Shown: positions 1-53,087 of the stretch, one piece after another | Position numbering within the stretch: the first letter of the stretch is position 1 | How the letters are laid out: the number at the start of each line of letters is the position of its first letter | DNA from: a virus | Lineage: Duplodnaviria; Caudoviricetes | Virus record (IMG/VR): IMGVR_UViG_3300025876_000027 | Coordinates: 1-53,087 of that record | Length of the DNA stretch: 53,087 bases | Direction: 5' to 3' (one strand) | Notes under the pieces: generated by a model | The model's input: only the letters and a program-made list of their open reading frames with translations | Told to the model about the DNA's origin: nothing | Database searches by the model: none | Position numbers and translations under genes: made by a program

Positions 1-1
1 A

Positions 2-271
2 GGAACATCTGACACTTTAGACCCAGAGGGTAACGCTTATACAGCAACAAGTATTGGCACAGAGACAATAAGCACTAGTGATCTTTCTGGGTTCACACCT
101 TTTGCTGATCTTACAAACGCTGATGTAGTCGCTTGGACTAAAGCAGCTATGGGTGCAGAGCAGGTTACATCTTTAGAGACAAATCTTGATAGTCAAATAG
201 CTTTAGAGATTACACCTGTTTCAGTAACACTTACTATTGGTGAGCCTGTACCACCCGCTGAAGAAGAATAA
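2..271 (+). CDS. 5'-truncated phage protein, probably the end of the tail-fibre region
   Basis: Open frame from the window edge (GTSDTLDPEGNAY...FTPFADLTNADVVAWTKAAMG...PPAEEE) to TAA at 269-271. Confidence 0.75.
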   Translation, partial: GTSDTLDPEGNAYTATSIGTETISTSDLSGFTPFADLTNADVVAWTKAAMGAEQVTSLETNLDSQIALEITPVSVTLTIGEPVPPAEEE

Positions 272-302
272 GTAAATTTATCGTAAAACGAGTAATAATA
301 AA
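272..302 (+). promoter_or_regulatory. Putative class II (middle/late) phage promoter
   Basis: GTAAAT-N13-AGTAATAATAAA; same spacing as five other sites at or near gene junctions. Confidence 0.55.
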
Positions 303-348
303 ACCATACCACAACGGTATAACCAATAATAACTAAAAACCAAAACCA

Positions 349-639
349 ATGACACTTTATTATCAAACCACTACATGGAATGGTCAACGTCAATATGACG
401 AAAACCAGATAAATATATGGAAACACATATCCGAAAAAAGCAACTGGAGAATTGTCCAGTTACCTAATGGGTTTTACCAAACTGAATATCAAGACCTTAA
501 TGACGATAGCAAGTGGATAGACACTACTAGACGTGAAACATTACAAGGTGCTGAAGAAGCAATTGATAAAACAGTCGAGCACTACAGTAAGAAAGTTGAA
601 TATAACAACGGACCCAAAGTAGTAAAGACCTTTAAATAA
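349..639 (+). CDS. Hypothetical protein
   Basis: 96-aa ORF with A-rich leader, first gene of the chaperonin operon. Confidence 0.75.
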   Translation: MTLYYQTTTWNGQRQYDENQINIWKHISEKSNWRIVQLPNGFYQTEYQDLNDDSKWIDTTRRETLQGAEEAIDKTVEHYSKKVEYNNGPKVVKTFK

Positions 640-667
640 AACAATAAATTAAATTAAATCAAATCAA

Positions 668-2227
668 ATGTCAGACAATATTGTCAAGAACCTTAACTTT
701 GGCGACGATGCTAGAGTTAATGTATTTAAAGGTATAGAGAAACTCACAAAAGCCGTTAGCTCCACTTTAGGGGCTAGCGGTAAATGTGTCATCTTAGAAG
801 ATGGATCAGGTAATCCAATGATTACAAAAGATGGTGTAACTGTAGCAGAAACAATTACTTTATTAGACCCAGTTGAAAACATGGGTGCTACGTTAATAAA
901 GCAAGCAGCTAAAAAAACAGTTCAAGAAGCTGGTGATGGTACAACCACAGCTACTGTATTAGCTCATGCGATATTAGAACAAGCGTATTCTATAGAAGAT
1001 AAAAACTTAAGTCATAGAGATTTAAAAATGGGTGTAAATAAAGCTGTAGAAAAAGTTATAGCTTATTTAGAGAAAAACTCAATAAAAGTTACTGGAGACA
1101 TGATAGACTCAGTAGCAACAATATCCACTAATAACGATCCAAATCTTGGTAAAATTATTGGTGATGCATTTAGAGCAGTCGGAGAAACCGGCGTAGTAAT
1201 GATGGAACCAACAGCATCAGCTGATACTTTGGTTGAAGTAGTAGAAGGAGTTCAATATGAAAAGGGATTGACTAATTCGAACTTTGTTACTAACCGTGAT
1301 TCAAAAACTGCTGAATTAGAAAACCCTTTAGTAATGTTAGTCGACTCTCCTGTAGAAAGTATAAGACAGATCCAATCGATTCTCGAGCATGTCATAAAAA
1401 GCAATAAAGCTTTATTGATTATAGCTGACGTAGAGCAACCCGTTTTGGCTGCACTTGCGATGAACAAAACTAAAGGAAATATTAAGGTGAATGTTATTAA
1501 TGCCCCAACATATGGTATTAATAAAAAAGACACCTTAGAAGACTTAGCCTTATTAACCGGGGCGAAAGTCATAAACGAAGACCTAGGTGATGATATGGAT
1601 TTAATATCTATTGATTTCTTAGGCACATGCGTAAAAGCTGTTACTAATGACTCAGAAACAATAATTCAAGTTAATCAAAACAAAGAAGAGATTGACGAGA
1701 TAATTGTAAAACTAAAGAAGCAAATAGAAAAAGAAAAAGCACCAGGAGAAGTAATACGATTAGAAAAACGATTAGCTCGTTTATCAGCAAAAGTTGCAAT
1801 CGTAAAAGTAGGTGCTAATTCAGATATAGAGCTTCAAGAAAAGTCAGATAGAATAGAAGATGCAATTTGCGCAACTAAAGCTGCTATTAAAGAAGGTATA
1901 GTTTCTGGTGGTGGTATTGCATTATTAAATGCAGCAGATAACATTAAGCCGTTGTCGATTGGTGAAGAGATCCTCTTAGAGGCTATTAAGGCGCCTTTTA
2001 AGACAATATTAAGTAATGCGGGTATAGTATTAACAATACCTGTTTCCGGTAAAGGAAAAGGCTTAAATGTAGTTACAGGAAAAATGGTAAATATGATTAA
2101 GTCAGGTATTATTGATCCATTGCTTGTTACTAAAAGTGCATTAAGAAATGCAACATCAGTAGCAACAACAATATTATCAACCGATTGTGTAATTAATAAT
2201 TTAAGAATTAATGAAGGCAATAGGTAA
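668..2227 (+). CDS. groEL: Chaperonin GroEL (phage-encoded)
   Basis: ITKDGVTVA, AGDGTTTATVLA, GIVSGGG, GIIDP motifs; no GGM tail. Confidence 0.97.
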   Translation: MSDNIVKNLNFGDDARVNVFKGIEKLTKAVSSTLGASGKCVILEDGSGNPMITKDGVTVAETITLLDPVENMGATLIKQAAKKTVQEAGDGTTTATVLAHAILEQAYSIEDKNLSHRDLKMGVNKAVEKVIAYLEKNSIKVTGDMIDSVATISTNNDPNLGKIIGDAFRAVGETGVVMMEPTASADTLVEVVEGVQYEKGLTNSNFVTNRDSKTAELENPLVMLVDSPVESIRQIQSILEHVIKSNKALLIIADVEQPVLAALAMNKTKGNIKVNVINAPTYGINKKDTLEDLALLTGAKVINEDLGDDMDLISIDFLGTCVKAVTNDSETIIQVNQNKEEIDEIIVKLKKQIEKEKAPGEVIRLEKRLARLSAKVAIVKVGANSDIELQEKSDRIEDAICATKAAIKEGIVSGGGIALLNAADNIKPLSIGEEILLEAIKAPFKTILSNAGIVLTIPVSGKGKGLNVVTGKMVNMIKSGIIDPLLVTKSALRNATSVATTILSTDCVINNLRINEGNR

Positions 2228-2471
2228 AAATTTAATCATAGAAAAAATAAAAGAAGGAACTACTAAAACAAAAGGTGGTTTACTTCTTGCAGAAGCGCAC
2301 AAAGAAGACGTAAGATATTTAGAGGCTAAGGTGTTAAATGTAGGAGATGATATTATAGGTATAAAACCAGATGATATTATATTTTATGATAGACACGCAG
2401 GTCACTTGATAGAAATAGGTAAAAACTCTTATCATGTTATTAAATTACAAGATATAGTTGTTGTTTTATGA
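2211..2471 (+). CDS. groES: Co-chaperonin GroES
   Basis: KTKGGLLL mobile loop, VLNVG, DIVVV ending; overlaps the groEL stop. Confidence 0.88.
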   Translation: MKAIGKNLIIEKIKEGTTKTKGGLLLAEAHKEDVRYLEAKVLNVGDDIIGIKPDDIIFYDRHAGHLIEIGKNSYHVIKLQDIVVVL

Positions 2472-2914
2472 GAAAGCTAGAGGCAAGAGATGTCAAAGAC
2501 ATGGGCTTGTTAAAACATTATCGTATAATACGTAAATGGGCTTGTAAAAACAACAATGTTAATGATGCTGATTTAGAATTATTAATTTATTTCGACTGCA
2601 TGGGACATTTTACCAAGCAGGATTTTAAGACAGGTACATACTCATATAGTTGGGACAATAGAAGATGGAACAGGCTTTTGAAAGAAGGTTGGATTATTGT
2701 TTGGAGAAATCGTAATCATACAACTCAAAAATATAATATTTATGAGGTTTCATTTAAATGTAAACAACTTATTTCCAGGATGTATCGAATAATGCTAGGT
2801 GAGGATGATATACCTACTAGTGAAAGAAGAAATAAATTAATAGCTGGTAATTCATATACTGACAAAGTTTTGACTGAGGCTATATATAATGTAAATAAAG
2901 ATAAAACAAGATAA
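2468..2914 (+). CDS. Putative winged-helix DNA-binding protein
   Basis: ELLIYF...FTKQDF...RLLKEGWI...YEVS pattern resembles MarR-like wHTH. Confidence 0.5.
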   Translation: MRKLEARDVKDMGLLKHYRIIRKWACKNNNVNDADLELLIYFDCMGHFTKQDFKTGTYSYSWDNRRWNRLLKEGWIIVWRNRNHTTQKYNIYEVSFKCKQLISRMYRIMLGEDDIPTSERRNKLIAGNSYTDKVLTEAIYNVNKDKTR

Positions 2915-2916
2915 TC

Positions 2917-3198
2917 ATGAAAGAATCTCCAAATAAAATAGTTCAAGCTCCATTAGCTACAGATCCATTTGGTCAAATAAATACTGGAAGCTTTAATCCA
3001 AATGCTCAAATGGCAGCACAACAAATTTATGGTAGTGAATACGATAGAACAATGGCTATGCCTTCTCGTGGTTTAACTCCAGAGCAAGTTATGGCTAATA
3101 CTCCTTTATCAATGATGGGTTCTCCTTTAGATAAAGCTTTAGTTGGAGACCAAGATAAATTACCTCAAGAACTTCAAGACGCTATTGAAAACTCTTAA
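2917..3198 (+). CDS. Hypothetical low-complexity protein
   Basis: 93-aa ORF in a tight operon; SP/TP motifs. Confidence 0.7.
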   Translation: MKESPNKIVQAPLATDPFGQINTGSFNPNAQMAAQQIYGSEYDRTMAMPSRGLTPEQVMANTPLSMMGSPLDKALVGDQDKLPQELQDAIENS

Positions 3199-3214
3199 TA
3201 ATAAATAAATAATA

Positions 3215-3406
3215 ATGGCAAAAACAAAAAACGCTGATTACAACTCCGAGGGAGATGTTGGTCAAAACACAATTTGGGATGGACCACTTAGTCAAGTTGG
3301 TCGTCCACATGGTAAAGGAAGTAGTTCTGGAATTACAGGTATGAAGCTTAAGTTAGCTGCAACACCTTATTCAGCTGGACCTATTACTGCTAAAGCACAA
3401 AAGTAA
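3215..3406 (+). CDS. Small Gly/Lys-rich hypothetical protein
   Basis: 63-aa ORF with AAT-rich leader. Confidence 0.7.
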   Translation: MAKTKNADYNSEGDVGQNTIWDGPLSQVGRPHGKGSSSGITGMKLKLAATPYSAGPITAKAQK

Positions 3407-3417
3407 AAAAACATAAT

Positions 3418-3957
3418 ATGCCGGATAAAAATAAAATATCTAAAAAAGATAAAAAGAAATATCCATATATTGAGGCTTACGCTAAAGAAGGCATTGCTCC
3501 TTCTGATTATAAAAACGTAATAAAGTCTGGAACTTTTAATCCCAGAACAGATACCGCTGTTGTGGCTGAAGGTAAATACACAAAAGATCACAGAAGATTT
3601 AAAGATCTTTTTCAAAAAAGAATAGATAAAAAAGTAAATAATAATTTTACAGAAGCTGTTTCAAGTAGTGATAATGTAAAAAACACAACTAAACTAAGTG
3701 GATATCGTGATGATCCTTTTGTTAAAAAATCTGAATTTGGTCCTATTAGTGTTAATAGAAAATCTCCAGGTATAGAGTCAGATGTTTATGTTAGGTCTTT
3801 CAAAAAATCAACAACTCCTTTATATGCTAAAATATCTGATAGCTGTAAAGCAGCCGCAAAACGTAAGTTTAAAGTATGGCCTAGCGCTTATGCTTCTGGC
3901 TGGGGTGTACGCTGCACTAAAGCTGGTGGACCTAGTAATTTTGGTAGTAAAAAATAA
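3418..3957 (+). CDS. Basic hypothetical protein with C-terminal KVWPSAYASG motif
   Basis: 179-aa ORF; stop overlaps the next start. Confidence 0.75.
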   Translation: MPDKNKISKKDKKKYPYIEAYAKEGIAPSDYKNVIKSGTFNPRTDTAVVAEGKYTKDHRRFKDLFQKRIDKKVNNNFTEAVSSSDNVKNTTKLSGYRDDPFVKKSEFGPISVNRKSPGIESDVYVRSFKKSTTPLYAKISDSCKAAAKRKFKVWPSAYASGWGVRCTKAGGPSNFGSKK

Positions 3958-4496
3958 TGTCTTTATTAAAAAACTTTGAATATGATAAGTTTAAAAAAGA
4001 CAAACTACCAAAAGAAAATTCTTTAGAGACTTTTAAGGAAATAAAAGAAATACATAGAATACCTGAAAACAAAAAATTTGTAAAAGATAATGATGACGTT
4101 ACAAAAGTTTTTACTAAAATTGTAGGTAAAGAAAATAAAAAATACATACAAGAACTACTAGATTCATCAAGACCTATAATAGTTAATTTAAAAAAATACT
4201 ACAATAGACCAAGACCAAAAGTTTTAGCAAAAAACTTCGATGTAAAATTAAAAGACATAGAGCTAGATTCTATGAAAACTCCGTCATATCCATCTGGACA
4301 TTCTACTCAAGGTTATTTAGTAGCTGAAATGTTAAAAACAAAATATCCGGAGCAAGCAAAACAGCTTGATCAAAAAGCAAAAGATATATCTGATAGTAGA
4401 AACATAGCTAAGGCACATTACAAATCAGATTCAAGAAAAGGTAAGGAGCTAGGTTTAGAAATGGCAAACTTCATAAAACAAAAACAAAATGGCTAA
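3957..4496 (+). CDS. PAP2-superfamily acid phosphatase/haloperoxidase-like protein
   Basis: K-x3-NRPRP, PSYPSGH and SR-x5-HY-x-SD: the three PAP2 motifs. Confidence 0.88.
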   Translation: MSLLKNFEYDKFKKDKLPKENSLETFKEIKEIHRIPENKKFVKDNDDVTKVFTKIVGKENKKYIQELLDSSRPIIVNLKKYYNRPRPKVLAKNFDVKLKDIELDSMKTPSYPSGHSTQGYLVAEMLKTKYPEQAKQLDQKAKDISDSRNIAKAHYKSDSRKGKELGLEMANFIKQKQNG

Positions 4497-4740
4497 AAGC
4501 AAAGTAAAAGGTGGAGGCACCAAGAAAGTGTGCTTGCCGCTAGCTAAAGTTAGAGGCATGAGTAAAGCTCAAAAAGACAAAGTTGTAAGAGCTAAAGAAT
4601 CAGCCGGTAGATCTGGCAAATACAAAAGATCAAGTTCTACTAATGTTAAAGGCGCTAGAAAAAAAGGTGCTACACTTAGAGACTGGTTTGAAAAAGAGAA
4701 TTGGGTAAATGTTAAAACAGGTAAGCCCTGTGGTGAATAA
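4489..4740 (+). CDS. Small basic protein
   Basis: 83 aa, Lys/Arg-rich, LRDWFEKENW...PCG. Confidence 0.75.
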   Translation: MAKSKVKGGGTKKVCLPLAKVRGMSKAQKDKVVRAKESAGRSGKYKRSSSTNVKGARKKGATLRDWFEKENWVNVKTGKPCGE

Positions 4741-4748
4741 ATAATATT

Positions 4749-5024
4749 ATGTCAGTAAGATTAGTAAAAGCAAATATGGCTTGTAATAAGCCAAAGAAAA
4801 CAACTTCACATCCTAAAAAGTCTCACGTTGTAAAAGCATGTGCTAATGGTAAAGAAAAGATTATACGTTTTGGCGAGCAAGGAGCTAGTACAGCTGGTAA
4901 GCCAAAATCTGGAGAGTCTGCTAAAATGAAAGCTAAAAGAAAATCCTTTAAAGCCCGTCATGGAAAAAACATAGCAAAAGGCAAAATGTCTGCTGCTTAT
5001 TGGGCCGATAAGGTTAAATGGTAA
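4749..5024 (+). CDS. Small basic viral protein
   Basis: IIRFGEQG...RKSFKARH...SAAYWADKVKW. Confidence 0.8.
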   Translation: MSVRLVKANMACNKPKKTTSHPKKSHVVKACANGKEKIIRFGEQGASTAGKPKSGESAKMKAKRKSFKARHGKNIAKGKMSAAYWADKVKW

Positions 5025-5049
5025 ATAACAAAAATAATAATAAGAAATA

Positions 5050-5820
5050 ATGCCGGAAAAAGAAAAAAACGGAAAATTAAAAAAACTTGGTAGAGTTTTA
5101 TCAGGTAAAGATTATGTACTTGGAAATGAAAGAGTTGCGAAAATTGCCAATAAAAAAGCCAAAAAAATTATTGACAGAAAGGGAGGGGCAAATGCAAATA
5201 GAGATGTACTTGACAAACGCGCAGATATCGCAGGCGAAAAAAACAAGTACATGTTGAAATCTAAACTACGTAGTGACGTTGGTGAAATTAAAACAAGAGA
5301 AACGTCTTCTGGAAAAGCAAAAAATTACTCTTATCCAACAAAATATGAATCAAATTCATCTGGAAAAATTGTAGAATCACCAAAAAAAGCTAGACTTCAA
5401 AAAATAATTAAAAACCCAAAAGAATTAGTTAAACCTCAATCAACATTAAAAATGAAAAACGCACCTTTGAAAAAATCAAAACAAAGAATAGAGCAAGATT
5501 ACGCTAGAAACGCTATTGCTGACTATGAGTCTGGTAATAAAAAAGCAGCTAAATACGAAAAGAAAAGAGAACTAGAAGTTGCTGCTGGTGAAGGACCTAA
5601 AATGATGAAATCACCAATGAAGTTGGAATCTGCTGCTCAAGAGAAAAAAGATCTTATGATGGATATGCCAGTAGACGAAAGAGCTGCTGCTAAAATGATG
5701 AAGTCTCCTAATAAAATGGCTGGTGAGTCTCCAATGAAAATGGGTGGATCTTGGATGTCTAAGCACTCTGCTCTTAAAATGATGAAGCCATCTCCAGCAA
5801 AACTTTATAAGAAAAAGTAA
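5050..5820 (+). CDS. Lys-rich protein with KMMKSPxK repeats (possible internal virion/DNA-binding protein)
   Basis: Repeats KMMKSPMK, KMMKSPNK, ESPMKM, KMMKPSPAK. Confidence 0.7.
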   Translation: MPEKEKNGKLKKLGRVLSGKDYVLGNERVAKIANKKAKKIIDRKGGANANRDVLDKRADIAGEKNKYMLKSKLRSDVGEIKTRETSSGKAKNYSYPTKYESNSSGKIVESPKKARLQKIIKNPKELVKPQSTLKMKNAPLKKSKQRIEQDYARNAIADYESGNKKAAKYEKKRELEVAAGEGPKMMKSPMKLESAAQEKKDLMMDMPVDERAAAKMMKSPNKMAGESPMKMGGSWMSKHSALKMMKPSPAKLYKKK

Positions 5821-5821
5821 T

Positions 5822-6127
5822 ATGGCTTTTAAAATGGATTCACCTATTTGCACTTGCAATACACCTATATACGAGAGAAATCTTGAAGAAGGTGTAATGG
5901 GAGAGGCTAATAATAATGGAACTATTTTAGTTAACAAAAACCTATCTCCATTAGAGAAACAAAAAGTTGTAGACCATGAAATGGTTCACATTGATCAAAT
6001 GGAAAGAGGCGATCTTGATTACGATAATAATAATGTTTACTGGAAAGGTAAAAAGTACTCAAGAGCTTCTATGGTTGAAGGGGCAAAGAATTTGCCTTGG
6101 GAAAAAGAAGCATATAGAAAAGCATGA
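5822..6127 (+). CDS. Small zincin-like metallopeptidase
   Basis: HEMVH motif plus downstream PWEKEAY. Confidence 0.7.
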   Translation: MAFKMDSPICTCNTPIYERNLEEGVMGEANNNGTILVNKNLSPLEKQKVVDHEMVHIDQMERGDLDYDNNNVYWKGKKYSRASMVEGAKNLPWEKEAYRKA

Positions 6128-6528
6128 GTAAGTTATTACAATTGTTAAGTGGCGGCGTAGTCAAACAAGTTGGCGAAGTGTTAGATAATTTAACAACATC
6201 AAAAGAAGAAAAGCTAAATGCTCAAAAAGCTATTAAAGAAATACTTTTAAAAGCAGATAGCGAAGCTCAACAACAAGTTACCAAAAGATGGGACTCAGAT
6301 ATGAAGTCTGATAGTTTTTTATCAAAAAACATACGACCATTGATTATTGTATATTTAACAGTTATCTTTACAGCGTGTGCTTTCTTTGACGGTAACATAG
6401 GTGGTTTTAATATAGAACCAACCTATATACCTATCTTTCAATCACTACTAGTAACCGTGTACGGTGCATACTTTGTTGGTAGGACATGGGAAAAAGGTAA
6501 AAATATAGGTAATAATAAAAACAAATGA
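6124..6528 (+). CDS. Holin-like protein (GTA 3TM-holin type)
   Basis: SDSFLSKNIRP, hydrophobic helices, YFVGRTWEK. Confidence 0.7.
   Translation: MSKLLQLLSGGVVKQVGEVLDNLTTSKEEKLNAQKAIKEILLKADSEAQQQVTKRWDSDMKSDSFLSKNIRPLIIVYLTVIFTACAFFDGNIGGFNIEPTYIPIFQSLLVTVYGAYFVGRTWEKGKNIGNNKNK
6489..6519 (+). promoter_or_regulatory. Putative class II promoter
   Basis: GGAAAA-N13-GGTAATAATAAA upstream of the packaging/head operon. Confidence 0.4.
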
Positions 6529-6548
6529 AAACAATTAAATTAAATCAA

Positions 6549-6797
6549 ATGGAAGAAAATAGCAAAATAACCCCGGAAGAGCTTAAGCAAGTGACTGAGC
6601 TTAATAACAAAATGGTACAGATTCAAGGAGAAATTGGTGCTGGTGAATTGCGTAAAGCAGATCTAGTAACAATGTTCGCTGAAGAGTCTAAGCAAATGGA
6701 AGTTATTAAAAAGGAGCTTGAAGACAAATATGGTAAGGTTAACATCGATTTAAAAGATGGATCTTATGAGCTAATTCCTGAGGAAGAAAATGACTAA
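6549..6797 (+). CDS. Coiled-coil hypothetical protein
   Basis: Start moved to MEENSK, after the AATTAAATTAAATCAA leader (near-identical to the groEL leader). Confidence 0.75.
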   Translation: MEENSKITPEELKQVTELNNKMVQIQGEIGAGELRKADLVTMFAEESKQMEVIKKELEDKYGKVNIDLKDGSYELIPEEEND

Positions 6798-7017
6798 TGT
6801 AATCAGAAAAATAAGTATAGGTTCTGATTATAAAAACGATGCAATGCACTATGCAGTAGGTCAACAAGTATATGGGGGACATGAAATCTCTCATATACTA
6901 CATGACGAAGAAAATGATTCATATAGTATTCACATCAAGAAAAAAGATGAAGTAATACCTTGGAAAAAGTTCAACTGCAACATGGCTGTATCAATTGAGT
7001 ATGATTTAGAGTACTAA
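6790..7017 (+). CDS. Hypothetical protein
   Basis: 75-aa translationally coupled ORF. Confidence 0.75.
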   Translation: MTNVIRKISIGSDYKNDAMHYAVGQQVYGGHEISHILHDEENDSYSIHIKKKDEVIPWKKFNCNMAVSIEYDLEY

Positions 7018-7623
7018 ATGAAAAGCCTATTTGATTTTATTGTAGAGCCATTAAACAGCCAATACAATAATGAAATAAAAGTAGGTGACAAAAGCCTCGT
7101 AACTAACGTTGATTTAGATAATTTTAGATCAGTTAGTAATATGGCCAAAGTTATTTCAACACCAATTGCTTATAAAACAAATATATCTAAAGGTGATATT
7201 GTGGTTATACACCATAATGTTTTTAGAACATTTAGAGATATAAGAGGTAAGCAAAAAACAAGTAGATCAAAGTTTACAGAAAATTTATATTTTGTTGCAA
7301 TGGACCAAGTCTATATGTACAAAAACAAAGAAAAGTGGAATACAATTAACAATAGATGTTTTGTAAAACCACTTGTAAGTAATAATGATCTAACGTTAGA
7401 TAAAGAACGCGAGCTTATTGGTATATTAAAATACGGTAATAGTTCCTTAGAAGCTCTTAAAATCACTCCAGGAGATGTAGTTGGTTACACACCAGATGGT
7501 GAGTATGAATTTTTCATAAACGAAGAGCGATTATATTGTATGAAATCAAATGATATTGTAATTAAATATGAACACCAAGGAGACGAAGTTGAATATAATC
7601 CGAGCTGGGCGAAAAGCAGTTGA
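7018..7623 (+). CDS. GroES-like protein with two tandem domains
   Basis: Two units of F(I)V(E/K)PL...GD(I/V)V; the second ends EYEFFINEERLYCMKSNDIV. Confidence 0.6.
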   Translation: MKSLFDFIVEPLNSQYNNEIKVGDKSLVTNVDLDNFRSVSNMAKVISTPIAYKTNISKGDIVVIHHNVFRTFRDIRGKQKTSRSKFTENLYFVAMDQVYMYKNKEKWNTINNRCFVKPLVSNNDLTLDKERELIGILKYGNSSLEALKITPGDVVGYTPDGEYEFFINEERLYCMKSNDIVIKYEHQGDEVEYNPSWAKSS

Positions 7624-7843
7624 GGAATTAATCAAGGTGGCAGAAGAAAAGATCGTTGACTCAGGGGATGATATATCAGCTGACAGACTTAAAAATGCCG
7701 CTGCAACAAAAAAACTAGCAATATTTGATGCTTTTGAAATTCTTACAAGAATACAAACTGAAGAAGATTTATTAAACGAAAAACCAACAGAGGTTGTTAA
7801 AGAAAAAATCTTTAAAGGTTTTGCTGAAGGAAGATCAAAGTAA
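7568..7843 (+). CDS. Putative terminase small subunit
   Basis: Helical 91-aa protein directly before terL. Confidence 0.55.
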   Translation: MNTKETKLNIIRAGRKAVEELIKVAEEKIVDSGDDISADRLKNAAATKKLAIFDAFEILTRIQTEEDLLNEKPTEVVKEKIFKGFAEGRSK

Positions 7844-10050
7844 TGTATCAACAAAACTTATATAGAATACTAGATAATCATATAAAACCCAAGGTTTTAA
7901 ATAGAACCAATAGATATGCAAAATGGGAATATGGTTACAACAAAGAACATGATATAGTTGTTATAAGCAAAACTGGTAAAATAGGTGACATATACGAAAT
8001 ACAAGGTTTAAAAATAGCTTTACCAAAAGAAGAAAAACCCTACGTATTTGAAACTAACAAATGGGAATATTCAGAATATCCTAAAGAGTTAAACAAAATA
8101 AAATCTGTATTTGACTGGGAAGAATACCCTAATGAATTTAAAGAAAAATGGCACGATTATATAGATGATGAATTTAAAAAACGCGAAGAAGGTTTTTGGT
8201 TTATTAACAAAAATAAGCCTACATATATTACTGGTACTCATTATATGTACTTGCAGTGGAGCAAGATTGACGTTGGCCAGCCCAATTTTCGTGAATCAAA
8301 TAGACTGTTCTACATCTTCTGGGAAGCCTGTAGAGCCGATAAACGTAGCTATGGAATGTGCTACCTTAAAAATAGACGGAGTGGCTTTTCATTCATGGCA
8401 TCGGGTGAAACAGTCAACGCTGCAACAATATCGACAGACTCAAGATTTGGTATATTATCAAAATCAGGACCAGATGCCAAAAAAATGTTTACCGATAAAG
8501 TTGTACCAATATCAGTCAACTACCCTTTCTTTTTCAAACCCATACAAGATGGAATGGATCGGCCAAAAACAGAACTGGCGTATAGAGTACCGGCCACAAA
8601 GTTTACAAGAAAAAAGCTGGACAATAACGAAAAGCTTAAAGAAATATCCGGTCTTGATACAACAATAGACTGGAAGAATACAGGAGATAACTCTTATGAT
8701 GGTGAAAAACTAAAGTTACTTGTTCATGATGAATCAGGTAAATGGGAAAAGCCAACAAACATATTAAATAATTGGCGTGTTACTAAAACATGTTTAAGGC
8801 TAGGTAGTAGAATTATAGGTAAATGCATGATGGGTTCAACATCAAACTCTTTAGATAAAGGTGGTGAAAATTTTAAAAAGCTTTATTATAGTTCTAATGT
8901 TGAAAAAAGAAATGCTAATGGTCAAACAAGCTCAGGCTTGTATTCTTTATTTATACCTATGGAGTGGAATTATGAAGGATTTATAGATTCTTATGGCTAT
9001 CCAGTATTTGATAAACCTGAAAAAGAAACAATAGATGCTTTTGGTGATACAATAGAACAAGGAGTTATAGATCATTGGAACAATGAAGTTGAAGGATTAA
9101 AGCAAGACCAAGACGGTTTAAATGAATATTTTAGGCAGTTTCCAAGAACAGAAGAACATGCATTTAGAGATGAAGCAAAAGAATCTTTATTTAATCTTAC
9201 TAAGATATACGAGCAAATAGATTACAATGTTGATTTAAAAAATACTTCAACAATAACAGTTGGTAGCTTTCAGTGGGAACATGGTCAAAAAGATACTAGA
9301 GTTATATTTGTTCCAAATAAAGATGGTAGGTTTAATATATCTTGGGTTCCAGCTTTAGAATTACAAAATAGAATTGTAATAGATAATAAAGGCAAACATC
9401 CTGGAAATGAGCACTTAGGTGCTTTTGGTTGTGATAGTTATGATATATCAGGTACGGTAGATGGTAGAGGTTCTAATGGTTCTTTACACGGCTTAACTAA
9501 GTTTAGTATGGAAAACGTACCTCCTAATCATTTCTTTTTAGAATATATAGCTAGACCTCAAACAGCTGAGATATTTTTTGAAGATGTTTTAATGGCTTGT
9601 ATTTTTTACGGTATGCCTATATTAGCGGAGAATAATAAACCTAGATTATTATATCATTTTAAAAGAAGAGGTTATAGAGGTTATTCAATGAATAGGCCAG
9701 ATAAGATCTGGAATAAATTATCAGTAACTGAAAGAGAAATAGGTGGTATACCAAACTCTAGTGAAGATATAAAGCAAGCTCACGCAGCTGCTATTGAAAC
9801 TTATATAAATACTAACGTTGGTATTTTAGAAAATGGATATGGAGATATGTATTTCCAAAGAACATTAAATGATTGGGCTAAATTCAATATAAATAATAGA
9901 ACAAAGCATGATGCTTCTATTAGTTCAGGATTAGCTTTGATGGCTTGCAATAAGAATAGGTATATGCCTGCTCAAAAGAAAATATATAAACCTATTGATT
10001 TAGGTATTAAAAAATATAATAATAGTGGAAATACTTCAAAAATACTTTAA
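7843..10050 (+). CDS. terL: Terminase large subunit
   Basis: KNRRSGFS Walker A, LLVHDESGK Walker B, GST motif III, GCDSYD and HD nuclease motifs. Confidence 0.92.
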   Translation: MYQQNLYRILDNHIKPKVLNRTNRYAKWEYGYNKEHDIVVISKTGKIGDIYEIQGLKIALPKEEKPYVFETNKWEYSEYPKELNKIKSVFDWEEYPNEFKEKWHDYIDDEFKKREEGFWFINKNKPTYITGTHYMYLQWSKIDVGQPNFRESNRLFYIFWEACRADKRSYGMCYLKNRRSGFSFMASGETVNAATISTDSRFGILSKSGPDAKKMFTDKVVPISVNYPFFFKPIQDGMDRPKTELAYRVPATKFTRKKLDNNEKLKEISGLDTTIDWKNTGDNSYDGEKLKLLVHDESGKWEKPTNILNNWRVTKTCLRLGSRIIGKCMMGSTSNSLDKGGENFKKLYYSSNVEKRNANGQTSSGLYSLFIPMEWNYEGFIDSYGYPVFDKPEKETIDAFGDTIEQGVIDHWNNEVEGLKQDQDGLNEYFRQFPRTEEHAFRDEAKESLFNLTKIYEQIDYNVDLKNTSTITVGSFQWEHGQKDTRVIFVPNKDGRFNISWVPALELQNRIVIDNKGKHPGNEHLGAFGCDSYDISGTVDGRGSNGSLHGLTKFSMENVPPNHFFLEYIARPQTAEIFFEDVLMACIFYGMPILAENNKPRLLYHFKRRGYRGYSMNRPDKIWNKLSVTEREIGGIPNSSEDIKQAHAAAIETYINTNVGILENGYGDMYFQRTLNDWAKFNINNRTKHDASISSGLALMACNKNRYMPAQKKIYKPIDLGIKKYNNSGNTSKIL

Positions 10051-10053
10051 TAA

Positions 10054-12459
10054 ATGAAAATCCAAACTAATACAAACAGTTCTTTTCCAAACCAAGTGGT
10101 AAGTGAGGAAGAAAAATCAAGCTTAGAATATGGTATTCAAGTAGGTAGAGCTATTGAAGGAGAATGGTTTCAAGAAGGAAGATCAGGAAATAGATATGCT
10201 CAAAGCTACAGTAATTTTCATCAATTAAGGTTATATGCAAGAGGAGAGCAGTCTGTAGCTAAATACAAAAGTGAATTATCTATAAATGGTGATTTATCTT
10301 ATCTTAACTTAGACTGGACTCCAGTTGCTGTTATCCCTAAGTTTGTAGATATTGTTGTTAATGGAATGTCTAATAAGTCTTATGACATTAATACTGTAGC
10401 ACAAGATCCTTATTCTATTAAACAAAAAAGTGAATATTCAAGAAAAGTTTTAAGAGATATTAATAATAAAAAACTATTGACAGGTCTTAAAAATAAATTA
10501 GGTATTAATTTATTTAATACAACTAATCCAGAAGAATTACCAGCTAGTAAAGAAGAATTAGACTTATACATGCAAATGAATTATAAACAGCAAATTGAAA
10601 TTGCTGAAGAAGAAGTTATAAATAATGTTTTAGCTAAAAATAAATACGAAGAAACTCAAAGAAGATTAGCTTATGACTTGGCTGTAATAGGTATAAGCGC
10701 TTCAAAAACTCAATTTAACAAAACAGAAGGTATAAAAATTGATTATGTTGATCCTGCTTATATGGTTTATTCATATACTGAAGACCCTAACTTTGAAGAT
10801 ATTTATTATGTAGGCGAAGTAAAATCTATAACTATACCAGAGTTAAAAAAACAATATCCAAATATACCAGAAGAAGAGTTACTTAAAATACAACAAATGC
10901 CTGGTAATTCTCAATATATAACAGGTTGGGGTAATTATGATCAAAACACAATACAGGTTATGTATTTTGAATATAAAACATATCATGATCAGGTTTTTAA
11001 AATAAAGAAAACAGATCAAGGACTTGAAAAAGCTTTAGTAAAGTTTGATGGTTATAATCCACCTGAAAGCGATAGATATGATATTGTAACAAGAACAATA
11101 GAAGTTTTATATACAGGAGCTAAAGTTTTAGGTAATAACTATATGTTAGAATGGAAACTAGCAGAAAATATGACTAGGCCATATGCCGATACAACTAAAG
11201 TTGAAATGAATTATTGTATATCAGCACCTAGAATATACAAAGGTAGAATTGAATCTATGGTAGGCAAGATATGTGGCTTTGCAGATATGATACAACTTAC
11301 TCATCTTAAACTGCAACAAGTAATGTCAAGAATAGTACCTGATGGTGTGTTTTTAGATATGGACGGTTTAGCAGAAGTCGACTTAGGTAACGGAACTAAC
11401 TATAATCCAGCTGAAGCTTTAAACATGTATTTTCAAACTGGTTCTATAGTTGGTAGATCACTTACTCAAGAAGGTGGTATGAACGCTGGCAAGGTACCTA
11501 TATCAGAATTATCTTCATCGTCTGGTCAAGCTAAAATTCAAAGTTTGATTGGCACATATCAGTATTATTTGCAAATGATACGTGATGTAACTGGATTAAA
11601 CGAAGCAAGAGACGGAAGTATGCCTGATAAAGATTCCTTAGTTGGTTTGCAAAAAATGGCAGCAAATGCTTCTAATGTAGCAACTAGACATATGATGGAT
11701 TCTTTACTTTATATTAGTCTTAGAACTTGTGAAAATATAAGTTTAAAAACAGCAGATATAATAAAAAATCCTTTAAACAAAAGTGCATTAATGAATTCTA
11801 TAAGTACATTTAATACTGAAACATTAAGTGAATTAATTAATTTACAAATTCATGATTTTGGTATTTATTTGCAACTAGAACCTGAAGATGAAGAAAGAGC
11901 TCAATTAGAACAAAATGTACAAATTGCCTTAAAAACAGGAGCAATTGCATTGTCTGACGCAATTGATATTAGAGAAATTAAAAATACAAAATTAGCTAAT
12001 CAATACATAAAGCTTAGACAAACTCAAAAAATTGAAAGAGAGCAAGCTGCTCAACAACAAAACATACAAGCGCAAGCGCAAGCAAACGCACAAGCTTCTG
12101 AAGCAGCTGCTATGTCTGAAGTTCAAAAGCAACAAGCTTTAACTCAAGAAAAAGTAAGTATTGAACAAGCTAAGTCTCAGTTTGAAATACAACGCATGCA
12201 AAATGAAGCTCAAATAAAAAGAGAGCTTATGGCTGAAGAATTTAATTATCAAATGCAATTAGCAAAAGCTAGAGCTGGTGTTGAATTAGAAAGAGAAAAA
12301 GAAATAGAAGATCGAAAAGATAAAAGAACAAGAATACAAGGAACACAACAATCAGAAATGATTGATCAAAGAAAAAATGATTTATTACCTATAAATTTTG
12401 AATCTGAAGGTAATGATGATTTAAGTGGGTTTAATCTTGGATCATTAGGTCCAGAATAA
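10054..12459 (+). CDS. Portal protein
   Basis: 801 aa after terL; IPKFVDIVVNG, IRDVTGLNEARDG, Q-rich C-terminal coil. Confidence 0.88.
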   Translation: MKIQTNTNSSFPNQVVSEEEKSSLEYGIQVGRAIEGEWFQEGRSGNRYAQSYSNFHQLRLYARGEQSVAKYKSELSINGDLSYLNLDWTPVAVIPKFVDIVVNGMSNKSYDINTVAQDPYSIKQKSEYSRKVLRDINNKKLLTGLKNKLGINLFNTTNPEELPASKEELDLYMQMNYKQQIEIAEEEVINNVLAKNKYEETQRRLAYDLAVIGISASKTQFNKTEGIKIDYVDPAYMVYSYTEDPNFEDIYYVGEVKSITIPELKKQYPNIPEEELLKIQQMPGNSQYITGWGNYDQNTIQVMYFEYKTYHDQVFKIKKTDQGLEKALVKFDGYNPPESDRYDIVTRTIEVLYTGAKVLGNNYMLEWKLAENMTRPYADTTKVEMNYCISAPRIYKGRIESMVGKICGFADMIQLTHLKLQQVMSRIVPDGVFLDMDGLAEVDLGNGTNYNPAEALNMYFQTGSIVGRSLTQEGGMNAGKVPISELSSSSGQAKIQSLIGTYQYYLQMIRDVTGLNEARDGSMPDKDSLVGLQKMAANASNVATRHMMDSLLYISLRTCENISLKTADIIKNPLNKSALMNSISTFNTETLSELINLQIHDFGIYLQLEPEDEERAQLEQNVQIALKTGAIALSDAIDIREIKNTKLANQYIKLRQTQKIEREQAAQQQNIQAQAQANAQASEAAAMSEVQKQQALTQEKVSIEQAKSQFEIQRMQNEAQIKRELMAEEFNYQMQLAKARAGVELEREKEIEDRKDKRTRIQGTQQSEMIDQRKNDLLPINFESEGNDDLSGFNLGSLGPE

Positions 12460-12488
12460 ATCTTTTATTTATTTAATTATATTATATT

Positions 12489-13697
12489 ATGTCAACAGAA
12501 GTGAAACAAGAAGGCGACTTTAAGATAAAAAAGTCTAAGCCTAAAAATCTAGGTAAAGAAACCAAAGCACAAGATGCTATAAAAAAAATAACAATATCTG
12601 AACCTGAAGATGAAATAAAAAAAGAGGAGATAACTAAAGTAGTTGTACCTGCAGAAGAAAAAACACAAGACGATGCCATTCAAATCGGAGAAACAGAGGA
12701 AATTTCTGTGGGCGAATCATCCGAAGATAGCGAGAAGGTGGGAGAGGAAATACCAAAGTCCACTGAAGAAGTTCAAGATGAAAAGCCAGTATTGCAAGAA
12801 ATTACAGAAAATGTAATTGAAGAAGTTAAAAAAGTAGAGGAAAACATTAAAGAACCTAAACAAATAGATAAACCTTTACCAGAAAATATTGAAAAGCTTG
12901 TTTCTTTTATGGAAGAGACAGGTGGAAGCATTGAAGATTATGTGCGTTTAAATGCTGATTATTCTAATGTTGATAATAATACATTATTAAGAGAATATTA
13001 TAAACAAACTAAACCACATTTAGATAATGAAGAAATTAATTTCCTTATGGAAGATAATTTTTCATATGATGAAGAACTAGAAGAGGAGCGAGACATCCGC
13101 AAAAAGAAACTCGCAATAAAAGAAGAAGTCGCTAAAGCAAAGAATTTTTTGGAAAGCGCTAAGAGTAAATACTACGACGATATCAAGTTGAGACCCGGCG
13201 TAACTCAAGAGCAACAAAAAGCTATGGAATTTTTCGACCGATACACGAAGGAGCAGGAAACTGCAACTGAGCGTCATAATGATTTTGTTAACCAAACTCA
13301 AGATTATTTTACTTCTGATTTCAAAGGTTTTGATTTCAATGTAGGTGAAAAGAAATACAGGTATGGTGTGCAAAACGCAAGCAAAGTAGCTGAAAAACAA
13401 TCAAATATTACAAACCTTGTCGGGAAGTTCTTTGACAACAAAGGTAAAATATCAGATAAACAAGGCTATCATAAAGCTATTTATGCCGCTGAGAATGTAG
13501 ATACTATTGCAAGTCATTTTTATGAACAAGGAAAAGCTGACGCAATCAGAGAGGTTGTTGATGGTTCTAAAAATCCTAGCACAAATCCAAGGCAGGCTTC
13601 ACAGACTGATGGGTTTAAAGATGGGATTAAAGTAAAGGTGGTAAATAATAATATGAATGATTCTTCAAAACTTAAAATTAAAAAAATCAAAATTTAA
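12489..13697 (+). CDS. Putative capsid scaffolding protein
   Basis: Acidic disordered N-half; lies between portal and capsid. Confidence 0.7.
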   Translation: MSTEVKQEGDFKIKKSKPKNLGKETKAQDAIKKITISEPEDEIKKEEITKVVVPAEEKTQDDAIQIGETEEISVGESSEDSEKVGEEIPKSTEEVQDEKPVLQEITENVIEEVKKVEENIKEPKQIDKPLPENIEKLVSFMEETGGSIEDYVRLNADYSNVDNNTLLREYYKQTKPHLDNEEINFLMEDNFSYDEELEEERDIRKKKLAIKEEVAKAKNFLESAKSKYYDDIKLRPGVTQEQQKAMEFFDRYTKEQETATERHNDFVNQTQDYFTSDFKGFDFNVGEKKYRYGVQNASKVAEKQSNITNLVGKFFDNKGKISDKQGYHKAIYAAENVDTIASHFYEQGKADAIREVVDGSKNPSTNPRQASQTDGFKDGIKVKVVNNNMNDSSKLKIKKIKI

Positions 13698-13710
13698 AAC
13701 TATATAAATT

Positions 13711-15162
13711 ATGGCATTAGCACCAAAGTTTGGATCATTAATTCCAAGCCAAAAACTACAAGCCCTGGAGACTAACTATCTTAGTTTCACAGATGGCAAC
13801 AATGATTTCGCACAACAGTACTTACCTGAGATCTACGAACAAGAAGTAGAGCGTTACGGAAACAGAACTCTTTCTGGTTTCTTACGTATGGTAGGAGCTG
13901 AAATGCCTATGACATCCGATCAGGTTATCTGGTCAGAACAGAATCGCTTACACATTGCTTATGATAACGTTATCATGGCAGCTGGTAATCCGATTAATGT
14001 ACTTTCTTTCAATGTTACTGCTAGCATAACTAACGTTATTGCTGTCAAAGACACCATTGTTATAATGGATCCAACTAATGGAGTTGAATGTACTGCAATA
14101 GTAACTGCAAGAACCGCTGGTGTTGTTGGAGGAGCTGATGCTACTATCACAGTCGCACCTTACGGAGCAGCTGCAGTTTCTGCTGCAACAGCCGCTGGAG
14201 GTATTGGAGCTGGAGCGCGTACAGATCTTAAGATCTTTGTTTACGGTTCTGAGTATGGAAAAGGACTTGGCGATGCTACTGCAGAGTCTATTACTCCTTC
14301 TTTCACTCAATTCAGTAACTCACCTATCATTATCAAGTCTAAGTATCAAATCTCCGGATCTGACACTGCACAGATTGGTTGGGTAGAAGTTGCTACTGAA
14401 GACGGAACAGGTGGATATCTTTGGTATCTTAAAGCTGAGTCTGAGACACGACTACGTTTTGAAGATTACTTGGAAATGTCAGTTGTTGAAGGAGAATTAG
14501 CTGCTGCTGGTTCTGCTGCTTTAGGAGCTAACAACAAAGGTACTCAAGGATTGTTCTCTGCTATTAAGACAAGAGGTAATAACTTCTCTGCTTACGGTGG
14601 AACTTTAGCTGAGTTTGACAGTGTTCTTAAGAACCTTGATACTCAGGGAGCTATTGAAGAGAACATGTTGTTTGTTAACAGAGCACTTTCATTAGAGCTT
14701 GACGATATGCTTGCTGGTTTATCTGCTGGAGCAAACGGTGGAACTGCTTATGGTTTGTTTGAGAATTCTGAAGAAATGGCGTTGAACTTAGGTTTCACAG
14801 GTTTCCGAAGAGGTTCTTATGACTTCTATAAGACAGACTGGAAATATCTTAACGATGCTTCTACTCGTGGTGGCTTAGTTAAAGCTAACGGTACTGACGG
14901 TATTGCTCCAATTGAAGGAGTATTAGTTCCTGCTGGAACTTCTACTGTTTATGATCAAACTTTAGGCACTAACATCCGCCGACCTTTCTTACACGTACGT
15001 TATCGCGCTTCTCAAGCTGATGACCGTCGTATGAAGTCATGGTTGACTGGATCTGTTGGAGGAGCTTATACTTCTGATCTAGACGCGATGCAAGTACACT
15101 TCTTATCAGAGAGATGTCTTTGTGTTCAGGCTGCGAATAACTTCGTAATCTTCACTAAGTAA
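13711..15162 (+). CDS. Major capsid protein
   Basis: 483 aa, strong codon bias, position, followed by a terminator. Confidence 0.88.
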   Translation: MALAPKFGSLIPSQKLQALETNYLSFTDGNNDFAQQYLPEIYEQEVERYGNRTLSGFLRMVGAEMPMTSDQVIWSEQNRLHIAYDNVIMAAGNPINVLSFNVTASITNVIAVKDTIVIMDPTNGVECTAIVTARTAGVVGGADATITVAPYGAAAVSAATAAGGIGAGARTDLKIFVYGSEYGKGLGDATAESITPSFTQFSNSPIIIKSKYQISGSDTAQIGWVEVATEDGTGGYLWYLKAESETRLRFEDYLEMSVVEGELAAAGSAALGANNKGTQGLFSAIKTRGNNFSAYGGTLAEFDSVLKNLDTQGAIEENMLFVNRALSLELDDMLAGLSAGANGGTAYGLFENSEEMALNLGFTGFRRGSYDFYKTDWKYLNDASTRGGLVKANGTDGIAPIEGVLVPAGTSTVYDQTLGTNIRRPFLHVRYRASQADDRRMKSWLTGSVGGAYTSDLDAMQVHFLSERCLCVQAANNFVIFTK

Positions 15163-15175
15163 TCGATCAATTAAA

Positions 15176-15221
15176 GTAATGTTACCCTCGTCTTATTGAC
15201 GGGGGTAATTATTACTCTTTT
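15176..15221 (+). terminator. Intrinsic terminator after the major capsid gene
   Basis: GTAATGTTACCCTCGTC-TTATT-GACGGGGGTAATTATTAC then TCTTTT. Confidence 0.8.
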
Positions 15222-15244
15222 AAATTATTTAATCTTATTATATC

Positions 15245-16081
15245 ATGGCTAAAAAAGCTACAGCTAAAAAAGTTGAGGTTGCTCCTCAGGAAATTGAAAC
15301 TACAAAATATGTAGAACAAACTTCACAAAAGGTAATTAAAAAACCTAAGTGGGAAATAAAAGATAGAGTATATCTTTTACAAGACAGACATAAACCATTA
15401 ACTTACACAATGCAAAGCAAGCATCATCACAGATCTCCTTTGCTTTGGTTTGAACCAGATACTGGTATGCAAAGAGAATTAAGATTTGCAGTTAACCAAA
15501 ACTCTCCATTTGTTGATGAACAAAAAGGTGAAGTTACTCTAGGTCATATAATGTTTCAAAATGGTGAATTAAAAGTTGCTAAAGAGCAACAAAACTTACA
15601 AAAACTATTGTCTCTTTATCATCCTGGTTTAAATAAAAAATATTATGAGTTTAATCCTATTGCTATTGCAACAGATGAACTTGGTGATATTGAACTAGAA
15701 ATAGATGCTTTAGTAGCTGCAAGATCTATGGATATAGATCAAATGGAAGCTATACTTAGAGTTGAAGTAGGTTCAGAAGTTTCTAAAATGAAAAGTAAAG
15801 AAATAAAAAGAGATCTTATGTTTTTCGCAAAAGAAAATCCAGGTCTGTTTTTAGATTTAGCTAATGATGAAAACGTAATGTTAAGAAACTTTGCTATCCA
15901 AGCTATTGAAGCTGGAGTAATTAAGTTATTAGACGATCAAAGAACTTTTGTTTGGGCTTCAAATAATAAAAAATTCATGACAGTTCCTTTTGATGAGCAT
16001 CCATACTCAGCTATGGCAGCTTTCTTTAAAACTGACGAAGGTTTGGAAATATACAAATCAATAGAGAAAAAATTCTCATAA
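15245..16081 (+). CDS. Hypothetical protein of the head module
   Basis: 278-aa ORF. Confidence 0.75.
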   Translation: MAKKATAKKVEVAPQEIETTKYVEQTSQKVIKKPKWEIKDRVYLLQDRHKPLTYTMQSKHHHRSPLLWFEPDTGMQRELRFAVNQNSPFVDEQKGEVTLGHIMFQNGELKVAKEQQNLQKLLSLYHPGLNKKYYEFNPIAIATDELGDIELEIDALVAARSMDIDQMEAILRVEVGSEVSKMKSKEIKRDLMFFAKENPGLFLDLANDENVMLRNFAIQAIEAGVIKLLDDQRTFVWASNNKKFMTVPFDEHPYSAMAAFFKTDEGLEIYKSIEKKFS

Positions 16082-16095
16082 CATGTAATACTATA
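16065..16095 (+). promoter_or_regulatory. Putative class II promoter
   Basis: AGAAAA-N13-TGTAATACTATA upstream of the tail operon. Confidence 0.4.
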
Positions 16096-16134
16096 TAGTA
16101 GATAGGTCACTCATAGAGAGTGGCCTAACTATTA
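16096..16134 (+). other. Intergenic hairpin (5' leader or weak terminator)
   Basis: TAGGTCACTC-ATAGA-GAGTGGCCTA, no strong U tract. Confidence 0.6.
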
Positions 16135-16151
16135 TTCAAAATTAAAATACA

Positions 16152-16934
16152 ATGGCGGTAAATATAAACACAGTATACACTACAGTATTATTCATACTGA
16201 ATAAAGAGCAGAGGGGTTATATTCCTCCAGCTGAATTCAATAGTCTTGCTGCGCAGGTTCAAAATGATATATTTGAATCGTATTTTCCTGACGGTAATCA
16301 AGTTAACCGCCTTAATCAAAGTAATCGCCAAAACGATACTGAGTTTTTTGATATGTTTAAAAATATATCATACAAGTTATTTCCTTTTGAAAAGGAAACA
16401 GATTTTACCTATAATGCTGCAAATACAGGATTTATATATACAGGTACTAAAACAATATATAAGCTAGGAGAAATCACTGCAACAACTCCAGCTTCACAGA
16501 CAGGTCAACCTGCTAATATACAATCAGTTGTACAATTAACGAGTAAAAGTGATTATACTGAAATTACAAAATCTAAATTAACATTGCCAACAGCAAGTTA
16601 TCCTATTTGCTTTACAACTCAAACAGCTGCTGCAATTGCGCCAGCTACAGTCCCACAATTATTAATCAAAGTTTCGCCTGCTACAGCAGCAACAACTTTA
16701 GCAGTAAATTGCTTATTTGCACCAACTAACCCATCTTGGGCGTTTACAGTTGGTACATTAGGTCAATATGTCTATAATTCTTCTTTGTCTGTAGACTTTC
16801 AATTAGACATTGCTGAACAAAACACATTGATTATTAACATATTAAAATATGCGGGTATAATAATTAAAGATCCACAAATAGTACAAGCAGCAGCGCAAGA
16901 AGCGCAAGCAGAGGAAACAAATTTAAAAAGTTAA
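16152..16934 (+). CDS. Putative head-tail adaptor/tail ring protein
   Basis: LNKEQRGYIPPAEFN N-terminus; position. Confidence 0.6.
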   Translation: MAVNINTVYTTVLFILNKEQRGYIPPAEFNSLAAQVQNDIFESYFPDGNQVNRLNQSNRQNDTEFFDMFKNISYKLFPFEKETDFTYNAANTGFIYTGTKTIYKLGEITATTPASQTGQPANIQSVVQLTSKSDYTEITKSKLTLPTASYPICFTTQTAAAIAPATVPQLLIKVSPATAATTLAVNCLFAPTNPSWAFTVGTLGQYVYNSSLSVDFQLDIAEQNTLIINILKYAGIIIKDPQIVQAAAQEAQAEETNLKS

Positions 16935-16937
16935 TAA

Positions 16938-18146
16938 ATGGCACTAATAACAGAAAACAATGCACAATATTACGCTGGCTCACAAGATTTTCTTGTCAGC
17001 AATGCAGCTGCTGGTCAAACATATACATGCACTTTTGATACTGATTTAGTTTTTGGAAGCTTTAATCCTTTAGAAACAAATTATGCTTTAAATAATTTTA
17101 AATTATACACAGCAGCACCTGGAGTAGCTACATACACAGAGTACACAGCAGCTTATACAGTAGCTAATAATGTTATTACTGTAACAGCAGCTATAGCATT
17201 AAATACAAGTTTTGTTGTTCAACTAAAAACAACAAACGGTGGCGAATATGGTAACAGAGATGCTTATGGTTCTACTGTTCAAGAAAACTGGGGTTCTTAT
17301 TCTTATATAACTTTGAACGATATTATAGACAACTTTATGGTTGGTTACATTGGAGATGGTAAATTAATAGGTACAGTTAAAAAAAGTGATGTATTATTTT
17401 TTGCTAAAAGAGGATTACAAGAGTTTAGTTACGATACACTTAAAAGTATAAAATCTCAAGAGCTTACTATACCACCAAATTTAAGTGTGCCTATACCACA
17501 AGACTATGTTAACTATGTGAATATTTACTGGGTTGATCAAGCTGGTATTAAACACATTATTTATCCTACTACTTTAACAAGTAATCCATATAGAACACCT
17601 ATTCAAGATGGTGAAGGAATTCCTACTCAAGATAATTTTGAAAGAAATCTACAAGGAACATCTATAGTTAACAAAAGATGGAGAGATAATAATTTAAAGA
17701 ATTTAAATAAAGAATTAGAAGACAGTTCTTTTTTCTCTAACATATATGGTGGTGGTTTTGGTAACGGTTTTGGAACTGTTGGTGGTCAATATGGTATTCA
17801 ACCTGAAATAGCGCAGATAAATGGATGGTTTACTATAAATGAAAGAGACAACAAATTTTCTTTCTCTAGTGATCTCTCTGACAAGTTAATTATATTAGAA
17901 TATATATCAGATGGCTTAGCAGCCGATGGTGACACTAGAGTGCCTAAAATGGCTGAGGAAGCAATGTACGCATACTTAAGTCATGCTATAATATCTACAA
18001 GAGCAAATCAACCTGAATATGTAGTAAATAGACTTAGTAGAGAAAAGACTGCAAAATTAAGAAACGCAAAGATCAGATTATCAAACATCAAGTTAGATGA
18101 GTTTACTCAAATTATGAGAGGCAAGTCTAAATGGATTAAATCATAA
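16938..18146 (+). CDS. Putative tail ring/structural protein
   Basis: PQDYVNYV, LEYISDG motifs; position. Confidence 0.6.
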   Translation: MALITENNAQYYAGSQDFLVSNAAAGQTYTCTFDTDLVFGSFNPLETNYALNNFKLYTAAPGVATYTEYTAAYTVANNVITVTAAIALNTSFVVQLKTTNGGEYGNRDAYGSTVQENWGSYSYITLNDIIDNFMVGYIGDGKLIGTVKKSDVLFFAKRGLQEFSYDTLKSIKSQELTIPPNLSVPIPQDYVNYVNIYWVDQAGIKHIIYPTTLTSNPYRTPIQDGEGIPTQDNFERNLQGTSIVNKRWRDNNLKNLNKELEDSSFFSNIYGGGFGNGFGTVGGQYGIQPEIAQINGWFTINERDNKFSFSSDLSDKLIILEYISDGLAADGDTRVPKMAEEAMYAYLSHAIISTRANQPEYVVNRLSREKTAKLRNAKIRLSNIKLDEFTQIMRGKSKWIKS

Positions 18147-18152
18147 AGTTAT

Positions 18153-21100
18153 ATGCCTAAAGTCACTAATACTTTTATAAAAAGTAAACTAAACAAAGAT
18201 TTAGATGCTAGACTTATCCCTAATGGAGAATATAGAGATGCTGTAAATGTACAAGTAAGTAGGTCCGAAAGTGATAGTGTTGGTTCACTTGAAAATGTTT
18301 TAGGTAATAAATTAATTAAAGATTTTGGTAATACAGATCTTACATGTATAGGTTATTTTGCTAATGAATCAACTGGTATGATTTATGTTTTCTTAACAGA
18401 CTATACAGACCCAGCACCTAACACACAAAGATCATACTCTACAACTGCAGAAAATTATATATACAGCTATAGTGTTGATAATGATAGCTCTACTCTTTTA
18501 GTTCAAGGAGCTTTTCTTAATTTTTCTAAAACAAATCCAATATTTGGTATTAATCAATTAGAAGAGTTTTTGTTTTGGACAGACAATAGAAACCAGCCTA
18601 GAAAAATAAACATAAACAGAGCTAACCCAAATGGTTTAGCAACTCCTGATTATTATACTAATGAAGATCAAATATCAGTAGCAAAATATAATCCATATAA
18701 ACCTATAGAACTATATAGAGAAATAAGCTCTACTGTTATAGAAACAACAATGGAAGATGCTACAAGTAAATTTTTACCTAATGGTGGTAGTGTTATATTA
18801 AGTAGTGCTATAGCTGCTCAAGCTACTTCTTTACCAATTTCAGGAGGTTCTTTAAAAGGTGAAGTTTTAACGGCTAGTCCAGTTAATCCATATACAAATA
18901 ATGTTGGCTCTACTGTTTCTTATGTAGATGCTAATAATAATATTCAAACAATAACTGGAGTTACTGTTAATACATTTCCAAGTGCTATAGCTATAACATT
19001 GACAGGAACAACATCTAATGTTCCAGCTTTAGCTATTGGTACAGAAATTATTTTTAATGCAAACCCTAAATATAGTTCATTATTTACTGGAGATTCTGAT
19101 TATTTAGACGATTTATTTGTAAGGTTTAGTTATAGATTTAAATTTGATGATGGTGAATATTCTTTAATAGCTCCGTTTACTCAAGTTGCTTTTATACCTA
19201 AGCAAGATGGTTACTTTATGTATATAAAACCAGACTCGACTACATCAACGCCTGGCTTAGACGACCAAGCAAATGCTTATAGAAGTTCTATAGTTTCATT
19301 TGTAGAAAATAAAGTTAATATTATAAAAATAATAATTCCAAGACCTAGTGAGTTATCTACAGGTGGTGGTTTTGCAGGATCAACTATTGCTAATGATTTT
19401 AAAATATCTGAATTAGATATATTATTTAAAGAATCAGATGCTTTAGCTGTTAAGGTTGTTGATACAATACCTGTTGCAAACATTACTATAAATAGTGATG
19501 GAGATATAGAATATTTATATGAGTCAACAAAACCATTTAGAACTCTTCCTTCTGATGAGCTTATAAGAGTATATGATAAAGTTCCTGTAAGAGCCCTTGC
19601 CCAAGAGATAAGTGGAAATAGAGTTATATATGCTAATTATCAAAATAAACATACACCTCCCGCGGTACTAGATTATACTATAGCAATAAATGAAAAAAAT
19701 AATATTGCTTTAGATAAAGGAACAGCTGTTGTACCTGGTTCCACATCAGGAACAACATTAAATTTTTCTAGTTCTTCTGGAACAATAGATATAGGTAGTT
19801 ACATTTATGGAACAGGAATAGTAAAAGGAACTGTTGTAACTTCAATTACTGGATCACCCGTGACATCAGTAACAATAAGTAATGCTGCAACGAACGCGTC
19901 TGGAACTATAACATTTAGAGCTGCTGGTGATGAAGAAGTAAAAGTAAGTAAAGTAGAATATCCTAATTCATCTGTTAAACAAAACAGAAATTATCAAGTT
20001 GGTGTAGTTTTAGCAGATAGATATGGAAGACAATCTACTGTTATTTTAAATGCAGCAAATCAAGGTTCAACCATATATCATCCTTATTTTGGTAAAGGTT
20101 TAGAGCAAAACGAATGGCCAGGTGATTCTATAAAAATGTTATTTAATTCTGGTATATCTCCTTCTGCGCCTAATCAAACAGATGAGTGGCCTGGTTTATA
20201 TAATGGCAATGTTGCAAGCGCTAATTATAATCCATTAGGTTGGTATTCATATAAAATAGTAGTTAAGCAAACAGAGCAAGAATATTACAATGTTTATTTA
20301 CCTGGTATAATGGCTGCTTACCCAGATTCTACAACTTTAGAAATAGGTAATACTTCTCACGCTGTTTTAATAGCAGATAATATTAATAAAATACCTAGAG
20401 ATTTATCGGAAGTTGGTCCTGAACAAAGACAATTTAGAAGCTCTGTTCGTTTATTTGGAAGAGTTGAAAATACTGCTGTATTAATAGACCCAAGTGATTT
20501 TGGATTAAGTAATAAACAATATTATACTTCAACAGAAGGTGATACTGCTTCGATAATATCTACTATGAAAGATTTATTTGAAGTACCTACAACATTAACT
20601 GCAGGGTTTAAACAATTTTATGACCATGAATCTGATCCTTTAATCGCTAGAATAAGCACTAATTCTAAAATAGGTCAAATATCAAGCGTAAATTCAAGTG
20701 CTACACCTCCTGGTCTTCAGTATTTAGCTGTTTATGAAACAGAACCTGTAGAATCTTTATTAGATATATATTGGGAAACAACTTCATCTGGTCTTATATC
20801 TTCTTTAAACACAGCTATATTGACAGGAACAGGTGGTGGAGCTTCACTAAGTAGTTTTAATACAAATAACTGGTCTGAGGCCTTGGCTAGTGGAGGAGAT
20901 ATATTAAATGCTGGTTTTCAATTATTAAACCAAACTGGACAAGTTATAACAATAGCAGGTAATAACTCATTTACTTTAACAAGTGTAATTGATGGTACTG
21001 GTCAAGATGTTCAAAATTTACCATCTGCTGGACCTTATTTCCAAATATACTTGGATAGTGGTTTTTATAAAATTAGAACAACTTCTACATATTATAGTCA

Positions 21101-21959
21101 AGTGTATTTTAATTCAAATCCTAAACTTAGAGAATTTACTTTTAATTTTAGGTCTATAATAATTGACGCAAGTAATGTCCCTACTACAACTTTGTTTAGC
21201 GAATTTGCAACAGTAAATAATGTTTCCCCAACTATTACAGCTAGCCCAGCTTCAGGTAGTACAATTACTTCTAATAGAAATTTAACATCAACATTAGTAA
21301 CTTTGTCTTCAGTTAATGGAGCTAATAATACTAATCTAGCCGGTAAAGACTTAACTTGGAATATAGTTTCTCAAAAAGTAACTGGAGATACAACCAACAC
21401 ACAAGTAAACTATTTTGAATTAACAACTCCAGTTGTGGGTAATACAAGTGCTACAACTCTTAAAAATATAAGTTCTGCTACTGAATCTAAATCTTATGAT
21501 TTGGTTGTAAGTTGTTCAGATCCAGGAGCTACAGCACAAGTTAACTACACGTTAGATTTAAGTGCTCCTGTTAATTTTGTAAAAGACACTCAACTGACAG
21601 TGACTGTTACTCAAAACGGAGAAATAGAAAGTGAAGAATGTGTATTAATAAATATAACATCAAGTCTTGTAGCTAATCAAAATGGATTTTATTTATATGT
21701 AAATTTCCCAACTTTAGGTCAAGACTTTAGTGATTTAATAACCGCTAGTGGTGGTGGAACTGCTTCTTCACCTATTCAAATAGATAGAACAAATGCTATA
21801 ACTTCAGGTAATGCATGTGGTGTTTGGTTATACGCTACTACTCAATCAGCTGTCATAGATTTGTTTTATGACAATTGTATGCCAGTGCACGCATCTAGTA
21901 GTAGATCAGAAAGCTTTGTAGATCAAAGCATAACGGGTATTGTATTTGAAGTAATTTAA
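18153..21959 (+). CDS. Tail stabilisation/muzzle-like protein with beta-rich insertions
   Basis: KLNKDLDARLIPNGEYRDAVN, LFWTDNRNQPRKIN, FSYRFKF, DRYGRQS. Confidence 0.7.
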   Translation: MPKVTNTFIKSKLNKDLDARLIPNGEYRDAVNVQVSRSESDSVGSLENVLGNKLIKDFGNTDLTCIGYFANESTGMIYVFLTDYTDPAPNTQRSYSTTAENYIYSYSVDNDSSTLLVQGAFLNFSKTNPIFGINQLEEFLFWTDNRNQPRKININRANPNGLATPDYYTNEDQISVAKYNPYKPIELYREISSTVIETTMEDATSKFLPNGGSVILSSAIAAQATSLPISGGSLKGEVLTASPVNPYTNNVGSTVSYVDANNNIQTITGVTVNTFPSAIAITLTGTTSNVPALAIGTEIIFNANPKYSSLFTGDSDYLDDLFVRFSYRFKFDDGEYSLIAPFTQVAFIPKQDGYFMYIKPDSTTSTPGLDDQANAYRSSIVSFVENKVNIIKIIIPRPSELSTGGGFAGSTIANDFKISELDILFKESDALAVKVVDTIPVANITINSDGDIEYLYESTKPFRTLPSDELIRVYDKVPVRALAQEISGNRVIYANYQNKHTPPAVLDYTIAINEKNNIALDKGTAVVPGSTSGTTLNFSSSSGTIDIGSYIYGTGIVKGTVVTSITGSPVTSVTISNAATNASGTITFRAAGDEEVKVSKVEYPNSSVKQNRNYQVGVVLADRYGRQSTVILNAANQGSTIYHPYFGKGLEQNEWPGDSIKMLFNSGISPSAPNQTDEWPGLYNGNVASANYNPLGWYSYKIVVKQTEQEYYNVYLPGIMAAYPDSTTLEIGNTSHAVLIADNINKIPRDLSEVGPEQRQFRSSVRLFGRVENTAVLIDPSDFGLSNKQYYTSTEGDTASIISTMKDLFEVPTTLTAGFKQFYDHESDPLIARISTNSKIGQISSVNSSATPPGLQYLAVYETEPVESLLDIYWETTSSGLISSLNTAILTGTGGGASLSSFNTNNWSEALASGGDILNAGFQLLNQTGQVITIAGNNSFTLTSVIDGTGQDVQNLPSAGPYFQIYLDSGFYKIRTTSTYYSQVYFNSNPKLREFTFNFRSIIIDASNVPTTTLFSEFATVNNVSPTITASPASGSTITSNRNLTSTLVTLSSVNGANNTNLAGKDLTWNIVSQKVTGDTTNTQVNYFELTTPVVGNTSATTLKNISSATESKSYDLVVSCSDPGATAQVNYTLDLSAPVNFVKDTQLTVTVTQNGEIESEECVLINITSSLVANQNGFYLYVNFPTLGQDFSDLITASGGGTASSPIQIDRTNAITSGNACGVWLYATTQSAVIDLFYDNCMPVHASSSRSESFVDQSITGIVFEVI

Positions 21960-21981
21960 ATAAAAAATAAGTAATAATTAA
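21951..21981 (+). promoter_or_regulatory. Putative class II promoter
   Basis: GTAATT-N13-AGTAATAATTAA. Confidence 0.4.
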
Positions 21982-21983
21982 TT

Positions 21984-23501
21984 ATGCCAGGAGTAACAAT
22001 AGAAGTAAAATACTTTAACACTTTTGTATTAAAAAAGACGCTTAGCGGGCAATATGTAACCGACCAACCTATTTGGAACGGTTCTTTTGGTATACCTAGC
22101 ACTATAGCTGGTGGATATCCTGTTGTGGCAGACACATCTCAAGGAACTCCTTTCGCAATTGAAGAATCAAGAATACGTGGAGGTTTTAATAACACTTCTG
22201 TAGATTTTTCTCCAAGAGCGTATTTAGTTGAAGATAATCCAAACGCTTCTAGGTTATTTAGTTCTATAATATACTCTGGAATATTTAATTCAAGAACAGG
22301 TGTAAATGATACTAACGTTTTTCCTGTAGGTAGCGATATAACAAAAAGTGCTGATCCGGCAAGTGGTTCTATACAAAAGCTATATGCTGAAGATACAAAC
22401 ATGCTTGTTTTTCAAGAATACAAAGTAAGTAGGGCTTTAATAGACAAGGATGCAATATATGCTGCTGAAGGCGGTGGTACCGTAACGGCATCTAATTTAG
22501 TTATAGGAGTATTACAACCTTACGCTGGTGAATATGGAATAAGTAAAAATCCAGAAAGTTTTGCTGTTTATGGCTATAGAAAATATTTCACAGATAAAAA
22601 CAACAATGCAGTTTTAAGGCTATCCAGAGACGGTATGACTGAGATATCATCTTATGGAATGAAAGACTTCTTTAGAGATGAATTAAACAATATAGATACC
22701 AATGCTGGTGCAGGAGTAGTAAGAGGTGCTTATGATCTTTATACAGATCAATATATTTTATCTCTTCAACAAAGTACTGTATATAATACAAATACTACGT
22801 ATAAAACTTTATCATTTGACGATTCTATAAACGGTTGGACAAGTTTATATACTTATCAACCTGATCAAATATTTAGCATGCGTAATAGATTTTATTCATT
22901 TAAAAATGAAAAATTGTTTATACATAATGATACATCTGTTAGTAGAAATAGTTTTTATGGAGATGTACAACCAAGCTCTGTAACCGTTGTATTTAATCCA
23001 GACCCAATAAGATCAAAAACTTTTAGTACAATGAGTTATGAAGGTAATAATGGTTGGGAATTAACAACATTAGCTTCTGACGGTACTGGTAAAGATTATC
23101 AATCACTCAATAATGTTTATCTTAGTACAAATGATTCAGCAAATACTGTATTAAGTTATATAATGGGTGAATATATTATAAATCCAGCAAATGGTCAAGC
23201 TATTAGCGGCACACCTACAGGAGCCGGTGTTGGCCAAGGATATGTTGCTACTTTTGGTACTAAAAATCCGCCATACCCAAGACTATACGCTGGTTTTGAC
23301 AGAAAAGAAAATGCTTATGTTGCTAACTTAGTTAATAACAGTCCAGCAGCACAAGGTGAAATAATATTTGGAAGTGTAATAAGTGGTATAAAAGGTTTTT
23401 ATGCTACGGCTACATTTACAACAGATAGGTACACAGACCCTGGAGGAGAAAAACAATTGTTTTCAGTAGCAACAGACTTTTTCTCTAACAATGGATATTA
23501 A
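21984..23501 (+). CDS. Tail stabilisation protein (P22 gp10/muzzle C-terminal-like)
   Basis: GSIQKL, GEYGISKNPESF, YFTD, GWTS. Confidence 0.65.
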   Translation: MPGVTIEVKYFNTFVLKKTLSGQYVTDQPIWNGSFGIPSTIAGGYPVVADTSQGTPFAIEESRIRGGFNNTSVDFSPRAYLVEDNPNASRLFSSIIYSGIFNSRTGVNDTNVFPVGSDITKSADPASGSIQKLYAEDTNMLVFQEYKVSRALIDKDAIYAAEGGGTVTASNLVIGVLQPYAGEYGISKNPESFAVYGYRKYFTDKNNNAVLRLSRDGMTEISSYGMKDFFRDELNNIDTNAGAGVVRGAYDLYTDQYILSLQQSTVYNTNTTYKTLSFDDSINGWTSLYTYQPDQIFSMRNRFYSFKNEKLFIHNDTSVSRNSFYGDVQPSSVTVVFNPDPIRSKTFSTMSYEGNNGWELTTLASDGTGKDYQSLNNVYLSTNDSANTVLSYIMGEYIINPANGQAISGTPTGAGVGQGYVATFGTKNPPYPRLYAGFDRKENAYVANLVNNSPAAQGEIIFGSVISGIKGFYATATFTTDRYTDPGGEKQLFSVATDFFSNNGY

Positions 23502-23519
23502 TAAATTAAATAAATAAAC

Positions 23520-24221
23520 ATGGCAGATCAAAATTGGTTTCAAAAAAACCCAGTAGCTTCGGCAGGCTTGATAGGTGCTGGTATTTCAGTAGCTGGAGCA
23601 GTAGTGGGTGGAATAATGGCAGCTAATACAGCCAAAGAATCTCGAAAAAAACAATTCGATTTAGAACAAGAACTTGAAACTTTAAGAAATAATAGACAAG
23701 AAATTGTAAATCCCTATGAAGATGTTAAAGACTTGAGTGGTATGTTAACTAATCAATTTGCTAATTTAGGTGTTGCAACTCAAGCTGCTGAAATGCAAGT
23801 AGAACAAGCTGATATATCATTAGCAAATACTTTAGATACTTTAAGAGCTACTGGTGCAAGTGCTGGTGGTGCTACTGCATTGGCACAAGCCGCTTTGCAA
23901 AGTAAAAAAGGTGTTTCCGCTGGTATTGAACAACAAGAAGCTCAAAATGAAAAACTTAGAGCTCAAGGAGAACAACAATTACAACAACAGCAATTAGCTG
24001 AAAAACAAAGAATACAAAGATTAGAAGCGGCTGGCAAGCAGTTTGTTTTTGGAGCTAGAGAAACAAGAGAAGTAACTGAGCTTGATAGAGCTTCAACGCT
24101 ATTAGAAAATGAACAAGCTATAGAAACGCAAGCTAATGCTGATATGATTGGTGCTATAACTGGAGGAGTTAGCAATATAGCTTCTATAGCTGGAGATGTT
24201 GCGCCATACCTTAAAAAATAA
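23520..24221 (+). CDS. Putative ejection/pilot protein
   Basis: Gly/Ala hydrophobic N-terminus, Q/E coiled coil. Confidence 0.6.
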   Translation: MADQNWFQKNPVASAGLIGAGISVAGAVVGGIMAANTAKESRKKQFDLEQELETLRNNRQEIVNPYEDVKDLSGMLTNQFANLGVATQAAEMQVEQADISLANTLDTLRATGASAGGATALAQAALQSKKGVSAGIEQQEAQNEKLRAQGEQQLQQQQLAEKQRIQRLEAAGKQFVFGARETREVTELDRASTLLENEQAIETQANADMIGAITGGVSNIASIAGDVAPYLKK

Positions 24222-24230
24222 GATTAAATT

Positions 24231-25874
24231 ATGAGTTACAGAAATCCAAAACTAAACATTGATACTAAATCTGGGCAGTATTTAAGAGAAATGGGAGCTA
24301 AAGCTGCCGCTGGTGTAAGTAAGTTTGCAGCGGCTCAATTGGCAATTGAAAAAACTCTTGCTGAAAATAGTAAAATAGCAGCTGAACAAAAAAATGAAAG
24401 CCAAACCTGGAGAATGGGTGTAATGGAAGATTTAGGTGAAGTCATGGCAAATGGAGCTCTTTGGGACGGGTCTAATATTGAAAACATAGATGTTATGTTA
24501 GATAAAGGTGAAGAAATATTTTTAAAACCAGTTAAAACTCCTGAAGACATGCGCTTTTTAACTAATTTAAATCTTCTTGATGAAAATTTATTAGGTAGTA
24601 TAACAGGAATGAGCACTTTAGGTGAAGGTTATGAGAACGCATCTGCAAATACTGGTAGACCAGGTGGACTTGCTGCAGATGCTCCCCCAGCTGTTAATTC
24701 ATTTATACAAGGTTTTATAACTAATACAACTAAGGGAAAAAGAGAAGTTTTTATAAATTGTGATAATCCAAATGGTTGTTTTCAAGAATATAAATTTACT
24801 CCAGATAATAAAAATATACCAGCAATGTCTTACACATCTGACCAAATAAATAGTATGATGAACGAATCTGGTCAATTAAGAGCATACACTACGGTTAGTG
24901 ATTACCCAACAAAGTTTAATGAAATAATTAAAGAAAATAAATTTTTAGATGAAAAAGGAAAAGTAAGTGATTTATCTTTAAATAATTTATATAATACAAA
25001 CTATACTGAAACATATGATCCTGAAACAAGAAAAAGAACAAGGACAAGAAGTTTAAACTATGATGCTTTTGTAAAACAAAATTTTAGTAAAGTAAGTGGT
25101 TATGTAGGTAGTATAACTGGAGCTGCTGGAAGTTATGATCTTGTTGCAACAAACAACCAAGTTATAGATCAATTAAGAAGTAATGCTAAATCTAAACCAG
25201 GATCTATTTCAGAAGATTTTATAGAAAAATTAGAAAAATTTGATTATCCAACTGTTGAAAATGTATTAACACAAAACCGTAAAGAACAATTACAACAAAA
25301 TCTTACTGCTAATATTTTAAAATTACAGTCTATTGAATATTCAACAACTTCAACAGAAGATATTTTACCTAAAATTTCTGAAGAAGCAACTAATGAAGAC
25401 TATATTAAAGAAACACAAGATTTATCTAAAGGATTGTTAGATGCTTTATATACAAAAGACGCAGATTATTTTAATCAAAAAACATATAGTCCAGCTGGAA
25501 TACCAAGAGAAATATCAGGAATTGAATTTAAAGGACCTAAAGGAACTTTGCTTGAAATAAAATATTACTCAGGAACAACTACAACTGGTGAAGATAAAAA
25601 GAAAAAAAGAGATCAATATAAAACTAAAACTATAAATTTAGAAGATAAAAACGCAATGTCAGATTTATTTAAGAATCTAGTTGTAGATGGATTATATGAT
25701 AATGGAAAAATAAAATCAAAAATAATGACAACTTTTCAAAACACAATTTTCCCTGATGATGTTAAATTAAGAGCTAAAGATGGAATAAAACCTGGTAAAG
25801 ATGTAGAAATAGATAAAACAGAAAGTATAATTTATTCAGGAACTGCCTCAGATATAATAAATAACTTAAATTAA
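24231..25874 (+). CDS. Putative internal virion/ejection protein
   Basis: 547 aa, between the pilot-like and giant proteins. Confidence 0.55.
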   Translation: MSYRNPKLNIDTKSGQYLREMGAKAAAGVSKFAAAQLAIEKTLAENSKIAAEQKNESQTWRMGVMEDLGEVMANGALWDGSNIENIDVMLDKGEEIFLKPVKTPEDMRFLTNLNLLDENLLGSITGMSTLGEGYENASANTGRPGGLAADAPPAVNSFIQGFITNTTKGKREVFINCDNPNGCFQEYKFTPDNKNIPAMSYTSDQINSMMNESGQLRAYTTVSDYPTKFNEIIKENKFLDEKGKVSDLSLNNLYNTNYTETYDPETRKRTRTRSLNYDAFVKQNFSKVSGYVGSITGAAGSYDLVATNNQVIDQLRSNAKSKPGSISEDFIEKLEKFDYPTVENVLTQNRKEQLQQNLTANILKLQSIEYSTTSTEDILPKISEEATNEDYIKETQDLSKGLLDALYTKDADYFNQKTYSPAGIPREISGIEFKGPKGTLLEIKYYSGTTTTGEDKKKKRDQYKTKTINLEDKNAMSDLFKNLVVDGLYDNGKIKSKIMTTFQNTIFPDDVKLRAKDGIKPGKDVEIDKTESIIYSGTASDIINNLN

Positions 25875-25876
25875 TT

Positions 25877-28800
25877 ATGGAAGAATTAGAAGAAATTGTA
25901 CAAAAAATGATGGATGAAAATACTCCTGAAGAAGAAATCAAAAAGTACATTAAAGATTACAAAGAGGGAAAGTCAAACGGTGTTGTAGCAATGGATGCGA
26001 CTGTAACACCAGAACAGGAAGCGTCCGAAAATATGGAATTACAATCGGAAAATATTTCTTTGGAATCACAAGAGCGTGAAAAAAGCCCAAATGGCTTATT
26101 AATTAATATAGAAAAATCTATAAAAGGAGCTAGAGAATTATCTTTAAAAAAACAAGAGTCTGAAGTTATTTCTAATTTTAATGATGTAAATAAAATTTTA
26201 AATTTAAATTTTGAAGGAGAAATTGTTGAATCAACTTCTGTTTCTACTCAAGAAATAAATGAAAACGCAAAATCCGCAAGTATTGGAAAAGCTTTAGATG
26301 ATGCTACTAAATTAAGTTTTGAAGAAAAACAATTAGCTATTTCACAAGCCGAAAATTTTGTAAATAATAAATCTACAAAATCTGTAAAAGTTAAAAAATT
26401 TCCTAACAATCCTGTTAGTGTTTTTATAAATAAACAGATTCCAAACGATGAATGGGTTGATTTAAATAAAAATGCAAAAACAAAAGTTTTTAATAATTTA
26501 AAAAAAGAATACCCAAGTTTTACACAAAAAGATTTTGATGAAAACTTAAATACGTATAATGAAGAAATACTTACTGAAATGGTAAGTATAAAAAATAAAA
26601 TAAATTTAAGAAAAGAAAGAGATAATAAAATAATAAACGTTATAGACACTTTTGATTTTTCAATGTCCTTAACAGATGCTCAAGAAAAATTAATAAAATA
26701 CAAAGAAAAAGAAAATAAAAAACTAGAAAAAAATATACAAAATTCTAGTGATTTTATGAATAACGCTGGCTCATATTTAACTCAAATAAATAACACTATA
26801 AAAAAGCTTGCTGGCACTAAATATGAAACTCAAGAACAAGCTAATAGAGCTAGAAAATTAGTTGACTCTTTACAATTAAAATTTAAAGAAACTCAAGAGG
26901 CTTCTTCAAAAAAATATCTTCAAGCAATGGATGATATAGAGACTTCAAATACAGCTTTGTCAGATTTAAATATTTTAACAAGAAATTATAATCCAATAAC
27001 TAATTTTGTTCAATCATTAAAAGCAAAAGGAGCTGGCCAGTTTGCCATAGGTGGTCTTAGGCTTTATGAAACTATTGTTAATCTTCCTGTTGAAATAGGT
27101 GAACTTTTAAACGTAAACTCAGCTTCTGATATATATATGAATAGCATGTTAGAAAGACCTGGCTCTTTCCAAGGAGTACCTAATGCTGTGACTACTGAAA
27201 AAAGTATAAAATTGATAAAAGAATGGCAAGAGGGTATATATAAAGAAATGCCATTGCCGCAAGATTTTGAAGATTTAAAAACACCTGAAGAATATGGTAG
27301 GTATATATCAGATCTAGCTGGTAGCCAACTTTTAAATATAGCTTCTGTTATGGTTTTAAAAAAAGCTGCACTACCTGTTTTAGGGTTAAATTCTTCTGGT
27401 GCTAAACTCCAACAGTTTGCTGAAGAACAAGAAAAATTAGACGCTTGGAAAAAAAATAAAATAGGACCTAAACCTGAAAGTGGAGATGTTAGTTTTGCAC
27501 AAAAATATATAACAGCAATTGGTTTTGGTGTTCTTGAAGGAGTAGGTTCAAAGCTACAATTAAAATTATATAAAGATTCACTTAGAGGATTTAGAGGTGC
27601 TTTAAAAAACCCTAAACTATCAGTAGGTATTAGGCAAGGCTTTACTAATTCACTAAAGTCAACTTTAAGTACGGCTAAAGATTTTGGTTTAGAAGGTCTT
27701 GAAGAAGGTTTTATAGTACAATATGGAAATAATTTTCTTGATAGGTTTGTTTTAGGAAAAAATATAAATTTACTTGATGGAGTTAAAAAAGCTGCAATTG
27801 ATGGTGTTTTAATAAGTCCTTTTTATAAAGCACCAGGGGTTTTAACGCCTATAGTTTCTATATTTCAATCTGTAGATTCTAATCAAAAAATAAGTCAATG
27901 GAAAACTGAAATAGATAAAATACAAAATTCATTGGTTGAAAATGCCAATATGGATTCTGAATTAATTCAAGTTGCTGAAAAAAGAATTTTTTCTTTAGTA
28001 AGTAAAATATCTGGGGAAATAAATAAAACAATGGATAGAACACTAAACATGTCTGAAGAAGACGTGATTAGTTTAGGTCAAATAGATGCGGAAATTTTTA
28101 ATTTAAGAAAACAACAGCAAAAAGCAGAGCAAAATGATTTATCTTTTAAAGGAGAAAATCCTTTATTAAAATCAATAGAAACAGAAGCAAACAATCTTTT
28201 ATTTGATAAAAATAATATATTAGAACCTTATATAAAACAAGATAATATTAAAAAAATAAAAGAGGTTCAAGAATTAAGTTCTAAAGCTAAAATTGACGAT
28301 AATTCTAATTTTTACGATACTAAAGAGGGTTTTATTAAAAGAGCCAAAGAATTAGGCATTGAAGTTACTGGAGAAGAAGACGCTCTTATAGATCCACAAA
28401 CTGGAGAAGTATTAATAAACGTAGACGTTGCTTCTGAAACAGGTGCTGTTTCTGCTCAACTTCACGAATATCTTCATAGAATATTAAAATCATCTTTTGT
28501 AAATGATTCTAAATCATTAAAGAAAATTAAAGATGAATTTAGAAATATTTTAAGTAAAAAACAATTAGCAATAGTTGAACAAAGAATTAATAAAAATTAT
28601 AGGTTTAATGAAGATGGTTCTGAAAAAAATGAATTAGAATACGCTGAAGAATACTTCACGGCTTTTTCTGACGCTGTTTTTAAAGATGAAATAAAATGGT
28701 CTGATAATTTAACAGAGTCGTTTTTATCATTTGGAAAAAAAATATTAGAACCAATTAGAAAAATACTTGGTAATGAAAAATTAGAATTTACTTCAGGAAG

Positions 28801-31800
28801 AGATGTTTATGATTTTATAATAGACTATAATAAAAACATTAAAAAAGGAGAAATAACCAAAAGAGGTGAAACTTTAATAGAAAAAGGAAAAAACATTAAT
28901 AAAAGTCAAGACGCTGTTAAACCTGTTGTTGCTTCTAAATCTAAAATAAAAGAAGCTTACGATGAGCTACAACAAATAGACGAGACAGAAGCTAACTTTA
29001 CTCTTGATTCAAAAAAACAAAAAGCATTAACAGATAGAAAAAATGAATTATTAAAAATACTTCAAGATGAAAATATATATGAGGAGTTACGTCAAATAGA
29101 TGAATTTGAAGCTGACTTTAATCCAAATGAATTTTCTAAAAATAGAAAAAAAGAACTTTTAGATTTAATAAAAAAAGAAGAAACAAAAGAAATAGTTAAA
29201 TTTTCTAAAACTAAAAAAGGTGTAAGTGCCTCAGAAGAAGTTCAAAGATTATTTAACGAAAAACCTAGAGACTGGGAGGTTGAAGTCATAAAACAAATGA
29301 GACCTATAACAGCTAAGCTTGTAGAAAGAAGAAGAGACGTTACTGGTTTTGATAGACAAATTTTAATTGATGAAATAGAAACAGGTGAAAGAGGTATTTT
29401 AGATTTAATAAGAAGTTATGATCCTAAAAAGAACGATTCTTTAGCTGCTTATATAAATACTTTTTTAAGCTTTAGAGCTCAAGAAGGTTCTAAACGTGTT
29501 TTAAAAGAAGTGTTTGAATCAGACGTCACCGAAGAAAGAAGTGTTGCAGCTCAAGAAGATGACATATCTATAGAAGATGCTGTAGATGAATCATTTAAAC
29601 CTACAATAGAGCAAAAATCAAAATTAAGAAGAGAAATAAAATTACCAGATGAGCAAGTTGAAAAAGTCAGAGAAGCAGTTAGAAAAACATTTGGAACAAG
29701 GTTACCTGACGTTAACTCGCCTGAATTCAAAAAAGCTCTTAGAAAAGCTTATGACACAGAGTTATTTAAAGAATTAAAAACAAATGTTTTTAAAACTAGA
29801 GATGAATACAGAAGTTTTTTAAGAGAAAACTGGAAAGCTTTATACGATGCAATACCTCAAGAAACACTTAACCAAAGCTTTGCGCCATTTAGAGAAGAAG
29901 TTTTAGATGAAAGCGGTAAACAAAAAAGAGAAAAAACACCTGAAGGTGAGCGTATATTTAGAAAAAAGAATATAACTAGAGAAGAGTTTTTAGATTATTT
30001 CTTTAATCCAAATGTTGGAGGTTCTACAAGAGGTACTAGAAAAGATGCAATAGTAAGGATGTTAGCTCAAGAACTTGGTTTTGATGCCACAATGGAAACC
30101 ATACAAGAGCCTAAAGTTGCAGAGAAAATAGCATTTGCTAATCCCACTGTTACAGTTCCAATTGCAGGAGTTGTACTTAACAGACCTGATGCAAAATTTA
30201 GTAAATCAAAATTACCAGAAGAATATGGTTGGCAAAAAGATGTCTATAAAATGGAAAGTATTGATGATGTTAAGCCATATATAGATAACTGGAAAGATTT
30301 AATGGAGCTTAAAGGTAAAAATGGTAAAAAAGCATTTAGTTCTAATTTGATAAGTTTTAGCATGCTTATGGGTGCTCCTAGAGCTTATTTAAAGAATATA
30401 GTAAGTATTAAAGAAATAGACAAAGCTGTAGGTAAAAATAACAAAAAAAATATAACTAGTTTACTTAATTATGATAAAAAATTATCAAATATAATTTATG
30501 GTAGTTTTAAAGGTCAAGAAACTGGTAAGGTAAAGCCTTCGCAAACTTTTGGTGGAAATACTAATTCTAAAAAATACAAAGAAAATAAATTAGAAAATTT
30601 ATCATATGTACAAGGTTATAACAAAAGAAACTCTTTACTTTTTGATAAGCTACTAATTGAAATAAATGAATTTTTTAATAGTAAAAATTTTACTGATGCT
30701 GAAATAAAAAAATATGGATCTTCTATTTTATTAATGTTAGAATCAACACAAGCAGAAAGAAATCATGCTTTATCAAACGGTGCTGCTGTTGTAGCTAAGT
30801 TTAATAATAACTATTCTGGTAAGTTAGAATATGAACACGCTGTTCCTAGTAAATACGTTTATGAATATATTTTAGATAATATTTTAGATAAAAATAAAAG
30901 TTTTGAAGATGCTTTAAAAAATATAAAACAAAATTTTACAGTTATTGTCATACCTGCAAATATTGCAAAAATAGTAGATACGGTATATAAATATACGATG
31001 CCAAAAAACTTTGACATAAATAAACCTGGAGATTGGATTAAAAGGTATATAAATCCTGAGGTTAAAGCAGCTTTAAAAGAAGAAGGAATTGATCCAAATT
31101 GGTTTGAAAACAATATGGAAATGCTTAACAGCAAAGATAAAAATTTGTTTAACCCGTCTAAAGAAGTGAAAGCAAGCAAAACTAAAGCTTCTTTTTTTAA
31201 TAAAATGATAGAAATAAAAACAGGTATACCTGCTAAGCGAAAAATAAGTGCAGTTACAGCAGCTAAAATGGGTGAAGAAAACAGAAAAATAGATTTCTTT
31301 ATTTCTCCATCTGCTGAAGACTTCATGGGATTACTTTATAAAACTATAGGTAAGGGCAAAGTAGGTGATGATCAAAAAAAGTGGATTAACGAAAATATAA
31401 TGAAGCCTTATGCTATAGCTATAGAGAAAATTACAATAGCAAGAAATGTTGTAACAAATAGTTTTCAAGCCATAACAAAAGATTTAAATATAACAGAGAA
31501 AGATTTAAAAAAGAAAATACCTAATAGTGTTTTTACTCAAGAAGATGCTGTAAGAGTTTATATATGGGCAAAGCAAGGATTAGAAATACCAGGTATATTA
31601 AAGAAAGAACAAAAAGAACTTGTTAGTTATGTTAATGGTAAAAGCAATTTAGTTAAGCTTGCCAACAACGTTATAAAAATAAATAACGTAGCTTTTAAAA
31701 CACCAACTGATTCATGGCAGGTTGGTAACTTAGGAACTGATCTTTTAGAAAGTTTAAACACAACTCGTAGAGCAGAGTTTTTAGAAGAGTGGCAAAATAA

Positions 31801-33163
31801 TGTTGATGATATTTTTTCTGAAAACAACCTTAATAAGCTTGAAGCTGCTTTTGGTAAACCTTACAGATTAGCTGTTGAAAATTCTTTACAAAGAATGAAA
31901 ACAGGTAAAAACAGAAACGTTGGAAGAGATAACACAACAAATAGAGTTGTTGATTGGACCAATGGTGCTACAGGTACAATAATGTTTTTTAATTCTAGAT
32001 CTGCTATACTTCAAACTATATCAGCCGTAAACTTCATAAACTTTGGTGATAATAATATAATAGCAGCAGGTAAAGCTTTTGCAAATCAAAAACAATATTG
32101 GTCAGATGTAACAATGTTGTTTAATTCAGAGTTTCTAGTAAATAGAAGAGATGGTTTAAAAATGAGTGTAAATGAAGCAGATATTGCTGACGTAGCTAGA
32201 CAAAAAGGCGTTAAAGGTTTAATAGCAAGATTATTAAAACTTGGTTTTACGCCTACGCAAGTAGCTGATAGTATTGCTATAGCAACTGGTGGTGCTACTT
32301 TTTATAGAAATAGATACAATGCTTTAGTAAAAGGTGGTATGAGCAATACTGATGCACAAGCTCAAGCAATGAGAGATTTTAGAGAAACAGCTGAAGAGTC
32401 TCAACAGTCAAGCAGACCTGATAAAATTAGCCAACAACAAGCTAGTGAATTAGGGCGTATAATACTTGCTTTTGCTAACACACCATCTCAGTATGCAAGA
32501 ATAATTAAAAAAGCCGCCCTGGATCTTAAGAATCGCCGAGGCAGTGACAAAGAAAACATATCTAAAATACTTTATTACACAGTAGCTCAAAATCTTTTAT
32601 TTAATGCGCTTCAAAACGCTATGTTTGCTGTTGCGTTTGGAGATGTAGATGATGAAGATAAACTTAAAAAAGAAATAAGAGTTGCAAATGGCATGGCTGA
32701 TTCTTTATTAAGAGGTATGGGTATTCAAGGAGCTATACTTTCTGTAGTTAAAAACGCTGCAATAAGAGTATATAAACAAGAATATAAAGAAATACCTATG
32801 GAATTATTAAGGATAAGTCCACCTATTTCTTCAAAGTTTAGAAAAGTTAAAAGAGCAACTGATATAATGAGCTGGGATGGAGATGAAATATTTGAGCAAG
32901 GTTTAACAATAGATAATCCAGCTATTGAAATAACAAGCAAAACTGTTGAAGCATTAACAAACTTACCTTTAGACAGAGCTATTAAAAAAATAACAAATCT
33001 TAAAGATGCTACAGATAGTGATTTAGAATTTTATCAAAGATTAGCTTTAACAGGTGGTTGGAATAAATGGGAATTAGGTATACAGGATAAGAAAAAAGAA
33101 AAACCTGTATCATCTAATGTAAATACAGGAAATATAATAGAAAAAGGAGAAATAATAGAATGA
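25877..33163 (+). CDS. Giant polyvalent putative ejection protein (zincin + sigma-like + HNH-like domains)
   Basis: HEYLH at aa 863; GILDLIRSYDPKKNDSLAAYI at aa ~1173; EHAVP at aa ~1653; podovirus ejection-protein position. Confidence 0.75.
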   Translation: MEELEEIVQKMMDENTPEEEIKKYIKDYKEGKSNGVVAMDATVTPEQEASENMELQSENISLESQEREKSPNGLLINIEKSIKGARELSLKKQESEVISNFNDVNKILNLNFEGEIVESTSVSTQEINENAKSASIGKALDDATKLSFEEKQLAISQAENFVNNKSTKSVKVKKFPNNPVSVFINKQIPNDEWVDLNKNAKTKVFNNLKKEYPSFTQKDFDENLNTYNEEILTEMVSIKNKINLRKERDNKIINVIDTFDFSMSLTDAQEKLIKYKEKENKKLEKNIQNSSDFMNNAGSYLTQINNTIKKLAGTKYETQEQANRARKLVDSLQLKFKETQEASSKKYLQAMDDIETSNTALSDLNILTRNYNPITNFVQSLKAKGAGQFAIGGLRLYETIVNLPVEIGELLNVNSASDIYMNSMLERPGSFQGVPNAVTTEKSIKLIKEWQEGIYKEMPLPQDFEDLKTPEEYGRYISDLAGSQLLNIASVMVLKKAALPVLGLNSSGAKLQQFAEEQEKLDAWKKNKIGPKPESGDVSFAQKYITAIGFGVLEGVGSKLQLKLYKDSLRGFRGALKNPKLSVGIRQGFTNSLKSTLSTAKDFGLEGLEEGFIVQYGNNFLDRFVLGKNINLLDGVKKAAIDGVLISPFYKAPGVLTPIVSIFQSVDSNQKISQWKTEIDKIQNSLVENANMDSELIQVAEKRIFSLVSKISGEINKTMDRTLNMSEEDVISLGQIDAEIFNLRKQQQKAEQNDLSFKGENPLLKSIETEANNLLFDKNNILEPYIKQDNIKKIKEVQELSSKAKIDDNSNFYDTKEGFIKRAKELGIEVTGEEDALIDPQTGEVLINVDVASETGAVSAQLHEYLHRILKSSFVNDSKSLKKIKDEFRNILSKKQLAIVEQRINKNYRFNEDGSEKNELEYAEEYFTAFSDAVFKDEIKWSDNLTESFLSFGKKILEPIRKILGNEKLEFTSGRDVYDFIIDYNKNIKKGEITKRGETLIEKGKNINKSQDAVKPVVASKSKIKEAYDELQQIDETEANFTLDSKKQKALTDRKNELLKILQDENIYEELRQIDEFEADFNPNEFSKNRKKELLDLIKKEETKEIVKFSKTKKGVSASEEVQRLFNEKPRDWEVEVIKQMRPITAKLVERRRDVTGFDRQILIDEIETGERGILDLIRSYDPKKNDSLAAYINTFLSFRAQEGSKRVLKEVFESDVTEERSVAAQEDDISIEDAVDESFKPTIEQKSKLRREIKLPDEQVEKVREAVRKTFGTRLPDVNSPEFKKALRKAYDTELFKELKTNVFKTRDEYRSFLRENWKALYDAIPQETLNQSFAPFREEVLDESGKQKREKTPEGERIFRKKNITREEFLDYFFNPNVGGSTRGTRKDAIVRMLAQELGFDATMETIQEPKVAEKIAFANPTVTVPIAGVVLNRPDAKFSKSKLPEEYGWQKDVYKMESIDDVKPYIDNWKDLMELKGKNGKKAFSSNLISFSMLMGAPRAYLKNIVSIKEIDKAVGKNNKKNITSLLNYDKKLSNIIYGSFKGQETGKVKPSQTFGGNTNSKKYKENKLENLSYVQGYNKRNSLLFDKLLIEINEFFNSKNFTDAEIKKYGSSILLMLESTQAERNHALSNGAAVVAKFNNNYSGKLEYEHAVPSKYVYEYILDNILDKNKSFEDALKNIKQNFTVIVIPANIAKIVDTVYKYTMPKNFDINKPGDWIKRYINPEVKAALKEEGIDPNWFENNMEMLNSKDKNLFNPSKEVKASKTKASFFNKMIEIKTGIPAKRKISAVTAAKMGEENRKIDFFISPSAEDFMGLLYKTIGKGKVGDDQKKWINENIMKPYAIAIEKITIARNVVTNSFQAITKDLNITEKDLKKKIPNSVFTQEDAVRVYIWAKQGLEIPGILKKEQKELVSYVNGKSNLVKLANNVIKINNVAFKTPTDSWQVGNLGTDLLESLNTTRRAEFLEEWQNNVDDIFSENNLNKLEAAFGKPYRLAVENSLQRMKTGKNRNVGRDNTTNRVVDWTNGATGTIMFFNSRSAILQTISAVNFINFGDNNIIAAGKAFANQKQYWSDVTMLFNSEFLVNRRDGLKMSVNEADIADVARQKGVKGLIARLLKLGFTPTQVADSIAIATGGATFYRNRYNALVKGGMSNTDAQAQAMRDFRETAEESQQSSRPDKISQQQASELGRIILAFANTPSQYARIIKKAALDLKNRRGSDKENISKILYYTVAQNLLFNALQNAMFAVAFGDVDDEDKLKKEIRVANGMADSLLRGMGIQGAILSVVKNAAIRVYKQEYKEIPMELLRISPPISSKFRKVKRATDIMSWDGDEIFEQGLTIDNPAIEITSKTVEALTNLPLDRAIKKITNLKDATDSDLEFYQRLALTGGWNKWELGIQDKKKEKPVSSNVNTGNIIEKGEIIE

Positions 33164-33582
33164 GAGATATAAGTAAAGCAATTGTACATTGCACGGCAAC
33201 TCCAGAAGGGAGACCTACTACAGTCGAAGATATTCGATCATGGCATAAAGCTAGAGGTTGGAGTGATATTGGTTATCACTACGTTATTTACTTAGATGGT
33301 TCAGTACATGAAGGCAGACCAGTAGAACGTATGGGTGCGCATTGTAGAGGACAAAACAAAGGATCAATTGGTATTGCATATGTTGGAGGCATAGACAAAA
33401 AACACTTAAAACCAAAAGATACTAGAACAAAAGAACAAAAAGAGTCATTAATTGAACTTCTTAAGGAATTTAAGCATTTATACTGTGATCTAGAGATATA
33501 TGGCCATAGAGACTTCTCTAGTAAGGCCTGTCCTAGCTTTGACGCTAAAGAAGAGTATAAAGAAATAACTAACGCTTGGTAA
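33160..33582 (+). CDS. Endolysin, N-acetylmuramoyl-L-alanine amidase (T7 lysozyme-like)
   Basis: IVHCTAT, GWSDIGYH, GAHC, GHRD, KACPSF. Confidence 0.95.
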   Translation: MRDISKAIVHCTATPEGRPTTVEDIRSWHKARGWSDIGYHYVIYLDGSVHEGRPVERMGAHCRGQNKGSIGIAYVGGIDKKHLKPKDTRTKEQKESLIELLKEFKHLYCDLEIYGHRDFSSKACPSFDAKEEYKEITNAW

Positions 33583-33592
33583 AATAAAAATT

Positions 33593-33700
33593 ATGGGAAA
33601 ATTATTAATAAAAATAGGTAAGAAAGTTGTTGAGATCAATAACTTCTTAAAAAGAAAATGGAATTCAATGATTAAATTTTTAATGTTTAAAAACGTATAA
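33593..33700 (+). CDS. 35-aa cationic amphipathic peptide (not in ORF track)
   Basis: MGKLLIKIGKKVVEINNFLKRKWNSMIKFLMFKNV fills the gap in the lysis cassette. Confidence 0.65.
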   Translation: MGKLLIKIGKKVVEINNFLKRKWNSMIKFLMFKNV

Positions 33701-33706
33701 AGAGAA

Positions 33707-34018
33707 ATGGCTAGAAATAAATCTGCAATAGATAGACTGGATGAATTTAGTGAAGGAACCGTAGTAGGTCTTTCAATAAAAACTTTAATAGCTGCAGGCG
33801 TTACTGTAGCGACGATGGTATCTATGTATATGACTCTTCAAGCTGACATACAAGTCGCTATGAAAGAGCCCGAACCGCCTGTAACAAAAACAGAATATGA
33901 ACTTCAAAAAGAAATGATGGATAATGCTATTATCGAAACAAAAGAAGATATTAGTGAAATAAAAAAATCTATAGATAAAATGGAAGATAGACTCTTTAAC
34001 CAATCAAGAGGAAGATGA
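33707..34018 (+). CDS. Membrane-anchored coiled-coil protein (lysis-associated?)
   Basis: One hydrophobic helix plus C-terminal coil. Confidence 0.65.
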   Translation: MARNKSAIDRLDEFSEGTVVGLSIKTLIAAGVTVATMVSMYMTLQADIQVAMKEPEPPVTKTEYELQKEMMDNAIIETKEDISEIKKSIDKMEDRLFNQSRGR

Positions 34019-34257
34019 GTTCTTCGTCTAATGGTTTCATAGTAAAGAACTGGCAAATAGTTTTGTGGTTTATTATCGCTGTATTTACAGCAGGTGGAAT
34101 ATTTACGGAATTTACTTCTCTAAAAAATGAGCTAACCTCTGTTCATGATAGACTAGACAAAAAAGTCATAGTTATAAATGAAATAGAAGATAGAATATTT
34201 ATTATTGAAAAAAAGCTAGAGTACGAACGAGGTTTATTAGAAGCTCGTAAAAGATAA
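34015..34257 (+). CDS. Membrane-anchored coiled-coil protein (lysis-associated?)
   Basis: WQIVLWFIIAVFTAGGIF TM segment plus coil. Confidence 0.65.
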   Translation: MSSSSNGFIVKNWQIVLWFIIAVFTAGGIFTEFTSLKNELTSVHDRLDKKVIVINEIEDRIFIIEKKLEYERGLLEARKR

Positions 34258-34305
34258 GGAACAATATGAAATAGGCGTACCATACCTAAAAGTTCCTGTA
34301 ACAAG

Positions 34306-34338
34306 AAAGGGGATCACATTACGTGGCCCCCTTTTTTT
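34306..34338. terminator. Probable bidirectional terminator where the two arms converge
   Basis: AAAGGGGATCAC-ATTAC-GTGGCCCCCTTTTTTT. Confidence 0.85.
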
Positions 34339-34339
34339 A

Positions 34340-34462
34340 TTAAAAATCTTCCATATTATATAACACAAGGAAAAATATAATTGAAGATATAATCATACCG
34401 CATATTATACCTAGAACAAACATGATATCATATATATGCATGTGTATAGCATAATTATGCAT
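34340..34462 (-). CDS. 40-aa single-TM protein (not in ORF track)
   Basis: MHNYAIHMHIYDIMFVLGIICGMIISSIIFFLVLYNMEDF; start uncertain. Confidence 0.45.
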   Translation of the reverse strand: MHNYAIHMHIYDIMFVLGIICGMIISSIIFFLVLYNMEDF

Positions 34463-34484
34463 ATGATATAACTAGCGTATGTTT

Positions 34485-36206
34485 TTAACCGTCGCATGAT
34501 AAACAATTTTCATCCATAGCACTTGCAGCTATATCTCCTCTTAATACACTTTCAGTTCTAGTATAATACAAAGTCTTAACACCTTTTTTCCAAGCATCCA
34601 TGTGAACCTTGTTAATCCACTTAGGTGTAGCTTCACTAGGAAACGCTAGGTTAAGGCTAACTGACTGATCTATATACTGTTGCCGTATACCCGCTTGATT
34701 AACTAATTCAAGCTGGTTTATTTCTTTAAATGTTTTAAATACTTCTTTAACAGGTATATCATGATCACCCATTAAAACGTCATTGAGTTCTTCAATGTCT
34801 TGAACAGAGCCTCCGTCGCCTAGTATCTTACCCCATATGTATTCGTTGTTTAAACCGTTGTCTTCTAATACGGTTTCTAACGTAGGATTTTTTCTTATAA
34901 AAGTTCCTTTAGCAGACTGCTCTGTGAACACATTAGCCGCCCAAGGTTCTATACCTGGCGATACATTACCTGATAGTTTACTATTGCTAACGGTAGGAGC
35001 AACAGCACGAAGATGAGTATTGCGCATACCTGTACCAGTGCACCATAAAGGCTCACCGTATATTTCTGCCAGGTCCATCGAAGCTCTTTCACTTTCGATT
35101 TTAATCTGCGAGAATATCTTCCTAGTCTCATACTGAGATAATAAACCTTCGAAAGGAATACCTTTCTCTTGGATATATGTATGCCAACCGAGGACTCCCA
35201 AGCCCAATGCTCGCCCTTTTTGCGCAGATCGAACAGAGTTGTCGAATCCACGTAGACCTTTGGCTTTTTGAATAAATTCTTCCATAACGCCATCAAGAAA
35301 AAATGTGGCGTCATATATAAGGTTAGTACCTTTCCACTCTTCATACTTAGCTAAATTTAACGATGATAAACAACAAACAAAACTATGATTTTCATCTGTG
35401 TGTAATGTAATCTCACTACAGATGTTAGTCATGTGAACCTTTAACCCATTTTCTTTATAGGCTGGTGGATTAGACTTATTTGTGTTCCCTTTAAAAAGGA
35501 TATAAGGCTCTCCAGTAGCTTTTCGTTTTTGTAATAACTTTCCCCATTTTTTCCTAGCCTCCGCATCTCCTGATTCAAGCTTTCGCATGAACTTATCGCC
35601 GATAATAGCGCATTGATGCAAATTAAGTGATTGTCTGTTGACATCTCCTTTCGGTTCACGTATGTCAAGCCAATCTTCAAAATCGGAGTGATTAATGTTA
35701 AGATTAACCGACGCAGCTCCTCTTCTGACAGAGCCTTGATTAGTGGCAAGTATAGTTGAATCGTATATTTTACAAAAAGGCACAACGCCGTCACTTGTTC
35801 CATTACCTGTTATTTTAGTTCCAGCTGGCCTTATCTGATTAATACCAATACCTACGCCGCCGCCATGCTTGGCTAACAGCATCATTTCTAAATTCTTTTG
35901 TCCTATATCTTGGATTGAATCTGCTACGTCAATACCGAAACAACTAATAGGTAAACCGCGATCGGTACCGGTGTTGCTAAGTACAGGGCTAGCAAGGCAA
36001 AGCCAACCATTCCAGATGTATTCAAAAAAGGTATCAGCCATTTCAGGTTTATATAATCTGCGAGCAACTGTTTTAGAGACTCTTTGGTATGCTTCTCTAG
36101 GCGTTTCGTCGTGATATAAATATCCCCCGGATATTGTCTTCTTGTATATGTCGTTATCACCCCACGCAGGGTAATCTTCTCCTTTGATCCAGTTTTCATT
36201 CCACAT
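34485..36206 (-). CDS. nrdA: Ribonucleotide reductase class I alpha subunit, no ATP cone
   Basis: PISCF, TNICSEI, VCCLSS, APTVS, KTLYY, C-terminal CLSC. Confidence 0.95.
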   Translation of the reverse strand: MWNENWIKGEDYPAWGDNDIYKKTISGGYLYHDETPREAYQRVSKTVARRLYKPEMADTFFEYIWNGWLCLASPVLSNTGTDRGLPISCFGIDVADSIQDIGQKNLEMMLLAKHGGGVGIGINQIRPAGTKITGNGTSDGVVPFCKIYDSTILATNQGSVRRGAASVNLNINHSDFEDWLDIREPKGDVNRQSLNLHQCAIIGDKFMRKLESGDAEARKKWGKLLQKRKATGEPYILFKGNTNKSNPPAYKENGLKVHMTNICSEITLHTDENHSFVCCLSSLNLAKYEEWKGTNLIYDATFFLDGVMEEFIQKAKGLRGFDNSVRSAQKGRALGLGVLGWHTYIQEKGIPFEGLLSQYETRKIFSQIKIESERASMDLAEIYGEPLWCTGTGMRNTHLRAVAPTVSNSKLSGNVSPGIEPWAANVFTEQSAKGTFIRKNPTLETVLEDNGLNNEYIWGKILGDGGSVQDIEELNDVLMGDHDIPVKEVFKTFKEINQLELVNQAGIRQQYIDQSVSLNLAFPSEATPKWINKVHMDAWKKGVKTLYYTRTESVLRGDIAASAMDENCLSCDG

Positions 36207-36428
36207 TTATAATAAATGATTTATCCAGGCTAACAGCCCATTAATATTTAACACTACTAAGTTCCATTGTTTTCTGCTAGCAGTTTGCAGTGTGACTAAT
36301 ATAAACCCAAGTACATAAAGCTTAGGGTCTATAGTCCATTGAGCAGCAATCAAAAAACCGCTACCCATGTAGCCTGACCTAGTTGCTAGTTTCTCCCAAG
36401 GGCTCAAATTTTTTCTCGCTATCAGCAT
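36207..36428 (-). CDS. Small membrane protein
   Basis: Hydrophobic segments; start moved to MLIARK to reduce overlap. Confidence 0.6.
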   Translation of the reverse strand: MLIARKNLSPWEKLATRSGYMGSGFLIAAQWTIDPKLYVLGFILVTLQTASRKQWNLVVLNINGLLAWINHLL

Positions 36429-36630
36429 CTGGCCTAGCTTGCTTAGCTGACTGTTCTTTGAGTTTTTGAATAGCTTTTTCATAACCTGGCATGAGTTTAA
36501 TTGTTTCTAATGTACCTATAGCTAGGTCTTTTAAATAAGAATTTTGCATAAGCAATTGTTCTGTCATTTTAATTGTAGTATGTAGCTTTTTTTCTAGCTC
36601 TTCTACTCTACTTAGTTTTTTTGCTTTCAT
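36379..36630 (-). CDS. Hypothetical coiled-coil protein
   Basis: AATTAAATTAAATAAA leader. Confidence 0.7.
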   Translation of the reverse strand: MKAKKLSRVEELEKKLHTTIKMTEQLLMQNSYLKDLAIGTLETIKLMPGYEKAIQKLKEQSAKQARPDADSEKKFEPLGETSN

Positions 36631-36648
36631 TTTATTTAATTTAATTGT

Positions 36649-37620
36649 TTACCAAATATCTTGGAAGTCTTCTCCTTCATTTGCCTTTGAATAATCAGTG
36701 GGTCGTATTGCGAAAAAGTCAGTGTGTGTAACACCACCTGTTAAGTGATAAAACCAATTAAGATTATCTGCCGAAGCAGAATCATATGAGAAAAGATTAC
36801 CAAGTTTACTATAGCCAAGCTCAATGAGTTTTTCATTAGCTCTTTTTCTTATAAAGTTTATAAGGTCTTCTGCGGCTATACCTTCAACGTCGCCAGCTTC
36901 AAACATTTTATATATATACTTTGTTTCAAGGTCTACCATTGTTTCAGCAGCACTAACAACATCTCTTCTACATAGATTAAGTAAGTGCTCATCTTCAGCA
37001 CACATATCTCTAAATAGTTTACAACCCATCTTACTGTGCAGTGATTCATCACGCACCGACCATTTCATTTGTTGGCCTATACCTTTCATTAAGTTACGTA
37101 GTTGAAAAGAATATAATACTGCAAACGCAGAATATAAGCTAACACCTTCTGCAAATGCGGAAAATATAGCTAGTGATTTACCTATACCCACCCTGCCGTT
37201 ACCTTCGTAAGCTACAAGGTTATTAAACCTATCAGCAGTTGCTTCTTCATGTAAGAAAGCTTCGTAGTTTTCTAGTCCTAAAGTCTCGTTCAAGTAACTA
37301 TAAGCTACAGCGTGAACTGTTTCTTGTGAACCAAACATCATAGCCATTTGTTGTATCTCATGCTTTGGAAACCAACCCACTACTTTTTGAGTCCAGTAAT
37401 CTGAAACAGCACACTCGGTCTGAGCAAAGCCAAGAAGTATATTACCCACTAAACTCTTCTCTTTTTCATTAAGCTTTTCGTTCCAGTCCTTAATATCGCT
37501 TTGCATTGATATTTCAGTATGAAGCCAAAAGGCTTGAGCTTGCTTTAACCAGCCTTCTGTATAGTAGTCTGGGTATTCAAAAGGTTTGTATGCTACTCTT
37601 TCGTCAAATAAACTCATCAC
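36649..37620 (-). CDS. nrdB: Ribonucleotide reductase class I beta subunit
   Basis: FAQTE, ETVHAVAY, EGVSLY, DESLH, TDFF. Confidence 0.95.
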   Translation of the reverse strand: MMSLFDERVAYKPFEYPDYYTEGWLKQAQAFWLHTEISMQSDIKDWNEKLNEKEKSLVGNILLGFAQTECAVSDYWTQKVVGWFPKHEIQQMAMMFGSQETVHAVAYSYLNETLGLENYEAFLHEEATADRFNNLVAYEGNGRVGIGKSLAIFSAFAEGVSLYSAFAVLYSFQLRNLMKGIGQQMKWSVRDESLHSKMGCKLFRDMCAEDEHLLNLCRRDVVSAAETMVDLETKYIYKMFEAGDVEGIAAEDLINFIRKRANEKLIELGYSKLGNLFSYDSASADNLNWFYHLTGGVTHTDFFAIRPTDYSKANEGEDFQDIW

Positions 37621-37775
37621 TTATAAATAGTCAAAGCTAACTCTACAAAAGGTAAATACAATACGTGTATGGTATGCTTTTCATCTTCATGGTAACTTCT
37701 TACACCGAGAAGTATACCTGGATATACACCTATTTCTAATCTCCATTCATATTCTTTTTTTTCTTCTTCTAACAT
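37617..37775 (-). CDS. 52-aa hypothetical protein (not in ORF track)
   Basis: MLEEEKKEYEWRLEIGVYPGILLG...LYLPFVELALTIYK; coupled to nrdB. Confidence 0.65.
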   Translation of the reverse strand: MLEEEKKEYEWRLEIGVYPGILLGVRSYHEDEKHTIHVLYLPFVELALTIYK

Positions 37776-37936
37776 CTTATACCGTATTTATTTTGTTGTT
37801 CAACTAATTCTTTAAATATAACTTTGCCTTTGTTTTCCCAGCTCCATTTTATCCACTTATCAACTTTACGCTCTGCGTATCTTTTTCTTGCTATCCCTTT
37901 TGCTTCTGCAGGATCAACTCTACCGTGGTATCGCAT
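37769..37936 (-). CDS. 55-aa hypothetical protein (not in ORF track)
   Basis: MRYHGRVDPAEAKG...KWIKWSW...; fills the gap and overlaps both neighbours. Confidence 0.45.
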   Translation of the reverse strand: MRYHGRVDPAEAKGIARKRYAERKVDKWIKWSWENKGKVIFKELVEQQNKYGIRC

Positions 37937-38361
37937 TCTTTCTGATTTTGTGGTTTATATAATGTTACGCCTGGAAACTGCCTAACTACTAACTGCTTAA
38001 ATAATTTCCATCTCATTGGAAATGAATCATTAGCTCTACCTTTGGTTTCAATTATAAAGTTCTCTCCAATAAAGTCTGGTGTGTATTTAATAGGTAAAAT
38101 TCTTTTACAACCTCTATTAACGTAATCACCCTTACCATTAGATTGTCTTTCATAAACTTCATTATCAAAATGAAAACCGTTTAGTAAAACAAATGTCTCT
38201 CCTTCGTACTTAGCTTTAATCTTAGCTTTCCTAAGAGCTATGTACATATACTTCTCAAGACCTGAAGCAAACTTAATTCCATCATATGTTACTTTTTTAG
38301 CAACAACAGGTCCTTTTTTACGAGGCTTTTTTCTAAAGCTTTTTTTATTAGTAGCCCTCAC
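37891..38361 (-). CDS. PD-(D/E)xK endonuclease, T7 endonuclease I/resolvase-like
   Basis: FASGLE, YTPDF, IIETKG. Confidence 0.85.
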   Translation of the reverse strand: MRATNKKSFRKKPRKKGPVVAKKVTYDGIKFASGLEKYMYIALRKAKIKAKYEGETFVLLNGFHFDNEVYERQSNGKGDYVNRGCKRILPIKYTPDFIGENFIIETKGRANDSFPMRWKLFKQLVVRQFPGVTLYKPQNQKECDTTVELILQKQKG

Positions 38362-38608
38362 GTTCTTGTAGATATTTTAATGCAGCTTCTTCTATCTCAT
38401 CTGATAAGCAAAGCTTTGCAGCTTCGAGATATAATAAAGAGTCCATTAGTTCTTCTTGAACGTCAACTAAAAATCTTCTAAGATCTTTTTTCTCACCGAC
38501 TATTTCTTCCATCATAGTTGCGCCATATTTATCTTGGCCAACTAAGCTACGTTCATCCATCTTTTTTAAGACAGATAATACTACTTGGTCTTTAGTTCTG
38601 ATTTTCAT
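38348..38608 (-). CDS. Small all-alpha NTP-pyrophosphatase-like protein
   Basis: GQDKYG...QEELMDSLLY. Confidence 0.55.
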   Translation of the reverse strand: MKIRTKDQVVLSVLKKMDERSLVGQDKYGATMMEEIVGEKKDLRRFLVDVQEELMDSLLYLEAAKLCLSDEIEEAALKYLQEREGY

Positions 38609-39390
38609 TTTGTCTCTTTTACAAAGGTTCCACGTTTCATGCTGCCGCTCCTGTGCTTGATAACATTATATGCTGATTCGATACAATGCTCAATGCGAAC
38701 GCCCTCTAGATGTGCTAAGTTAGTCAAAACCACGACCATATCACCGATAGCGTCAACAATTTCTTCGTCATCATCTTTTAGTAAGGCTTCAGCAAGCTCG
38801 CCGGCCTCTTCCATAAGCTTTATGTATTGAACTTGAGATGTACCACGTTTGTGTATACCACGTTCTTTACCCCACTTACGTATAAGATCAAATATGTTTT
38901 GCTCTTTTGTTTCTATCTCGTCGTCTTTAAAGTTTTCTACAACGTCGTGGAACTCACCTTGAAAAGCTTTGTTATATATGTAGCATTTTTCTTTTGTGAA
39001 CATAGACACTTTGGCGTTGGTAATTATCCAAGGAATATTATCGCTAGTTATTGTAAAATCACCATGTGGTGTGTTCCAGGATAAACCTATGTTATCCATT
39101 AGCTGACCTTTTAGCTTGTCTACAGGGCAGGAAAACGTACTTGTTTGTTCTGTTGAATTGATTTTCATTTTATTAGATTTAGTATTTAATTCATTGTACT
39201 TACGTATATCAACCTTGTACCCATAAGACTTTTGAAGCTCTATTTCGCGGTTAGAAATGTAATCAACATCTTCTGACTGCTCAAGAACTTCGTATTCTCC
39301 CTCCTTATAGCCTTGTATAAGGGTGACGCGAGTATTAAGATTACGTGTAACGCCTATCTTTTTACCTGGAATGTGGTATAAATAATACAT
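38605..39390 (-). CDS. MazG-like pyrophosphohydrolase with N-terminal GIY-YIG-like domain
   Basis: KLMEEAGELAE...DAIGD; N-terminal YYLY...KIGVT..L..R. Confidence 0.8.
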   Translation of the reverse strand: MYYLYHIPGKKIGVTRNLNTRVTLIQGYKEGEYEVLEQSEDVDYISNREIELQKSYGYKVDIRKYNELNTKSNKMKINSTEQTSTFSCPVDKLKGQLMDNIGLSWNTPHGDFTITSDNIPWIITNAKVSMFTKEKCYIYNKAFQGEFHDVVENFKDDEIETKEQNIFDLIRKWGKERGIHKRGTSQVQYIKLMEEAGELAEALLKDDDEEIVDAIGDMVVVLTNLAHLEGVRIEHCIESAYNVIKHRSGSMKRGTFVKETK

Positions 39391-39396
39391 ATTTTT

Positions 39397-40041
39397 TTAA
39401 TTTATTTTATTATTATATAAGTGCATGTTGTGTGCGTGATGGTAATATGTTCCAACCTCATATCCTGACATCCTAGACATTAATTCCTGTATACATGAAA
39501 ATTGGTATTGATCATTACAGAAACCGTACCAGATGTCATTAGAACGCATATAGACAGACATATTTAGTTTGTTATTTAATACTGTAAACTGAACAGCATA
39601 TGTGCACGGTGTATCTGTGTTATAATCCTCATGTTCTTTACAATCATATATACTTATAGCAGCGTGCCTGGTGTTAGGATTTTTTGCTAGCTTTTCAGCT
39701 ACATAATGTAGTTGATTATTTCTATACATCTGATAGCCATAATTAGAATTAACTAATCTTTTTTCATCAGCCATCTTTTCCCATATAGGAGGTATATTAC
39801 CATAGATTTCACCTAGCTTGTCTATGCTACGATCACCAGATAAATACCATTGCCATTCAGCTTTAGCATATTTTAAACTCCAGTTTCTCTCTGTATTTAT
39901 AATATGGTTATCCATAGGATTTTCCATAGTAAAACCTACATTGAACAAAGCTTTGGTATCATCAAAGTCTTGGCCTTCTAAGAGTATTCTATCTAATAGA
40001 TACTCATATGCTTCATTTGCGTTTTTAAAATTACTTCTCAT
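39397..40041 (-). CDS. Thymidylate-synthase-family enzyme, dCMP hydroxymethylase-like
   Basis: NSNYG, PCT, YMRSNDIWYGFCND; start moved to MRSNF. Confidence 0.8.
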   Translation of the reverse strand: MRSNFKNANEAYEYLLDRILLEGQDFDDTKALFNVGFTMENPMDNHIINTERNWSLKYAKAEWQWYLSGDRSIDKLGEIYGNIPPIWEKMADEKRLVNSNYGYQMYRNNQLHYVAEKLAKNPNTRHAAISIYDCKEHEDYNTDTPCTYAVQFTVLNNKLNMSVYMRSNDIWYGFCNDQYQFSCIQELMSRMSGYEVGTYYHHAHNMHLYNNKIN

Positions 40042-40306
40042 TATTATATTTATTATAATAGTACAATTGATATTCACTAACTTTCTTCCATATCTGTGCA
40101 GAATTGTAAGGTTCAGGACTTGTTCCAATAACTTTTCTTCTACCAACAGGTCCTTTGTGTATGTCTATATACCATAATTTTTCATAAGCTTTAACTTGTC
40201 TAGGCTGAATAAGCAAATTGTTTTTGAAACACCAGTACCAAGCAGCTTCCTCCTTAGTAGACCTAGTATATTCTTGCATATCGCTTTTTCTACCTTTTAT
40301 TCCCAT
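40031..40306 (-). CDS. Hypothetical protein
   Basis: Coupled ORF. Confidence 0.65.
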   Translation of the reverse strand: MGIKGRKSDMQEYTRSTKEEAAWYWCFKNNLLIQPRQVKAYEKLWYIDIHKGPVGRRKVIGTSPEPYNSAQIWKKVSEYQLYYYNKYNNEK

Positions 40307-42012
40307 GGCATTGGTTCATCATCTTCAATAGCAGATTCATTAGGTATAAAGCAACCAGACTTTGGCTCCCATTTAAAATGAGCTTCAGCTTGGTTCTCAC
40401 CAAGGTTTTGAAACTTGACCTTTAATACCTTACACTTAACGGTTTTGTTTTCATAATCTCTATGAACTAAAAGCCCGTGATAACTAGCATCATACCACTC
40501 ACCACCACCTTTAATACTGTACATAGTAGGTTCTTCGATCTTACCATCTTTGTCTTTATACATCTTAGTTGGGTGTGCTACTACAAAAACCAACACGTCG
40601 TATTTCTTTGCAAACACTTCTATCTTAGTTAGATACTCCATTGTATAACGGTTTACATCTTCTGTTTTACAGTCGACGTCTCTGATCTTATTAAAAGGAT
40701 CAATCACTAAACACTTGATACCCTTGCGTTTAACTAGCTCAGCACCTTTTTTAAGGACTGACTCTAGTGTATAACGTTCCATATCAATATGAAAGTAATT
40801 ACTATTACAATGATCTGCTACTTGATTCCATTTGTCTGTACCAATATCTTCTTTACTAGGCATACCCTGCCAAGTCTTACGCATAAGCTTATGTGCATGT
40901 AGATATGTAGGTACATTTTCAGGAGATGCAAACGCAGTCTTCCAACCATAGTTAGCATTATAACCTACAACCATTTGGTCTACAAAGTCTGACTTACCAG
41001 ACGATGGTATACCAGTGACAGTTATAAACTGACCTGTGTAGGTAGAAAATATTCTGTCAAAGTTTGATAAACCAACTTGATAACCTTTCTTAAAACCGTG
41101 ACGAACAAAGTCAGTGATATCATCTTCGATATCTTTAAATGTTGTTACGTTTTCTAAAGGTACAGGTCGTGAGTTAGTTATACGTTCTAATAACTTCGTC
41201 TTACCATACTTCTGTAAATATTCATTAGCATCTTTGCAGTCTTCAAAAGACGCAAGGTAACATACTTCGGAACCTAATCGACGGATGAGCTCCGCCTGTA
41301 GTGCTTGCCCAGCTTCATCTGAGTCAACTGCTAGTATGATTTTTTCTTTGTCTTCAAAGTAATCAATACAAGCATCTAAGTATTCTAGGTTGTTTGAATT
41401 AAGTGTAGCGCCATTAGGAACTGATATGGCATTTGTTACACCAGCTTCATGTAAAGCTAGCACATCCATCTCACCCTCGACAAGCACACAGGTATCAAAA
41501 CCTATTATACTGTTTATATTATAGAACACTTTTTCAGCGCCCTTAAATAATTTAAAGTTCTTCCTACCATCTCTGTATTTGATGTTAATGAGTTGATCAC
41601 CCATCATGTAGTTGAACTTTATTACGTTCTCGGTTTTACCGGTCTGAGGCATAAACTCAGGACCCTCACCAACATTTAAGTCAGTGAGAGTCTTCTGAGA
41701 AATACCTCTTGTCTTAAACCATTCTACAACTTTTGTTCCAATAGGTTTTTCGTTGTTTACCCGCACTTCGGGACGAACGTAAACCTTTTCAGATGCACCC
41801 TTACGTTGGTAAGTGTGAAGTTGAAATGATGTATCACAGTTGTGACAAGTACCGAGACCACGTTCCCAATCATATGAAGCGCATTTAAGCTTTTGCTTCT
41901 TGGGTTGTCTGTCAGAGGAGCACAAAGGACATGTGCCTTGAGCTTTACCCTCTTCCAAACCATATTGATTGAACTCGTCAATCAAGAATCCATTGATCTC
42001 TGTTGTTTGCAT
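40297..42012 (-). CDS. Primase-helicase (T7 gp4/Twinkle-like)
   Basis: CPLC..CHNC zinc finger, EGEMD and DSD TOPRIM, GIPSSGKS, VIDP, VAHP. Confidence 0.95.
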   Translation of the reverse strand: MQTTEINGFLIDEFNQYGLEEGKAQGTCPLCSSDRQPKKQKLKCASYDWERGLGTCHNCDTSFQLHTYQRKGASEKVYVRPEVRVNNEKPIGTKVVEWFKTRGISQKTLTDLNVGEGPEFMPQTGKTENVIKFNYMMGDQLINIKYRDGRKNFKLFKGAEKVFYNINSIIGFDTCVLVEGEMDVLALHEAGVTNAISVPNGATLNSNNLEYLDACIDYFEDKEKIILAVDSDEAGQALQAELIRRLGSEVCYLASFEDCKDANEYLQKYGKTKLLERITNSRPVPLENVTTFKDIEDDITDFVRHGFKKGYQVGLSNFDRIFSTYTGQFITVTGIPSSGKSDFVDQMVVGYNANYGWKTAFASPENVPTYLHAHKLMRKTWQGMPSKEDIGTDKWNQVADHCNSNYFHIDMERYTLESVLKKGAELVKRKGIKCLVIDPFNKIRDVDCKTEDVNRYTMEYLTKIEVFAKKYDVLVFVVAHPTKMYKDKDGKIEEPTMYSIKGGGEWYDASYHGLLVHRDYENKTVKCKVLKVKFQNLGENQAEAHFKWEPKSGCFIPNESAIEDDEPMPWE

Positions 42013-42066
42013 TTAATTTAATTTAAGTCTTCAATTGTTATTGAGAAAAATATATCTAGTCGTTTG

Positions 42067-42372
42067 TTAAAACGGTAGATCTTCTACAACCTGCTTAGGC
42101 TGTGCAGCCTGAGGTTGATCAGTGCGAGGAGCAGTAGCAACATTGTCGCCATTAGTCCAAACCACTTTTACATTACCGAGATAAGTCTTAGGAGTTTTAG
42201 CATCACGCTCTTCCTTAGACTGCTCTACAACAACTGGGCCTTGGTTACCATAGGTATCCACCTCGTCGTTTAATGTAATCGTAATAGGTAAATACTTACC
42301 TTTTTTACCAACATAAATTTTCTCCTTTGGGATATCGTTTAAGTTGATACTTGCTTTAATAATACTTGCCAT
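42067..42372 (-). CDS. Putative single-stranded DNA-binding protein
   Basis: GKKGKYL, YLGN, acidic EDLPF tail. Confidence 0.75.
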   Translation of the reverse strand: MASIIKASINLNDIPKEKIYVGKKGKYLPITITLNDEVDTYGNQGPVVVEQSKEERDAKTPKTYLGNVKVVWTNGDNVATAPRTDQPQAAQPKQVVEDLPF

Positions 42373-42374
42373 AA

Positions 42375-43106
42375 TTAAAGGGTTTTGTTAATAAAATAGT
42401 TACTTGGATTAAAATCCGGGTTATCGAAGAATAAATTATAAGCAGCCACTGCTTCCTGAACCTTATCCTCTCCACGAGAGATAAATTTATCAGAGCAATC
42501 ATATATGCCTATTTGATGAGTGGTCTTACAGATGACAATAAATATCATCTCATACCCAAATAGTTTTTGATATATATAAGATTGGCTATTATAATTATAT
42601 CGCTCCGCTGAGTATTTGAACTTAGAAATATCAGCAGTAGTCTTAAGGTCAATGATTAATTTCTCATCATGATTTAAAATGTCTGCCTTACCTTTCCAAA
42701 GCTTACCAAATAGCTCAGTAATCCCAGGTACTTCGTACTCTACGTTCTTTGCACGAATTAATTCCTCACAAATCTTATTAGACATCATCTTGTCTATTAA
42801 TATTTCTGTTTGGTCTACCTCGTGTTGTAGTAAGCAAAGTTCTCCGTCTGAGATCTCTTTATACGCTTTAGTATTTCTAGTTGTTGCTTGTATAATCTTA
42901 AAGCTCTTAAGTTTTTCAGGCTCAAGTATTGCTGTATGAAAATACCCGCCAATTAAAAATGCTGGTATTGGTACCATCTGGTCACCTAGCGATAAAGGAT
43001 TTGTTAAAAGCTTAGAGATATCAGAGTTGCTCAAGAACTGCTTCCCGAACGCACCATAATAGTGTTCGTCTTCTCTAAGTTTATCTAACTGTTGTTGTCG
43101 TGTCAT
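42375..43106 (-). CDS. PD-(D/E)xK exonuclease (RecE/DUF3799-like)
   Basis: LSNS, G..FH..ILEP, KGKAD, IDLKT, Y..Q..Y. Confidence 0.85.
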   Translation of the reverse strand: MTRQQQLDKLREDEHYYGAFGKQFLSNSDISKLLTNPLSLGDQMVPIPAFLIGGYFHTAILEPEKLKSFKIIQATTRNTKAYKEISDGELCLLQHEVDQTEILIDKMMSNKICEELIRAKNVEYEVPGITELFGKLWKGKADILNHDEKLIIDLKTTADISKFKYSAERYNYNSQSYIYQKLFGYEMIFIVICKTTHQIGIYDCSDKFISRGEDKVQEAVAAYNLFFDNPDFNPSNYFINKTL

Positions 43107-43609
43107 TATAGAGTTTTTAAAGTAGCAGCGGGTATTTTATATTTAGATTTAATTGCTTCTAACTTACCGCCTTCTGCTAAAAACTTTTTAGCTTTTTCTA
43201 AAGCTTCACCTTTTAATTCAGGTTTAGTACCAGCGTCATCATCTTTGGTATCATCTATTAAAAATAGATTACCAAGTGAATACTTCTTAGCATATGATGA
43301 TGCAGTACCGAAACGCTGTGGCATTGCCATACCTTTTTGTGTTATATCTACACCAACGATAGCGGTTGCGTGTATAGCATTTTCACCATCAGATATAGTA
43401 GCCTTAGACTCTATCATAGGAAACATACCATCAGCGGATAATATAGTTTCGTTAATAGTAACGTACACTTTAAGCTCATCTAAAAATGGTTTTATAGCTT
43501 CAAGAATATCTTCGGCACTACGATAATTGTAGTCACCGAATTTGTTATATCTGCTTTTTTTAGCTTTAAGATTTGTTTGGATTGTTATTAGTTTTAGGTT
43601 TATGTTCAT
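43106..43609 (-). CDS. ERF-family ssDNA annealing protein
   Basis: YNYRSAEDI, Q.FGTASSYAKKY.L..LF.IDD.KDDD. Confidence 0.88.
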   Translation of the reverse strand: MNINLKLITIQTNLKAKKSRYNKFGDYNYRSAEDILEAIKPFLDELKVYVTINETILSADGMFPMIESKATISDGENAIHATAIVGVDITQKGMAMPQRFGTASSYAKKYSLGNLFLIDDTKDDDAGTKPELKGEALEKAKKFLAEGGKLEAIKSKYKIPAATLKTL

Positions 43610-43612
43610 GGT

Positions 43613-43643
43613 ATTATAATTACAGGTTATTGGTTGGTTTTAC
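43613..43643 (-). promoter_or_regulatory. Putative class II promoter for the recombination/replication operon
   Basis: GTAAAA-N13-TGTAATTATAAT, nearly identical to the site at 51528. Confidence 0.65.
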
Positions 43644-43662
43644 TGTGTTTAAGTTAGTTAAC

Positions 43663-44415
43663 TCATAGATAATCAAGCACTTGCGAGTGGTCAACATTGT
43701 CTATTAATTTTTGAACTGCTTGCTTTTTCATCTCTGATATACGTACGTAATCGCTTATGCCTTTTATATTTAGTAACTTTGCTATGTCTTTAGCTGAGTG
43801 CTTGTCACAATCGAGACCGTAAGATAGACGTAAAACTTCATATTCTGTATCATTTAAATGTTTTTTCATTAAACTTTTTAAATAAACATTCATCAGTGGT
43901 ATGTTATATGGCTCTGATTCATCAGGTATTTGATACATCATGTTGTCATCATCATCATTTACTTGAGCATCAATACTTAAAAATATACTATTAAAGAACA
44001 TTGCAACCATTGTTTTGTCTTTCGGGTTGCTACGTATCTCGTTAAGCTTATGTTCTGGTATTCTCATATCACCGCGAGCCATATCAATTCTACGTCTAAT
44101 GTTACCCTTGATACGTTTACTAAGAAAAGATTTTAATGTTTTCTCTATATCGTCAGATAACCTTAGCTTAGTCCAGTCTAATTTGTCTACAGCTTTTACT
44201 AGTCCTTCGTTACCGATCTGTAGTATATCATTGATACTCAGCACACCAGACGCTTGTTGTGACGTTGAAAATTTTCTCGCTAAGTTTTCTACTAGTGGCA
44301 TAAATACTATTATAAGTTCGTCTCTTGTATATTGGTCGTAATCTTTTTTATCAGGCATACATGCAATTAAATCCTCTTTGTAGCGGACATAATTAGGTAC
44401 GTTATATTTTTTCAT
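43663..44415 (-). CDS. Sigma70-family RNA polymerase sigma factor
   Basis: PLVENLARKF, DILQIGNEGLVKAVDK, MRIP, EVLRLSYGL..IAKLL region 4. Confidence 0.92.
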   Translation of the reverse strand: MKKYNVPNYVRYKEDLIACMPDKKDYDQYTRDELIIVFMPLVENLARKFSTSQQASGVLSINDILQIGNEGLVKAVDKLDWTKLRLSDDIEKTLKSFLSKRIKGNIRRRIDMARGDMRIPEHKLNEIRSNPKDKTMVAMFFNSIFLSIDAQVNDDDDNMMYQIPDESEPYNIPLMNVYLKSLMKKHLNDTEYEVLRLSYGLDCDKHSAKDIAKLLNIKGISDYVRISEMKKQAVQKLIDNVDHSQVLDYL

Positions 44416-45032
44416 ATCTCTTTATTTAATAGTTCTTTTTCTTTTTTAAGATCCATACCCATATTTCTATGGATAGTTCTTGAAGAACAATTAAGTAAAC
44501 CAGATAATGTTTCTATCGTTATAATTTCGCCTAAGTCGTGTATATCTAACATGCATTGGTATATATCATCTTCGTGTATACTCTTAGATCGTCCAACCAT
44601 TTGACCTACTATTTGCAACTTCTGTTCTAAAGATAGTCCAGAAAATTCCTTAAATAAAATTTTGCGTAGTTTATTTTTAGGTGGTTTATCAAGATCACAC
44701 ATGCTTACCTCATAAATCATAGTGTTTATCAACTGTTCTGATACTTCAAAAGTTACAAAGCCATTTGGCTTGTGTATCAAATGCTTACACACTATTTTAA
44801 AATTATCTTGTGTTAAGTCTGGATTTAAATACCAAAGAACTAGCATGTGCCACTTAAGAGATTTGTAAGTTGTAATCTTAGCCTTACTTCTGAAAAGCTC
44901 ATAACACTCGTGTGTGCCATTCTCGTAGTAACTACCCCAGTCGTATACCTTAGTAGGTATATCTGTTATAGGTTCTCTACGGTATATGATACGCTTAGCG
45001 TTAAAGTATTTCATATTTCTCTCGTGTGACAT
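44412..45032 (-). CDS. Putative Rep-like protein with C-terminal HTH
   Basis: ITIETLSGLLNCSSRTIHRN HTH; helical PriCT-like middle. Confidence 0.55.
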   Translation of the reverse strand: MSHERNMKYFNAKRIIYRREPITDIPTKVYDWGSYYENGTHECYELFRSKAKITTYKSLKWHMLVLWYLNPDLTQDNFKIVCKHLIHKPNGFVTFEVSEQLINTMIYEVSMCDLDKPPKNKLRKILFKEFSGLSLEQKLQIVGQMVGRSKSIHEDDIYQCMLDIHDLGEIITIETLSGLLNCSSRTIHRNMGMDLKKEKELLNKEI

Positions 45033-45072
45033 AAGCCCCTTACTATTTATCCTCTAATAGGCTATTGTCACA
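45025..45072. repeat. 48-bp inverted-repeat element, copy 1 (opposite orientation)
   Basis: TGTGACATAAGCC...GGCTATTGTCACA; overlaps the ATG of 44412..45032. Confidence 0.85.
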
Positions 45073-45189
45073 TTTAATAACATCTAGCGTTTCAAACACA
45101 ATATGATTATCAAGATAATCTAAAGCACTATTATACAAAAGTATTTCTTTAGTTTCTAATTTATTAAAAAATTTCTTAGTATGTTTCAT
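45043..45189 (-). CDS. 48-aa hypothetical protein (not in ORF track)
   Basis: MKHTKKFFNK...SLLEDK fills the gap. Confidence 0.5.
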   Translation of the reverse strand: MKHTKKFFNKLETKEILLYNSALDYLDNHIVFETLDVIKCDNSLLEDK

Positions 45190-45328
45190 CAATCTTTTTA
45201 TCTATTATATCTGTAATGTTATTTACTAACTCACTAGTTTTCATGCGCTTATCTTTATAAGATAATAGCACATACCTAATACTACAAACCAGATCTTCTA
45301 CATCTGCATCTAATTTATATTTTACCAT
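45176..45328 (-). CDS. Hypothetical protein
   Basis: Start moved to MVKYKL, next to the upstream stop. Confidence 0.6.
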   Translation of the reverse strand: MVKYKLDADVEDLVCSIRYVLLSYKDKRMKTSELVNNITDIIDKKIDETY

Positions 45329-45329
45329 A

Positions 45330-45626
45330 TTATATATTTTTAAAGTTTTCTTGGTTACGTTCATTGATTGCTTCTGCTAGCTCATCATAGTCTGCTAATT
45401 CAGTAAAATGACGGGCATATTCCATAGCTTTTGGTACAGACATAGGTTGCAGCGGTGTGTCTATCATCAGACCATCAAGCAGATACTCATCTACTATATG
45501 TTTTACCTCATCTGCATCTAATGGATTATAAAACTCTACACCATCGAATAGCTCAAGCATTATTTTCCAGGTTGCGTAGTTAGCCCAACCATTATATTTG
45601 TTTTCATTTAATGTCTCTAGACTCAT
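45330..45626 (-). CDS. Phage early protein with YNGWxNYxTW motif
   Basis: YNGWANYATWKIML. Confidence 0.75.
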   Translation of the reverse strand: MSLETLNENKYNGWANYATWKIMLELFDGVEFYNPLDADEVKHIVDEYLLDGLMIDTPLQPMSVPKAMEYARHFTELADYDELAEAINERNQENFKNI

Positions 45627-45870
45627 GACTAATATATTTATGATTAAACTTACCTTTTAATATATACTTATTAAGGAACTTACCTTTAGATAACGACGTA
45701 CGTAGACCTTCAAACATGAACGCAGGTACTTCATCATACTCATAACAACTATTGTTTTTGAATACAATACGTAGCTTGTAATCTGTATAGTAATACTCAG
45801 CAGACTTGATAGCATCAGAGTTAACTTGTATAAGTTGATAGGGTAATATGCTTTTTTTTCTTTTTTCCAT
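45604..45870 (-). CDS. KTSC-domain protein
   Basis: S.AI....Y.....L.IVF.N...YEY..VP...F......SKGKF.N..I. Confidence 0.85.
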   Translation of the reverse strand: MEKRKKSILPYQLIQVNSDAIKSAEYYYTDYKLRIVFKNNSCYEYDEVPAFMFEGLRTSLSKGKFLNKYILKGKFNHKYISHESRDIK

Positions 45871-45888
45871 AGTTTATTTATTTATATT

Positions 45889-45922
45889 TATTATCCAAAG
45901 TGTATCGTATTCTAATCGTATT
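45889..45922 (-). promoter_or_regulatory. Class I (early) promoter motif, copy 1
   Basis: + strand TATTATCCA-aagtgta-TCGTATT-ctaa-TCGTATT. Confidence 0.8.
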
Positions 45923-46028
45923 AAAATAAACCACCCATATCGTCTCTACAATCAGGACAGATGTCACAAAAATGGTGCTCTTCCTCTGTCATAGCTTTTT
46001 CACACAATTCGCAAGAATTATCTATCAT
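45921..46028 (-). CDS. 35-aa zinc-finger peptide (not in ORF track)
   Basis: MIDNSCELCEK...FCDICPDCRDD. Confidence 0.65.
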   Translation of the reverse strand: MIDNSCELCEKAMTEEEHHFCDICPDCRDDMGGLF

Positions 46029-46225
46029 GGTCGTATTAATTTTAAACCTAGCTCTTTAGCTACGTAGTTAATATGTTTTTGAGTTGTTTGGCTCCAGTTT
46101 TTCCATTGAAGTAGTTCGAAAGGTTTCACAGTAGCAACGTGAGTTGTGTAGCTAATCACTTTGTCATCAATAAGCATTAAGTTTTCTTTATACTTATCAA
46201 ACTTTTTTATATTTAAATCATTCAT
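46025..46225 (-). CDS. Small phage early protein
   Basis: SYTTHVA...WSQTTQKHIN. Confidence 0.75.
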   Translation of the reverse strand: MNDLNIKKFDKYKENLMLIDDKVISYTTHVATVKPFELLQWKNWSQTTQKHINYVAKELGLKLIRP

Positions 46226-46734
46226 ATTCTATCAGGGTTAATTTTTATATCACTATCAGAGCCAACCATCCATGTACACTTATCTGTGTTGTGGCCTTTG
46301 CCACACAAAAAAGCTTGACAAACCTGAGATTCAGGATTCCAGTTAGAGTTATCTATATTGTATCTATATACATCACCGTTGTTAAAGTCTAACACCCATA
46401 GGTATCTTGCTATAACAGAACGAGATAAGTTATGTTGTCTTAATAATCTTTCAACTATTTGATACTGATTCACATACTCTTGGTCTATGTAATTACCTTT
46501 AGCATTCATCTCATGTAGTTGATCATGTACTTTATTGTGGTATACTGCAGTTGAGTGATCACTAGCTATATAATCGCCTATACTTTTGTAACTCATACGA
46601 GTATTGTTTCTAAGATAACCACATAGCATACGCTTAGCCTTGATTATTTCCATACGCCTGCCTTTGTTTTTCATCTGGTCAGGAGTTACACCATTTAGGT
46701 GTGCTATCTCTTTAAATACTAAATCTATATTCAT
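46222..46734 (-). CDS. Protein with N-terminal DnaA domain IV-like HTH
   Basis: GRRMEIIKAKRM..YLR...MSYKSIG....DHSTAVY matches the DnaA C-terminal R..i..aR...YL.....Sl..IG...DHtTV pattern. Confidence 0.8.
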   Translation of the reverse strand: MNIDLVFKEIAHLNGVTPDQMKNKGRRMEIIKAKRMLCGYLRNNTRMSYKSIGDYIASDHSTAVYHNKVHDQLHEMNAKGNYIDQEYVNQYQIVERLLRQHNLSRSVIARYLWVLDFNNGDVYRYNIDNSNWNPESQVCQAFLCGKGHNTDKCTWMVGSDSDIKINPDRI

Positions 46735-46749
46735 ATTGTTTATTTATTA

Positions 46750-46783
46750 TATTATCCAAATCTCTTCGTATTTAGATCGTACG
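46750..46783 (-). promoter_or_regulatory. Class I promoter motif, copy 2
   Basis: TATTATCCA-aatctct-TCGTATT-taga-TCGTACG. Confidence 0.8.
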
Positions 46784-46957
46784 ATCGTGTAGCATTTCAT
46801 AAAGACGCTTGAGTTCTTTAGGGTCTACATTATTAAAATCATGTTCATCAAGTTGCCAAGGAAGCTTTAAGTTCCTGGTAATGATTACTTTAACAGAGTT
46901 TTTTATTTCAGTAGCAGTTTTCTCTGCTATTAATTCTACTATTTCAGAATTTGTCAT
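46772..46957 (-). CDS. Hypothetical protein
   Basis: 61-aa ORF. Confidence 0.65.
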   Translation of the reverse strand: MTNSEIVELIAEKTATEIKNSVKVIITRNLKLPWQLDEHDFNNVDPKELKRLYEMLHDRTI

Positions 46958-46976
46958 GCGCTTATTATTTTAAATT

Positions 46977-47131
46977 TAGTAACCAGTGAAGGAATCGAAC
47001 CTTCATACTCGTCAGTAGCATTTGCGGGTGTAAGGGGCCCAGTTCTTACTGTTGATCGCTTTTTATTTTGGGTAATGATAATAAACCTCTAATACCACGA
47101 TCTAGACTTTGTACCGCAACCTTGCCTGGTT
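46977..47131 (-). ncRNA. tRNA-like RNA 1 (no D arm, large insert)
   Basis: Acceptor AACCAG/CTGGTT, T arm GAAGG-TTCGATT-CCTTC, stem TTGCGG/CCGCAA, 3' ACTA. Confidence 0.7.
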
Positions 47132-47132
47132 G

Positions 47133-47280
47133 ATATGTGTTCATCGAGCCGTTTCTCCACAACTTTTACGTTGCTCCAGGATATTGCCTTCATCACACAC
47201 GTTTTAAACCTACCACCATCTACTCATCGCTTAACTCCCTATGATAAAAATTCCCTGAGCAGTGTATAGGTGGTAAGTTT
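47133..47280 (-). ncRNA. Two further structured non-coding modules
   Basis: 12-bp stem AAACTTACCACC/GGTGGTAGGTTT and a GTGT-closed module; no convincing ORF. Confidence 0.45.
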
Positions 47281-47445
47281 TTATTCTTTATAATTTTTAT
47301 ACAATAGATATTCAGATATAACTTTATCAAACATTTCTTGTAAGTCTTTAACACTGTAACTGAAATTACTTTTTCTCATCCAGTATGCAATGCTTTCTAA
47401 AGTATCTATTGCTAATTCCTTGTGTTCATCTCTTCTACTTGCCAT
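47281..47445 (-). CDS. 54-aa hypothetical protein (not in ORF track)
   Basis: MASRRDEHKELAI...YKNYKE. Confidence 0.6.
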   Translation of the reverse strand: MASRRDEHKELAIDTLESIAYWMRKSNFSYSVKDLQEMFDKVISEYLLYKNYKE

Positions 47446-47569
47446 CTTTCAATTGTTTTATAGTATAATTCAAACCTTTAATAGTTTCTTTAGCTTCTAA
47501 AAGCTCTCGCTTAAGAGCAAAAATTCTTACGATCAGATGCTCACGGGTAACACCATCAATGCCTGTCAT
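47435..47569 (-). CDS. 44-aa coiled-coil peptide (not in ORF track)
   Basis: MTGIDGVTREHLIV...KQLKDGK, overlapping both neighbours. Confidence 0.6.
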   Translation of the reverse strand: MTGIDGVTREHLIVRIFALKRELLEAKETIKGLNYTIKQLKDGK

Positions 47570-47850
47570 TTAAGTACAACTGTTAAGTTATTATCTTCAA
47601 ACTTAAGGCCAATAACTTCGTATTCGTTGTCATCACTTTCAAGCTTAGTTAAAAACTTATTGAGATCAAAAGACCTGTAGTGTATAACTTCTCTAGTTGC
47701 TGCAACATGCTTAGCATCTTCAGGCTTACACGTCCACACTTGGCCTACGTGCTCATCTTTCCAGAATACCTGGTCAGTAAACTTGTTACCACGCTTACGT
47801 GGCCACAGTGACTGTTCTTTTTCTAGTTGTTTTTCTTTAGTTAATGCCAT
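47566..47850 (-). CDS. Hypothetical early protein
   Basis: 94 aa, directly behind a class I promoter. Confidence 0.75.
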   Translation of the reverse strand: MALTKEKQLEKEQSLWPRKRGNKFTDQVFWKDEHVGQVWTCKPEDAKHVAATREVIHYRSFDLNKFLTKLESDDNEYEVIGLKFEDNNLTVVLK

Positions 47851-47875
47851 AGTTGTTATTTTTTATATTCATATT

Positions 47876-47909
47876 CATTATCCAAAACACCTCGTATTAT
47901 GATTGTAAC
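47876..47909 (-). promoter_or_regulatory. Class I promoter motif, copy 3
   Basis: CATTATCCA-aaacacc-TCGTATT-atga-TTGTAAC. Confidence 0.8.
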
Positions 47910-47910
47910 A

Positions 47911-48243
47911 TTATGTGTTCATTAATTCTTCAGTTACTCTACTAGTAATGTGCCTTCTGTAGTTTGAAAACAGTATTGGTAGTAACTCCATTAGTCTTTC
48001 ATCGTCTAAATGCCTAAGCGTATCATCTAACCACTCTTGGGTTATAAGCTTGTTACCTAAACACCAGTCGTAGATAAGATTTGAGATGTCGTAGTGCTCG
48101 TCTGACTCCCAATAGTCATTAAGAGGTAATAACTTGTCAAGCTCTCTGTATGCGAGTGATAGTATTTGTCGTTGAGTTATATTTTTCCAACCAACTTTTA
48201 AGAATACTTTTAATAGTTTATCAAAATCTTTATTCGTTTTCAT
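47911..48243 (-). CDS. Hypothetical early protein
   Basis: 110-aa ORF. Confidence 0.7.
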   Translation of the reverse strand: MKTNKDFDKLLKVFLKVGWKNITQRQILSLAYRELDKLLPLNDYWESDEHYDISNLIYDWCLGNKLITQEWLDDTLRHLDDERLMELLPILFSNYRRHITSRVTEELMNT

Positions 48244-48469
48244 ATCTCTTGTATAAATCGTTAAGTAAATTAATTAAAGTCTTAGTCTTGTCTTCTGCCC
48301 AGTGTTCGTGGAAGAACTCTTTGCTTACTAAGTTTGTATTTATAACATAGTCTGCTATAGTCTTTTCAGCAACCTCATTGGCGTATGAACCTTTATAGTA
48401 ACTGTACACTATCTGATTGCGAAGCTCAACTAATATATAGTTAAGGATGTCTTTGTCTCTGTCTTTCAT
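48230..48469 (-). CDS. Hypothetical early protein
   Basis: Start moved to MKDRD; the track's N-terminal extension lies in the tRNA-like RNA. Confidence 0.7.
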   Translation of the reverse strand: MKDRDKDILNYILVELRNQIVYSYYKGSYANEVAEKTIADYVINTNLVSKEFFHEHWAEDKTKTLINLLNDLYKRYENE

Positions 48470-48480
48470 ATCATTTATTT

Positions 48481-48628
48481 TAGTGGCGTGGTGGGAATCG
48501 AACCCAGCGCTTGAGTTTAGCAATCATCGAGCCGTTTATTGCATCCCGCTAAGGAATTACCGCTTTAATCTCGCATGGGATTTCGTAAGACGTCTATCCC
48601 GAACCTTCTCAAGTAACCATTCACGCCG
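48481..48628 (-). ncRNA. tRNA/tmRNA-TLD-like RNA 2 (no D arm, large insert)
   Basis: GGCGTG/CACGCC acceptor, CTTGAG/CTCAAG stem, TGGG-TTCGATT-CCCA T arm, 3' ACTA. Confidence 0.7.
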
Positions 48629-48638
48629 TTAACATGTG

Positions 48639-48821
48639 TTAATCATTATTACGCCACTCATTCATGTTTTGCATTATGAATGCTTTTATAATATTATTTA
48701 ACTCAATATCTTGCTCGACTGTTAAGTCGCCTGAGTGTAAGTTATAGTCTTCTACTATAGCTTTCCAGTTAACATAGTTATCTGCTAACATATCCATACT
48801 TGTTTCTTTATTACCCTTCAT
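48639..48821 (-). CDS. Hypothetical early protein
   Basis: 60-aa coupled ORF. Confidence 0.65.
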   Translation of the reverse strand: MKGNKETSMDMLADNYVNWKAIVEDYNLHSGDLTVEQDIELNNIIKAFIMQNMNEWRNND

Positions 48822-49152
48822 TTTGTATGAGTTTTACTATTGCTTTTTTCATTAATAAATCAATCTCTTGTTGATCAAAGTTTTTGTACACATTAGATAC
48901 CTCTTTCTTTACAAACTCTGTAGAGAACTCTTCCAGTGGTACACCATATGATGAATACAACATCTTTTTATCTACCCACCCGTGTGGATTATTCTTTATA
49001 CTATATACTTTGATTCTTGCAAATGTTTTTGTAAACACTGCTGTTAAGTATTCTGTACTTACTCTGAAGACTTCTGTAGTTTCAGAAGAATCATTGATTG
49101 GCTTGTGATTAGTAGTTGCCATTGTTGGTGGGAAAAAGTCTGTAATTGCCAT
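48811..49152 (-). CDS. Hypothetical early protein
   Basis: 113 aa, behind a class I promoter. Confidence 0.75.
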   Translation of the reverse strand: MAITDFFPPTMATTNHKPINDSSETTEVFRVSTEYLTAVFTKTFARIKVYSIKNNPHGWVDKKMLYSSYGVPLEEFSTEFVKKEVSNVYKNFDQQEIDLLMKKAIVKLIQNEG

Positions 49153-49169
49153 AGTTTATTTGTTTATTA

Positions 49170-49203
49170 TATTATCCAAAACACCTCGTATTTTGATTGT
49201 AAC
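49170..49203 (-). promoter_or_regulatory. Class I promoter motif, copy 4
   Basis: TATTATCCA-aaacacc-TCGTATT-ttga-TTGTAAC. Confidence 0.8.
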
Positions 49204-49219
49204 TTAGTTGACATAGTAA

Positions 49220-49330
49220 TTAAAGTATATATTTACATATTACATATGACACTTGGAAGGCCAAGAGTACTCCTACTATACTAGCTATCAGGTAACTAGC
49301 AATGTTTACTATTTTATCAAATTTATTCAT
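49220..49330 (-). CDS. 36-aa single-TM peptide (not in ORF track)
   Basis: MNKFDKIVNIASYLIASIVGVLLAFQVSYVICKYIL. Confidence 0.6.
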   Translation of the reverse strand: MNKFDKIVNIASYLIASIVGVLLAFQVSYVICKYIL

Positions 49331-49389
49331 AGTTAAAGGTGTTTAAATATTTATAAGATTAGAAATGGTTGGAAGTGTGATGCAATATC

Positions 49390-49590
49390 TCATTGTGTAT
49401 GAGTGCTTTGCAAGAACTTACTATAACCCAGTGAGTGCCTTCTTACTTCAAATAATTCAGCTTCATTGAGGTTTTTGAGTTTCTTATTATATAATAACTC
49501 TGCATTAGAAGTTAATAGTGATTTGTTTATTTCAGAGTTCATTATATTGTTGAATCTCTTGTAGTATCTATCAGTAAATTCTTTTATCAT
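49390..49590 (-). CDS. Hypothetical early protein
   Basis: 66-aa ORF. Confidence 0.65.
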   Translation of the reverse strand: MIKEFTDRYYKRFNNIMNSEINKSLLTSNAELLYNKKLKNLNEAELFEVRRHSLGYSKFLQSTHTQ

Positions 49591-49592
49591 AA

Positions 49593-49781
49593 TTAATTTG
49601 TTTTAGTATTTTCTATTATTTCACCAGATAAGTCATAAGACAACTCTTTAAAGTATATTTCAGTGTGTTTGAGTTCACCATCTTCATAGTTGAATATATT
49701 ACCTTGAATATCTCTGTATACTTCATAGTGTGTACCCTCTTCTACTTGGTCTAGAGTTTTCCACATTGTTCCTTTTTCCAT
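49593..49781 (-). CDS. Hypothetical early protein
   Basis: 62 aa, behind a class I promoter. Confidence 0.7.
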   Translation of the reverse strand: MEKGTMWKTLDQVEEGTHYEVYRDIQGNIFNYEDGELKHTEIYFKELSYDLSGEIIENTKTN

Positions 49782-49806
49782 AACTTTATTTGTTTATTTA
49801 TATTAA

Positions 49807-49840
49807 TATTATCCAGACACCTTCGTATTCTGATTGTGAC
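49807..49840 (-). promoter_or_regulatory. Class I promoter motif, copy 5
   Basis: TATTATCCA-gacacct-TCGTATT-ctga-TTGTGAC. Confidence 0.8.
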
Positions 49841-49893
49841 TTTCTTTGGAGCGAAGTGTTCCGATTAGCTGGAGAGGTTACCTTCACACACAG

Positions 49894-49941
49894 TATGACA
49901 TTAGCCTATTAACTAAGAGATAGTAACAGGCTATTGTCACA
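49894..49941. repeat. 48-bp inverted-repeat element, copy 2
   Basis: TATGACATTAGCCTATTAA...ATAGTAACAGGCTATTGTCACA. Confidence 0.85.
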
Positions 49942-49944
49942 CTA

Positions 49945-50121
49945 TTAGTTATAGATTTGATTTAGTAAATCTGTCACTAACATTTCATTAGTATCACCAT
50001 CTTCTAAGTTGCAGTGATTTGTTACAAAGAAATCTACTTCTTTTAACATTTCTTCTTTGTTTATTTTTACTATTAATTCTTTGTAAGAATTTAGAGTTTC
50101 TTCTGACCAAGTGTACTTCAT
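49945..50121 (-). CDS. 58-aa acidic early protein (not in ORF track)
   Basis: MKYTWSEETLNSYKEL...LLNQIYN, behind promoter copy 6. Confidence 0.7.
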   Translation of the reverse strand: MKYTWSEETLNSYKELIVKINKEEMLKEVDFFVTNHCNLEDGDTNEMLVTDLLNQIYN

Positions 50122-50143
50122 ATTATTTATTTAAGATTTATAT

Positions 50144-50177
50144 TATTATCCAAAGTGACTCGTATTTTAGTCGTAAC
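50144..50177 (-). promoter_or_regulatory. Class I promoter motif, copy 6
   Basis: TATTATCCA-aagtgac-TCGTATT-ttag-TCGTAAC. Confidence 0.8.
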
Positions 50178-50186
50178 TTTGTTTAG

Positions 50187-50213
50187 AAAAAAACCCCTCC
50201 AAGCTGGAGAGGT
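50187..50213 (-). terminator. Intrinsic terminator (one of the CTCC repeats)
   Basis: - strand CCTCTCCA-GCT-TGGAGGGG then TTTTTTT, just after the stop of 50221..50460. Confidence 0.7.
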
Positions 50214-50220
50214 AAAGTAG

Positions 50221-50460
50221 TTACTTGACTAAGTGTCGAGCAATTACTGGAATTGAAGTACTTGAAGTGTAAGATTTGTACTTAGAAAAACATTCCATTG
50301 AGTTAAGTTTATCTTTCATTACCTCATATACTTCATCATGTAAGTATGTGGCGAGTTTACCTGATTTGAATGTTACACTTATCAAGGCACCTTTACCTAT
50401 TAGTGACTTTCTTATAACAAAACGAGTAGAGTTGATTTGATTTTCTTTTGAAGTTTTCAT
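50221..50460 (-). CDS. Early protein, paralogue A
   Basis: Highly similar to 50960..51193. Confidence 0.85.
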   Translation of the reverse strand: MKTSKENQINSTRFVIRKSLIGKGALISVTFKSGKLATYLHDEVYEVMKDKLNSMECFSKYKSYTSSTSIPVIARHLVK

Positions 50461-50500
50461 ATATTAGATTTAAAGAATTATTATAGTTTATTATCATTAC

Positions 50501-50534
50501 TATTATCCAAATAGAGTCGTATTCTAGTTGTGAC
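50501..50534 (-). promoter_or_regulatory. Class I promoter motif, copy 7
   Basis: TATTATCCA-aatagag-TCGTATT-ctag-TTGTGAC. Confidence 0.8.
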
Positions 50535-50570
50535 TTTTTTTAGAGGATAGCTCCAGTAAGCTGGCGAGGT

Positions 50571-50807
50571 TCAGACTACTATGTAGTCTAAATCCTCTTT
50601 GTCAGTATGAATAGAATACTCTATTTCATTCTCATCGAGTATGTCGAGAGTATTTCTCCAGTTCTCTATAGTATATTCAAAGAGTATGAAGTCATTTGAT
50701 TTGAACAGCGAAGCGTCTATATTATTTTCTTTGAAAAAGACTTCAGAGTCATTTATATAGTTTACTTCATCGTTTGGAAGTAGAGAGTTGATTTGATTAT
50801 AATTCAT
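50571..50807 (-). CDS. Acidic early protein
   Basis: 78 aa, D/E-rich. Confidence 0.75.
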   Translation of the reverse strand: MNYNQINSLLPNDEVNYINDSEVFFKENNIDASLFKSNDFILFEYTIENWRNTLDILDENEIEYSIHTDKEDLDYIVV

Positions 50808-50847
50808 AGAGAGATTATTTATTTAATTAATTATTAATTTATATATA

Positions 50848-50881
50848 TATTATCCAGAGACTCTCGTATTCTCGTCGTATA
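50848..50881 (-). promoter_or_regulatory. Class I promoter motif, copy 8
   Basis: TATTATCCA-gagactc-TCGTATT-ctcg-TCGTATA. Confidence 0.8.
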
Positions 50882-50959
50882 ATTTTTATATATTATTTTA
50901 TTATTTTATATAAAAATCTCCAGTGAGATGGCGAGGTGATCTCCAGATGAGATCCAGAA

Positions 50960-51193
50960 TTACTTGGCAAGATGCCTAGCAATTACTGGAACTGAAGTTG
51001 AAGATGTATATGACTTATATTTAGCAAAGCAATTCATTGCATTTAGTTTGTCCTTCATTACTTCATACACAGCATCATGATTGTATACTGCTGTTTTTCC
51101 AGATTTGAATGTGACATTGACAATTGTCTTTGTACCAATTAGACTTTTTCTTATTACAAATCTTGTTGAGTTAATTTGATTAGAGTTTTTCAT
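50960..51193 (-). CDS. Early protein, paralogue B
   Basis: NQINSTRFVIRKSLIG...KYKSYTSSTS shared with 50221..50460. Confidence 0.85.
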   Translation of the reverse strand: MKNSNQINSTRFVIRKSLIGTKTIVNVTFKSGKTAVYNHDAVYEVMKDKLNAMNCFAKYKSYTSSTSVPVIARHLAK

Positions 51194-51233
51194 AGTGAAG
51201 TTATTTAATTTATTAATTTAATTTATATATATA

Positions 51234-51267
51234 TATTATCCATCAACACTCGTATTCTCATTGTGAC
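51234..51267 (-). promoter_or_regulatory. Class I promoter motif, copy 9
   Basis: TATTATCCA-tcaacac-TCGTATT-ctca-TTGTGAC. Confidence 0.8.
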
Positions 51268-51461
51268 TTTATTTAAAATAGTTTTAAAAAAAACTCCGAT
51301 AAGATGGGAGGTGGGGGCGTAAAGGCCTAAACGTCTGGTAATCAGGGATATAAACAAGGGGGACCCGTAAAAGTAAAACGCAAAAGGTAACTTGCTGAAA
51401 GTCAGGAGGATAGGGGGTAACACCATACCCCTCTATACGTAATATCTTTTTTTTAAGGCTA

Positions 51462-51509
51462 TGTGACATAAGCCTATTAAGAGAGATATAGTAAGGGCCT
51501 AGTGTCACA
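51462..51509. repeat. 48-bp inverted-repeat element, copy 3
   Basis: TGTGACATAAGCCTATTAA...ATAGTAAGGGCCTAGTGTCACA. Confidence 0.85.
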
Positions 51510-51527
51510 CTGTGCAAAATAGTTGGT

Positions 51528-51558
51528 GTAAAACACCTATAATATCTGTAAGTATAAT
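51528..51558 (+). promoter_or_regulatory. Putative class II promoter starting the + arm
   Basis: GTAAAA-N13-TGTAAGTATAAT. Confidence 0.65.
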
Positions 51559-51580
51559 AGGTATACAAACCAATTAAAAA

Positions 51581-51814
51581 ATGGGTAAACAAAAGTTAAG
51601 TCCAAAGGCTTTAAAGGCCAAAAGATCAAGAGATTTAGAATACGCAAACTCTCCAGAGAGAAAAGCTAAAAGAGCAGAGAACCAGAGACGTCGTAGAGCC
51701 GCTGTAAAGAAACACGGAGAAAACTGGTTGACAGATAAAGACTATGACCATAGTAAAGGACAATTCACGTCCGTAAAGAATAACCGTGGAGAATACGGTA
51801 AAGGAACCAAATAA
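51581..51814 (+). CDS. Small basic protein with a minimal HNH-like motif
   Basis: Arg/Lys-rich helix then KDYDH...NNRG. Confidence 0.6.
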   Translation: MGKQKLSPKALKAKRSRDLEYANSPERKAKRAENQRRRRAAVKKHGENWLTDKDYDHSKGQFTSVKNNRGEYGKGTK

Positions 51815-51824
51815 ATAAATACAC

Positions 51825-52367
51825 ATGGCAAATATTTCAGCATATCCTACAATAACTCCAAAAGGAGCGGATTTAATAGTAGGTTCAGAGACATATGACT
51901 CTACAGATGCTACATCACCTAAGGGTAATCCAACAAGGAACTTTACGGTTTCATCAATAGCTACACAAGTATCAGCATTAACATTACCTTATAAAGTATA
52001 TGTTGCAGAGCTAAGTAATTTTGGTGCAGGTACCACTGCTCCTGTAGCAACTATTTTTCAAAATACATTATCAGGTGCTATCACATGGACAAGAAACGAT
52101 GTTGGAGTTTATATTGGAACATTGGCTGATGCTTTCACATCTAATAAATCACATTGTATAACTCAATCAATGATAGTTTCTAATCCTTCTATAGGTGCTC
52201 TTGGAGAAAATGGTGTTACAAATACCAATGAATGGCCTGGTCAGCAAATAGCAAATTTCACATCAACTAATACTATTCAATTAAATCATTTTGTTTTAGC
52301 ACAATCAGGCGCTGCAACAAAAAGTGATAATATGAAGATTTTTATAGAAATAAAAATTTACAGCTAA
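51825..52367 (+). CDS. Putative virion structural protein
   Basis: MANISAYP N-terminus, WTRNDVGVY, IEIKIY. Confidence 0.65.
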   Translation: MANISAYPTITPKGADLIVGSETYDSTDATSPKGNPTRNFTVSSIATQVSALTLPYKVYVAELSNFGAGTTAPVATIFQNTLSGAITWTRNDVGVYIGTLADAFTSNKSHCITQSMIVSNPSIGALGENGVTNTNEWPGQQIANFTSTNTIQLNHFVLAQSGAATKSDNMKIFIEIKIYS

Positions 52368-52370
52368 AAA

Positions 52371-53081
52371 ATGGCACAGATATCCTCCTATCCATACGAT
52401 GCAGTTGTACAGGACCAAGATGCTTGGATCGGTACAGATTCTACTACTAGAGCAACAAAGCAATTCACTGCTTCTGCTGTTGCCACGTATTTAAATGTAA
52501 AAGGTAAGATATCTATTGGGGCTCAAATGCCCTATAAATTTTATAGCACGGTAACAGCTGGTGTTGGAAGCATGTCCCTTACGGGTGGCGGTGGTGGTAT
52601 ACCTTTTGCTAATGTTACATCACTTAGAATAAGTAATCAAGATTTATCAAGTGAAGAAACAATAAAGTTTTTTGAGTATTTAGTAGGTAGTGATATAATG
52701 ATTGGTCAAATGGGTGCTGTATCTATATTCGGGCATTTTAAAGTATCAACATACTCTGTTGATCCAAGCGACGCACAGTATTATATTTTAGCATTAAACC
52801 ACATAGGTAGTAATGGTTCTTTAGTAAATGACTATTACTACGATATATTCAATTTTACTCTAGCAAGTGCTAGTGATAAAACGTTTGTATTCACTCAAGG
52901 TGTACCCGCTACAACTTGGACTATACAACATGACTTAGGTAAGTTCCCCTCTGTGGGTGTTGTAGATACAGCAAGCGTAGCAAACGGACAATTATATTAC
53001 GGAGACGTAAAATATATAGATTCAAATAATTTAACAGTAACATTTGCCTCTCAGTTTTCAGGCAAAGCATATTTAAACTAA
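52371..53081 (+). CDS. Putative tail-fibre-associated structural protein
   Basis: MAQISSYP N-terminus; FTQGVPATTWTIQHDLGKFPSV..VD...FSGKAYLN domain. Confidence 0.7.
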   Translation: MAQISSYPYDAVVQDQDAWIGTDSTTRATKQFTASAVATYLNVKGKISIGAQMPYKFYSTVTAGVGSMSLTGGGGGIPFANVTSLRISNQDLSSEETIKFFEYLVGSDIMIGQMGAVSIFGHFKVSTYSVDPSDAQYYILALNHIGSNGSLVNDYYYDIFNFTLASASDKTFVFTQGVPATTWTIQHDLGKFPSVGVVDTASVANGQLYYGDVKYIDSNNLTVTFASQFSGKAYLN

Positions 53082-53087
53082 AACAAA

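Follow-up and report, generated by a model that had tools for sequence, protein, structure and literature searches.

The closest described counterparts of the locus analysed here are the polyvalent proteins of phages and conjugative elements. Iyer, Burroughs, Anand, de Souza and Aravind (2017, PMC5512222) characterised these, in the part of their paper available to us, as giant, multi-domain products of late or virion genes with an HExxH motif and a later glutamate; they are proposed to be co-delivered with the DNA and autoprocessed, the zincin being the proposed agent, and the released domains to jump-start transcription or to counter defence. As a hypothesis, the self-processing of giant phage and plasmid proteins of this kind dates from 2017, and that text defines no site for it (PMC5512222). 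A second group of comparable proteins comes from the crassviruses, namely the ejected cargo proteins such as gp45–gp50 of crAss001 (Bayfield et al. 2023, PMC10172136).

The protein P0001 is encoded in a window of 53,087 nucleotides (the whole stretch of DNA analysed, IMG/VR record IMGVR_UViG_3300025876_000027), which comes from a podophage of marine flavobacteria whose muzzle genes and tail are of the crAss type. Two ORFs of the window (18153–21959 and 21984–23501) have crAss_MUZ matches, and the P0001 gene lies 3′ of these muzzle-like tail genes and 5′ of an amidase (lysin). This is probably where ejected cargo proteins are encoded, and P0001 is predicted to be present in the virion. Like the crassvirus cargo, it is very large and has hydrophobic stretches in its N-terminal part, and its chain would be expected to be unfolded in the tail. 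Looser parallels for ejected cargo are T7 gp14–16 and the N4 virion RNA polymerase. However, no sequence similarity to any of these cargo proteins was found in P0001, nor was an RNA polymerase domain recognised in it; instead, it has a sigma-2-like module, in a phage that has a separate sigma factor gene (a Sigma70_r2 match at 44089–44304 on the minus strand, the sole such match in the window). The unrelated zincin, sigma-2-like, variable and C-terminal modules within one chain, and the late or virion context (tail genes on one side, lysin on the other), are those of a polyvalent protein in the sense of Iyer et al. (2017). Unlike the latter, P0001 has neither a match to MPTase-PolyVal (PF18818; Pfam, E ≤ 1, with none in the window at E ≤ 10) nor a recognised LPD domain, and it has a defined, repeated junction peptide, whereas the available text of Iyer et al. 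names no site motif (PMC5512222). The P0001 system is a variation on the polyvalent-protein theme.

Other systems offer partial comparisons. Polymorphic toxins, on which Zhang et al. reportedly published in 2012, have demarcation peptides such as VENN in CdiA and DPxGL in Rhs; as in P0001, a short conserved peptide stands at the border between constant and exchangeable parts and is sometimes a processing site, but in P0001 there are several junctions, the peptide differs, the setting is a phage virion and a dedicated zincin lies in cis. The M34 zincins (anthrax lethal factor and the Pro-Pro endopeptidases) cut defined linear motifs in linkers. They resemble the P0001 domain in being small HExxH...E domains, and among zincins of solved structure they alone cover most of its model (124–135 residues aligned), although they recognise another target motif, match the fold weakly (Z 4.2–5.0, within noise) and no match to the ATLF HMM was found. 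Finally, pro-sigma-K is a precursor sigma factor activated by cleavage (SpoIVFB). The likeness here is a sigma domain-2 fold behind a peptide that would need removal; the difference is that the sigma-like unit of P0001 is internal to a 2428-aa chain and has no recognisable domain 4 for −35 recognition and no Sigma70_r2 match.

Table 1. Features of the P0001 gene and protein (nucleotide positions in the window; aa, residues of P0001).
Feature	Position	Strand	Residues and remarks
Giant ORF P0001	25877..33163	+	Open frame, 2428 aa; candidate virion cargo / polyvalent protein
N-terminal part	25877..28273	+	aa 1–799; moderately hydrophobic stretches at aa 485–503 and 644–662 (hydropathy)
LSSKAK	28274..28291	+	aa 800–805; chance match, unconserved
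Zincin-like domain	28292..28927	+	aa 806–1017; HEYLH aa 863–867 (nt 28463–28477); E925 nt 28649–28651
S1, VASKSK	28928..28945	+	aa 1018–1023; 155 aa past HExxH
Insert	28946..29197	+	aa 1024–1107; two diverged ~40-aa repeats
S2, KFSKTK	29198..29215	+	aa 1108–1113; precedes sigma-like module
Sigma-like module	29216..30193	+	aa 1114–1439; sigma domain-2 fold (~aa 1115–1213), disordered stretch, ~190-aa domain
S3, KFSKSK	30194..30211	+	aa 1440–1445; follows sigma-like module
Variable module	30212..31168	+	aa 1446–1764; in 27/119 homologues
S4, KASKTK	31169..31186	+	aa 1765–1770; precedes C-terminal module
C-terminal module	31187..33160	+	aa 1771–2428; family hallmark

An earlier note on this DNA had listed five related peptides as possible cleavage sites, and all five were found where it placed them, within the P0001 frame (Table 1). 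To estimate their chance frequency, 5000 composition-preserving shuffles of the P0001 protein were made. The pattern [KV][FA]SK[ST]K occurs four times, against a shuffle mean of 0.0048, and [FA]SK[ST]K four times, against 0.026; a count of four was reached in 0/5000 shuffles in either case, and even the bare SK[ST]K is in excess (four against 0.26, P = 0.0006). The four strong peptides are therefore far above expectation (0.005–0.03), and the high K/S content does not explain the excess, since the shuffles almost never reproduce the count. The weak LSSKAK, by contrast, is at chance level, and the motif is present there in 0/57 homologues with an alignment spanning aa 800, so it drops out as a site. 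The serine codons vary among the copies (TCT, AGT and AGC), which argues that the repeat is maintained at the protein rather than the DNA level. When all six frames of the window were scanned (frames of at least 80 aa), K[FYLM]SK gave only two matches, both in P0001. A further near-motif, EFSKNR, lies at aa 1085–1090, inside the insert.

The zincin hallmark is well preserved: H863, E864, H867 and E925 are the sole invariant columns among 37 sequences with a mean column identity of 26%, and HExxH is retained in 210/210 profile matches. The numbering of E864 was right, and the conserved later glutamate is E925, in EEYF. In an AF2 model of the domain (pLDDT 75.7), HEYLH falls on a helix at residues 55–69 and E925 on another at 114–130; E925 is a candidate third ligand of a putatively bound zinc, as in gluzincin-type metallopeptidases. 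Foldseek returned no match for this model at E ≤ 0.001. With VIA-align, anthrax lethal factor (Z 5.0, 135 residues aligned, rmsd 4.4) and PPEP-2 (Z 4.2, 124 aligned) did not score above unrelated rows.

The ~330-aa segment between S2 and S3 had been called a sigma module, and this holds for its first ~100 residues, which fold like sigma domain 2. In the AF2 model (pLDDT 79.9), sigma factors make up 23 of the best 30 VIA-align rows (Z 6–8.9 over model residues ~8–106), the top match having Z 8.9 and an rmsd of 2.5 Å over 86 aligned residues; pro-sigma-K (8vjl) ranks with the top structures (Z 8.0, 100 residues aligned). Sigma factors are also frequent in the Foldseek list, but there at E > 0.2. 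A sigma-factor label for the whole module is unsupported, because the Sigma70_r2 HMM (Pfam) gives no match and no fold was recognised in the second half. The module profile found no sigma factor among PDB sequences, and model residues 140–330 had no sigma match in a VIA-align list filled by domain 2 matches. Relatives of the module (444 representatives) lie almost all within giant proteins.

Relatives of P0001 were found in number (199 homologues in a word-index search; 366 viral loci), and in 274 relatives the core K-[FLMY]-S-K-[ST] is about 8 times denser in the middle third than at either end. Per 1000 aa, the density in 241 proteins is 1.56 in the middle, 0.19 in the N-terminal part and 0.20 in the C-terminal module; it is 0.08 in the other ORFs of the loci. 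KFSK alone occurs in 157 copies in 120 proteins, where 9.8 would be expected (84 proteins carry it, with 1.87 copies each). The strict motif stands ahead of the C-terminal module in 91/227 distinct junctions, compared with 27/1367 control windows, and ahead of the sigma-like module in 44/176, compared with 2% of control windows; within 40 aa past the sigma-like module, 62/169 distinct junctions have it, and 140/169 have F-S. The enrichment at junctions is 12–20-fold relative to control windows, and just 25–40% of the junctions examined hold the strict motif.

The spacing between the motif and the sigma-like or C-terminal module that follows is tight (4–11 aa); in many homologues an S2-type motif lies 4–7 aa ahead of the sigma-like module. 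At S1, only 15/107 spanning homologues have a motif at exactly the same place; the first motif falls 120–169 aa past HExxH in 65/203 distinct proteins. The 206 inter-motif segments from 118 proteins form 53 clusters in many different orders (cluster 0, for example, is followed by cluster 2, 4, 7, 9, 10, 12 or 28), so that alignment of homologues bears out the idea that the motif flanks swapped modules, and the middle third of P0001 is a string of exchangeable modules. The same core recurs behind unrelated upstream sequences and ahead of unrelated downstream modules, and its F and S are retained while the flanks drift, F-S being the best-kept core. At the C-terminal junction, however, the motif sits within a longer conserved stretch (e.g., VQQAKVKFSKS), which indicates that its spread is partly plain descent. 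In the syntenic giant proteins of cultured relatives, HExxH is present and the motif is absent.

The position of the sites in linkers agrees with the AF2 models, in which pLDDT is under 50 at the motif residues of S1, S2 and S3: S1 falls in the low-pLDDT tail of the zincin model, and S2 and S3 are residues 1–7 and 333–338 of the sigma-like model. P0001 has what is expected of a self-processing polyprotein, namely a repeated site motif at domain junctions, accessible linkers and a protease-like domain in cis. The consensus junction signal is hydrophobic-K-[F/L/M/Y]-S-K-[S/T] in a disordered linker, a few residues ahead of the next module.

Does the motif track the zincin? In 21 phylogenetically independent pairs differing in HExxH, the whole-protein motif differed the same way in 8.1, the opposite way in 0.0 and not at all in 12.9 (median sign-test p 0.008). 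This co-loss may in part be the loss of entire middle regions. When the contrasts are restricted to a single junction, they are not significant: the strict motif goes the same way in 5.6 and the opposite way in 2.9 (p about 0.5), and the loose motif in 6.2 and 0.9 (p about 0.07). At the C-terminal junction, the strict motif is held by 9/27 proteins lacking HExxH and by 100/225 having it, and two proteins (L019 and L035) with a degenerate zincin (LEELFH) yet retain 4–7 motifs. From these comparisons of sequences, the link between zincin and motif appears moderate.

The best reading, to which we give somewhat less than an even chance, is that the motifs are processing sites cut by P0001's own zincin. 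The motif would be a site-specific processing signal at each module junction. Cutting would be done by the HExxH...E zincin, which immediately precedes the first junction, and probably once the ejected chain has entered the host and refolded. The products would be of ~1017 (N-terminal part with zincin), 90 (insert), 332 (sigma-2-like), 325 (variable) and 664 (C-terminal) residues. Zincins usually favour a hydrophobic P1′ residue, and a K|F cut would suit this preference. We infer the cutting itself, the enzyme responsible, the position of the cut and its timing. The motif excess, the junction position, the module shuffling, the invariant zincin, the disordered linkers, the co-loss and the precedent of the proposal by Iyer et al. 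count in favour of self-processing; the sparseness of the strict motif at junctions, the single-junction contrasts, the zincin-less motif carriers, the HExxH-bearing giant proteins of cultured relatives that lack the motif, a zincin fold match within noise and the lack of an MPTase-PolyVal or ATLF HMM match count against it. F, L and Y are bacterial N-degron residues, and a fuller scenario, which has only a slim chance of being right, is that a large family of uncultured marine phages ejects the polyprotein and that its zincin cuts K|[F/L/Y]-S-K, freeing a sigma-2-like factor and lineage-specific effectors whose new N-termini act as a timer for the removal of the modules past early infection.

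Rather than being cut, the motif might be a docking peptide that binds a host factor or a virion part (portal, tail rings or muzzle), which would in the latter case hold the chain aligned while it is packaged and ejected in order. This is unlikely, even though disordered linkers are typical of short linear motifs, the phage has muzzle homologues and the motif persists in some zincin-less proteins; moreover, the crAss001 virion shows short stretches of cargo proteins bound to portal, tail barrel and muzzle, and the main text of that paper contains neither "cleav" nor "proteoly" (PMC10172136). Docking gives no evident reason for the tight spacing ahead of each exchangeable module or for the restriction to the region C-terminal to the zincin, and the remaining virion proteins of these phages lack the motif. 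It is rather improbable that the sites are cut by another protease, from the host or an unrecognised one of the phage, with the zincin acting as an effector on host proteins, an option that Iyer et al. also allow in the available text (PMC5512222). Retention of the motif where HExxH is missing or degenerate would fit this. However, no protease was recognised in the window ORFs scanned (33 with PHROGs, 14 with Pfam), a general head-maturation protease would be expected to have sites in other head proteins, but the low density outside the giant proteins (0.08 per 1000 aa) speaks against it, and the co-loss trend favours an enzyme in cis.

There is also a small chance that the peptide is a relic of the junctions, travelling with shuffled modules or serving as a favoured linker with no biochemical role. 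That most junctions lack the strict motif, and that the C-terminal copy is part of a longer conserved stretch, are what such a relic would leave; but the core stands beside unrelated sequences on both sides, the P0001 copies share no DNA identity able to guide recombination, and a plain flexible linker would need neither the F nor the S that are kept. The prominence of F-S recalls the self-cleavage by N-to-O acyl shift known at the H-F-S sites of Nup98 and PIDD, which is independent of any protease. Such cleavage requires that a conserved, folded domain end where the cut is made and that His precede Phe, whereas here the upstream sequences vary by site, K, Q or N precedes F and the motif is predicted to be disordered, so that F|S cleavage of this kind is very improbable.

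The family supplies a concrete, conserved candidate site, an invariant, putatively catalytic glutamate (E864) and clear predictions of product sizes; since the junction motif and a candidate metalloprotease are in one protein, the self-cutting hypothesis is directly testable. Should the sites prove to be cut, a dsDNA phage would be using a polyprotein strategy, with a route by which a sigma-like factor is delivered along with the genome. The motif would then also be a practical handle for parsing the many unannotated modules of these proteins, of which 53 families have already been separated. If they are not cut, the motif remains a conserved linear signal, particular to the cargo protein in a group of marine phages that is widespread (444 representative relatives of the sigma-like module).

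As for the remaining parts of P0001, Pfam at E ≤ 1 gave nothing on the whole protein except a faint TMP_N match (E 0.61). The N-terminal part is common to 35/119 homologues and has the motif at background density. The insert, present in 33/119, had been described as a tandem repeat; this is true of the protein, and TRF detects no tandem repeat in the DNA. The C-terminal module is present in 115/119 homologues (55% mean column identity across 40 sequences), and the tblastn matches of relatives begin at ~aa 1774. It has no Pfam or PDB match and no recognised LPD domain; in the Atlas it matches hypothetical clusters of viral origin, and LPD38/39 are no more than leads there. An "HNH-like" label once attached to the variable module found no backing in Pfam or PDB sequences (both E ≤ 1) or in the Atlas, where the best score (0.86) was to unnamed clusters. 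Relatives carry other module families in its place, and one relative carries a Zeta-toxin/AAA_33 kinase module.

The giant protein (2428 aa) carries, at the positions listed in the earlier note, all five peptides that had been read there as possible cleavage sites: LSSKAK (aa 800), VASKSK (S1, aa 1018), KFSKTK (S2, aa 1108), KFSKSK (S3, aa 1440) and KASKTK (S4, aa 1765); the numbering of E864 is likewise right. The recurrence withstands a check on chance frequency: four copies of [KV][FA]SK[ST]K were reached in 0 of 5000 shuffles of the protein (mean 0.0048), as were four copies of [FA]SK[ST]K (0 of 5000; mean 0.026), and the bare SK[ST]K gave P=0.0006 (5000 shuffles). Serine codons vary among the motif copies in the giant ORF, which places selection on the peptide and not on a DNA repeat. 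A DNA-level repeat or recombination microhomology as the source of the motif was rejected on these codon differences and on TRF, which detects no tandem repeat in the DNA near the insert (aa 1024–1107), and a frameshift or slippery-site reading of the copies is ruled out likewise. Scanning all six frames of the window (frames of at least 80 aa) finds K[FYLM]SK twice, both times in the giant ORF. The giant protein has a third F-S-K that had not been listed, EFSKNR (aa 1085–1090, window 29129–29146), within the second repeat of the insert.

Residues 780–1800 served as the query for a word-index search that found 199 homologues, 120 of which were stored, and a scan of IMG/VR gave 366 matching stretches, from which 80 loci were kept. 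In the 120 proteins, KFSK is conspicuous among the multi-copy 4-mers (157 observed vs 9.8 expected) and is carried by 84 of them, at 1.87 copies each. The pattern K[FYLM]SK, which fixes the K, S and K positions, was used to anchor 239 windows for a logo; the second place is F in 65%, L in 21%, M in 7% and Y in 5%, position −1 is I, V or L in 50%, position +4 is S or T in 59%, and there is little else beyond. Across 241 giant proteins, motif density reaches 1.56 per 1000 aa in the stretch that separates the zincin from the C-terminal module. The N part, at 0.19, and the C module, at 0.20, are both close to a rough composition-based estimate, and the remaining ORFs of the loci have 0.08. A scaling of copy number with the length of the middle region was considered and dropped (Spearman 0.08, p 0.23).

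The relatives differ greatly in the modules that they carry. When the six parts of the giant protein were compared by BLAST with 119 homologues, all 119 had the sigma-like module (aa 1114–1439), a count biased by the choice of query region; 115 had the C-terminal module (aa 1771–2428), 98 the zincin (aa 806–1017), 35 the N-terminal part (aa 1–799), 33 the insert and 27 the variable module (aa 1446–1764). In the IMG/VR loci, where giant ORFs measure about 1900–3500 aa, the C-terminal module was matched over at least 70% of its length by 79 ORFs, the zincin by 39 and the sigma-like module by 12. This uneven presence makes the giant protein a mosaic in which the C-terminal module is constant. When the middle regions of 118 proteins were cut at the motifs, the resulting 206 segments fell into 53 clusters occurring in many different orders, so that the motif does flank swapped modules: the sigma-like cluster is followed by cluster 2, 4, 7, 9, 10, 12 or 28, and cluster 1 is preceded by cluster 2, 3, 4, 5, 6, 11, 12, 27 or 30. 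The tblastn matches of relatives to the giant protein start in groups at about aa 843, 1100–1118 and 1774, the last two lying just past S2 and S4. One homologue, P0081, has a Zeta-toxin/AAA_33 kinase domain (aa 1468–1619) in a cassette (aa 1405–1804) between two KFSK motifs.

By BLAST starts, the motif precedes the sigma-like module and the C-terminal module by 4–11 residues, and it lies 2–31 residues past the end of the sigma-like module. The strict motif was found in 91/227 distinct junction segments ahead of the C-terminal module, in 44/176 ahead of the sigma-like module and in 62/169 within the 40 aa past the latter, compared with 27/1367 random control windows. For the F-S core, the corresponding counts were 116/227, 43/176 and 140/169, compared with 123/1367. 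Junctions are thus strongly enriched in the motif, which is yet far from universal there, and many bear worn forms such as QFSK, NFSK, KFSL and KFAK. Individual sites were scored as [KRV][FLMYAW][SA][KR] near the aligned place in the homologues that span them; the pattern is kept in 15/107 at S1, 35/140 at S2, 23/68 at S3 and 31/111 at S4. It is kept in 0/57 at LSSKAK, which fails as a site.

The alignment of 37 sequences (26% mean column identity) speaks for the proposed HEYLH...EEYF zincin: its hallmark residues H863, E864, H867 and E925 are the sole invariant columns. A profile of the domain matches 210 of 274 giant proteins, all 210 with the HExxH; once iterated, it matches 230, two of them without it. 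Most of the giant proteins that the profile misses have another HExxH about 150 aa ahead of their first motif. In 65 of 203 distinct proteins, the first motif lies 120–169 aa past the HExxH, which is the end of the zincin domain, and VASKSK, at +155, is within that range. In the AF2 model (pLDDT 75.7), two short strands accompany the HExxH helix, and E925 is placed on a helix further along, a layout that agrees with the zincin core described by Iyer et al. in the available part of their account (PMC5512222). Foldseek gave no match to this model. The VIA-align rows spanning most of it are those of anthrax lethal factor (Z 5.0) and PPEP-2 (Z 4.2), with 135 and 124 residues aligned, and they score no higher than unrelated helical rows. 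The MPTase-PolyVal and ATLF HMMs had no match within the window.

The sigma-like module is supported in its fold and not in its sequence. The AF2 model (pLDDT 79.9 overall) falls below 50 at residues 1–7 (KFSKTKK), 106–139 and 333–338 (KFSKSK). Against 48,161 chains, VIA-align returned sigma domain 2 throughout: of the best 30 rows, 23 name a sigma factor and 6 others come from RNA polymerase initiation complexes, and the best row (Z 8.9, rmsd 2.5 Å, 86 aligned) covers model residues ~8–106. The Foldseek list was sigma-rich and weak, and neither Pfam, nor the Sigma70_r2 HMM, nor a PDB profile search gave sequence-level support. The second half of the module (model residues 140–330) has no assignment. 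On the model, "sigma-2-like" is a fair description of aa 1114–1439, whereas "sigma factor" would go too far, and the phage would then have one conventional sigma gene plus this module in the giant protein.

For the other parts, annotation searches gave little. The variable module, termed "HNH-like" in the earlier note, has no match in Pfam, Atlas or PDB, which leaves that label unsupported. The C-terminal module had nothing credible in Pfam (40 copies) and no PDB match, and in Atlas it falls with viral hypothetical clusters, with LPD38/39 as low-share leads only. The N-terminal part shows two moderately hydrophobic stretches. The whole protein had nothing usable in Pfam and PHROGs, no PDB sequence or profile search with the zincin, the sigma-like and variable modules or the two terminal parts had a match with E under 0.06, and tblastn with the whole protein and the C-terminal module had no match in 50,697 phage records. 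Pfam on 19 diverse homologues found only the Zeta-toxin/AAA_33 module (one protein) and DUF6934 (two proteins). Nor were free-standing modules with an N-terminal motif present among 1266 ORFs: six have K[FLMY]SK within the first 20 residues, all as KLSK, and five of these are opposite-strand ORFs of ~92 aa. Short "proteins" matching the sigma-like module, considered as free-standing forms, are fragments of giant proteins; in a full phmmer scan, nearly all of the 444 representatives with this module were matched inside proteins of 1000–3400 aa.

Features of the window and of two cultured relatives
Feature	Record	Coordinates	Strand	Remarks
Plus-strand block	window		+	GroEL, GroES-like, large terminase, portal, capsid and tail proteins, two muzzle-type ORFs, two unknown ORFs, giant ORF, amidase
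Minus-strand block	window		−	ribonucleotide reductase, thymidylate synthase, primase-helicase, Erf recombinase, sigma factor
GroEL gene	window	668–2227	+	PHROG E 9e-136
GroES-like gene	window	7018–7623	+	
Crassvirus muzzle homologues	window	18153–21959 and 21984–23501	+	Pfam crassvirus muzzle models
ORFs of 233 aa and 547 aa	window	23520–24221 and 24231–25874	+	separate the muzzle genes from the giant gene
Giant gene	window	25877–33163	+	2428 aa
Separate sigma-factor gene	window	43663–44415	−	only Sigma70_r2 HMM match in the window (44089–44304)
Syntenic giant gene, Elemovirus gp18	L085	852–11936	+	3694 aa; among the nearest cultured or named relatives by portal
Syntenic giant gene, MW202828	L087	42–11621	−	3859 aa; among the nearest cultured or named relatives by portal

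The window is a linear IMG/VR virus record of 53,087 bases with an estimated completeness of 83%, and its portal is 40–51% identical to those of Flavobacterium, Cellulophaga, Maribacter and Tenacibaculum podophages. The muzzle homologue is split across adjacent ORFs, the first having the start of the crAss_MUZ model and the second its end and the C-terminal domain model. With these ORFs upstream, the giant gene occupies the cargo-gene position of crassviruses, whose ejected cargo proteins are encoded at the equivalent place according to the accessible part of the published account (PMC10172136). The two intervening ORFs, which have no Pfam or PHROG match, could by their position be smaller cargo proteins. 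The giant proteins of the two cultured relatives have one or two HExxH each and no BLAST similarity to the window's giant protein. They differ in lacking the KFSK-type motif (one KASK in Elemovirus gp18, none in the other), which marks the motif as a feature of the uncultured family and not of all such phages. Elemovirus likewise has GroEL, with two co-chaperonin genes.

The signal is six residues long and context-free, it lies in disordered linkers at the borders of exchangeable modules, and it occurs only downstream of a conserved protease; this combination fits the recognition site of an endopeptidase that binds an extended strand, and the natural candidate for the cutter is the protease in cis. 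A cut between the K and the F, L, M or Y of the motif would suit the hydrophobic P1' preference that is common among zincins. There is no motif between the N-terminal part and the zincin, so the predicted products are aa 1–1017, 1018–1107, 1108–1439, 1440–1764 and 1765–2428. Cleavage would more likely follow ejection than precede it, by analogy with crassvirus cargo, since a single thread would pass the tail in order, as the part of that account at hand proposes (PMC10172136), and the zincin would become active only once refolded. The observation of a recurrent motif is confirmed and extended, and its interpretation as a self-processing polyprotein is partly supported: the motif at the junctions of swapped modules and the invariant zincin residues speak for it, LSSKAK and the "HNH-like" module do not.

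Co-loss bears on whether the zincin itself would be the cutter or another protease would cut the motif sites. In a FastTree of 252 C-terminal modules, from which N-terminally truncated records and partial modules were excluded, 21 independent pairs differ in the presence of any upstream HExxH. In 8.1 pairs the presence of the motif in the whole protein changed along with the HExxH, in 0.0 it changed in the opposite sense, and in 12.9 it did not change (median p 0.008); this co-loss may partly be the loss of entire middle regions. Limited to the single junction present in every protein, the one ahead of the C-terminal module, the contrast gave 5.6 the same way vs 2.9 opposite for the strict motif (p about 0.5) and 6.2 vs 0.9 for the loose motif (p about 0.07). 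The strict motif stands there in 100/225 proteins with HExxH; among 27 without it, 9 keep the motif and 18 lack it. Two proteins in which LEELFH replaces the HExxH (L019:3578–11995 and L035:6584–14695) have lost the post-zincin motif and keep 4–7 others. Across the relatives, this sequence comparison makes the zincin–motif link suggestive, not proven. The predicted complex of the zincin domain with 36 residues around S2 scored 0.00, which speaks neither for nor against the link. Another explanation is that the motif is a docking peptide, bound without being cut; cargo peptides of crAss001 have been seen bound to portal, barrel and muzzle, in the part of the report available (PMC10172136). The motif could also be a relic of the junctions, or the site of an HFS-type self-cleavage.

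That giant polyvalent proteins are processed by a zincin of their own has been published as a prediction, and the accessible text of that account mentions no defined junction motif (PMC5512222). Literature searches for a KFSK-type phage motif found nothing relevant, with no phage title among the KFSK matches listed. A second multi-copy 4-mer, AFAN, is also enriched in the family (177 observed vs 5.7 expected; 110 of 120 proteins, 1.6 copies each), and it occurs in the window's giant protein as KIAFANPT at aa ~1424 and as ILAFANTP in the C-terminal module.

Follow-up and report, generated by a model that had tools for sequence, protein, structure and literature searches.

Organization of the locus

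The window, by which we mean the whole stretch of 53,087 nt analyzed here, contains a giant open reading frame (P0001, positions 25877–33163, plus strand) which codes for a protein of 2428 amino acids. It is the final large gene of the structural block. The genes upstream have PHROG matches to terminase, portal and virion structural families, and 27 of 28 related loci show this order, ending in the giant ORF. The locus is colinear with that of Cellulophaga phage phi18:3, where the positional counterpart of the giant protein is gp123, a virion protein by MS/MS. Homology is not detectable with gp123, nor with the giant protein of MW202828.1. As a whole, the protein does not belong to any family in Pfam, PHROGs or NCBIfam, and 50,697 phage records gave no match when searched by megablast and tblastn with the giant protein and with its amino acids 1101–1440. 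The family to which it belongs comprises 833 proteins, in 435 representative clusters at 50% identity.

The phage also has a free sigma factor of 250 aa (P0002, 43663–44415, minus strand), which matches phrog_351 at 2.1e-18 and TIGR02937 with 43.7 bits (the cut-off is 42.9), and which gives a PF04542 match in a six-frame search. Its homologues are found in nine of the 28 related records, and in all four of those which are at least 90% complete. Relatives of this protein are abundant, at least 8000 matches, several of them with Tara sources.

A third feature is an early promoter-like motif, AATACGA-N7-TGGATAATA, with nine copies between 45889 and 51256, each upstream of a small ORF. Eight copies are exact and one has a single mismatch, and all are on the minus strand, while a reversed control pattern has no copies in the window. 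The motif does not seem to conform to the Bacteroidetes -33/-7 consensus. The other intergenic gaps do not contain a convincing common motif which might define a late promoter class.

Modules of the giant protein

The giant protein may be divided into several modules. Module A (aa ~830–1000, 28364–28876, plus strand) is a conserved block in the family alignment, with a zincin-like HExxH motif, HEYLH, at aa 863–867 (28463–28477). We searched 255 family members, 147 of which have a module A match; the motif is covered in 141 and HExxH is kept in every one of them. Peptidase matches in Pfam are weak and limited to single members (M90, 0.0054; M78, 0.011). Module C (aa 1760–2400, 31154–33076, plus strand) is the C-terminal one, all-helical and the most conserved. 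Its AF2 model has a mean pLDDT of 66.4 and no match in PDB at E ≤ 0.001 by Foldseek; a row for the PhiM1 ejectosome (E 0.35, prob 0.08) was dismissed as meaningless. The only ESM Atlas leads for this module are LPD39 and LPD38 clusters. Module A is present in all 26 related giant ORFs and module C in 24, the remaining two being cut by the end of the locus.

The middle of the protein is different. Here we find module B, which includes a sigma-domain-2-like domain, B1 (aa ~1115–1219, about 105 aa, 29219–29533, plus strand), indicated by AF2, Foldseek, hhalign, ESM Atlas and a predicted complex, as described below. It is followed by an acidic linker (aa ~1220–1247, 29534–29617, plus strand), with pLDDT below 50 (model residues 122–153) and poorly conserved alignment columns, and by B2 (aa ~1248–1422, 29618–30142, plus strand), a helical domain which is conserved, includes a small hairpin and has a pLDDT of 80–95. 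The next segment (aa ~1451–1759, 30227–31153, plus strand) is variable: it has no Pfam family and is covered by only 26–36 of 98 distant family members, compared with 84–98 of the same 98 for module B.

Of the 26 giant ORFs related to ours, 13 have B1 (E ≤ 1e-3) and nine have B2, and there are cases of B1 without B2. Module B is present in 13 of the 28 related records, always inside open frames of 2113–2882 aa, and no separate gene for it was found in the 28. We considered a free-standing module B and rejected it, most of the short database matches inspected have no start residue and are apparent fragments. We looked for alternative cassettes in nine variable middles with Pfam, where the only matches, to DUF2608, were below threshold; some family members carry Zeta_toxin/AAA_33 domains. 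We read B1 as an optional cargo cassette lying within the variable part of the protein, and modules A and C as the constant chassis.

This organization recalls the polyvalent proteins of Iyer et al. 2017 (PMC5512222), which are also giant and multidomain, are found in a virion gene context, and have a mosaic middle. The conserved HExxH motif, which may belong to a zincin-like hub, and, in some members, inserts of the Zeta-toxin kinase type also recall that description. On the other hand, no Pfam polyvalent-protein family is significant in our family, the best being LPD38, with E 0.012 in one member. The same paper predicts that polyvalent proteins are packaged and injected.

Since its gene is the last large one in the virion block, we consider it most likely, judging from this position only, that the giant protein is packaged in the virion and leaves it with the DNA. 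It is quite improbable that the protein stays unpackaged and acts late in the infected cell, with B1 modulating the RNA polymerase, for example for late transcription or to shut off earlier classes. A gene in the late block would be expected to be expressed late, the phage already has a sigma factor of its own, and homology to proven virion proteins was not found, all of which agrees with such a role. Nevertheless, the giant last gene of the structural block codes for a virion protein in the colinear phi18:3, its position is conserved in practically all the related loci mentioned above, and the combination of HExxH with a variable middle and kinase-type inserts is that of the polyvalent proteins whose injection is predicted in the main text of PMC5512222.

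The giant proteins gp50 of N4-like phages and gp66 of the crAss-like phi14:2 are virion RNA polymerases, ejected to start early transcription. Our protein resembles them as a giant protein encoded among virion genes, but it does not have a polymerase motif or family. No RNAP family was detected in it in Pfam, PHROGs or NCBIfam, and a cryptic polymerase was rejected, as no motif of the DFDxD or DxDGD type is conserved. A regular expression search only gave two matches, DFD (aa 219) and WDGDE (aa 2334), the latter not conserved, so the preliminary description of this DNA was right in seeing no DxDGD-type motif. If the giant protein has a role in transcription, it is through binding of the host enzyme, not as a polymerase. 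The N4 enzyme is also mentioned by Iyer et al. 2017 (PMC5512222).

Sequence similarity of B1 to sigma region 2

The preliminary description quoted a 65 aa segment as similar to sigma region 2. It is found exactly at aa 1137–1201 (29285–29479) of the 2428 aa ORF. The same description stated that the free sigma of the phage aligns to this segment. This we could not reproduce: the best BLASTP E-value is 1.2, with a pairing which lies outside sigma region 2, and a comparison of the free sigma and giant protein families by hhalign finds the right register with a P of only 0.087.

Family searches do not recognize the segment. Sigma70_r2 (PF04542) has no match there at E ≤ 10, including a six-frame search where only the free sigma matched, and a piece of 87 aa does not match the sigma-70 family profiles (PF04542, TIGR02937). 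Nothing is found for aa 1101–1440 in Pfam, NCBIfam or PHROGs, and Sigma70_r2 is absent among the first 25 of the 51 families listed for 26 members. A single family member, P0111, has a Sigma70_r2 match at the homologous place (E 0.045, 14 bits, for a cut-off of 24). PDB sequences searched with the single sequence (phmmer) or with the family profile A1 gave no sigma factor; with profile A3, two of eight matches are sigma factors, sigma-K with E 0.12 and SigE with E 0.35, and these two fall on B1.

Comparison between profiles is more sensitive to this similarity, with P values of 1.8e-4 to 1e-3 for B1 against sigma profiles. When A1, the profile of the giant protein family, was compared by hhalign with A2, which contains the six E. 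coli sigmas and P0002, a single match was found (P = 0.001), between aa 1119–1197 and RpoS 80–150. Using the domain only, P is 1.8e-4, while the reversed template gives 0.28, the minimum in 30 column shuffles is 0.17, and further control pairings range from 0.018 to 0.67. The hhalign probability is only 21–48%. In an ungapped stretch, IETGERGILDLIRSYDPKKNDSLAAYINTFL of B1 is aligned with 31 residues of RpoS, although the two tryptophan (WW) positions of RpoS are T and F in B1. The residues conserved in the equivalent of region 2.2 are E1166, I1167, G1170, G1173, L1177, I1178 and Y1181. The helix equivalent to regions 2.3–2.4 is highly conserved, with Y1192, N1194, R1200 (100%), E1203 and R1207.

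Predicted fold of B1

An AF2 model which covers aa 1095–1450 has a pLDDT of 78–91 over B1 (model residues 21–120). In a Foldseek comparison with PDB, 26 of the 49 rows listed correspond to sigma factors or to RNAP–sigma complexes. The TM values for the sigma2-only entries (5h6x_A, 5or5, 8b3z_A) range from 0.62 to 0.68: 5h6x_A, regions 1.2 and 2 of RpoS, has a TMt of 0.62 (prob 0.97, rmsd 3.6 over 95 columns) and 8b3z_A, the N-domain of SigE, 0.68. T4 gp55 in its RNAP complex (7d7c_F) appears with prob 0.57. In BFVD, phage sigma factors rank straight behind a family member. The model therefore resembles sigma2, as the preliminary description expected, although every E-value in PDB and BFVD is above 0.001. 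In the ESM Atlas, 24 of 30 named matches belong to the set carrying PF04542 (Sigma70_r2), with a top score of 0.97.

The similarity to sigma region 2 is beyond chance at the profile and fold level. The resemblance proposed in the preliminary description holds at this level, but not in HMMER searches of Pfam, NCBIfam and PDB sequences, which are not significant. In our reading, B1 is related to sigma domain 2 and has diverged from it, or at the very least mimics its structure closely.

The differences from the sigma-70 family are also clear. B1 shares with sigma2 (PF04542) a predicted helical fold, but it stays under every family threshold, and it is embedded in a protein of 2428 aa, whereas sigma factors are free subunits. 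The helix-turn-helix of sigma region 4 is responsible for binding to the -35 element and to the flap. The comparison of A1 with A2 returned solely the sigma2 match, without a region 4 helix-turn-helix, and B2, which was considered as a possible sigma4 or sigma3, was rejected (hhalign P = 0.23, compared with 0.29 for the reversed control). As no sigma4 or sigma3 part has been found, B1 is a sigma2-like domain rather than a sigma factor. The same limitation to a sigma2-like part, with no region 4, is found in T4 gp55 and in small sigma2-only viral proteins; in fact, the nearest clusters in the ESM Atlas are viral proteins of about 119 aa, part of them with Sigma70_r2. Proteins of the gp55 type are free and made during infection, whereas B1 is a domain within a giant protein of the structural block.

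Predicted docking on the host RNA polymerase

Factors of the sigma-70 family bind to the beta' clamp helices of the core polymerase through their domain 2. The preliminary description had proposed modelling the domain with the beta' subunit of Flavobacterium, and docking is predicted: the complex of B1 with beta' of F. johnsoniae has a score of 0.74 (median of three runs), whereas the best of the three controls scores 0.02. This indicates likeness, not binding, as the model may remember solved sigma–beta' complexes. Among 80 solved complexes, 58 attain the 0.74 mark, as do two of 110 mismatched pairs. At least 41% of the contacts are common to the runs, and the pLDDT of the partners is at least 76. 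The predicted contacts are between beta' 280–319 and B1 aa 1165–1179, the equivalent of region 2.2. By E. coli numbering, beta' 280–319 would be the clamp helices, and the predicted docking would then be on the same beta' segment as that of sigma2.

We tentatively propose that B1 is an accessory module for binding to the RNAP clamp, probably carried in the virion, a diverged or mimic sigma2 in an optional cassette. The giant protein, as suggested by the position of its gene, would be packaged and then ejected with the DNA. After entry, B1 would sit where sigma docks on the host core RNAP. It might then capture the polymerase for the incoming genome, exclude the host sigma, or both.

It is rather unlikely, although less so than the late role considered above, that B1 has a sigma2-like fold but does not bind RNAP, being instead a structural part of an ejection protein, or a decoy for another partner able to recognize sigma2, such as a host anti-sigma factor or a defence sensor. 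Small helical domains arise repeatedly by convergence and the sequence similarity to sigma is marginal. B1 is exchangeable, as other cargo of polyvalent proteins, and the prediction of the complex could succeed through likeness alone. Against this, tests of four independent kinds agree on the register of the similarity, and the most conserved residues are in the region 2.2 equivalent, where the contact with beta' is predicted.

The early promoter-like motif and module B

The preliminary description went further, suggesting an injected sigma factor for early promoters. According to this, B1, alone or with B2, would be a true specificity factor delivered by the virion, which loads the host core RNAP on the early promoters of the phage ahead of the synthesis of any phage protein. 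Several data agree with it. The nine strand-specific copies of the motif are strongly conserved upstream of small ORFs of the early region, and the motif is kept in the relatives G002, G003 (as a variant), G006 and G008, all of which have module B. The residues of the region 2.3–2.4 equivalent listed above are conserved, docking on beta' is predicted, and gp55, which appears among the structural matches, directs T4 late transcription with sigma2 only.

Nevertheless, two other related records, G020 and G021, also have this family of motifs, in 7–9 copies which lie on one strand. Their giant ORFs contain modules A and C, but module B is not found anywhere in either record, and hhalign does not detect any likeness to B1 in these ORFs (P 0.13–0.14). 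The idea that the early motif is strictly tied to B1 was therefore rejected, and the reading as an injected early-promoter sigma is weakened. Moreover, roughly one in two related giant ORFs lacks B1, and no sigma4 or other promoter-binding part has been identified. Of the earlier claim, the sigma2-like module inside the giant ORF stands, but the absence of sigma4 and sigma3, the optional nature of the module (13 of 26) and the motif in relatives without B1 make it very doubtful that it is a specificity factor.

Given the absence of sigma4, the lack of B1 in about half of the relatives and the presence of the motif in relatives without it, we are inclined, with some reserve, to consider B1 as an accessory RNAP-binding effector and not as the element which defines an early promoter class.

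Significance for phage biology

We have not found any virion-packaged, injected or polyvalent sigma domain of this kind in the titles and abstracts searched. Iyer et al. 2017 (PMC5512222) do not use the word "sigma" in their main text, where this type of cargo is not described, and the word is also absent from Bartlau et al. (PMC8776804).

There are two known ways for phages to start early transcription, the use of the host holoenzyme and the injection of their own polymerase, as in N4-like, crAss-like and phiKZ-like phages. Injected enzymes which modify the RNAP are also known, for example T4 Alt. If our proposal is correct, a sigma2-like domain which docks on the polymerase, placed in a giant protein of the virion block, would represent a route for host takeover based on binding and not on catalysis. 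A bolder possibility, which we regard as distinctly improbable, is that the ejected sigma2-like module programmes the host core RNAP at the onset of infection, perhaps once the HExxH peptidase next to it has set it free, while relatives without B1 have functionally equivalent, so far unrecognized cassettes in the same slot. If true, an ejected module of this kind would be a third early-transcription strategy, in addition to the two described above.

The family is large and, judging from its sources, marine and abundant, so any annotation would have a wide reach: a defined function would serve to annotate many uncultured phages of the Flavobacteriia type. The combination of a constant chassis with a variable cassette is also a natural experiment, in which the same phage backbone is found with and without the module.

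The giant protein and its modules

The window (IMG/VR virus record, 53,087 bases, estimated completeness 83%) contains a giant ORF on the + strand, 25877–33163, whose product, P0001, has 2428 amino acids. The string quoted in the preliminary description as similar to sigma region 2 is found exactly at aa 1137–1201 (nt 29285–29479). The lack of a polymerase motif was also correctly noted: the only such strings in P0001 are DFD (aa 219) and WDGDE (aa 2334), the second of them unconserved.

A metagenomic family shares this region, with 833 proteins at E ≤ 0.001 within the range of lengths covered, and 435 clusters at 50% identity. When 98 distant members are compared, three conserved blocks stand out: A (aa ~830–1000), B (aa ~1100–1445) and C (aa ~1760–2400); the N-terminus and aa 1450–1760 are variable. 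The segment between modules B and C, aa 1451–1759 (window 30227–31153), is common to about one third of the distant members and has no family match in Pfam.

Module A contains an HExxH motif, HEYLH (aa 863–867, nt 28463–28477, + strand), kept in all 141 family members covering it. The motif probably marks a zincin-like peptidase, possibly one that processes P0001 itself. Module C consists of helices throughout; N, Q, R and G residues are invariant at many of its positions, and it shows no acidic catalytic signature. Foldseek finds no supported PDB match for its model (pLDDT 66.4); the closest named Atlas clusters, LPD39 and LPD38, are leads only.

A census of the 28 related IMG/VR loci found with the family member P0090, plus loci L002 and L003, gave 26 giant ORFs. 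All of them have module A and 24 have module C, the other two being cut by the locus end. Module B includes a sigma-like domain, B1, and a helical domain, B2. B1 is detected in 13 of the 26 (E ≤ 1e-3) and B2 in nine; L013, L027 and L028 have B1 without B2. With hhalign, L021 and L024 show a diverged B1 (P about 2e-5), as L018 may do (6e-4); none is detected in L031 and L032 (P 0.13–0.14). When whole records are searched, module B appears in 13 of 28, every time within the giant frame. Two other family members, P0122 and P0123, contain kinase-type Pfam domains (Zeta_toxin/CPT/AAA_33), so other cargo can occupy the same giant protein.

This layout is that of the polyvalent proteins, as presented by Iyer et al. 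2017 (PMC5512222): a zincin-like MPTase is their commonest hub domain, also contained in the N4 virion RNAP, and their peptidases may free other domains before or after delivery. The word sigma is absent from the main text of that paper.

Sigma likeness of domain B1

HMMER-level tests are silent. P0001, its aa 1101–1440 (P0003) and an 87-aa piece have no family match in Pfam, PHROGs or NCBIfam, with E-values of up to 10 allowed. A six-frame search of the window with PF04542 (E ≤ 10) only matches the free sigma factor of the phage, P0002. Sigma70_r2 is absent among the best 25 of 51 families listed when 26 family members are scanned (E ≤ 10), and neither phmmer with P0003 nor a 26-sequence profile finds a sigma among PDB sequences.

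The more sensitive tests (profile-profile comparison, structure, language-model features and weak direct matches) are mutually consistent. Compared by hhalign with six E. coli sigma-70-family proteins plus P0002, the giant-protein family alignment gives one match only, aa 1119–1197 to RpoS 80–150 (P = 0.001, probability 21%). When the alignment is restricted to the domain (220 sequences), the sigma profile is matched with P = 1.8e-4 (probability 48%). Controls give 0.28 for the reversed template, a minimum of 0.17 in 30 column shuffles, 0.018–0.41 for B1 against modules A, B2 and C, and 0.23–0.67 for these modules against sigma. Two of the eight matches (E ≤ 1) of a second family profile to PDB sequences are sigma-K (8vjl_B, E 0.12) and SigE (8b3z_A, E 0.35). 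One family member, P0111, matches Pfam Sigma70_r2 (E 0.045) at residues 948–1016, the homologous site. By ESM Atlas features, 24 of 30 named matches of aa 1110–1225 belong to the PF04542-carrying set (top score 0.97); the matches are mostly viral proteins of about 119 aa.

In the AlphaFold2 model of aa 1095–1450 (mean pLDDT 74.8), confidence is high for model residues 21–121 (B1) and 154–328 (B2), which a linker of pLDDT <50 separates. Sigma factors or RNAP-sigma complexes account for 26 of the 49 rows listed by Foldseek against PDB, none at E ≤ 0.001. Entries with sigma2 only give good superpositions: 5h6x_A (prob 0.97, TMt 0.62, rmsd 3.6, 95 columns), 8b3z_A (TMt 0.68), 5or5 (TMt 0.64) and T4 gp55 (7d7c_F, prob 0.57). 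In BFVD, where nothing reaches E ≤ 0.001, a family member tops the list and phage sigma factors come next, led by A0A6J5PZQ8 (E 0.049, prob 0.99). From all these tests we consider it quite probable that B1 (aa ~1115–1219) has a sigma2-like fold, and somewhat less so that it shares descent with sigma2.

B2 (aa ~1248–1422) has no sigma3/sigma4 signal by hhalign (P = 0.23; reversed control, 0.29) and no outstanding PDB match by Foldseek. What the region contains is therefore a domain similar to sigma2 and not the whole of a sigma factor. The preliminary observation was largely right, and its sigma2 likeness stands. At the pairwise level, the free sigma does not align to this segment as claimed: the best BLASTP E is 1.2, pairing outside region 2 of the sigma, and hhalign of the two families finds the correct register, yet with P = 0.087 only.

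Predicted docking on RNA polymerase

Complex prediction was carried out with F. johnsoniae beta' residues 1–380, B1 and three controls, supplying our own alignment. The median score is 0.74, a mark that 58 out of 80 solved complexes attain, as do 2 out of 110 mismatched pairs; the best control scores 0.02. Runs have at least 41% of contacts in common and partner pLDDT of at least 76. The beta' contacts are residues 280–319, which we take to be the clamp helices by E. coli numbering, plus 41 and 340. The B1 contacts are aa 1132–1138, 1156–1162, 1165–1179 and 1207–1210. The region-2.2 equivalent, aa 1165–1179, includes the most conserved residues of the family, E1166, I1167, G1170, G1173, L1177 and I1178, to which Y1181, just past it, should be added. 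Docking on beta' is a prediction, and the score may reflect the model's memory of sigma-beta' structures.

Virion context

Terminase, portal and PHROG "virion structural" families characterise the block in which the P0001 gene comes last among the large genes, an order kept in 27 of the 28 related loci. Cellulophaga phage phi18:3 has a colinear block (portal, gp104, gp105, gp112–gp115), and the product of the last gene there, gp123 (1935 aa), is a virion structural protein per MS/MS annotation and the positional counterpart of P0001. P0001 has no detectable homology to gp123, nor, except for one zincin-like stretch, to a protein of 3859 aa in MW202828.1 (terminase identity 64%). Packaging is thus deduced from position and architecture: by analogy, the giant protein is probably carried in the virion.

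The giant protein of MW202828.1 has two HEFGH motifs. A GroEL-type chaperonin is found at 668–2227 (+ strand; phrog_5725, 9e-136); in the related phi18:3, GroES adjoins the terminase.

Early motif and free sigma factor

An early promoter-like element of about 40 nt, with the motif AATACGA-N7-TGGATAATA, has nine copies on the − strand (45889–51256), each upstream of a small ORF; eight of them match exactly and the ninth has a single mismatch. The + strand has none, and the reversed control pattern gives none. The element is built of an upstream half-site such as GTCACAA, then AGAATACGA, 7 nt, TGGATAATA and a ATATAAAT-like stretch; the half-site and the trailing stretch are present in most copies. 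With variants, the motif is kept in at least six related records, including G002, G006, G008 and, as AACACGT-N7-TGGATAATA, G003.

Records G020 and G021 also have it, with 7–9 copies on a single strand. Their giant ORFs contain modules A and C with B1 and B2 undetected, at completeness 68% and 84% and within the limited reach of single-sequence hhalign. This is direct evidence against recognition of this motif class by B1. The preliminary proposal of an injected sigma for early promoters is possible, though weakened.

The free sigma, P0002 (43663–44415, − strand), matches phrog_351 (2.1e-18), PF04542 in six frames and TIGR02937 (43.7 bits, cut-off 42.9); on these matches it is a genuine sigma factor. 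It is present in all four related records at least 90% complete. Its place just downstream of the early motif cluster makes a role in middle or late transcription more likely. At least 8000 relatives were found at E ≤ 0.001 (8000 of 8000 scored candidates), the best 120 being 80–100% identical and several from Tara sources, which suggests a marine phage group of very high abundance.

Another element, which has dyad symmetry (TGTGACA..AGCCTATTA, about 15 nt, GGC..TGTCACAC), has three copies, at 49903 (+), 51471 (+) and 45063 (−). One copy is in the divergent region at 51.4–51.6 kb and one upstream of the free-sigma operon; possible roles of the element are operator, second promoter class and terminator. 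A nucleotide-metabolism and replication block (34485–43609, − strand) codes for both ribonucleotide reductase subunits (large and small), a resolvase-like nuclease, a MazG-like pyrophosphatase, thymidylate synthase, a primase/helicase, an exonuclease and an Erf-like annealing protein.

In the literature searched on virion-packaged, injected or polyvalent sigma factors, we have found no earlier description of a sigma2-like cassette in a polyvalent-type giant protein. Our tentative reading, to which we give slightly less than even chances, is that B1 is an accessory, probably virion-carried cassette which binds the RNAP clamp, within a polyvalent-type giant protein.

Follow-up and report, generated by a model that had tools for sequence, protein, structure and literature searches.

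A family of tmRNA-like RNAs with exchangeable inserts in marine Bacteroidota-type phages, including a derived copy that may act as a non-chargeable tmRNA mimic

Which kind of RNA gene, if any, is formed by a 148-nt stretch of phage DNA that reads as a tRNA lacking its D arm and carries a long insert of several hairpins? The stretch (the element) lies in an IMG/VR virus record of 53,087 bp, estimated to be 83% complete, and the whole of this record is referred to here as the window. An earlier note, made from the letters alone, had read the element as a tRNA/tmRNA-like RNA with a multi-hairpin insert in place of the anticodon loop and had likened its topology to the tRNA-like domain (TLD) of tmRNA. 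The genome encodes GroEL/GroES, a large terminase, a portal protein, ribonucleotide reductase, thymidylate synthase and a primase-helicase, together with Erf, an exonuclease, a sigma factor and a crAss-type muzzle domain. The GroEL and GroES homologues are found at 668-2471, and a 2428-aa protein without a PHROG match is encoded at 25877-33163. The terminase shares 64% identity with an uncultured podovirus record and 36-44% with its counterparts in Flavobacterium 'elemo', Cellulophaga and Tenacibaculum phages, which makes it likely that the host is a marine member of the Bacteroidota. A Pfam scan of 58 ORFs found no SmpB and no RNA-handling protein.

The element sits among small ORFs of the same strand, about 4.1 kb upstream of the sigma-factor gene; it begins 10 nt past the stop codon of the upstream ORF (48639-48821, minus strand), and 11 nt separate its end from the ATG (48469) of the downstream ORF. 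On the minus strand it runs C-GGCGTG / AATGGTTA / CTTGAG / 92-nt insert / CTCAAG / CG / CTGGG-TTCGATT-CCCAC / CACGCC / ACTA, which agrees with the strand and the layout of segments described earlier (Table 1). The position of the D arm is taken up by 8 nt only, the acceptor stem has 6 bp, and a P2 helix of 6 bp closes the 92-nt insert. Thus the insert that had been described is present, and it rides on P2 rather than taking the place of an anticodon loop. The CTA trailer is also found downstream of tRNA-Met genes in related phages.

Table 1 Coordinates of the element, its parts and the related RNAs (window positions unless a contig handle is given)
Feature	Location	Strand	Remarks
Whole tmRNA-TLD-like / tRNA-like RNA gene, 148 nt	48481..48628	-	comparative evidence, 13 metagenome contigs
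Acceptor stem (P1), 5' strand GGCGTG	48622..48627	-	C48628 faces A48484 (C.A) if a 7th position is counted
D-loop analogue AATGGTTA, without D stem	48614..48621	-	GG corresponds to the family-invariant G12, G13
P2 helix, 5' strand CTTGAG	48608..48613	-	both-sided changes in all 5 modelled P2 pairs family-wide
Insert module H1, hairpin GGGAT...ATCCC	48577..48600	-	recurs in inserts of relatives
Insert module Y: outer stem GCGA/TTGC, internal loop GATTAAAG / GCTCGATGA, apical hairpin ATTCC/GGGAT	48520..48574	-	
P2 helix, 3' strand CTCAAG	48510..48515	-	R1 match, covariation
T-arm CTGGG-TTCGATT-CCCAC	48491..48507	-	4 bp + C.C mismatch, canonical T-loop
Acceptor stem, 3' strand CACGCC	48485..48490	-	without the U70 of relatives (R1 alignment)
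Discriminator A + CTA trailer	48481..48484	-	CCA not encoded
Upstream free-standing hairpin AACATAGGCATGAG...GTACGAGTATGTT	L170, L169, L174, L002; window remnant AACACATGTTAA at 48629-48640		
Free-standing module Y, outer stem GTGTGT/ACACAT	47135-47200	-	3 nt upstream of second tRNA-like RNA
Second tRNA-like RNA, AACCAG-G / CAAGGTTG / ~100-nt multi-hairpin insert / GAAGG-TTCGATT-CCTTC / (A)CTGGTT / A-CTA	46977-47131	-	
50-nt RNAs	L013 6054-6103; L019 4804-4853		7-bp acceptor stem, 15-nt D-loop-like linker, T-arm; without P2 or anticodon arm
Class B TLD-only tmRNA	L003 6784-6864; also L004, L007, L009, L023, L028, L029		

Standard detectors had been expected to miss the element, and both ARAGORN and Rfam were indeed silent. 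ARAGORN found no tRNA or tmRNA in the 53-kb window, and Rfam gave no match at the element at gathering scores. When all 4227 Rfam families, a set that should include Y RNA-like and tRNA-Sec models, were searched against 48380-48720 (341 bases) at E<=10, nothing tRNA- or tmRNA-like was obtained; the two matches in this interval, a snoRNA and narK (E 9.4 and 1.7), are at chance level. With introns allowed and a threshold of 80%, ARAGORN proposed a 'tRNA-Val with a 59-nt intron', which was rejected because it ignores the conserved P2, and no call was made above 80%. The folding energy of the element is ordinary (z = 0.36; 127 of 200 shuffles fold equally well), and the single-sequence z-scores of 0.36, -0.85 and 0.09 are uninformative either way. 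When the region and the family members were compared by blastn with 50,697 GenBank phage records, generic T-arm matches were obtained and no family member, and exact window-type 3'-end patterns occurred in IMG/VR only in the L002 contig, a search from which the window's own or near records were possibly excluded.

Relatives were retrieved via the neighbouring sigma factor (31 loci), and an exact 3' pattern added 71 IMG/VR loci. At nine of the 31 sigma-factor loci, an RNA that we named class A occupies the same relative position as the element. These nine RNAs have in common a 5' part, GGGCGTG-AAATGGTTAG, and a 3' part, AACGCAGG-TTCGATT-CCTGC-CACGTCC-A-CTA, and their middle sections are wholly different from one another. 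The family as a whole comprises 79 copies with 63 unique sequences of 71-152 nt from IMG/VR marine phage contigs. Its core, with G3.U70 and A73, is near-invariant, its P2 covaries, and its modular insert, about 20-100 nt long, is hypervariable; the shortest members bear only about 20 nt on P2. ARAGORN calls no family member as tRNA. The phages that carry the family are uncultured, marine and podovirus-like, with relatives among those of Flavobacterium, Cellulophaga and Tenacibaculum.

A covariance model built from related phages had been proposed as a check, and such a model (R1, from 15 short relatives with the window left out) places the element first: its top match in the whole 53-kb window is 48481-48627 on the minus strand (25.3 bits, E 1.6e-4), which spans the full length of the model with 83 nt skipped in P2. 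By this match the element has the features of a tmRNA TLD, namely an acceptor stem, a stemless D-loop with GG, P2 and a T-arm, and it lacks the D arm and anticodon arm of a tRNA cloverleaf. The helices also covary among the relatives. In an alignment of 74 of them (A2), which was fitted to the structure of the model and in which the exact 3' pattern used for 71 loci predetermines the 3' strand of both the acceptor and the T stem (two caveats that leave the P2 helix and the 5' strands unaffected), 94.9% of the cells in the acceptor, P2 and T helices are paired, against 78.5% after shuffling and 40-53% when the partner is slid. Both-sided changes occur in 14 of the 17 pairs, the observed values are reached by none of 500 shuffles, and each of the five modelled P2 pairs is found as at least four standard pair types. 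The element is no isolated oddity; it belongs, as a derived form, to a large family of phage RNAs.

AlaRS needs the G3.U70 pair, which is an established identity rule, and position 3:70 is G.U in 68 of the 74 relatives, followed by an A discriminator. In the R1 alignment, G3 and U70 fall on gaps in the window copy, leaving a 6-bp acceptor stem of G-C and U-A pairs only; in the alternative register the stem has seven positions with C1.A72, and the discriminator is C. The absence of G3-U70 stated in the earlier note accordingly holds for the window copy and not for the family. The absence of a tag ORF, also stated there, stands for the window insert; a tag-like ORF (GCN-started and ending AA, LA, VA or FA) is found in one of the 63 unique members. 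Judged by its sequence, the window copy is a divergent, derived member of the family.

The window type was found in 16 marine metagenome contigs, 13 of them full length. Across these 13, the element is 99.2% identical (1909/1924 bases; 1610/1625 when the 23 bases used for retrieval are excluded), compared with 90.0% (4523/5023) in the downstream coding DNA. All 15 differences are confined to one apical loop of the insert, and the insert is as conserved as the core. In five of the 13 contigs, another copy without G.U lies directly upstream in tandem, one such type having T1-A72. Three distinct variants without G.U are kept, some of them in tandem. L002, the only other IMG/VR contig of this type, has the stem GGTGTG/CACACC, a compensated change relative to the window. 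All 13 contigs also carry an additional free-standing hairpin upstream, of which only a remnant survives in the window; the hairpin, AACATAGGCATGAG...GTACGAGTATGTT, serves as the P2 insert in L056, L086 and L090.

These data bear on the idea that the element has no function and is a tRNA-Ala or tmRNA pseudogene in decay, or else a DNA remnant into which junk hairpins were inserted. The silent detectors, the short acceptor stem, the T-stem mismatch, the lost identity pair and a folding energy at shuffle level would all suit such a relic. However, near-identity across contigs whose neighbouring coding DNA has diverged, together with variants without G.U that are retained in tandem, indicates a selected gene and not a decaying one, and the compensated acceptor change between the window and L002 and the family-wide covariation argue in the same direction. 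We consider a pseudogene very improbable. It is in our judgement highly probable that the element is a real, selected RNA of this family.

With regard to expression, three marine RNA libraries yielded contigs that match 47893-48672 (about 94-95% identity) and span the element and the neighbouring ORFs, although such contigs reveal neither transcript ends, nor strand, nor RNA template; one run of raw reads gave 0 reads on the element. A scan of 46800-49300 for sigma-70 promoters and terminators, which omits Bacteroidota-type promoters, did not differ from shuffles (11 vs 9.9 and 1 vs 0.9).

Since tRNA and tmRNA genes are common sites of integration (PMC4131195, PMC11590407), a phage attachment site carrying part of a host tRNA or tmRNA gene was also considered. 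Against it, the gene is complete in both halves and has a P2 that covaries, and the ORFs scanned include no integrase. The 3' end occurs in no flavobacterial genome, and its 57 matches lie in tRNA-Ala genes from other phyla or on phage-like contigs: ARAGORN identified 43 of the 57 bacterial loci with the shared 3' 22-mer as tRNA-Ala genes, and six belong to the family and lie on phage-like MAG contigs. Only phage-like contigs yielded the window-type 3' end. An attachment site is in our view scarcely credible. One 56-kb contig in a Bacteroidetes MAG bin (L164, G001:C16) carries a class A tandem pair at 53388-53478 and 53545-53650, and the upstream copy encodes a CCA end.

The insert of the element consists of two modules, H1 and Y. 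H1 folds alone at -7 kcal/mol, recurs at 93-96% in the inserts of L018 and of L013-region loci, and is also found in L071. Module Y occurs in 19 unique copies and at least four contexts, with an outer stem that covaries, an invariant internal loop and a variable apical hairpin; it is found inside class A inserts, free-standing before a TLD, and within two larger unannotated intergenic RNAs. Inserts may also be nested, as in L102, which is L014 with the L005 module inside, and L061, which is L050 with the L054 module inside. No insert module matches any Rfam family. As for the three hairpins recognized in the earlier note, GGGAT/ATCCC recurs in L018 and L071, and ATTCC/GGGAT is unchanged in L015, L050, L084 and L095. 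The third, GCAAT/ATTGC, is unsupported: near-identical copies have GCAAG or GAGAG without compensation, and by homology TTGC pairs with GCGA in the outer stem of module Y.

The 13-mer AACGGCTCGATGA is common to the insert of the element and to the module Y copy at 47135-47200. It was considered as a promoter or repeated signal and rejected, since its two copies in the window are equalled by 7 of 100 shuffles and it is part of module Y. A hammerhead or k-turn identity for module Y was dropped by eye, the order of motifs being unfitting and Rfam silent. Module Y is also located inside a larger conserved intergenic sequence (...ataaacagagaaaagagtataagtcaggg...; L065 3782-3877, L070, L069, L156), which may be a further structured RNA.

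This modularity makes it possible, although we hold it unlikely, that the tRNA-like part is a mere carrier providing RNase P/Z processing, CCA and stability, and that H1 and module Y, displayed on P2, are the acting parts, whose target would be a protein or RNA of host or phage, for example a defence sensor. The variation of inserts would then reflect the swapping of functional modules. The assembly of inserts from recurring, nested and recombined modules (L102, L061) agrees with this proposal, as does the occurrence of module Y, with its covarying stem and invariant internal loop, in 19 unique copies inside and outside the tRNA-like scaffold. In the window lineage, moreover, the insert is as conserved as the core, with 15 differences in 1924 bases and all in one apical loop, and the loss of G3.U70 suggests that charging is dispensable. 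Family-wide, however, conservation is much higher in the core than in the inserts, which points to contact of the core with conserved host machinery. The shortest members, with only about 20 nt on P2, and the 50-nt forms without P2 also speak against a mere carrier, as does the lack of an Rfam match for any module. We regard this proposal as the main rival to the mimic described below, and it explains the unchanged 92-nt insert better than a decoy does.

Further tRNA-like RNAs were found in the window and in related phages. The second one in the window (46977-47131) is missed by ARAGORN and Rfam and gives a partial R1 match (17.2 bits, E 0.019); its acceptor and T stems differ from those of the element by compensated changes, and it has a homologue in L002. 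The GenBank relative with the nearest terminase, MW202828.1 (L191), has a tRNA-like gene of 99 nt (532-630) that its annotation leaves out; this gene lies between two annotated CDS and combines a short D arm with a long insert.

Is the family then closer to tmRNA or to tRNA-Ala? RF00023 (tmRNA) is the best Rfam family for class A in 14 of 16 loci tested, with scores of 31.5-42.6 bits against a cut-off of 47, and L014 (34.7 bits) is aligned at both ends of the 374-position model. A second group, class B, of 81-82 nt scores 57.6 bits (L003) against the same cut-off and has G3.U70, A73, a covarying P2 of 7 bp and a conserved 16-nt loop; the segment GGTTTTGAC is common to class B and the full-length tmRNAs of two Bacteroidetes MAGs. 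Class A is present in nine and class B in seven of the 31 sigma-factor loci, both in none, and both lie about 3-5 kb upstream of the sigma-factor gene. Given that they never co-occur and have comparable positions, the two classes appear to be alternatives that fill a single niche. Full-length tmRNAs of 362 nt (86.6-87.6 bits) are present in the cultured relatives Calle_3 and phi38:1, in agreement with the one tmRNA reported for phage Calle (PMC8776804).

The R1 match and the RF00023 scores of the relatives thus bear out the tmRNA-like topology suggested in the earlier note. A clear match to a known family, which that note had named as grounds for abandoning its view, exists for the relatives, as they match Rfam tmRNA (class B above the cut-off), and not for the window copy. 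The shortest family member, on the other hand, scores as tRNA (RF00005, 32 bits, cut-off 29) and not as tmRNA. The acceptor and T-arm of typical members are moreover equal to those of ordinary tRNA-Ala genes, so that the family may descend from tRNA-Ala rather than from tmRNA. The GAC/GGAC junction of the Rfam tmRNA consensus and of class B is missing from class A.

Because G3.U70 and A73 are kept in typical members, the family might supply minimal ribosome-rescue RNAs, which would be charged, enter stalled ribosomes with SmpB, accept the nascent chain and free it without tagging, helping a phage that degrades host mRNA. The window copy, however, is without the G3.U70 pair required by AlaRS, and with no resume codon the ribosome would have no template on which to continue. 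Precedent for such RNAs comes from tag-less tmRNAs, for which this kind of rescue has been proposed and which are conserved in mitochondria (jakobid/oomycete) and Mallomonadaceae plastids (PMC11915505). It also comes from the complete tmRNAs of related cultured phages; complete phage tmRNAs are already in print (PMC9004378, PMC8776804), and for one of them a part in maintaining the hijacked translation machinery has been suggested (PMC9004378). For the element we think this role improbable, and tag-less rescue fits the G.U-bearing relatives better than the window copy.

We therefore favor the reading that the element is a tRNA-processed, non-chargeable tmRNA mimic or decoy, with a probability of roughly 50%, a single figure in which the odds of a real RNA and of the mechanism are blended. 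The mechanism itself, competition for SmpB by the window copy, is proposed by analogy and tentatively, at less than even odds. In this mechanism, the RNA would mimic the tmRNA TLD, with the acceptor stacked on the T-arm, a stemless D-loop and a P2 capped by a phage-specific insert. It would be co-transcribed with the flanking early genes, released by RNase P together with the tRNA 3'-end machinery and completed by CCA addition, and the mature RNA would engage readers of the tmRNA/tRNA elbow, above all SmpB. For typical members, with their G3.U70 and A73, charging by AlaRS would also be possible. The window copy, having lost G3.U70, would be a non-chargeable competitor of host tmRNA, so that trans-translation may be damped or redirected during infection. 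As P2 points away from the tRNA-like body, two extra hairpin modules would be tolerated, and here they are conserved.

A non-chargeable mimic competing for SmpB is favored because the 'TLD only' tmRNA of mycobacteriophage DS6A is the only described phage counterpart. Two articles (PMC4131195, PMC11915505) describe this RNA, for which a role as SmpB decoy has already been proposed in print, and credit to Mao et al. 2009 the finding that a DS6A-like molecule inhibits tmRNA whether chargeable or not, perhaps by titrating SmpB. Several properties of the window copy count against a decoy, namely the lack of an Rfam match, the 6-bp acceptor, the C.C mismatch in the T stem, the absent G3.U70 and a fold whose stability does not exceed that of shuffles. 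The lack of an SmpB gene among the 58 ORFs scanned and the missing GAC/GGAC junction of class A count in the same direction. In addition, a pure decoy would need no conserved 92-nt insert. The observation from which this work started is thus partly confirmed, and its interpretation as a tRNA-scaffolded functional RNA is partly supported.

A broader reading, which we offer as doubtful, is that marine Bacteroidota-type phages maintain a natural tRNA-scaffold display, in which a near-invariant core is combined with combinatorial, exchanged P2 modules that serve as decoys or effectors in phage-host conflict. The core would guarantee processing, stability and access to the translation machinery, and in the window copy, whose alanine identity pair is gone and whose two modules are strongly constrained, the main function would have passed to the modules.

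A full-text search of a limited set of papers found no description of a TLD-only RNA family in marine flavobacterial-type phages, nor of hypervariable modular P2 inserts or of copies without G3.U70. TLD-only tmRNAs were previously a curiosity of one mycobacteriophage and a few organelles, and a whole family of 63 unique sequences can now be placed in abundant uncultured marine phages. The family is invisible to ARAGORN and mostly below the Rfam cut-off. Phage annotation pipelines pass over such genes, which would be recovered with the present covariance model or an improved version of it. Several recurrent RNA modules were also brought to light. Full tmRNAs in cultured relatives, 81-nt TLD-only forms, module-swapped forms and forms without the alanine identity pair make up a gradient, a natural series for asking whether a tmRNA mimic inhibits, replaces or hijacks ribosome rescue in infection.

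Among known systems, the tag-less tmRNAs of DS6A and of organelles resemble the family in having little beyond the TLD and no tag frame, and DS6A is likewise phage-borne. The action proposed for DS6A, competition with host tmRNA, perhaps via SmpB, is also alike. Compared by description, the marine Bacteroidota-type phage family differs from DS6A in its size and in its modular P2 inserts of up to about 100 nt, and the window copy differs further in being without G3.U70 and below every Rfam score. A TLD-only form without a tag was found here as in DS6A, and a closer affinity to tmRNA than to tRNA was seen in 14 of 16 relatives and in class B. The shortest member is closer to tRNA, and the window copy has no Rfam score for either family.

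Full-length tmRNA (RF00023) shares with the family the acceptor stem, the stemless D-loop with GG, P2 and the T-arm. Its P2 bears the whole mRNA-like part, whereas P2 of the phage family bears the variable insert; it measures about 360-400 nt compared with 71-152 nt, and the family is without an mRNA-like domain or tag ORF, with no pseudoknots seen. With tRNA-Ala, typical family members have in common the acceptor GGGCGTG/CACGTCC, G3.U70, A73 and the T-arm. They differ from it in being without a D stem and a 5-bp anticodon arm with a 7-nt loop, and the window copy is also without G3.U70. In the engineered 'tRNA scaffold' used for recombinant RNA in E. coli, a foreign structured RNA replaces the anticodon arm. 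The phage RNAs are like it in holding a structured RNA between intact acceptor and T-arm parts; the scaffold is man-made, whereas the phage arrangement is natural and does without a D arm.
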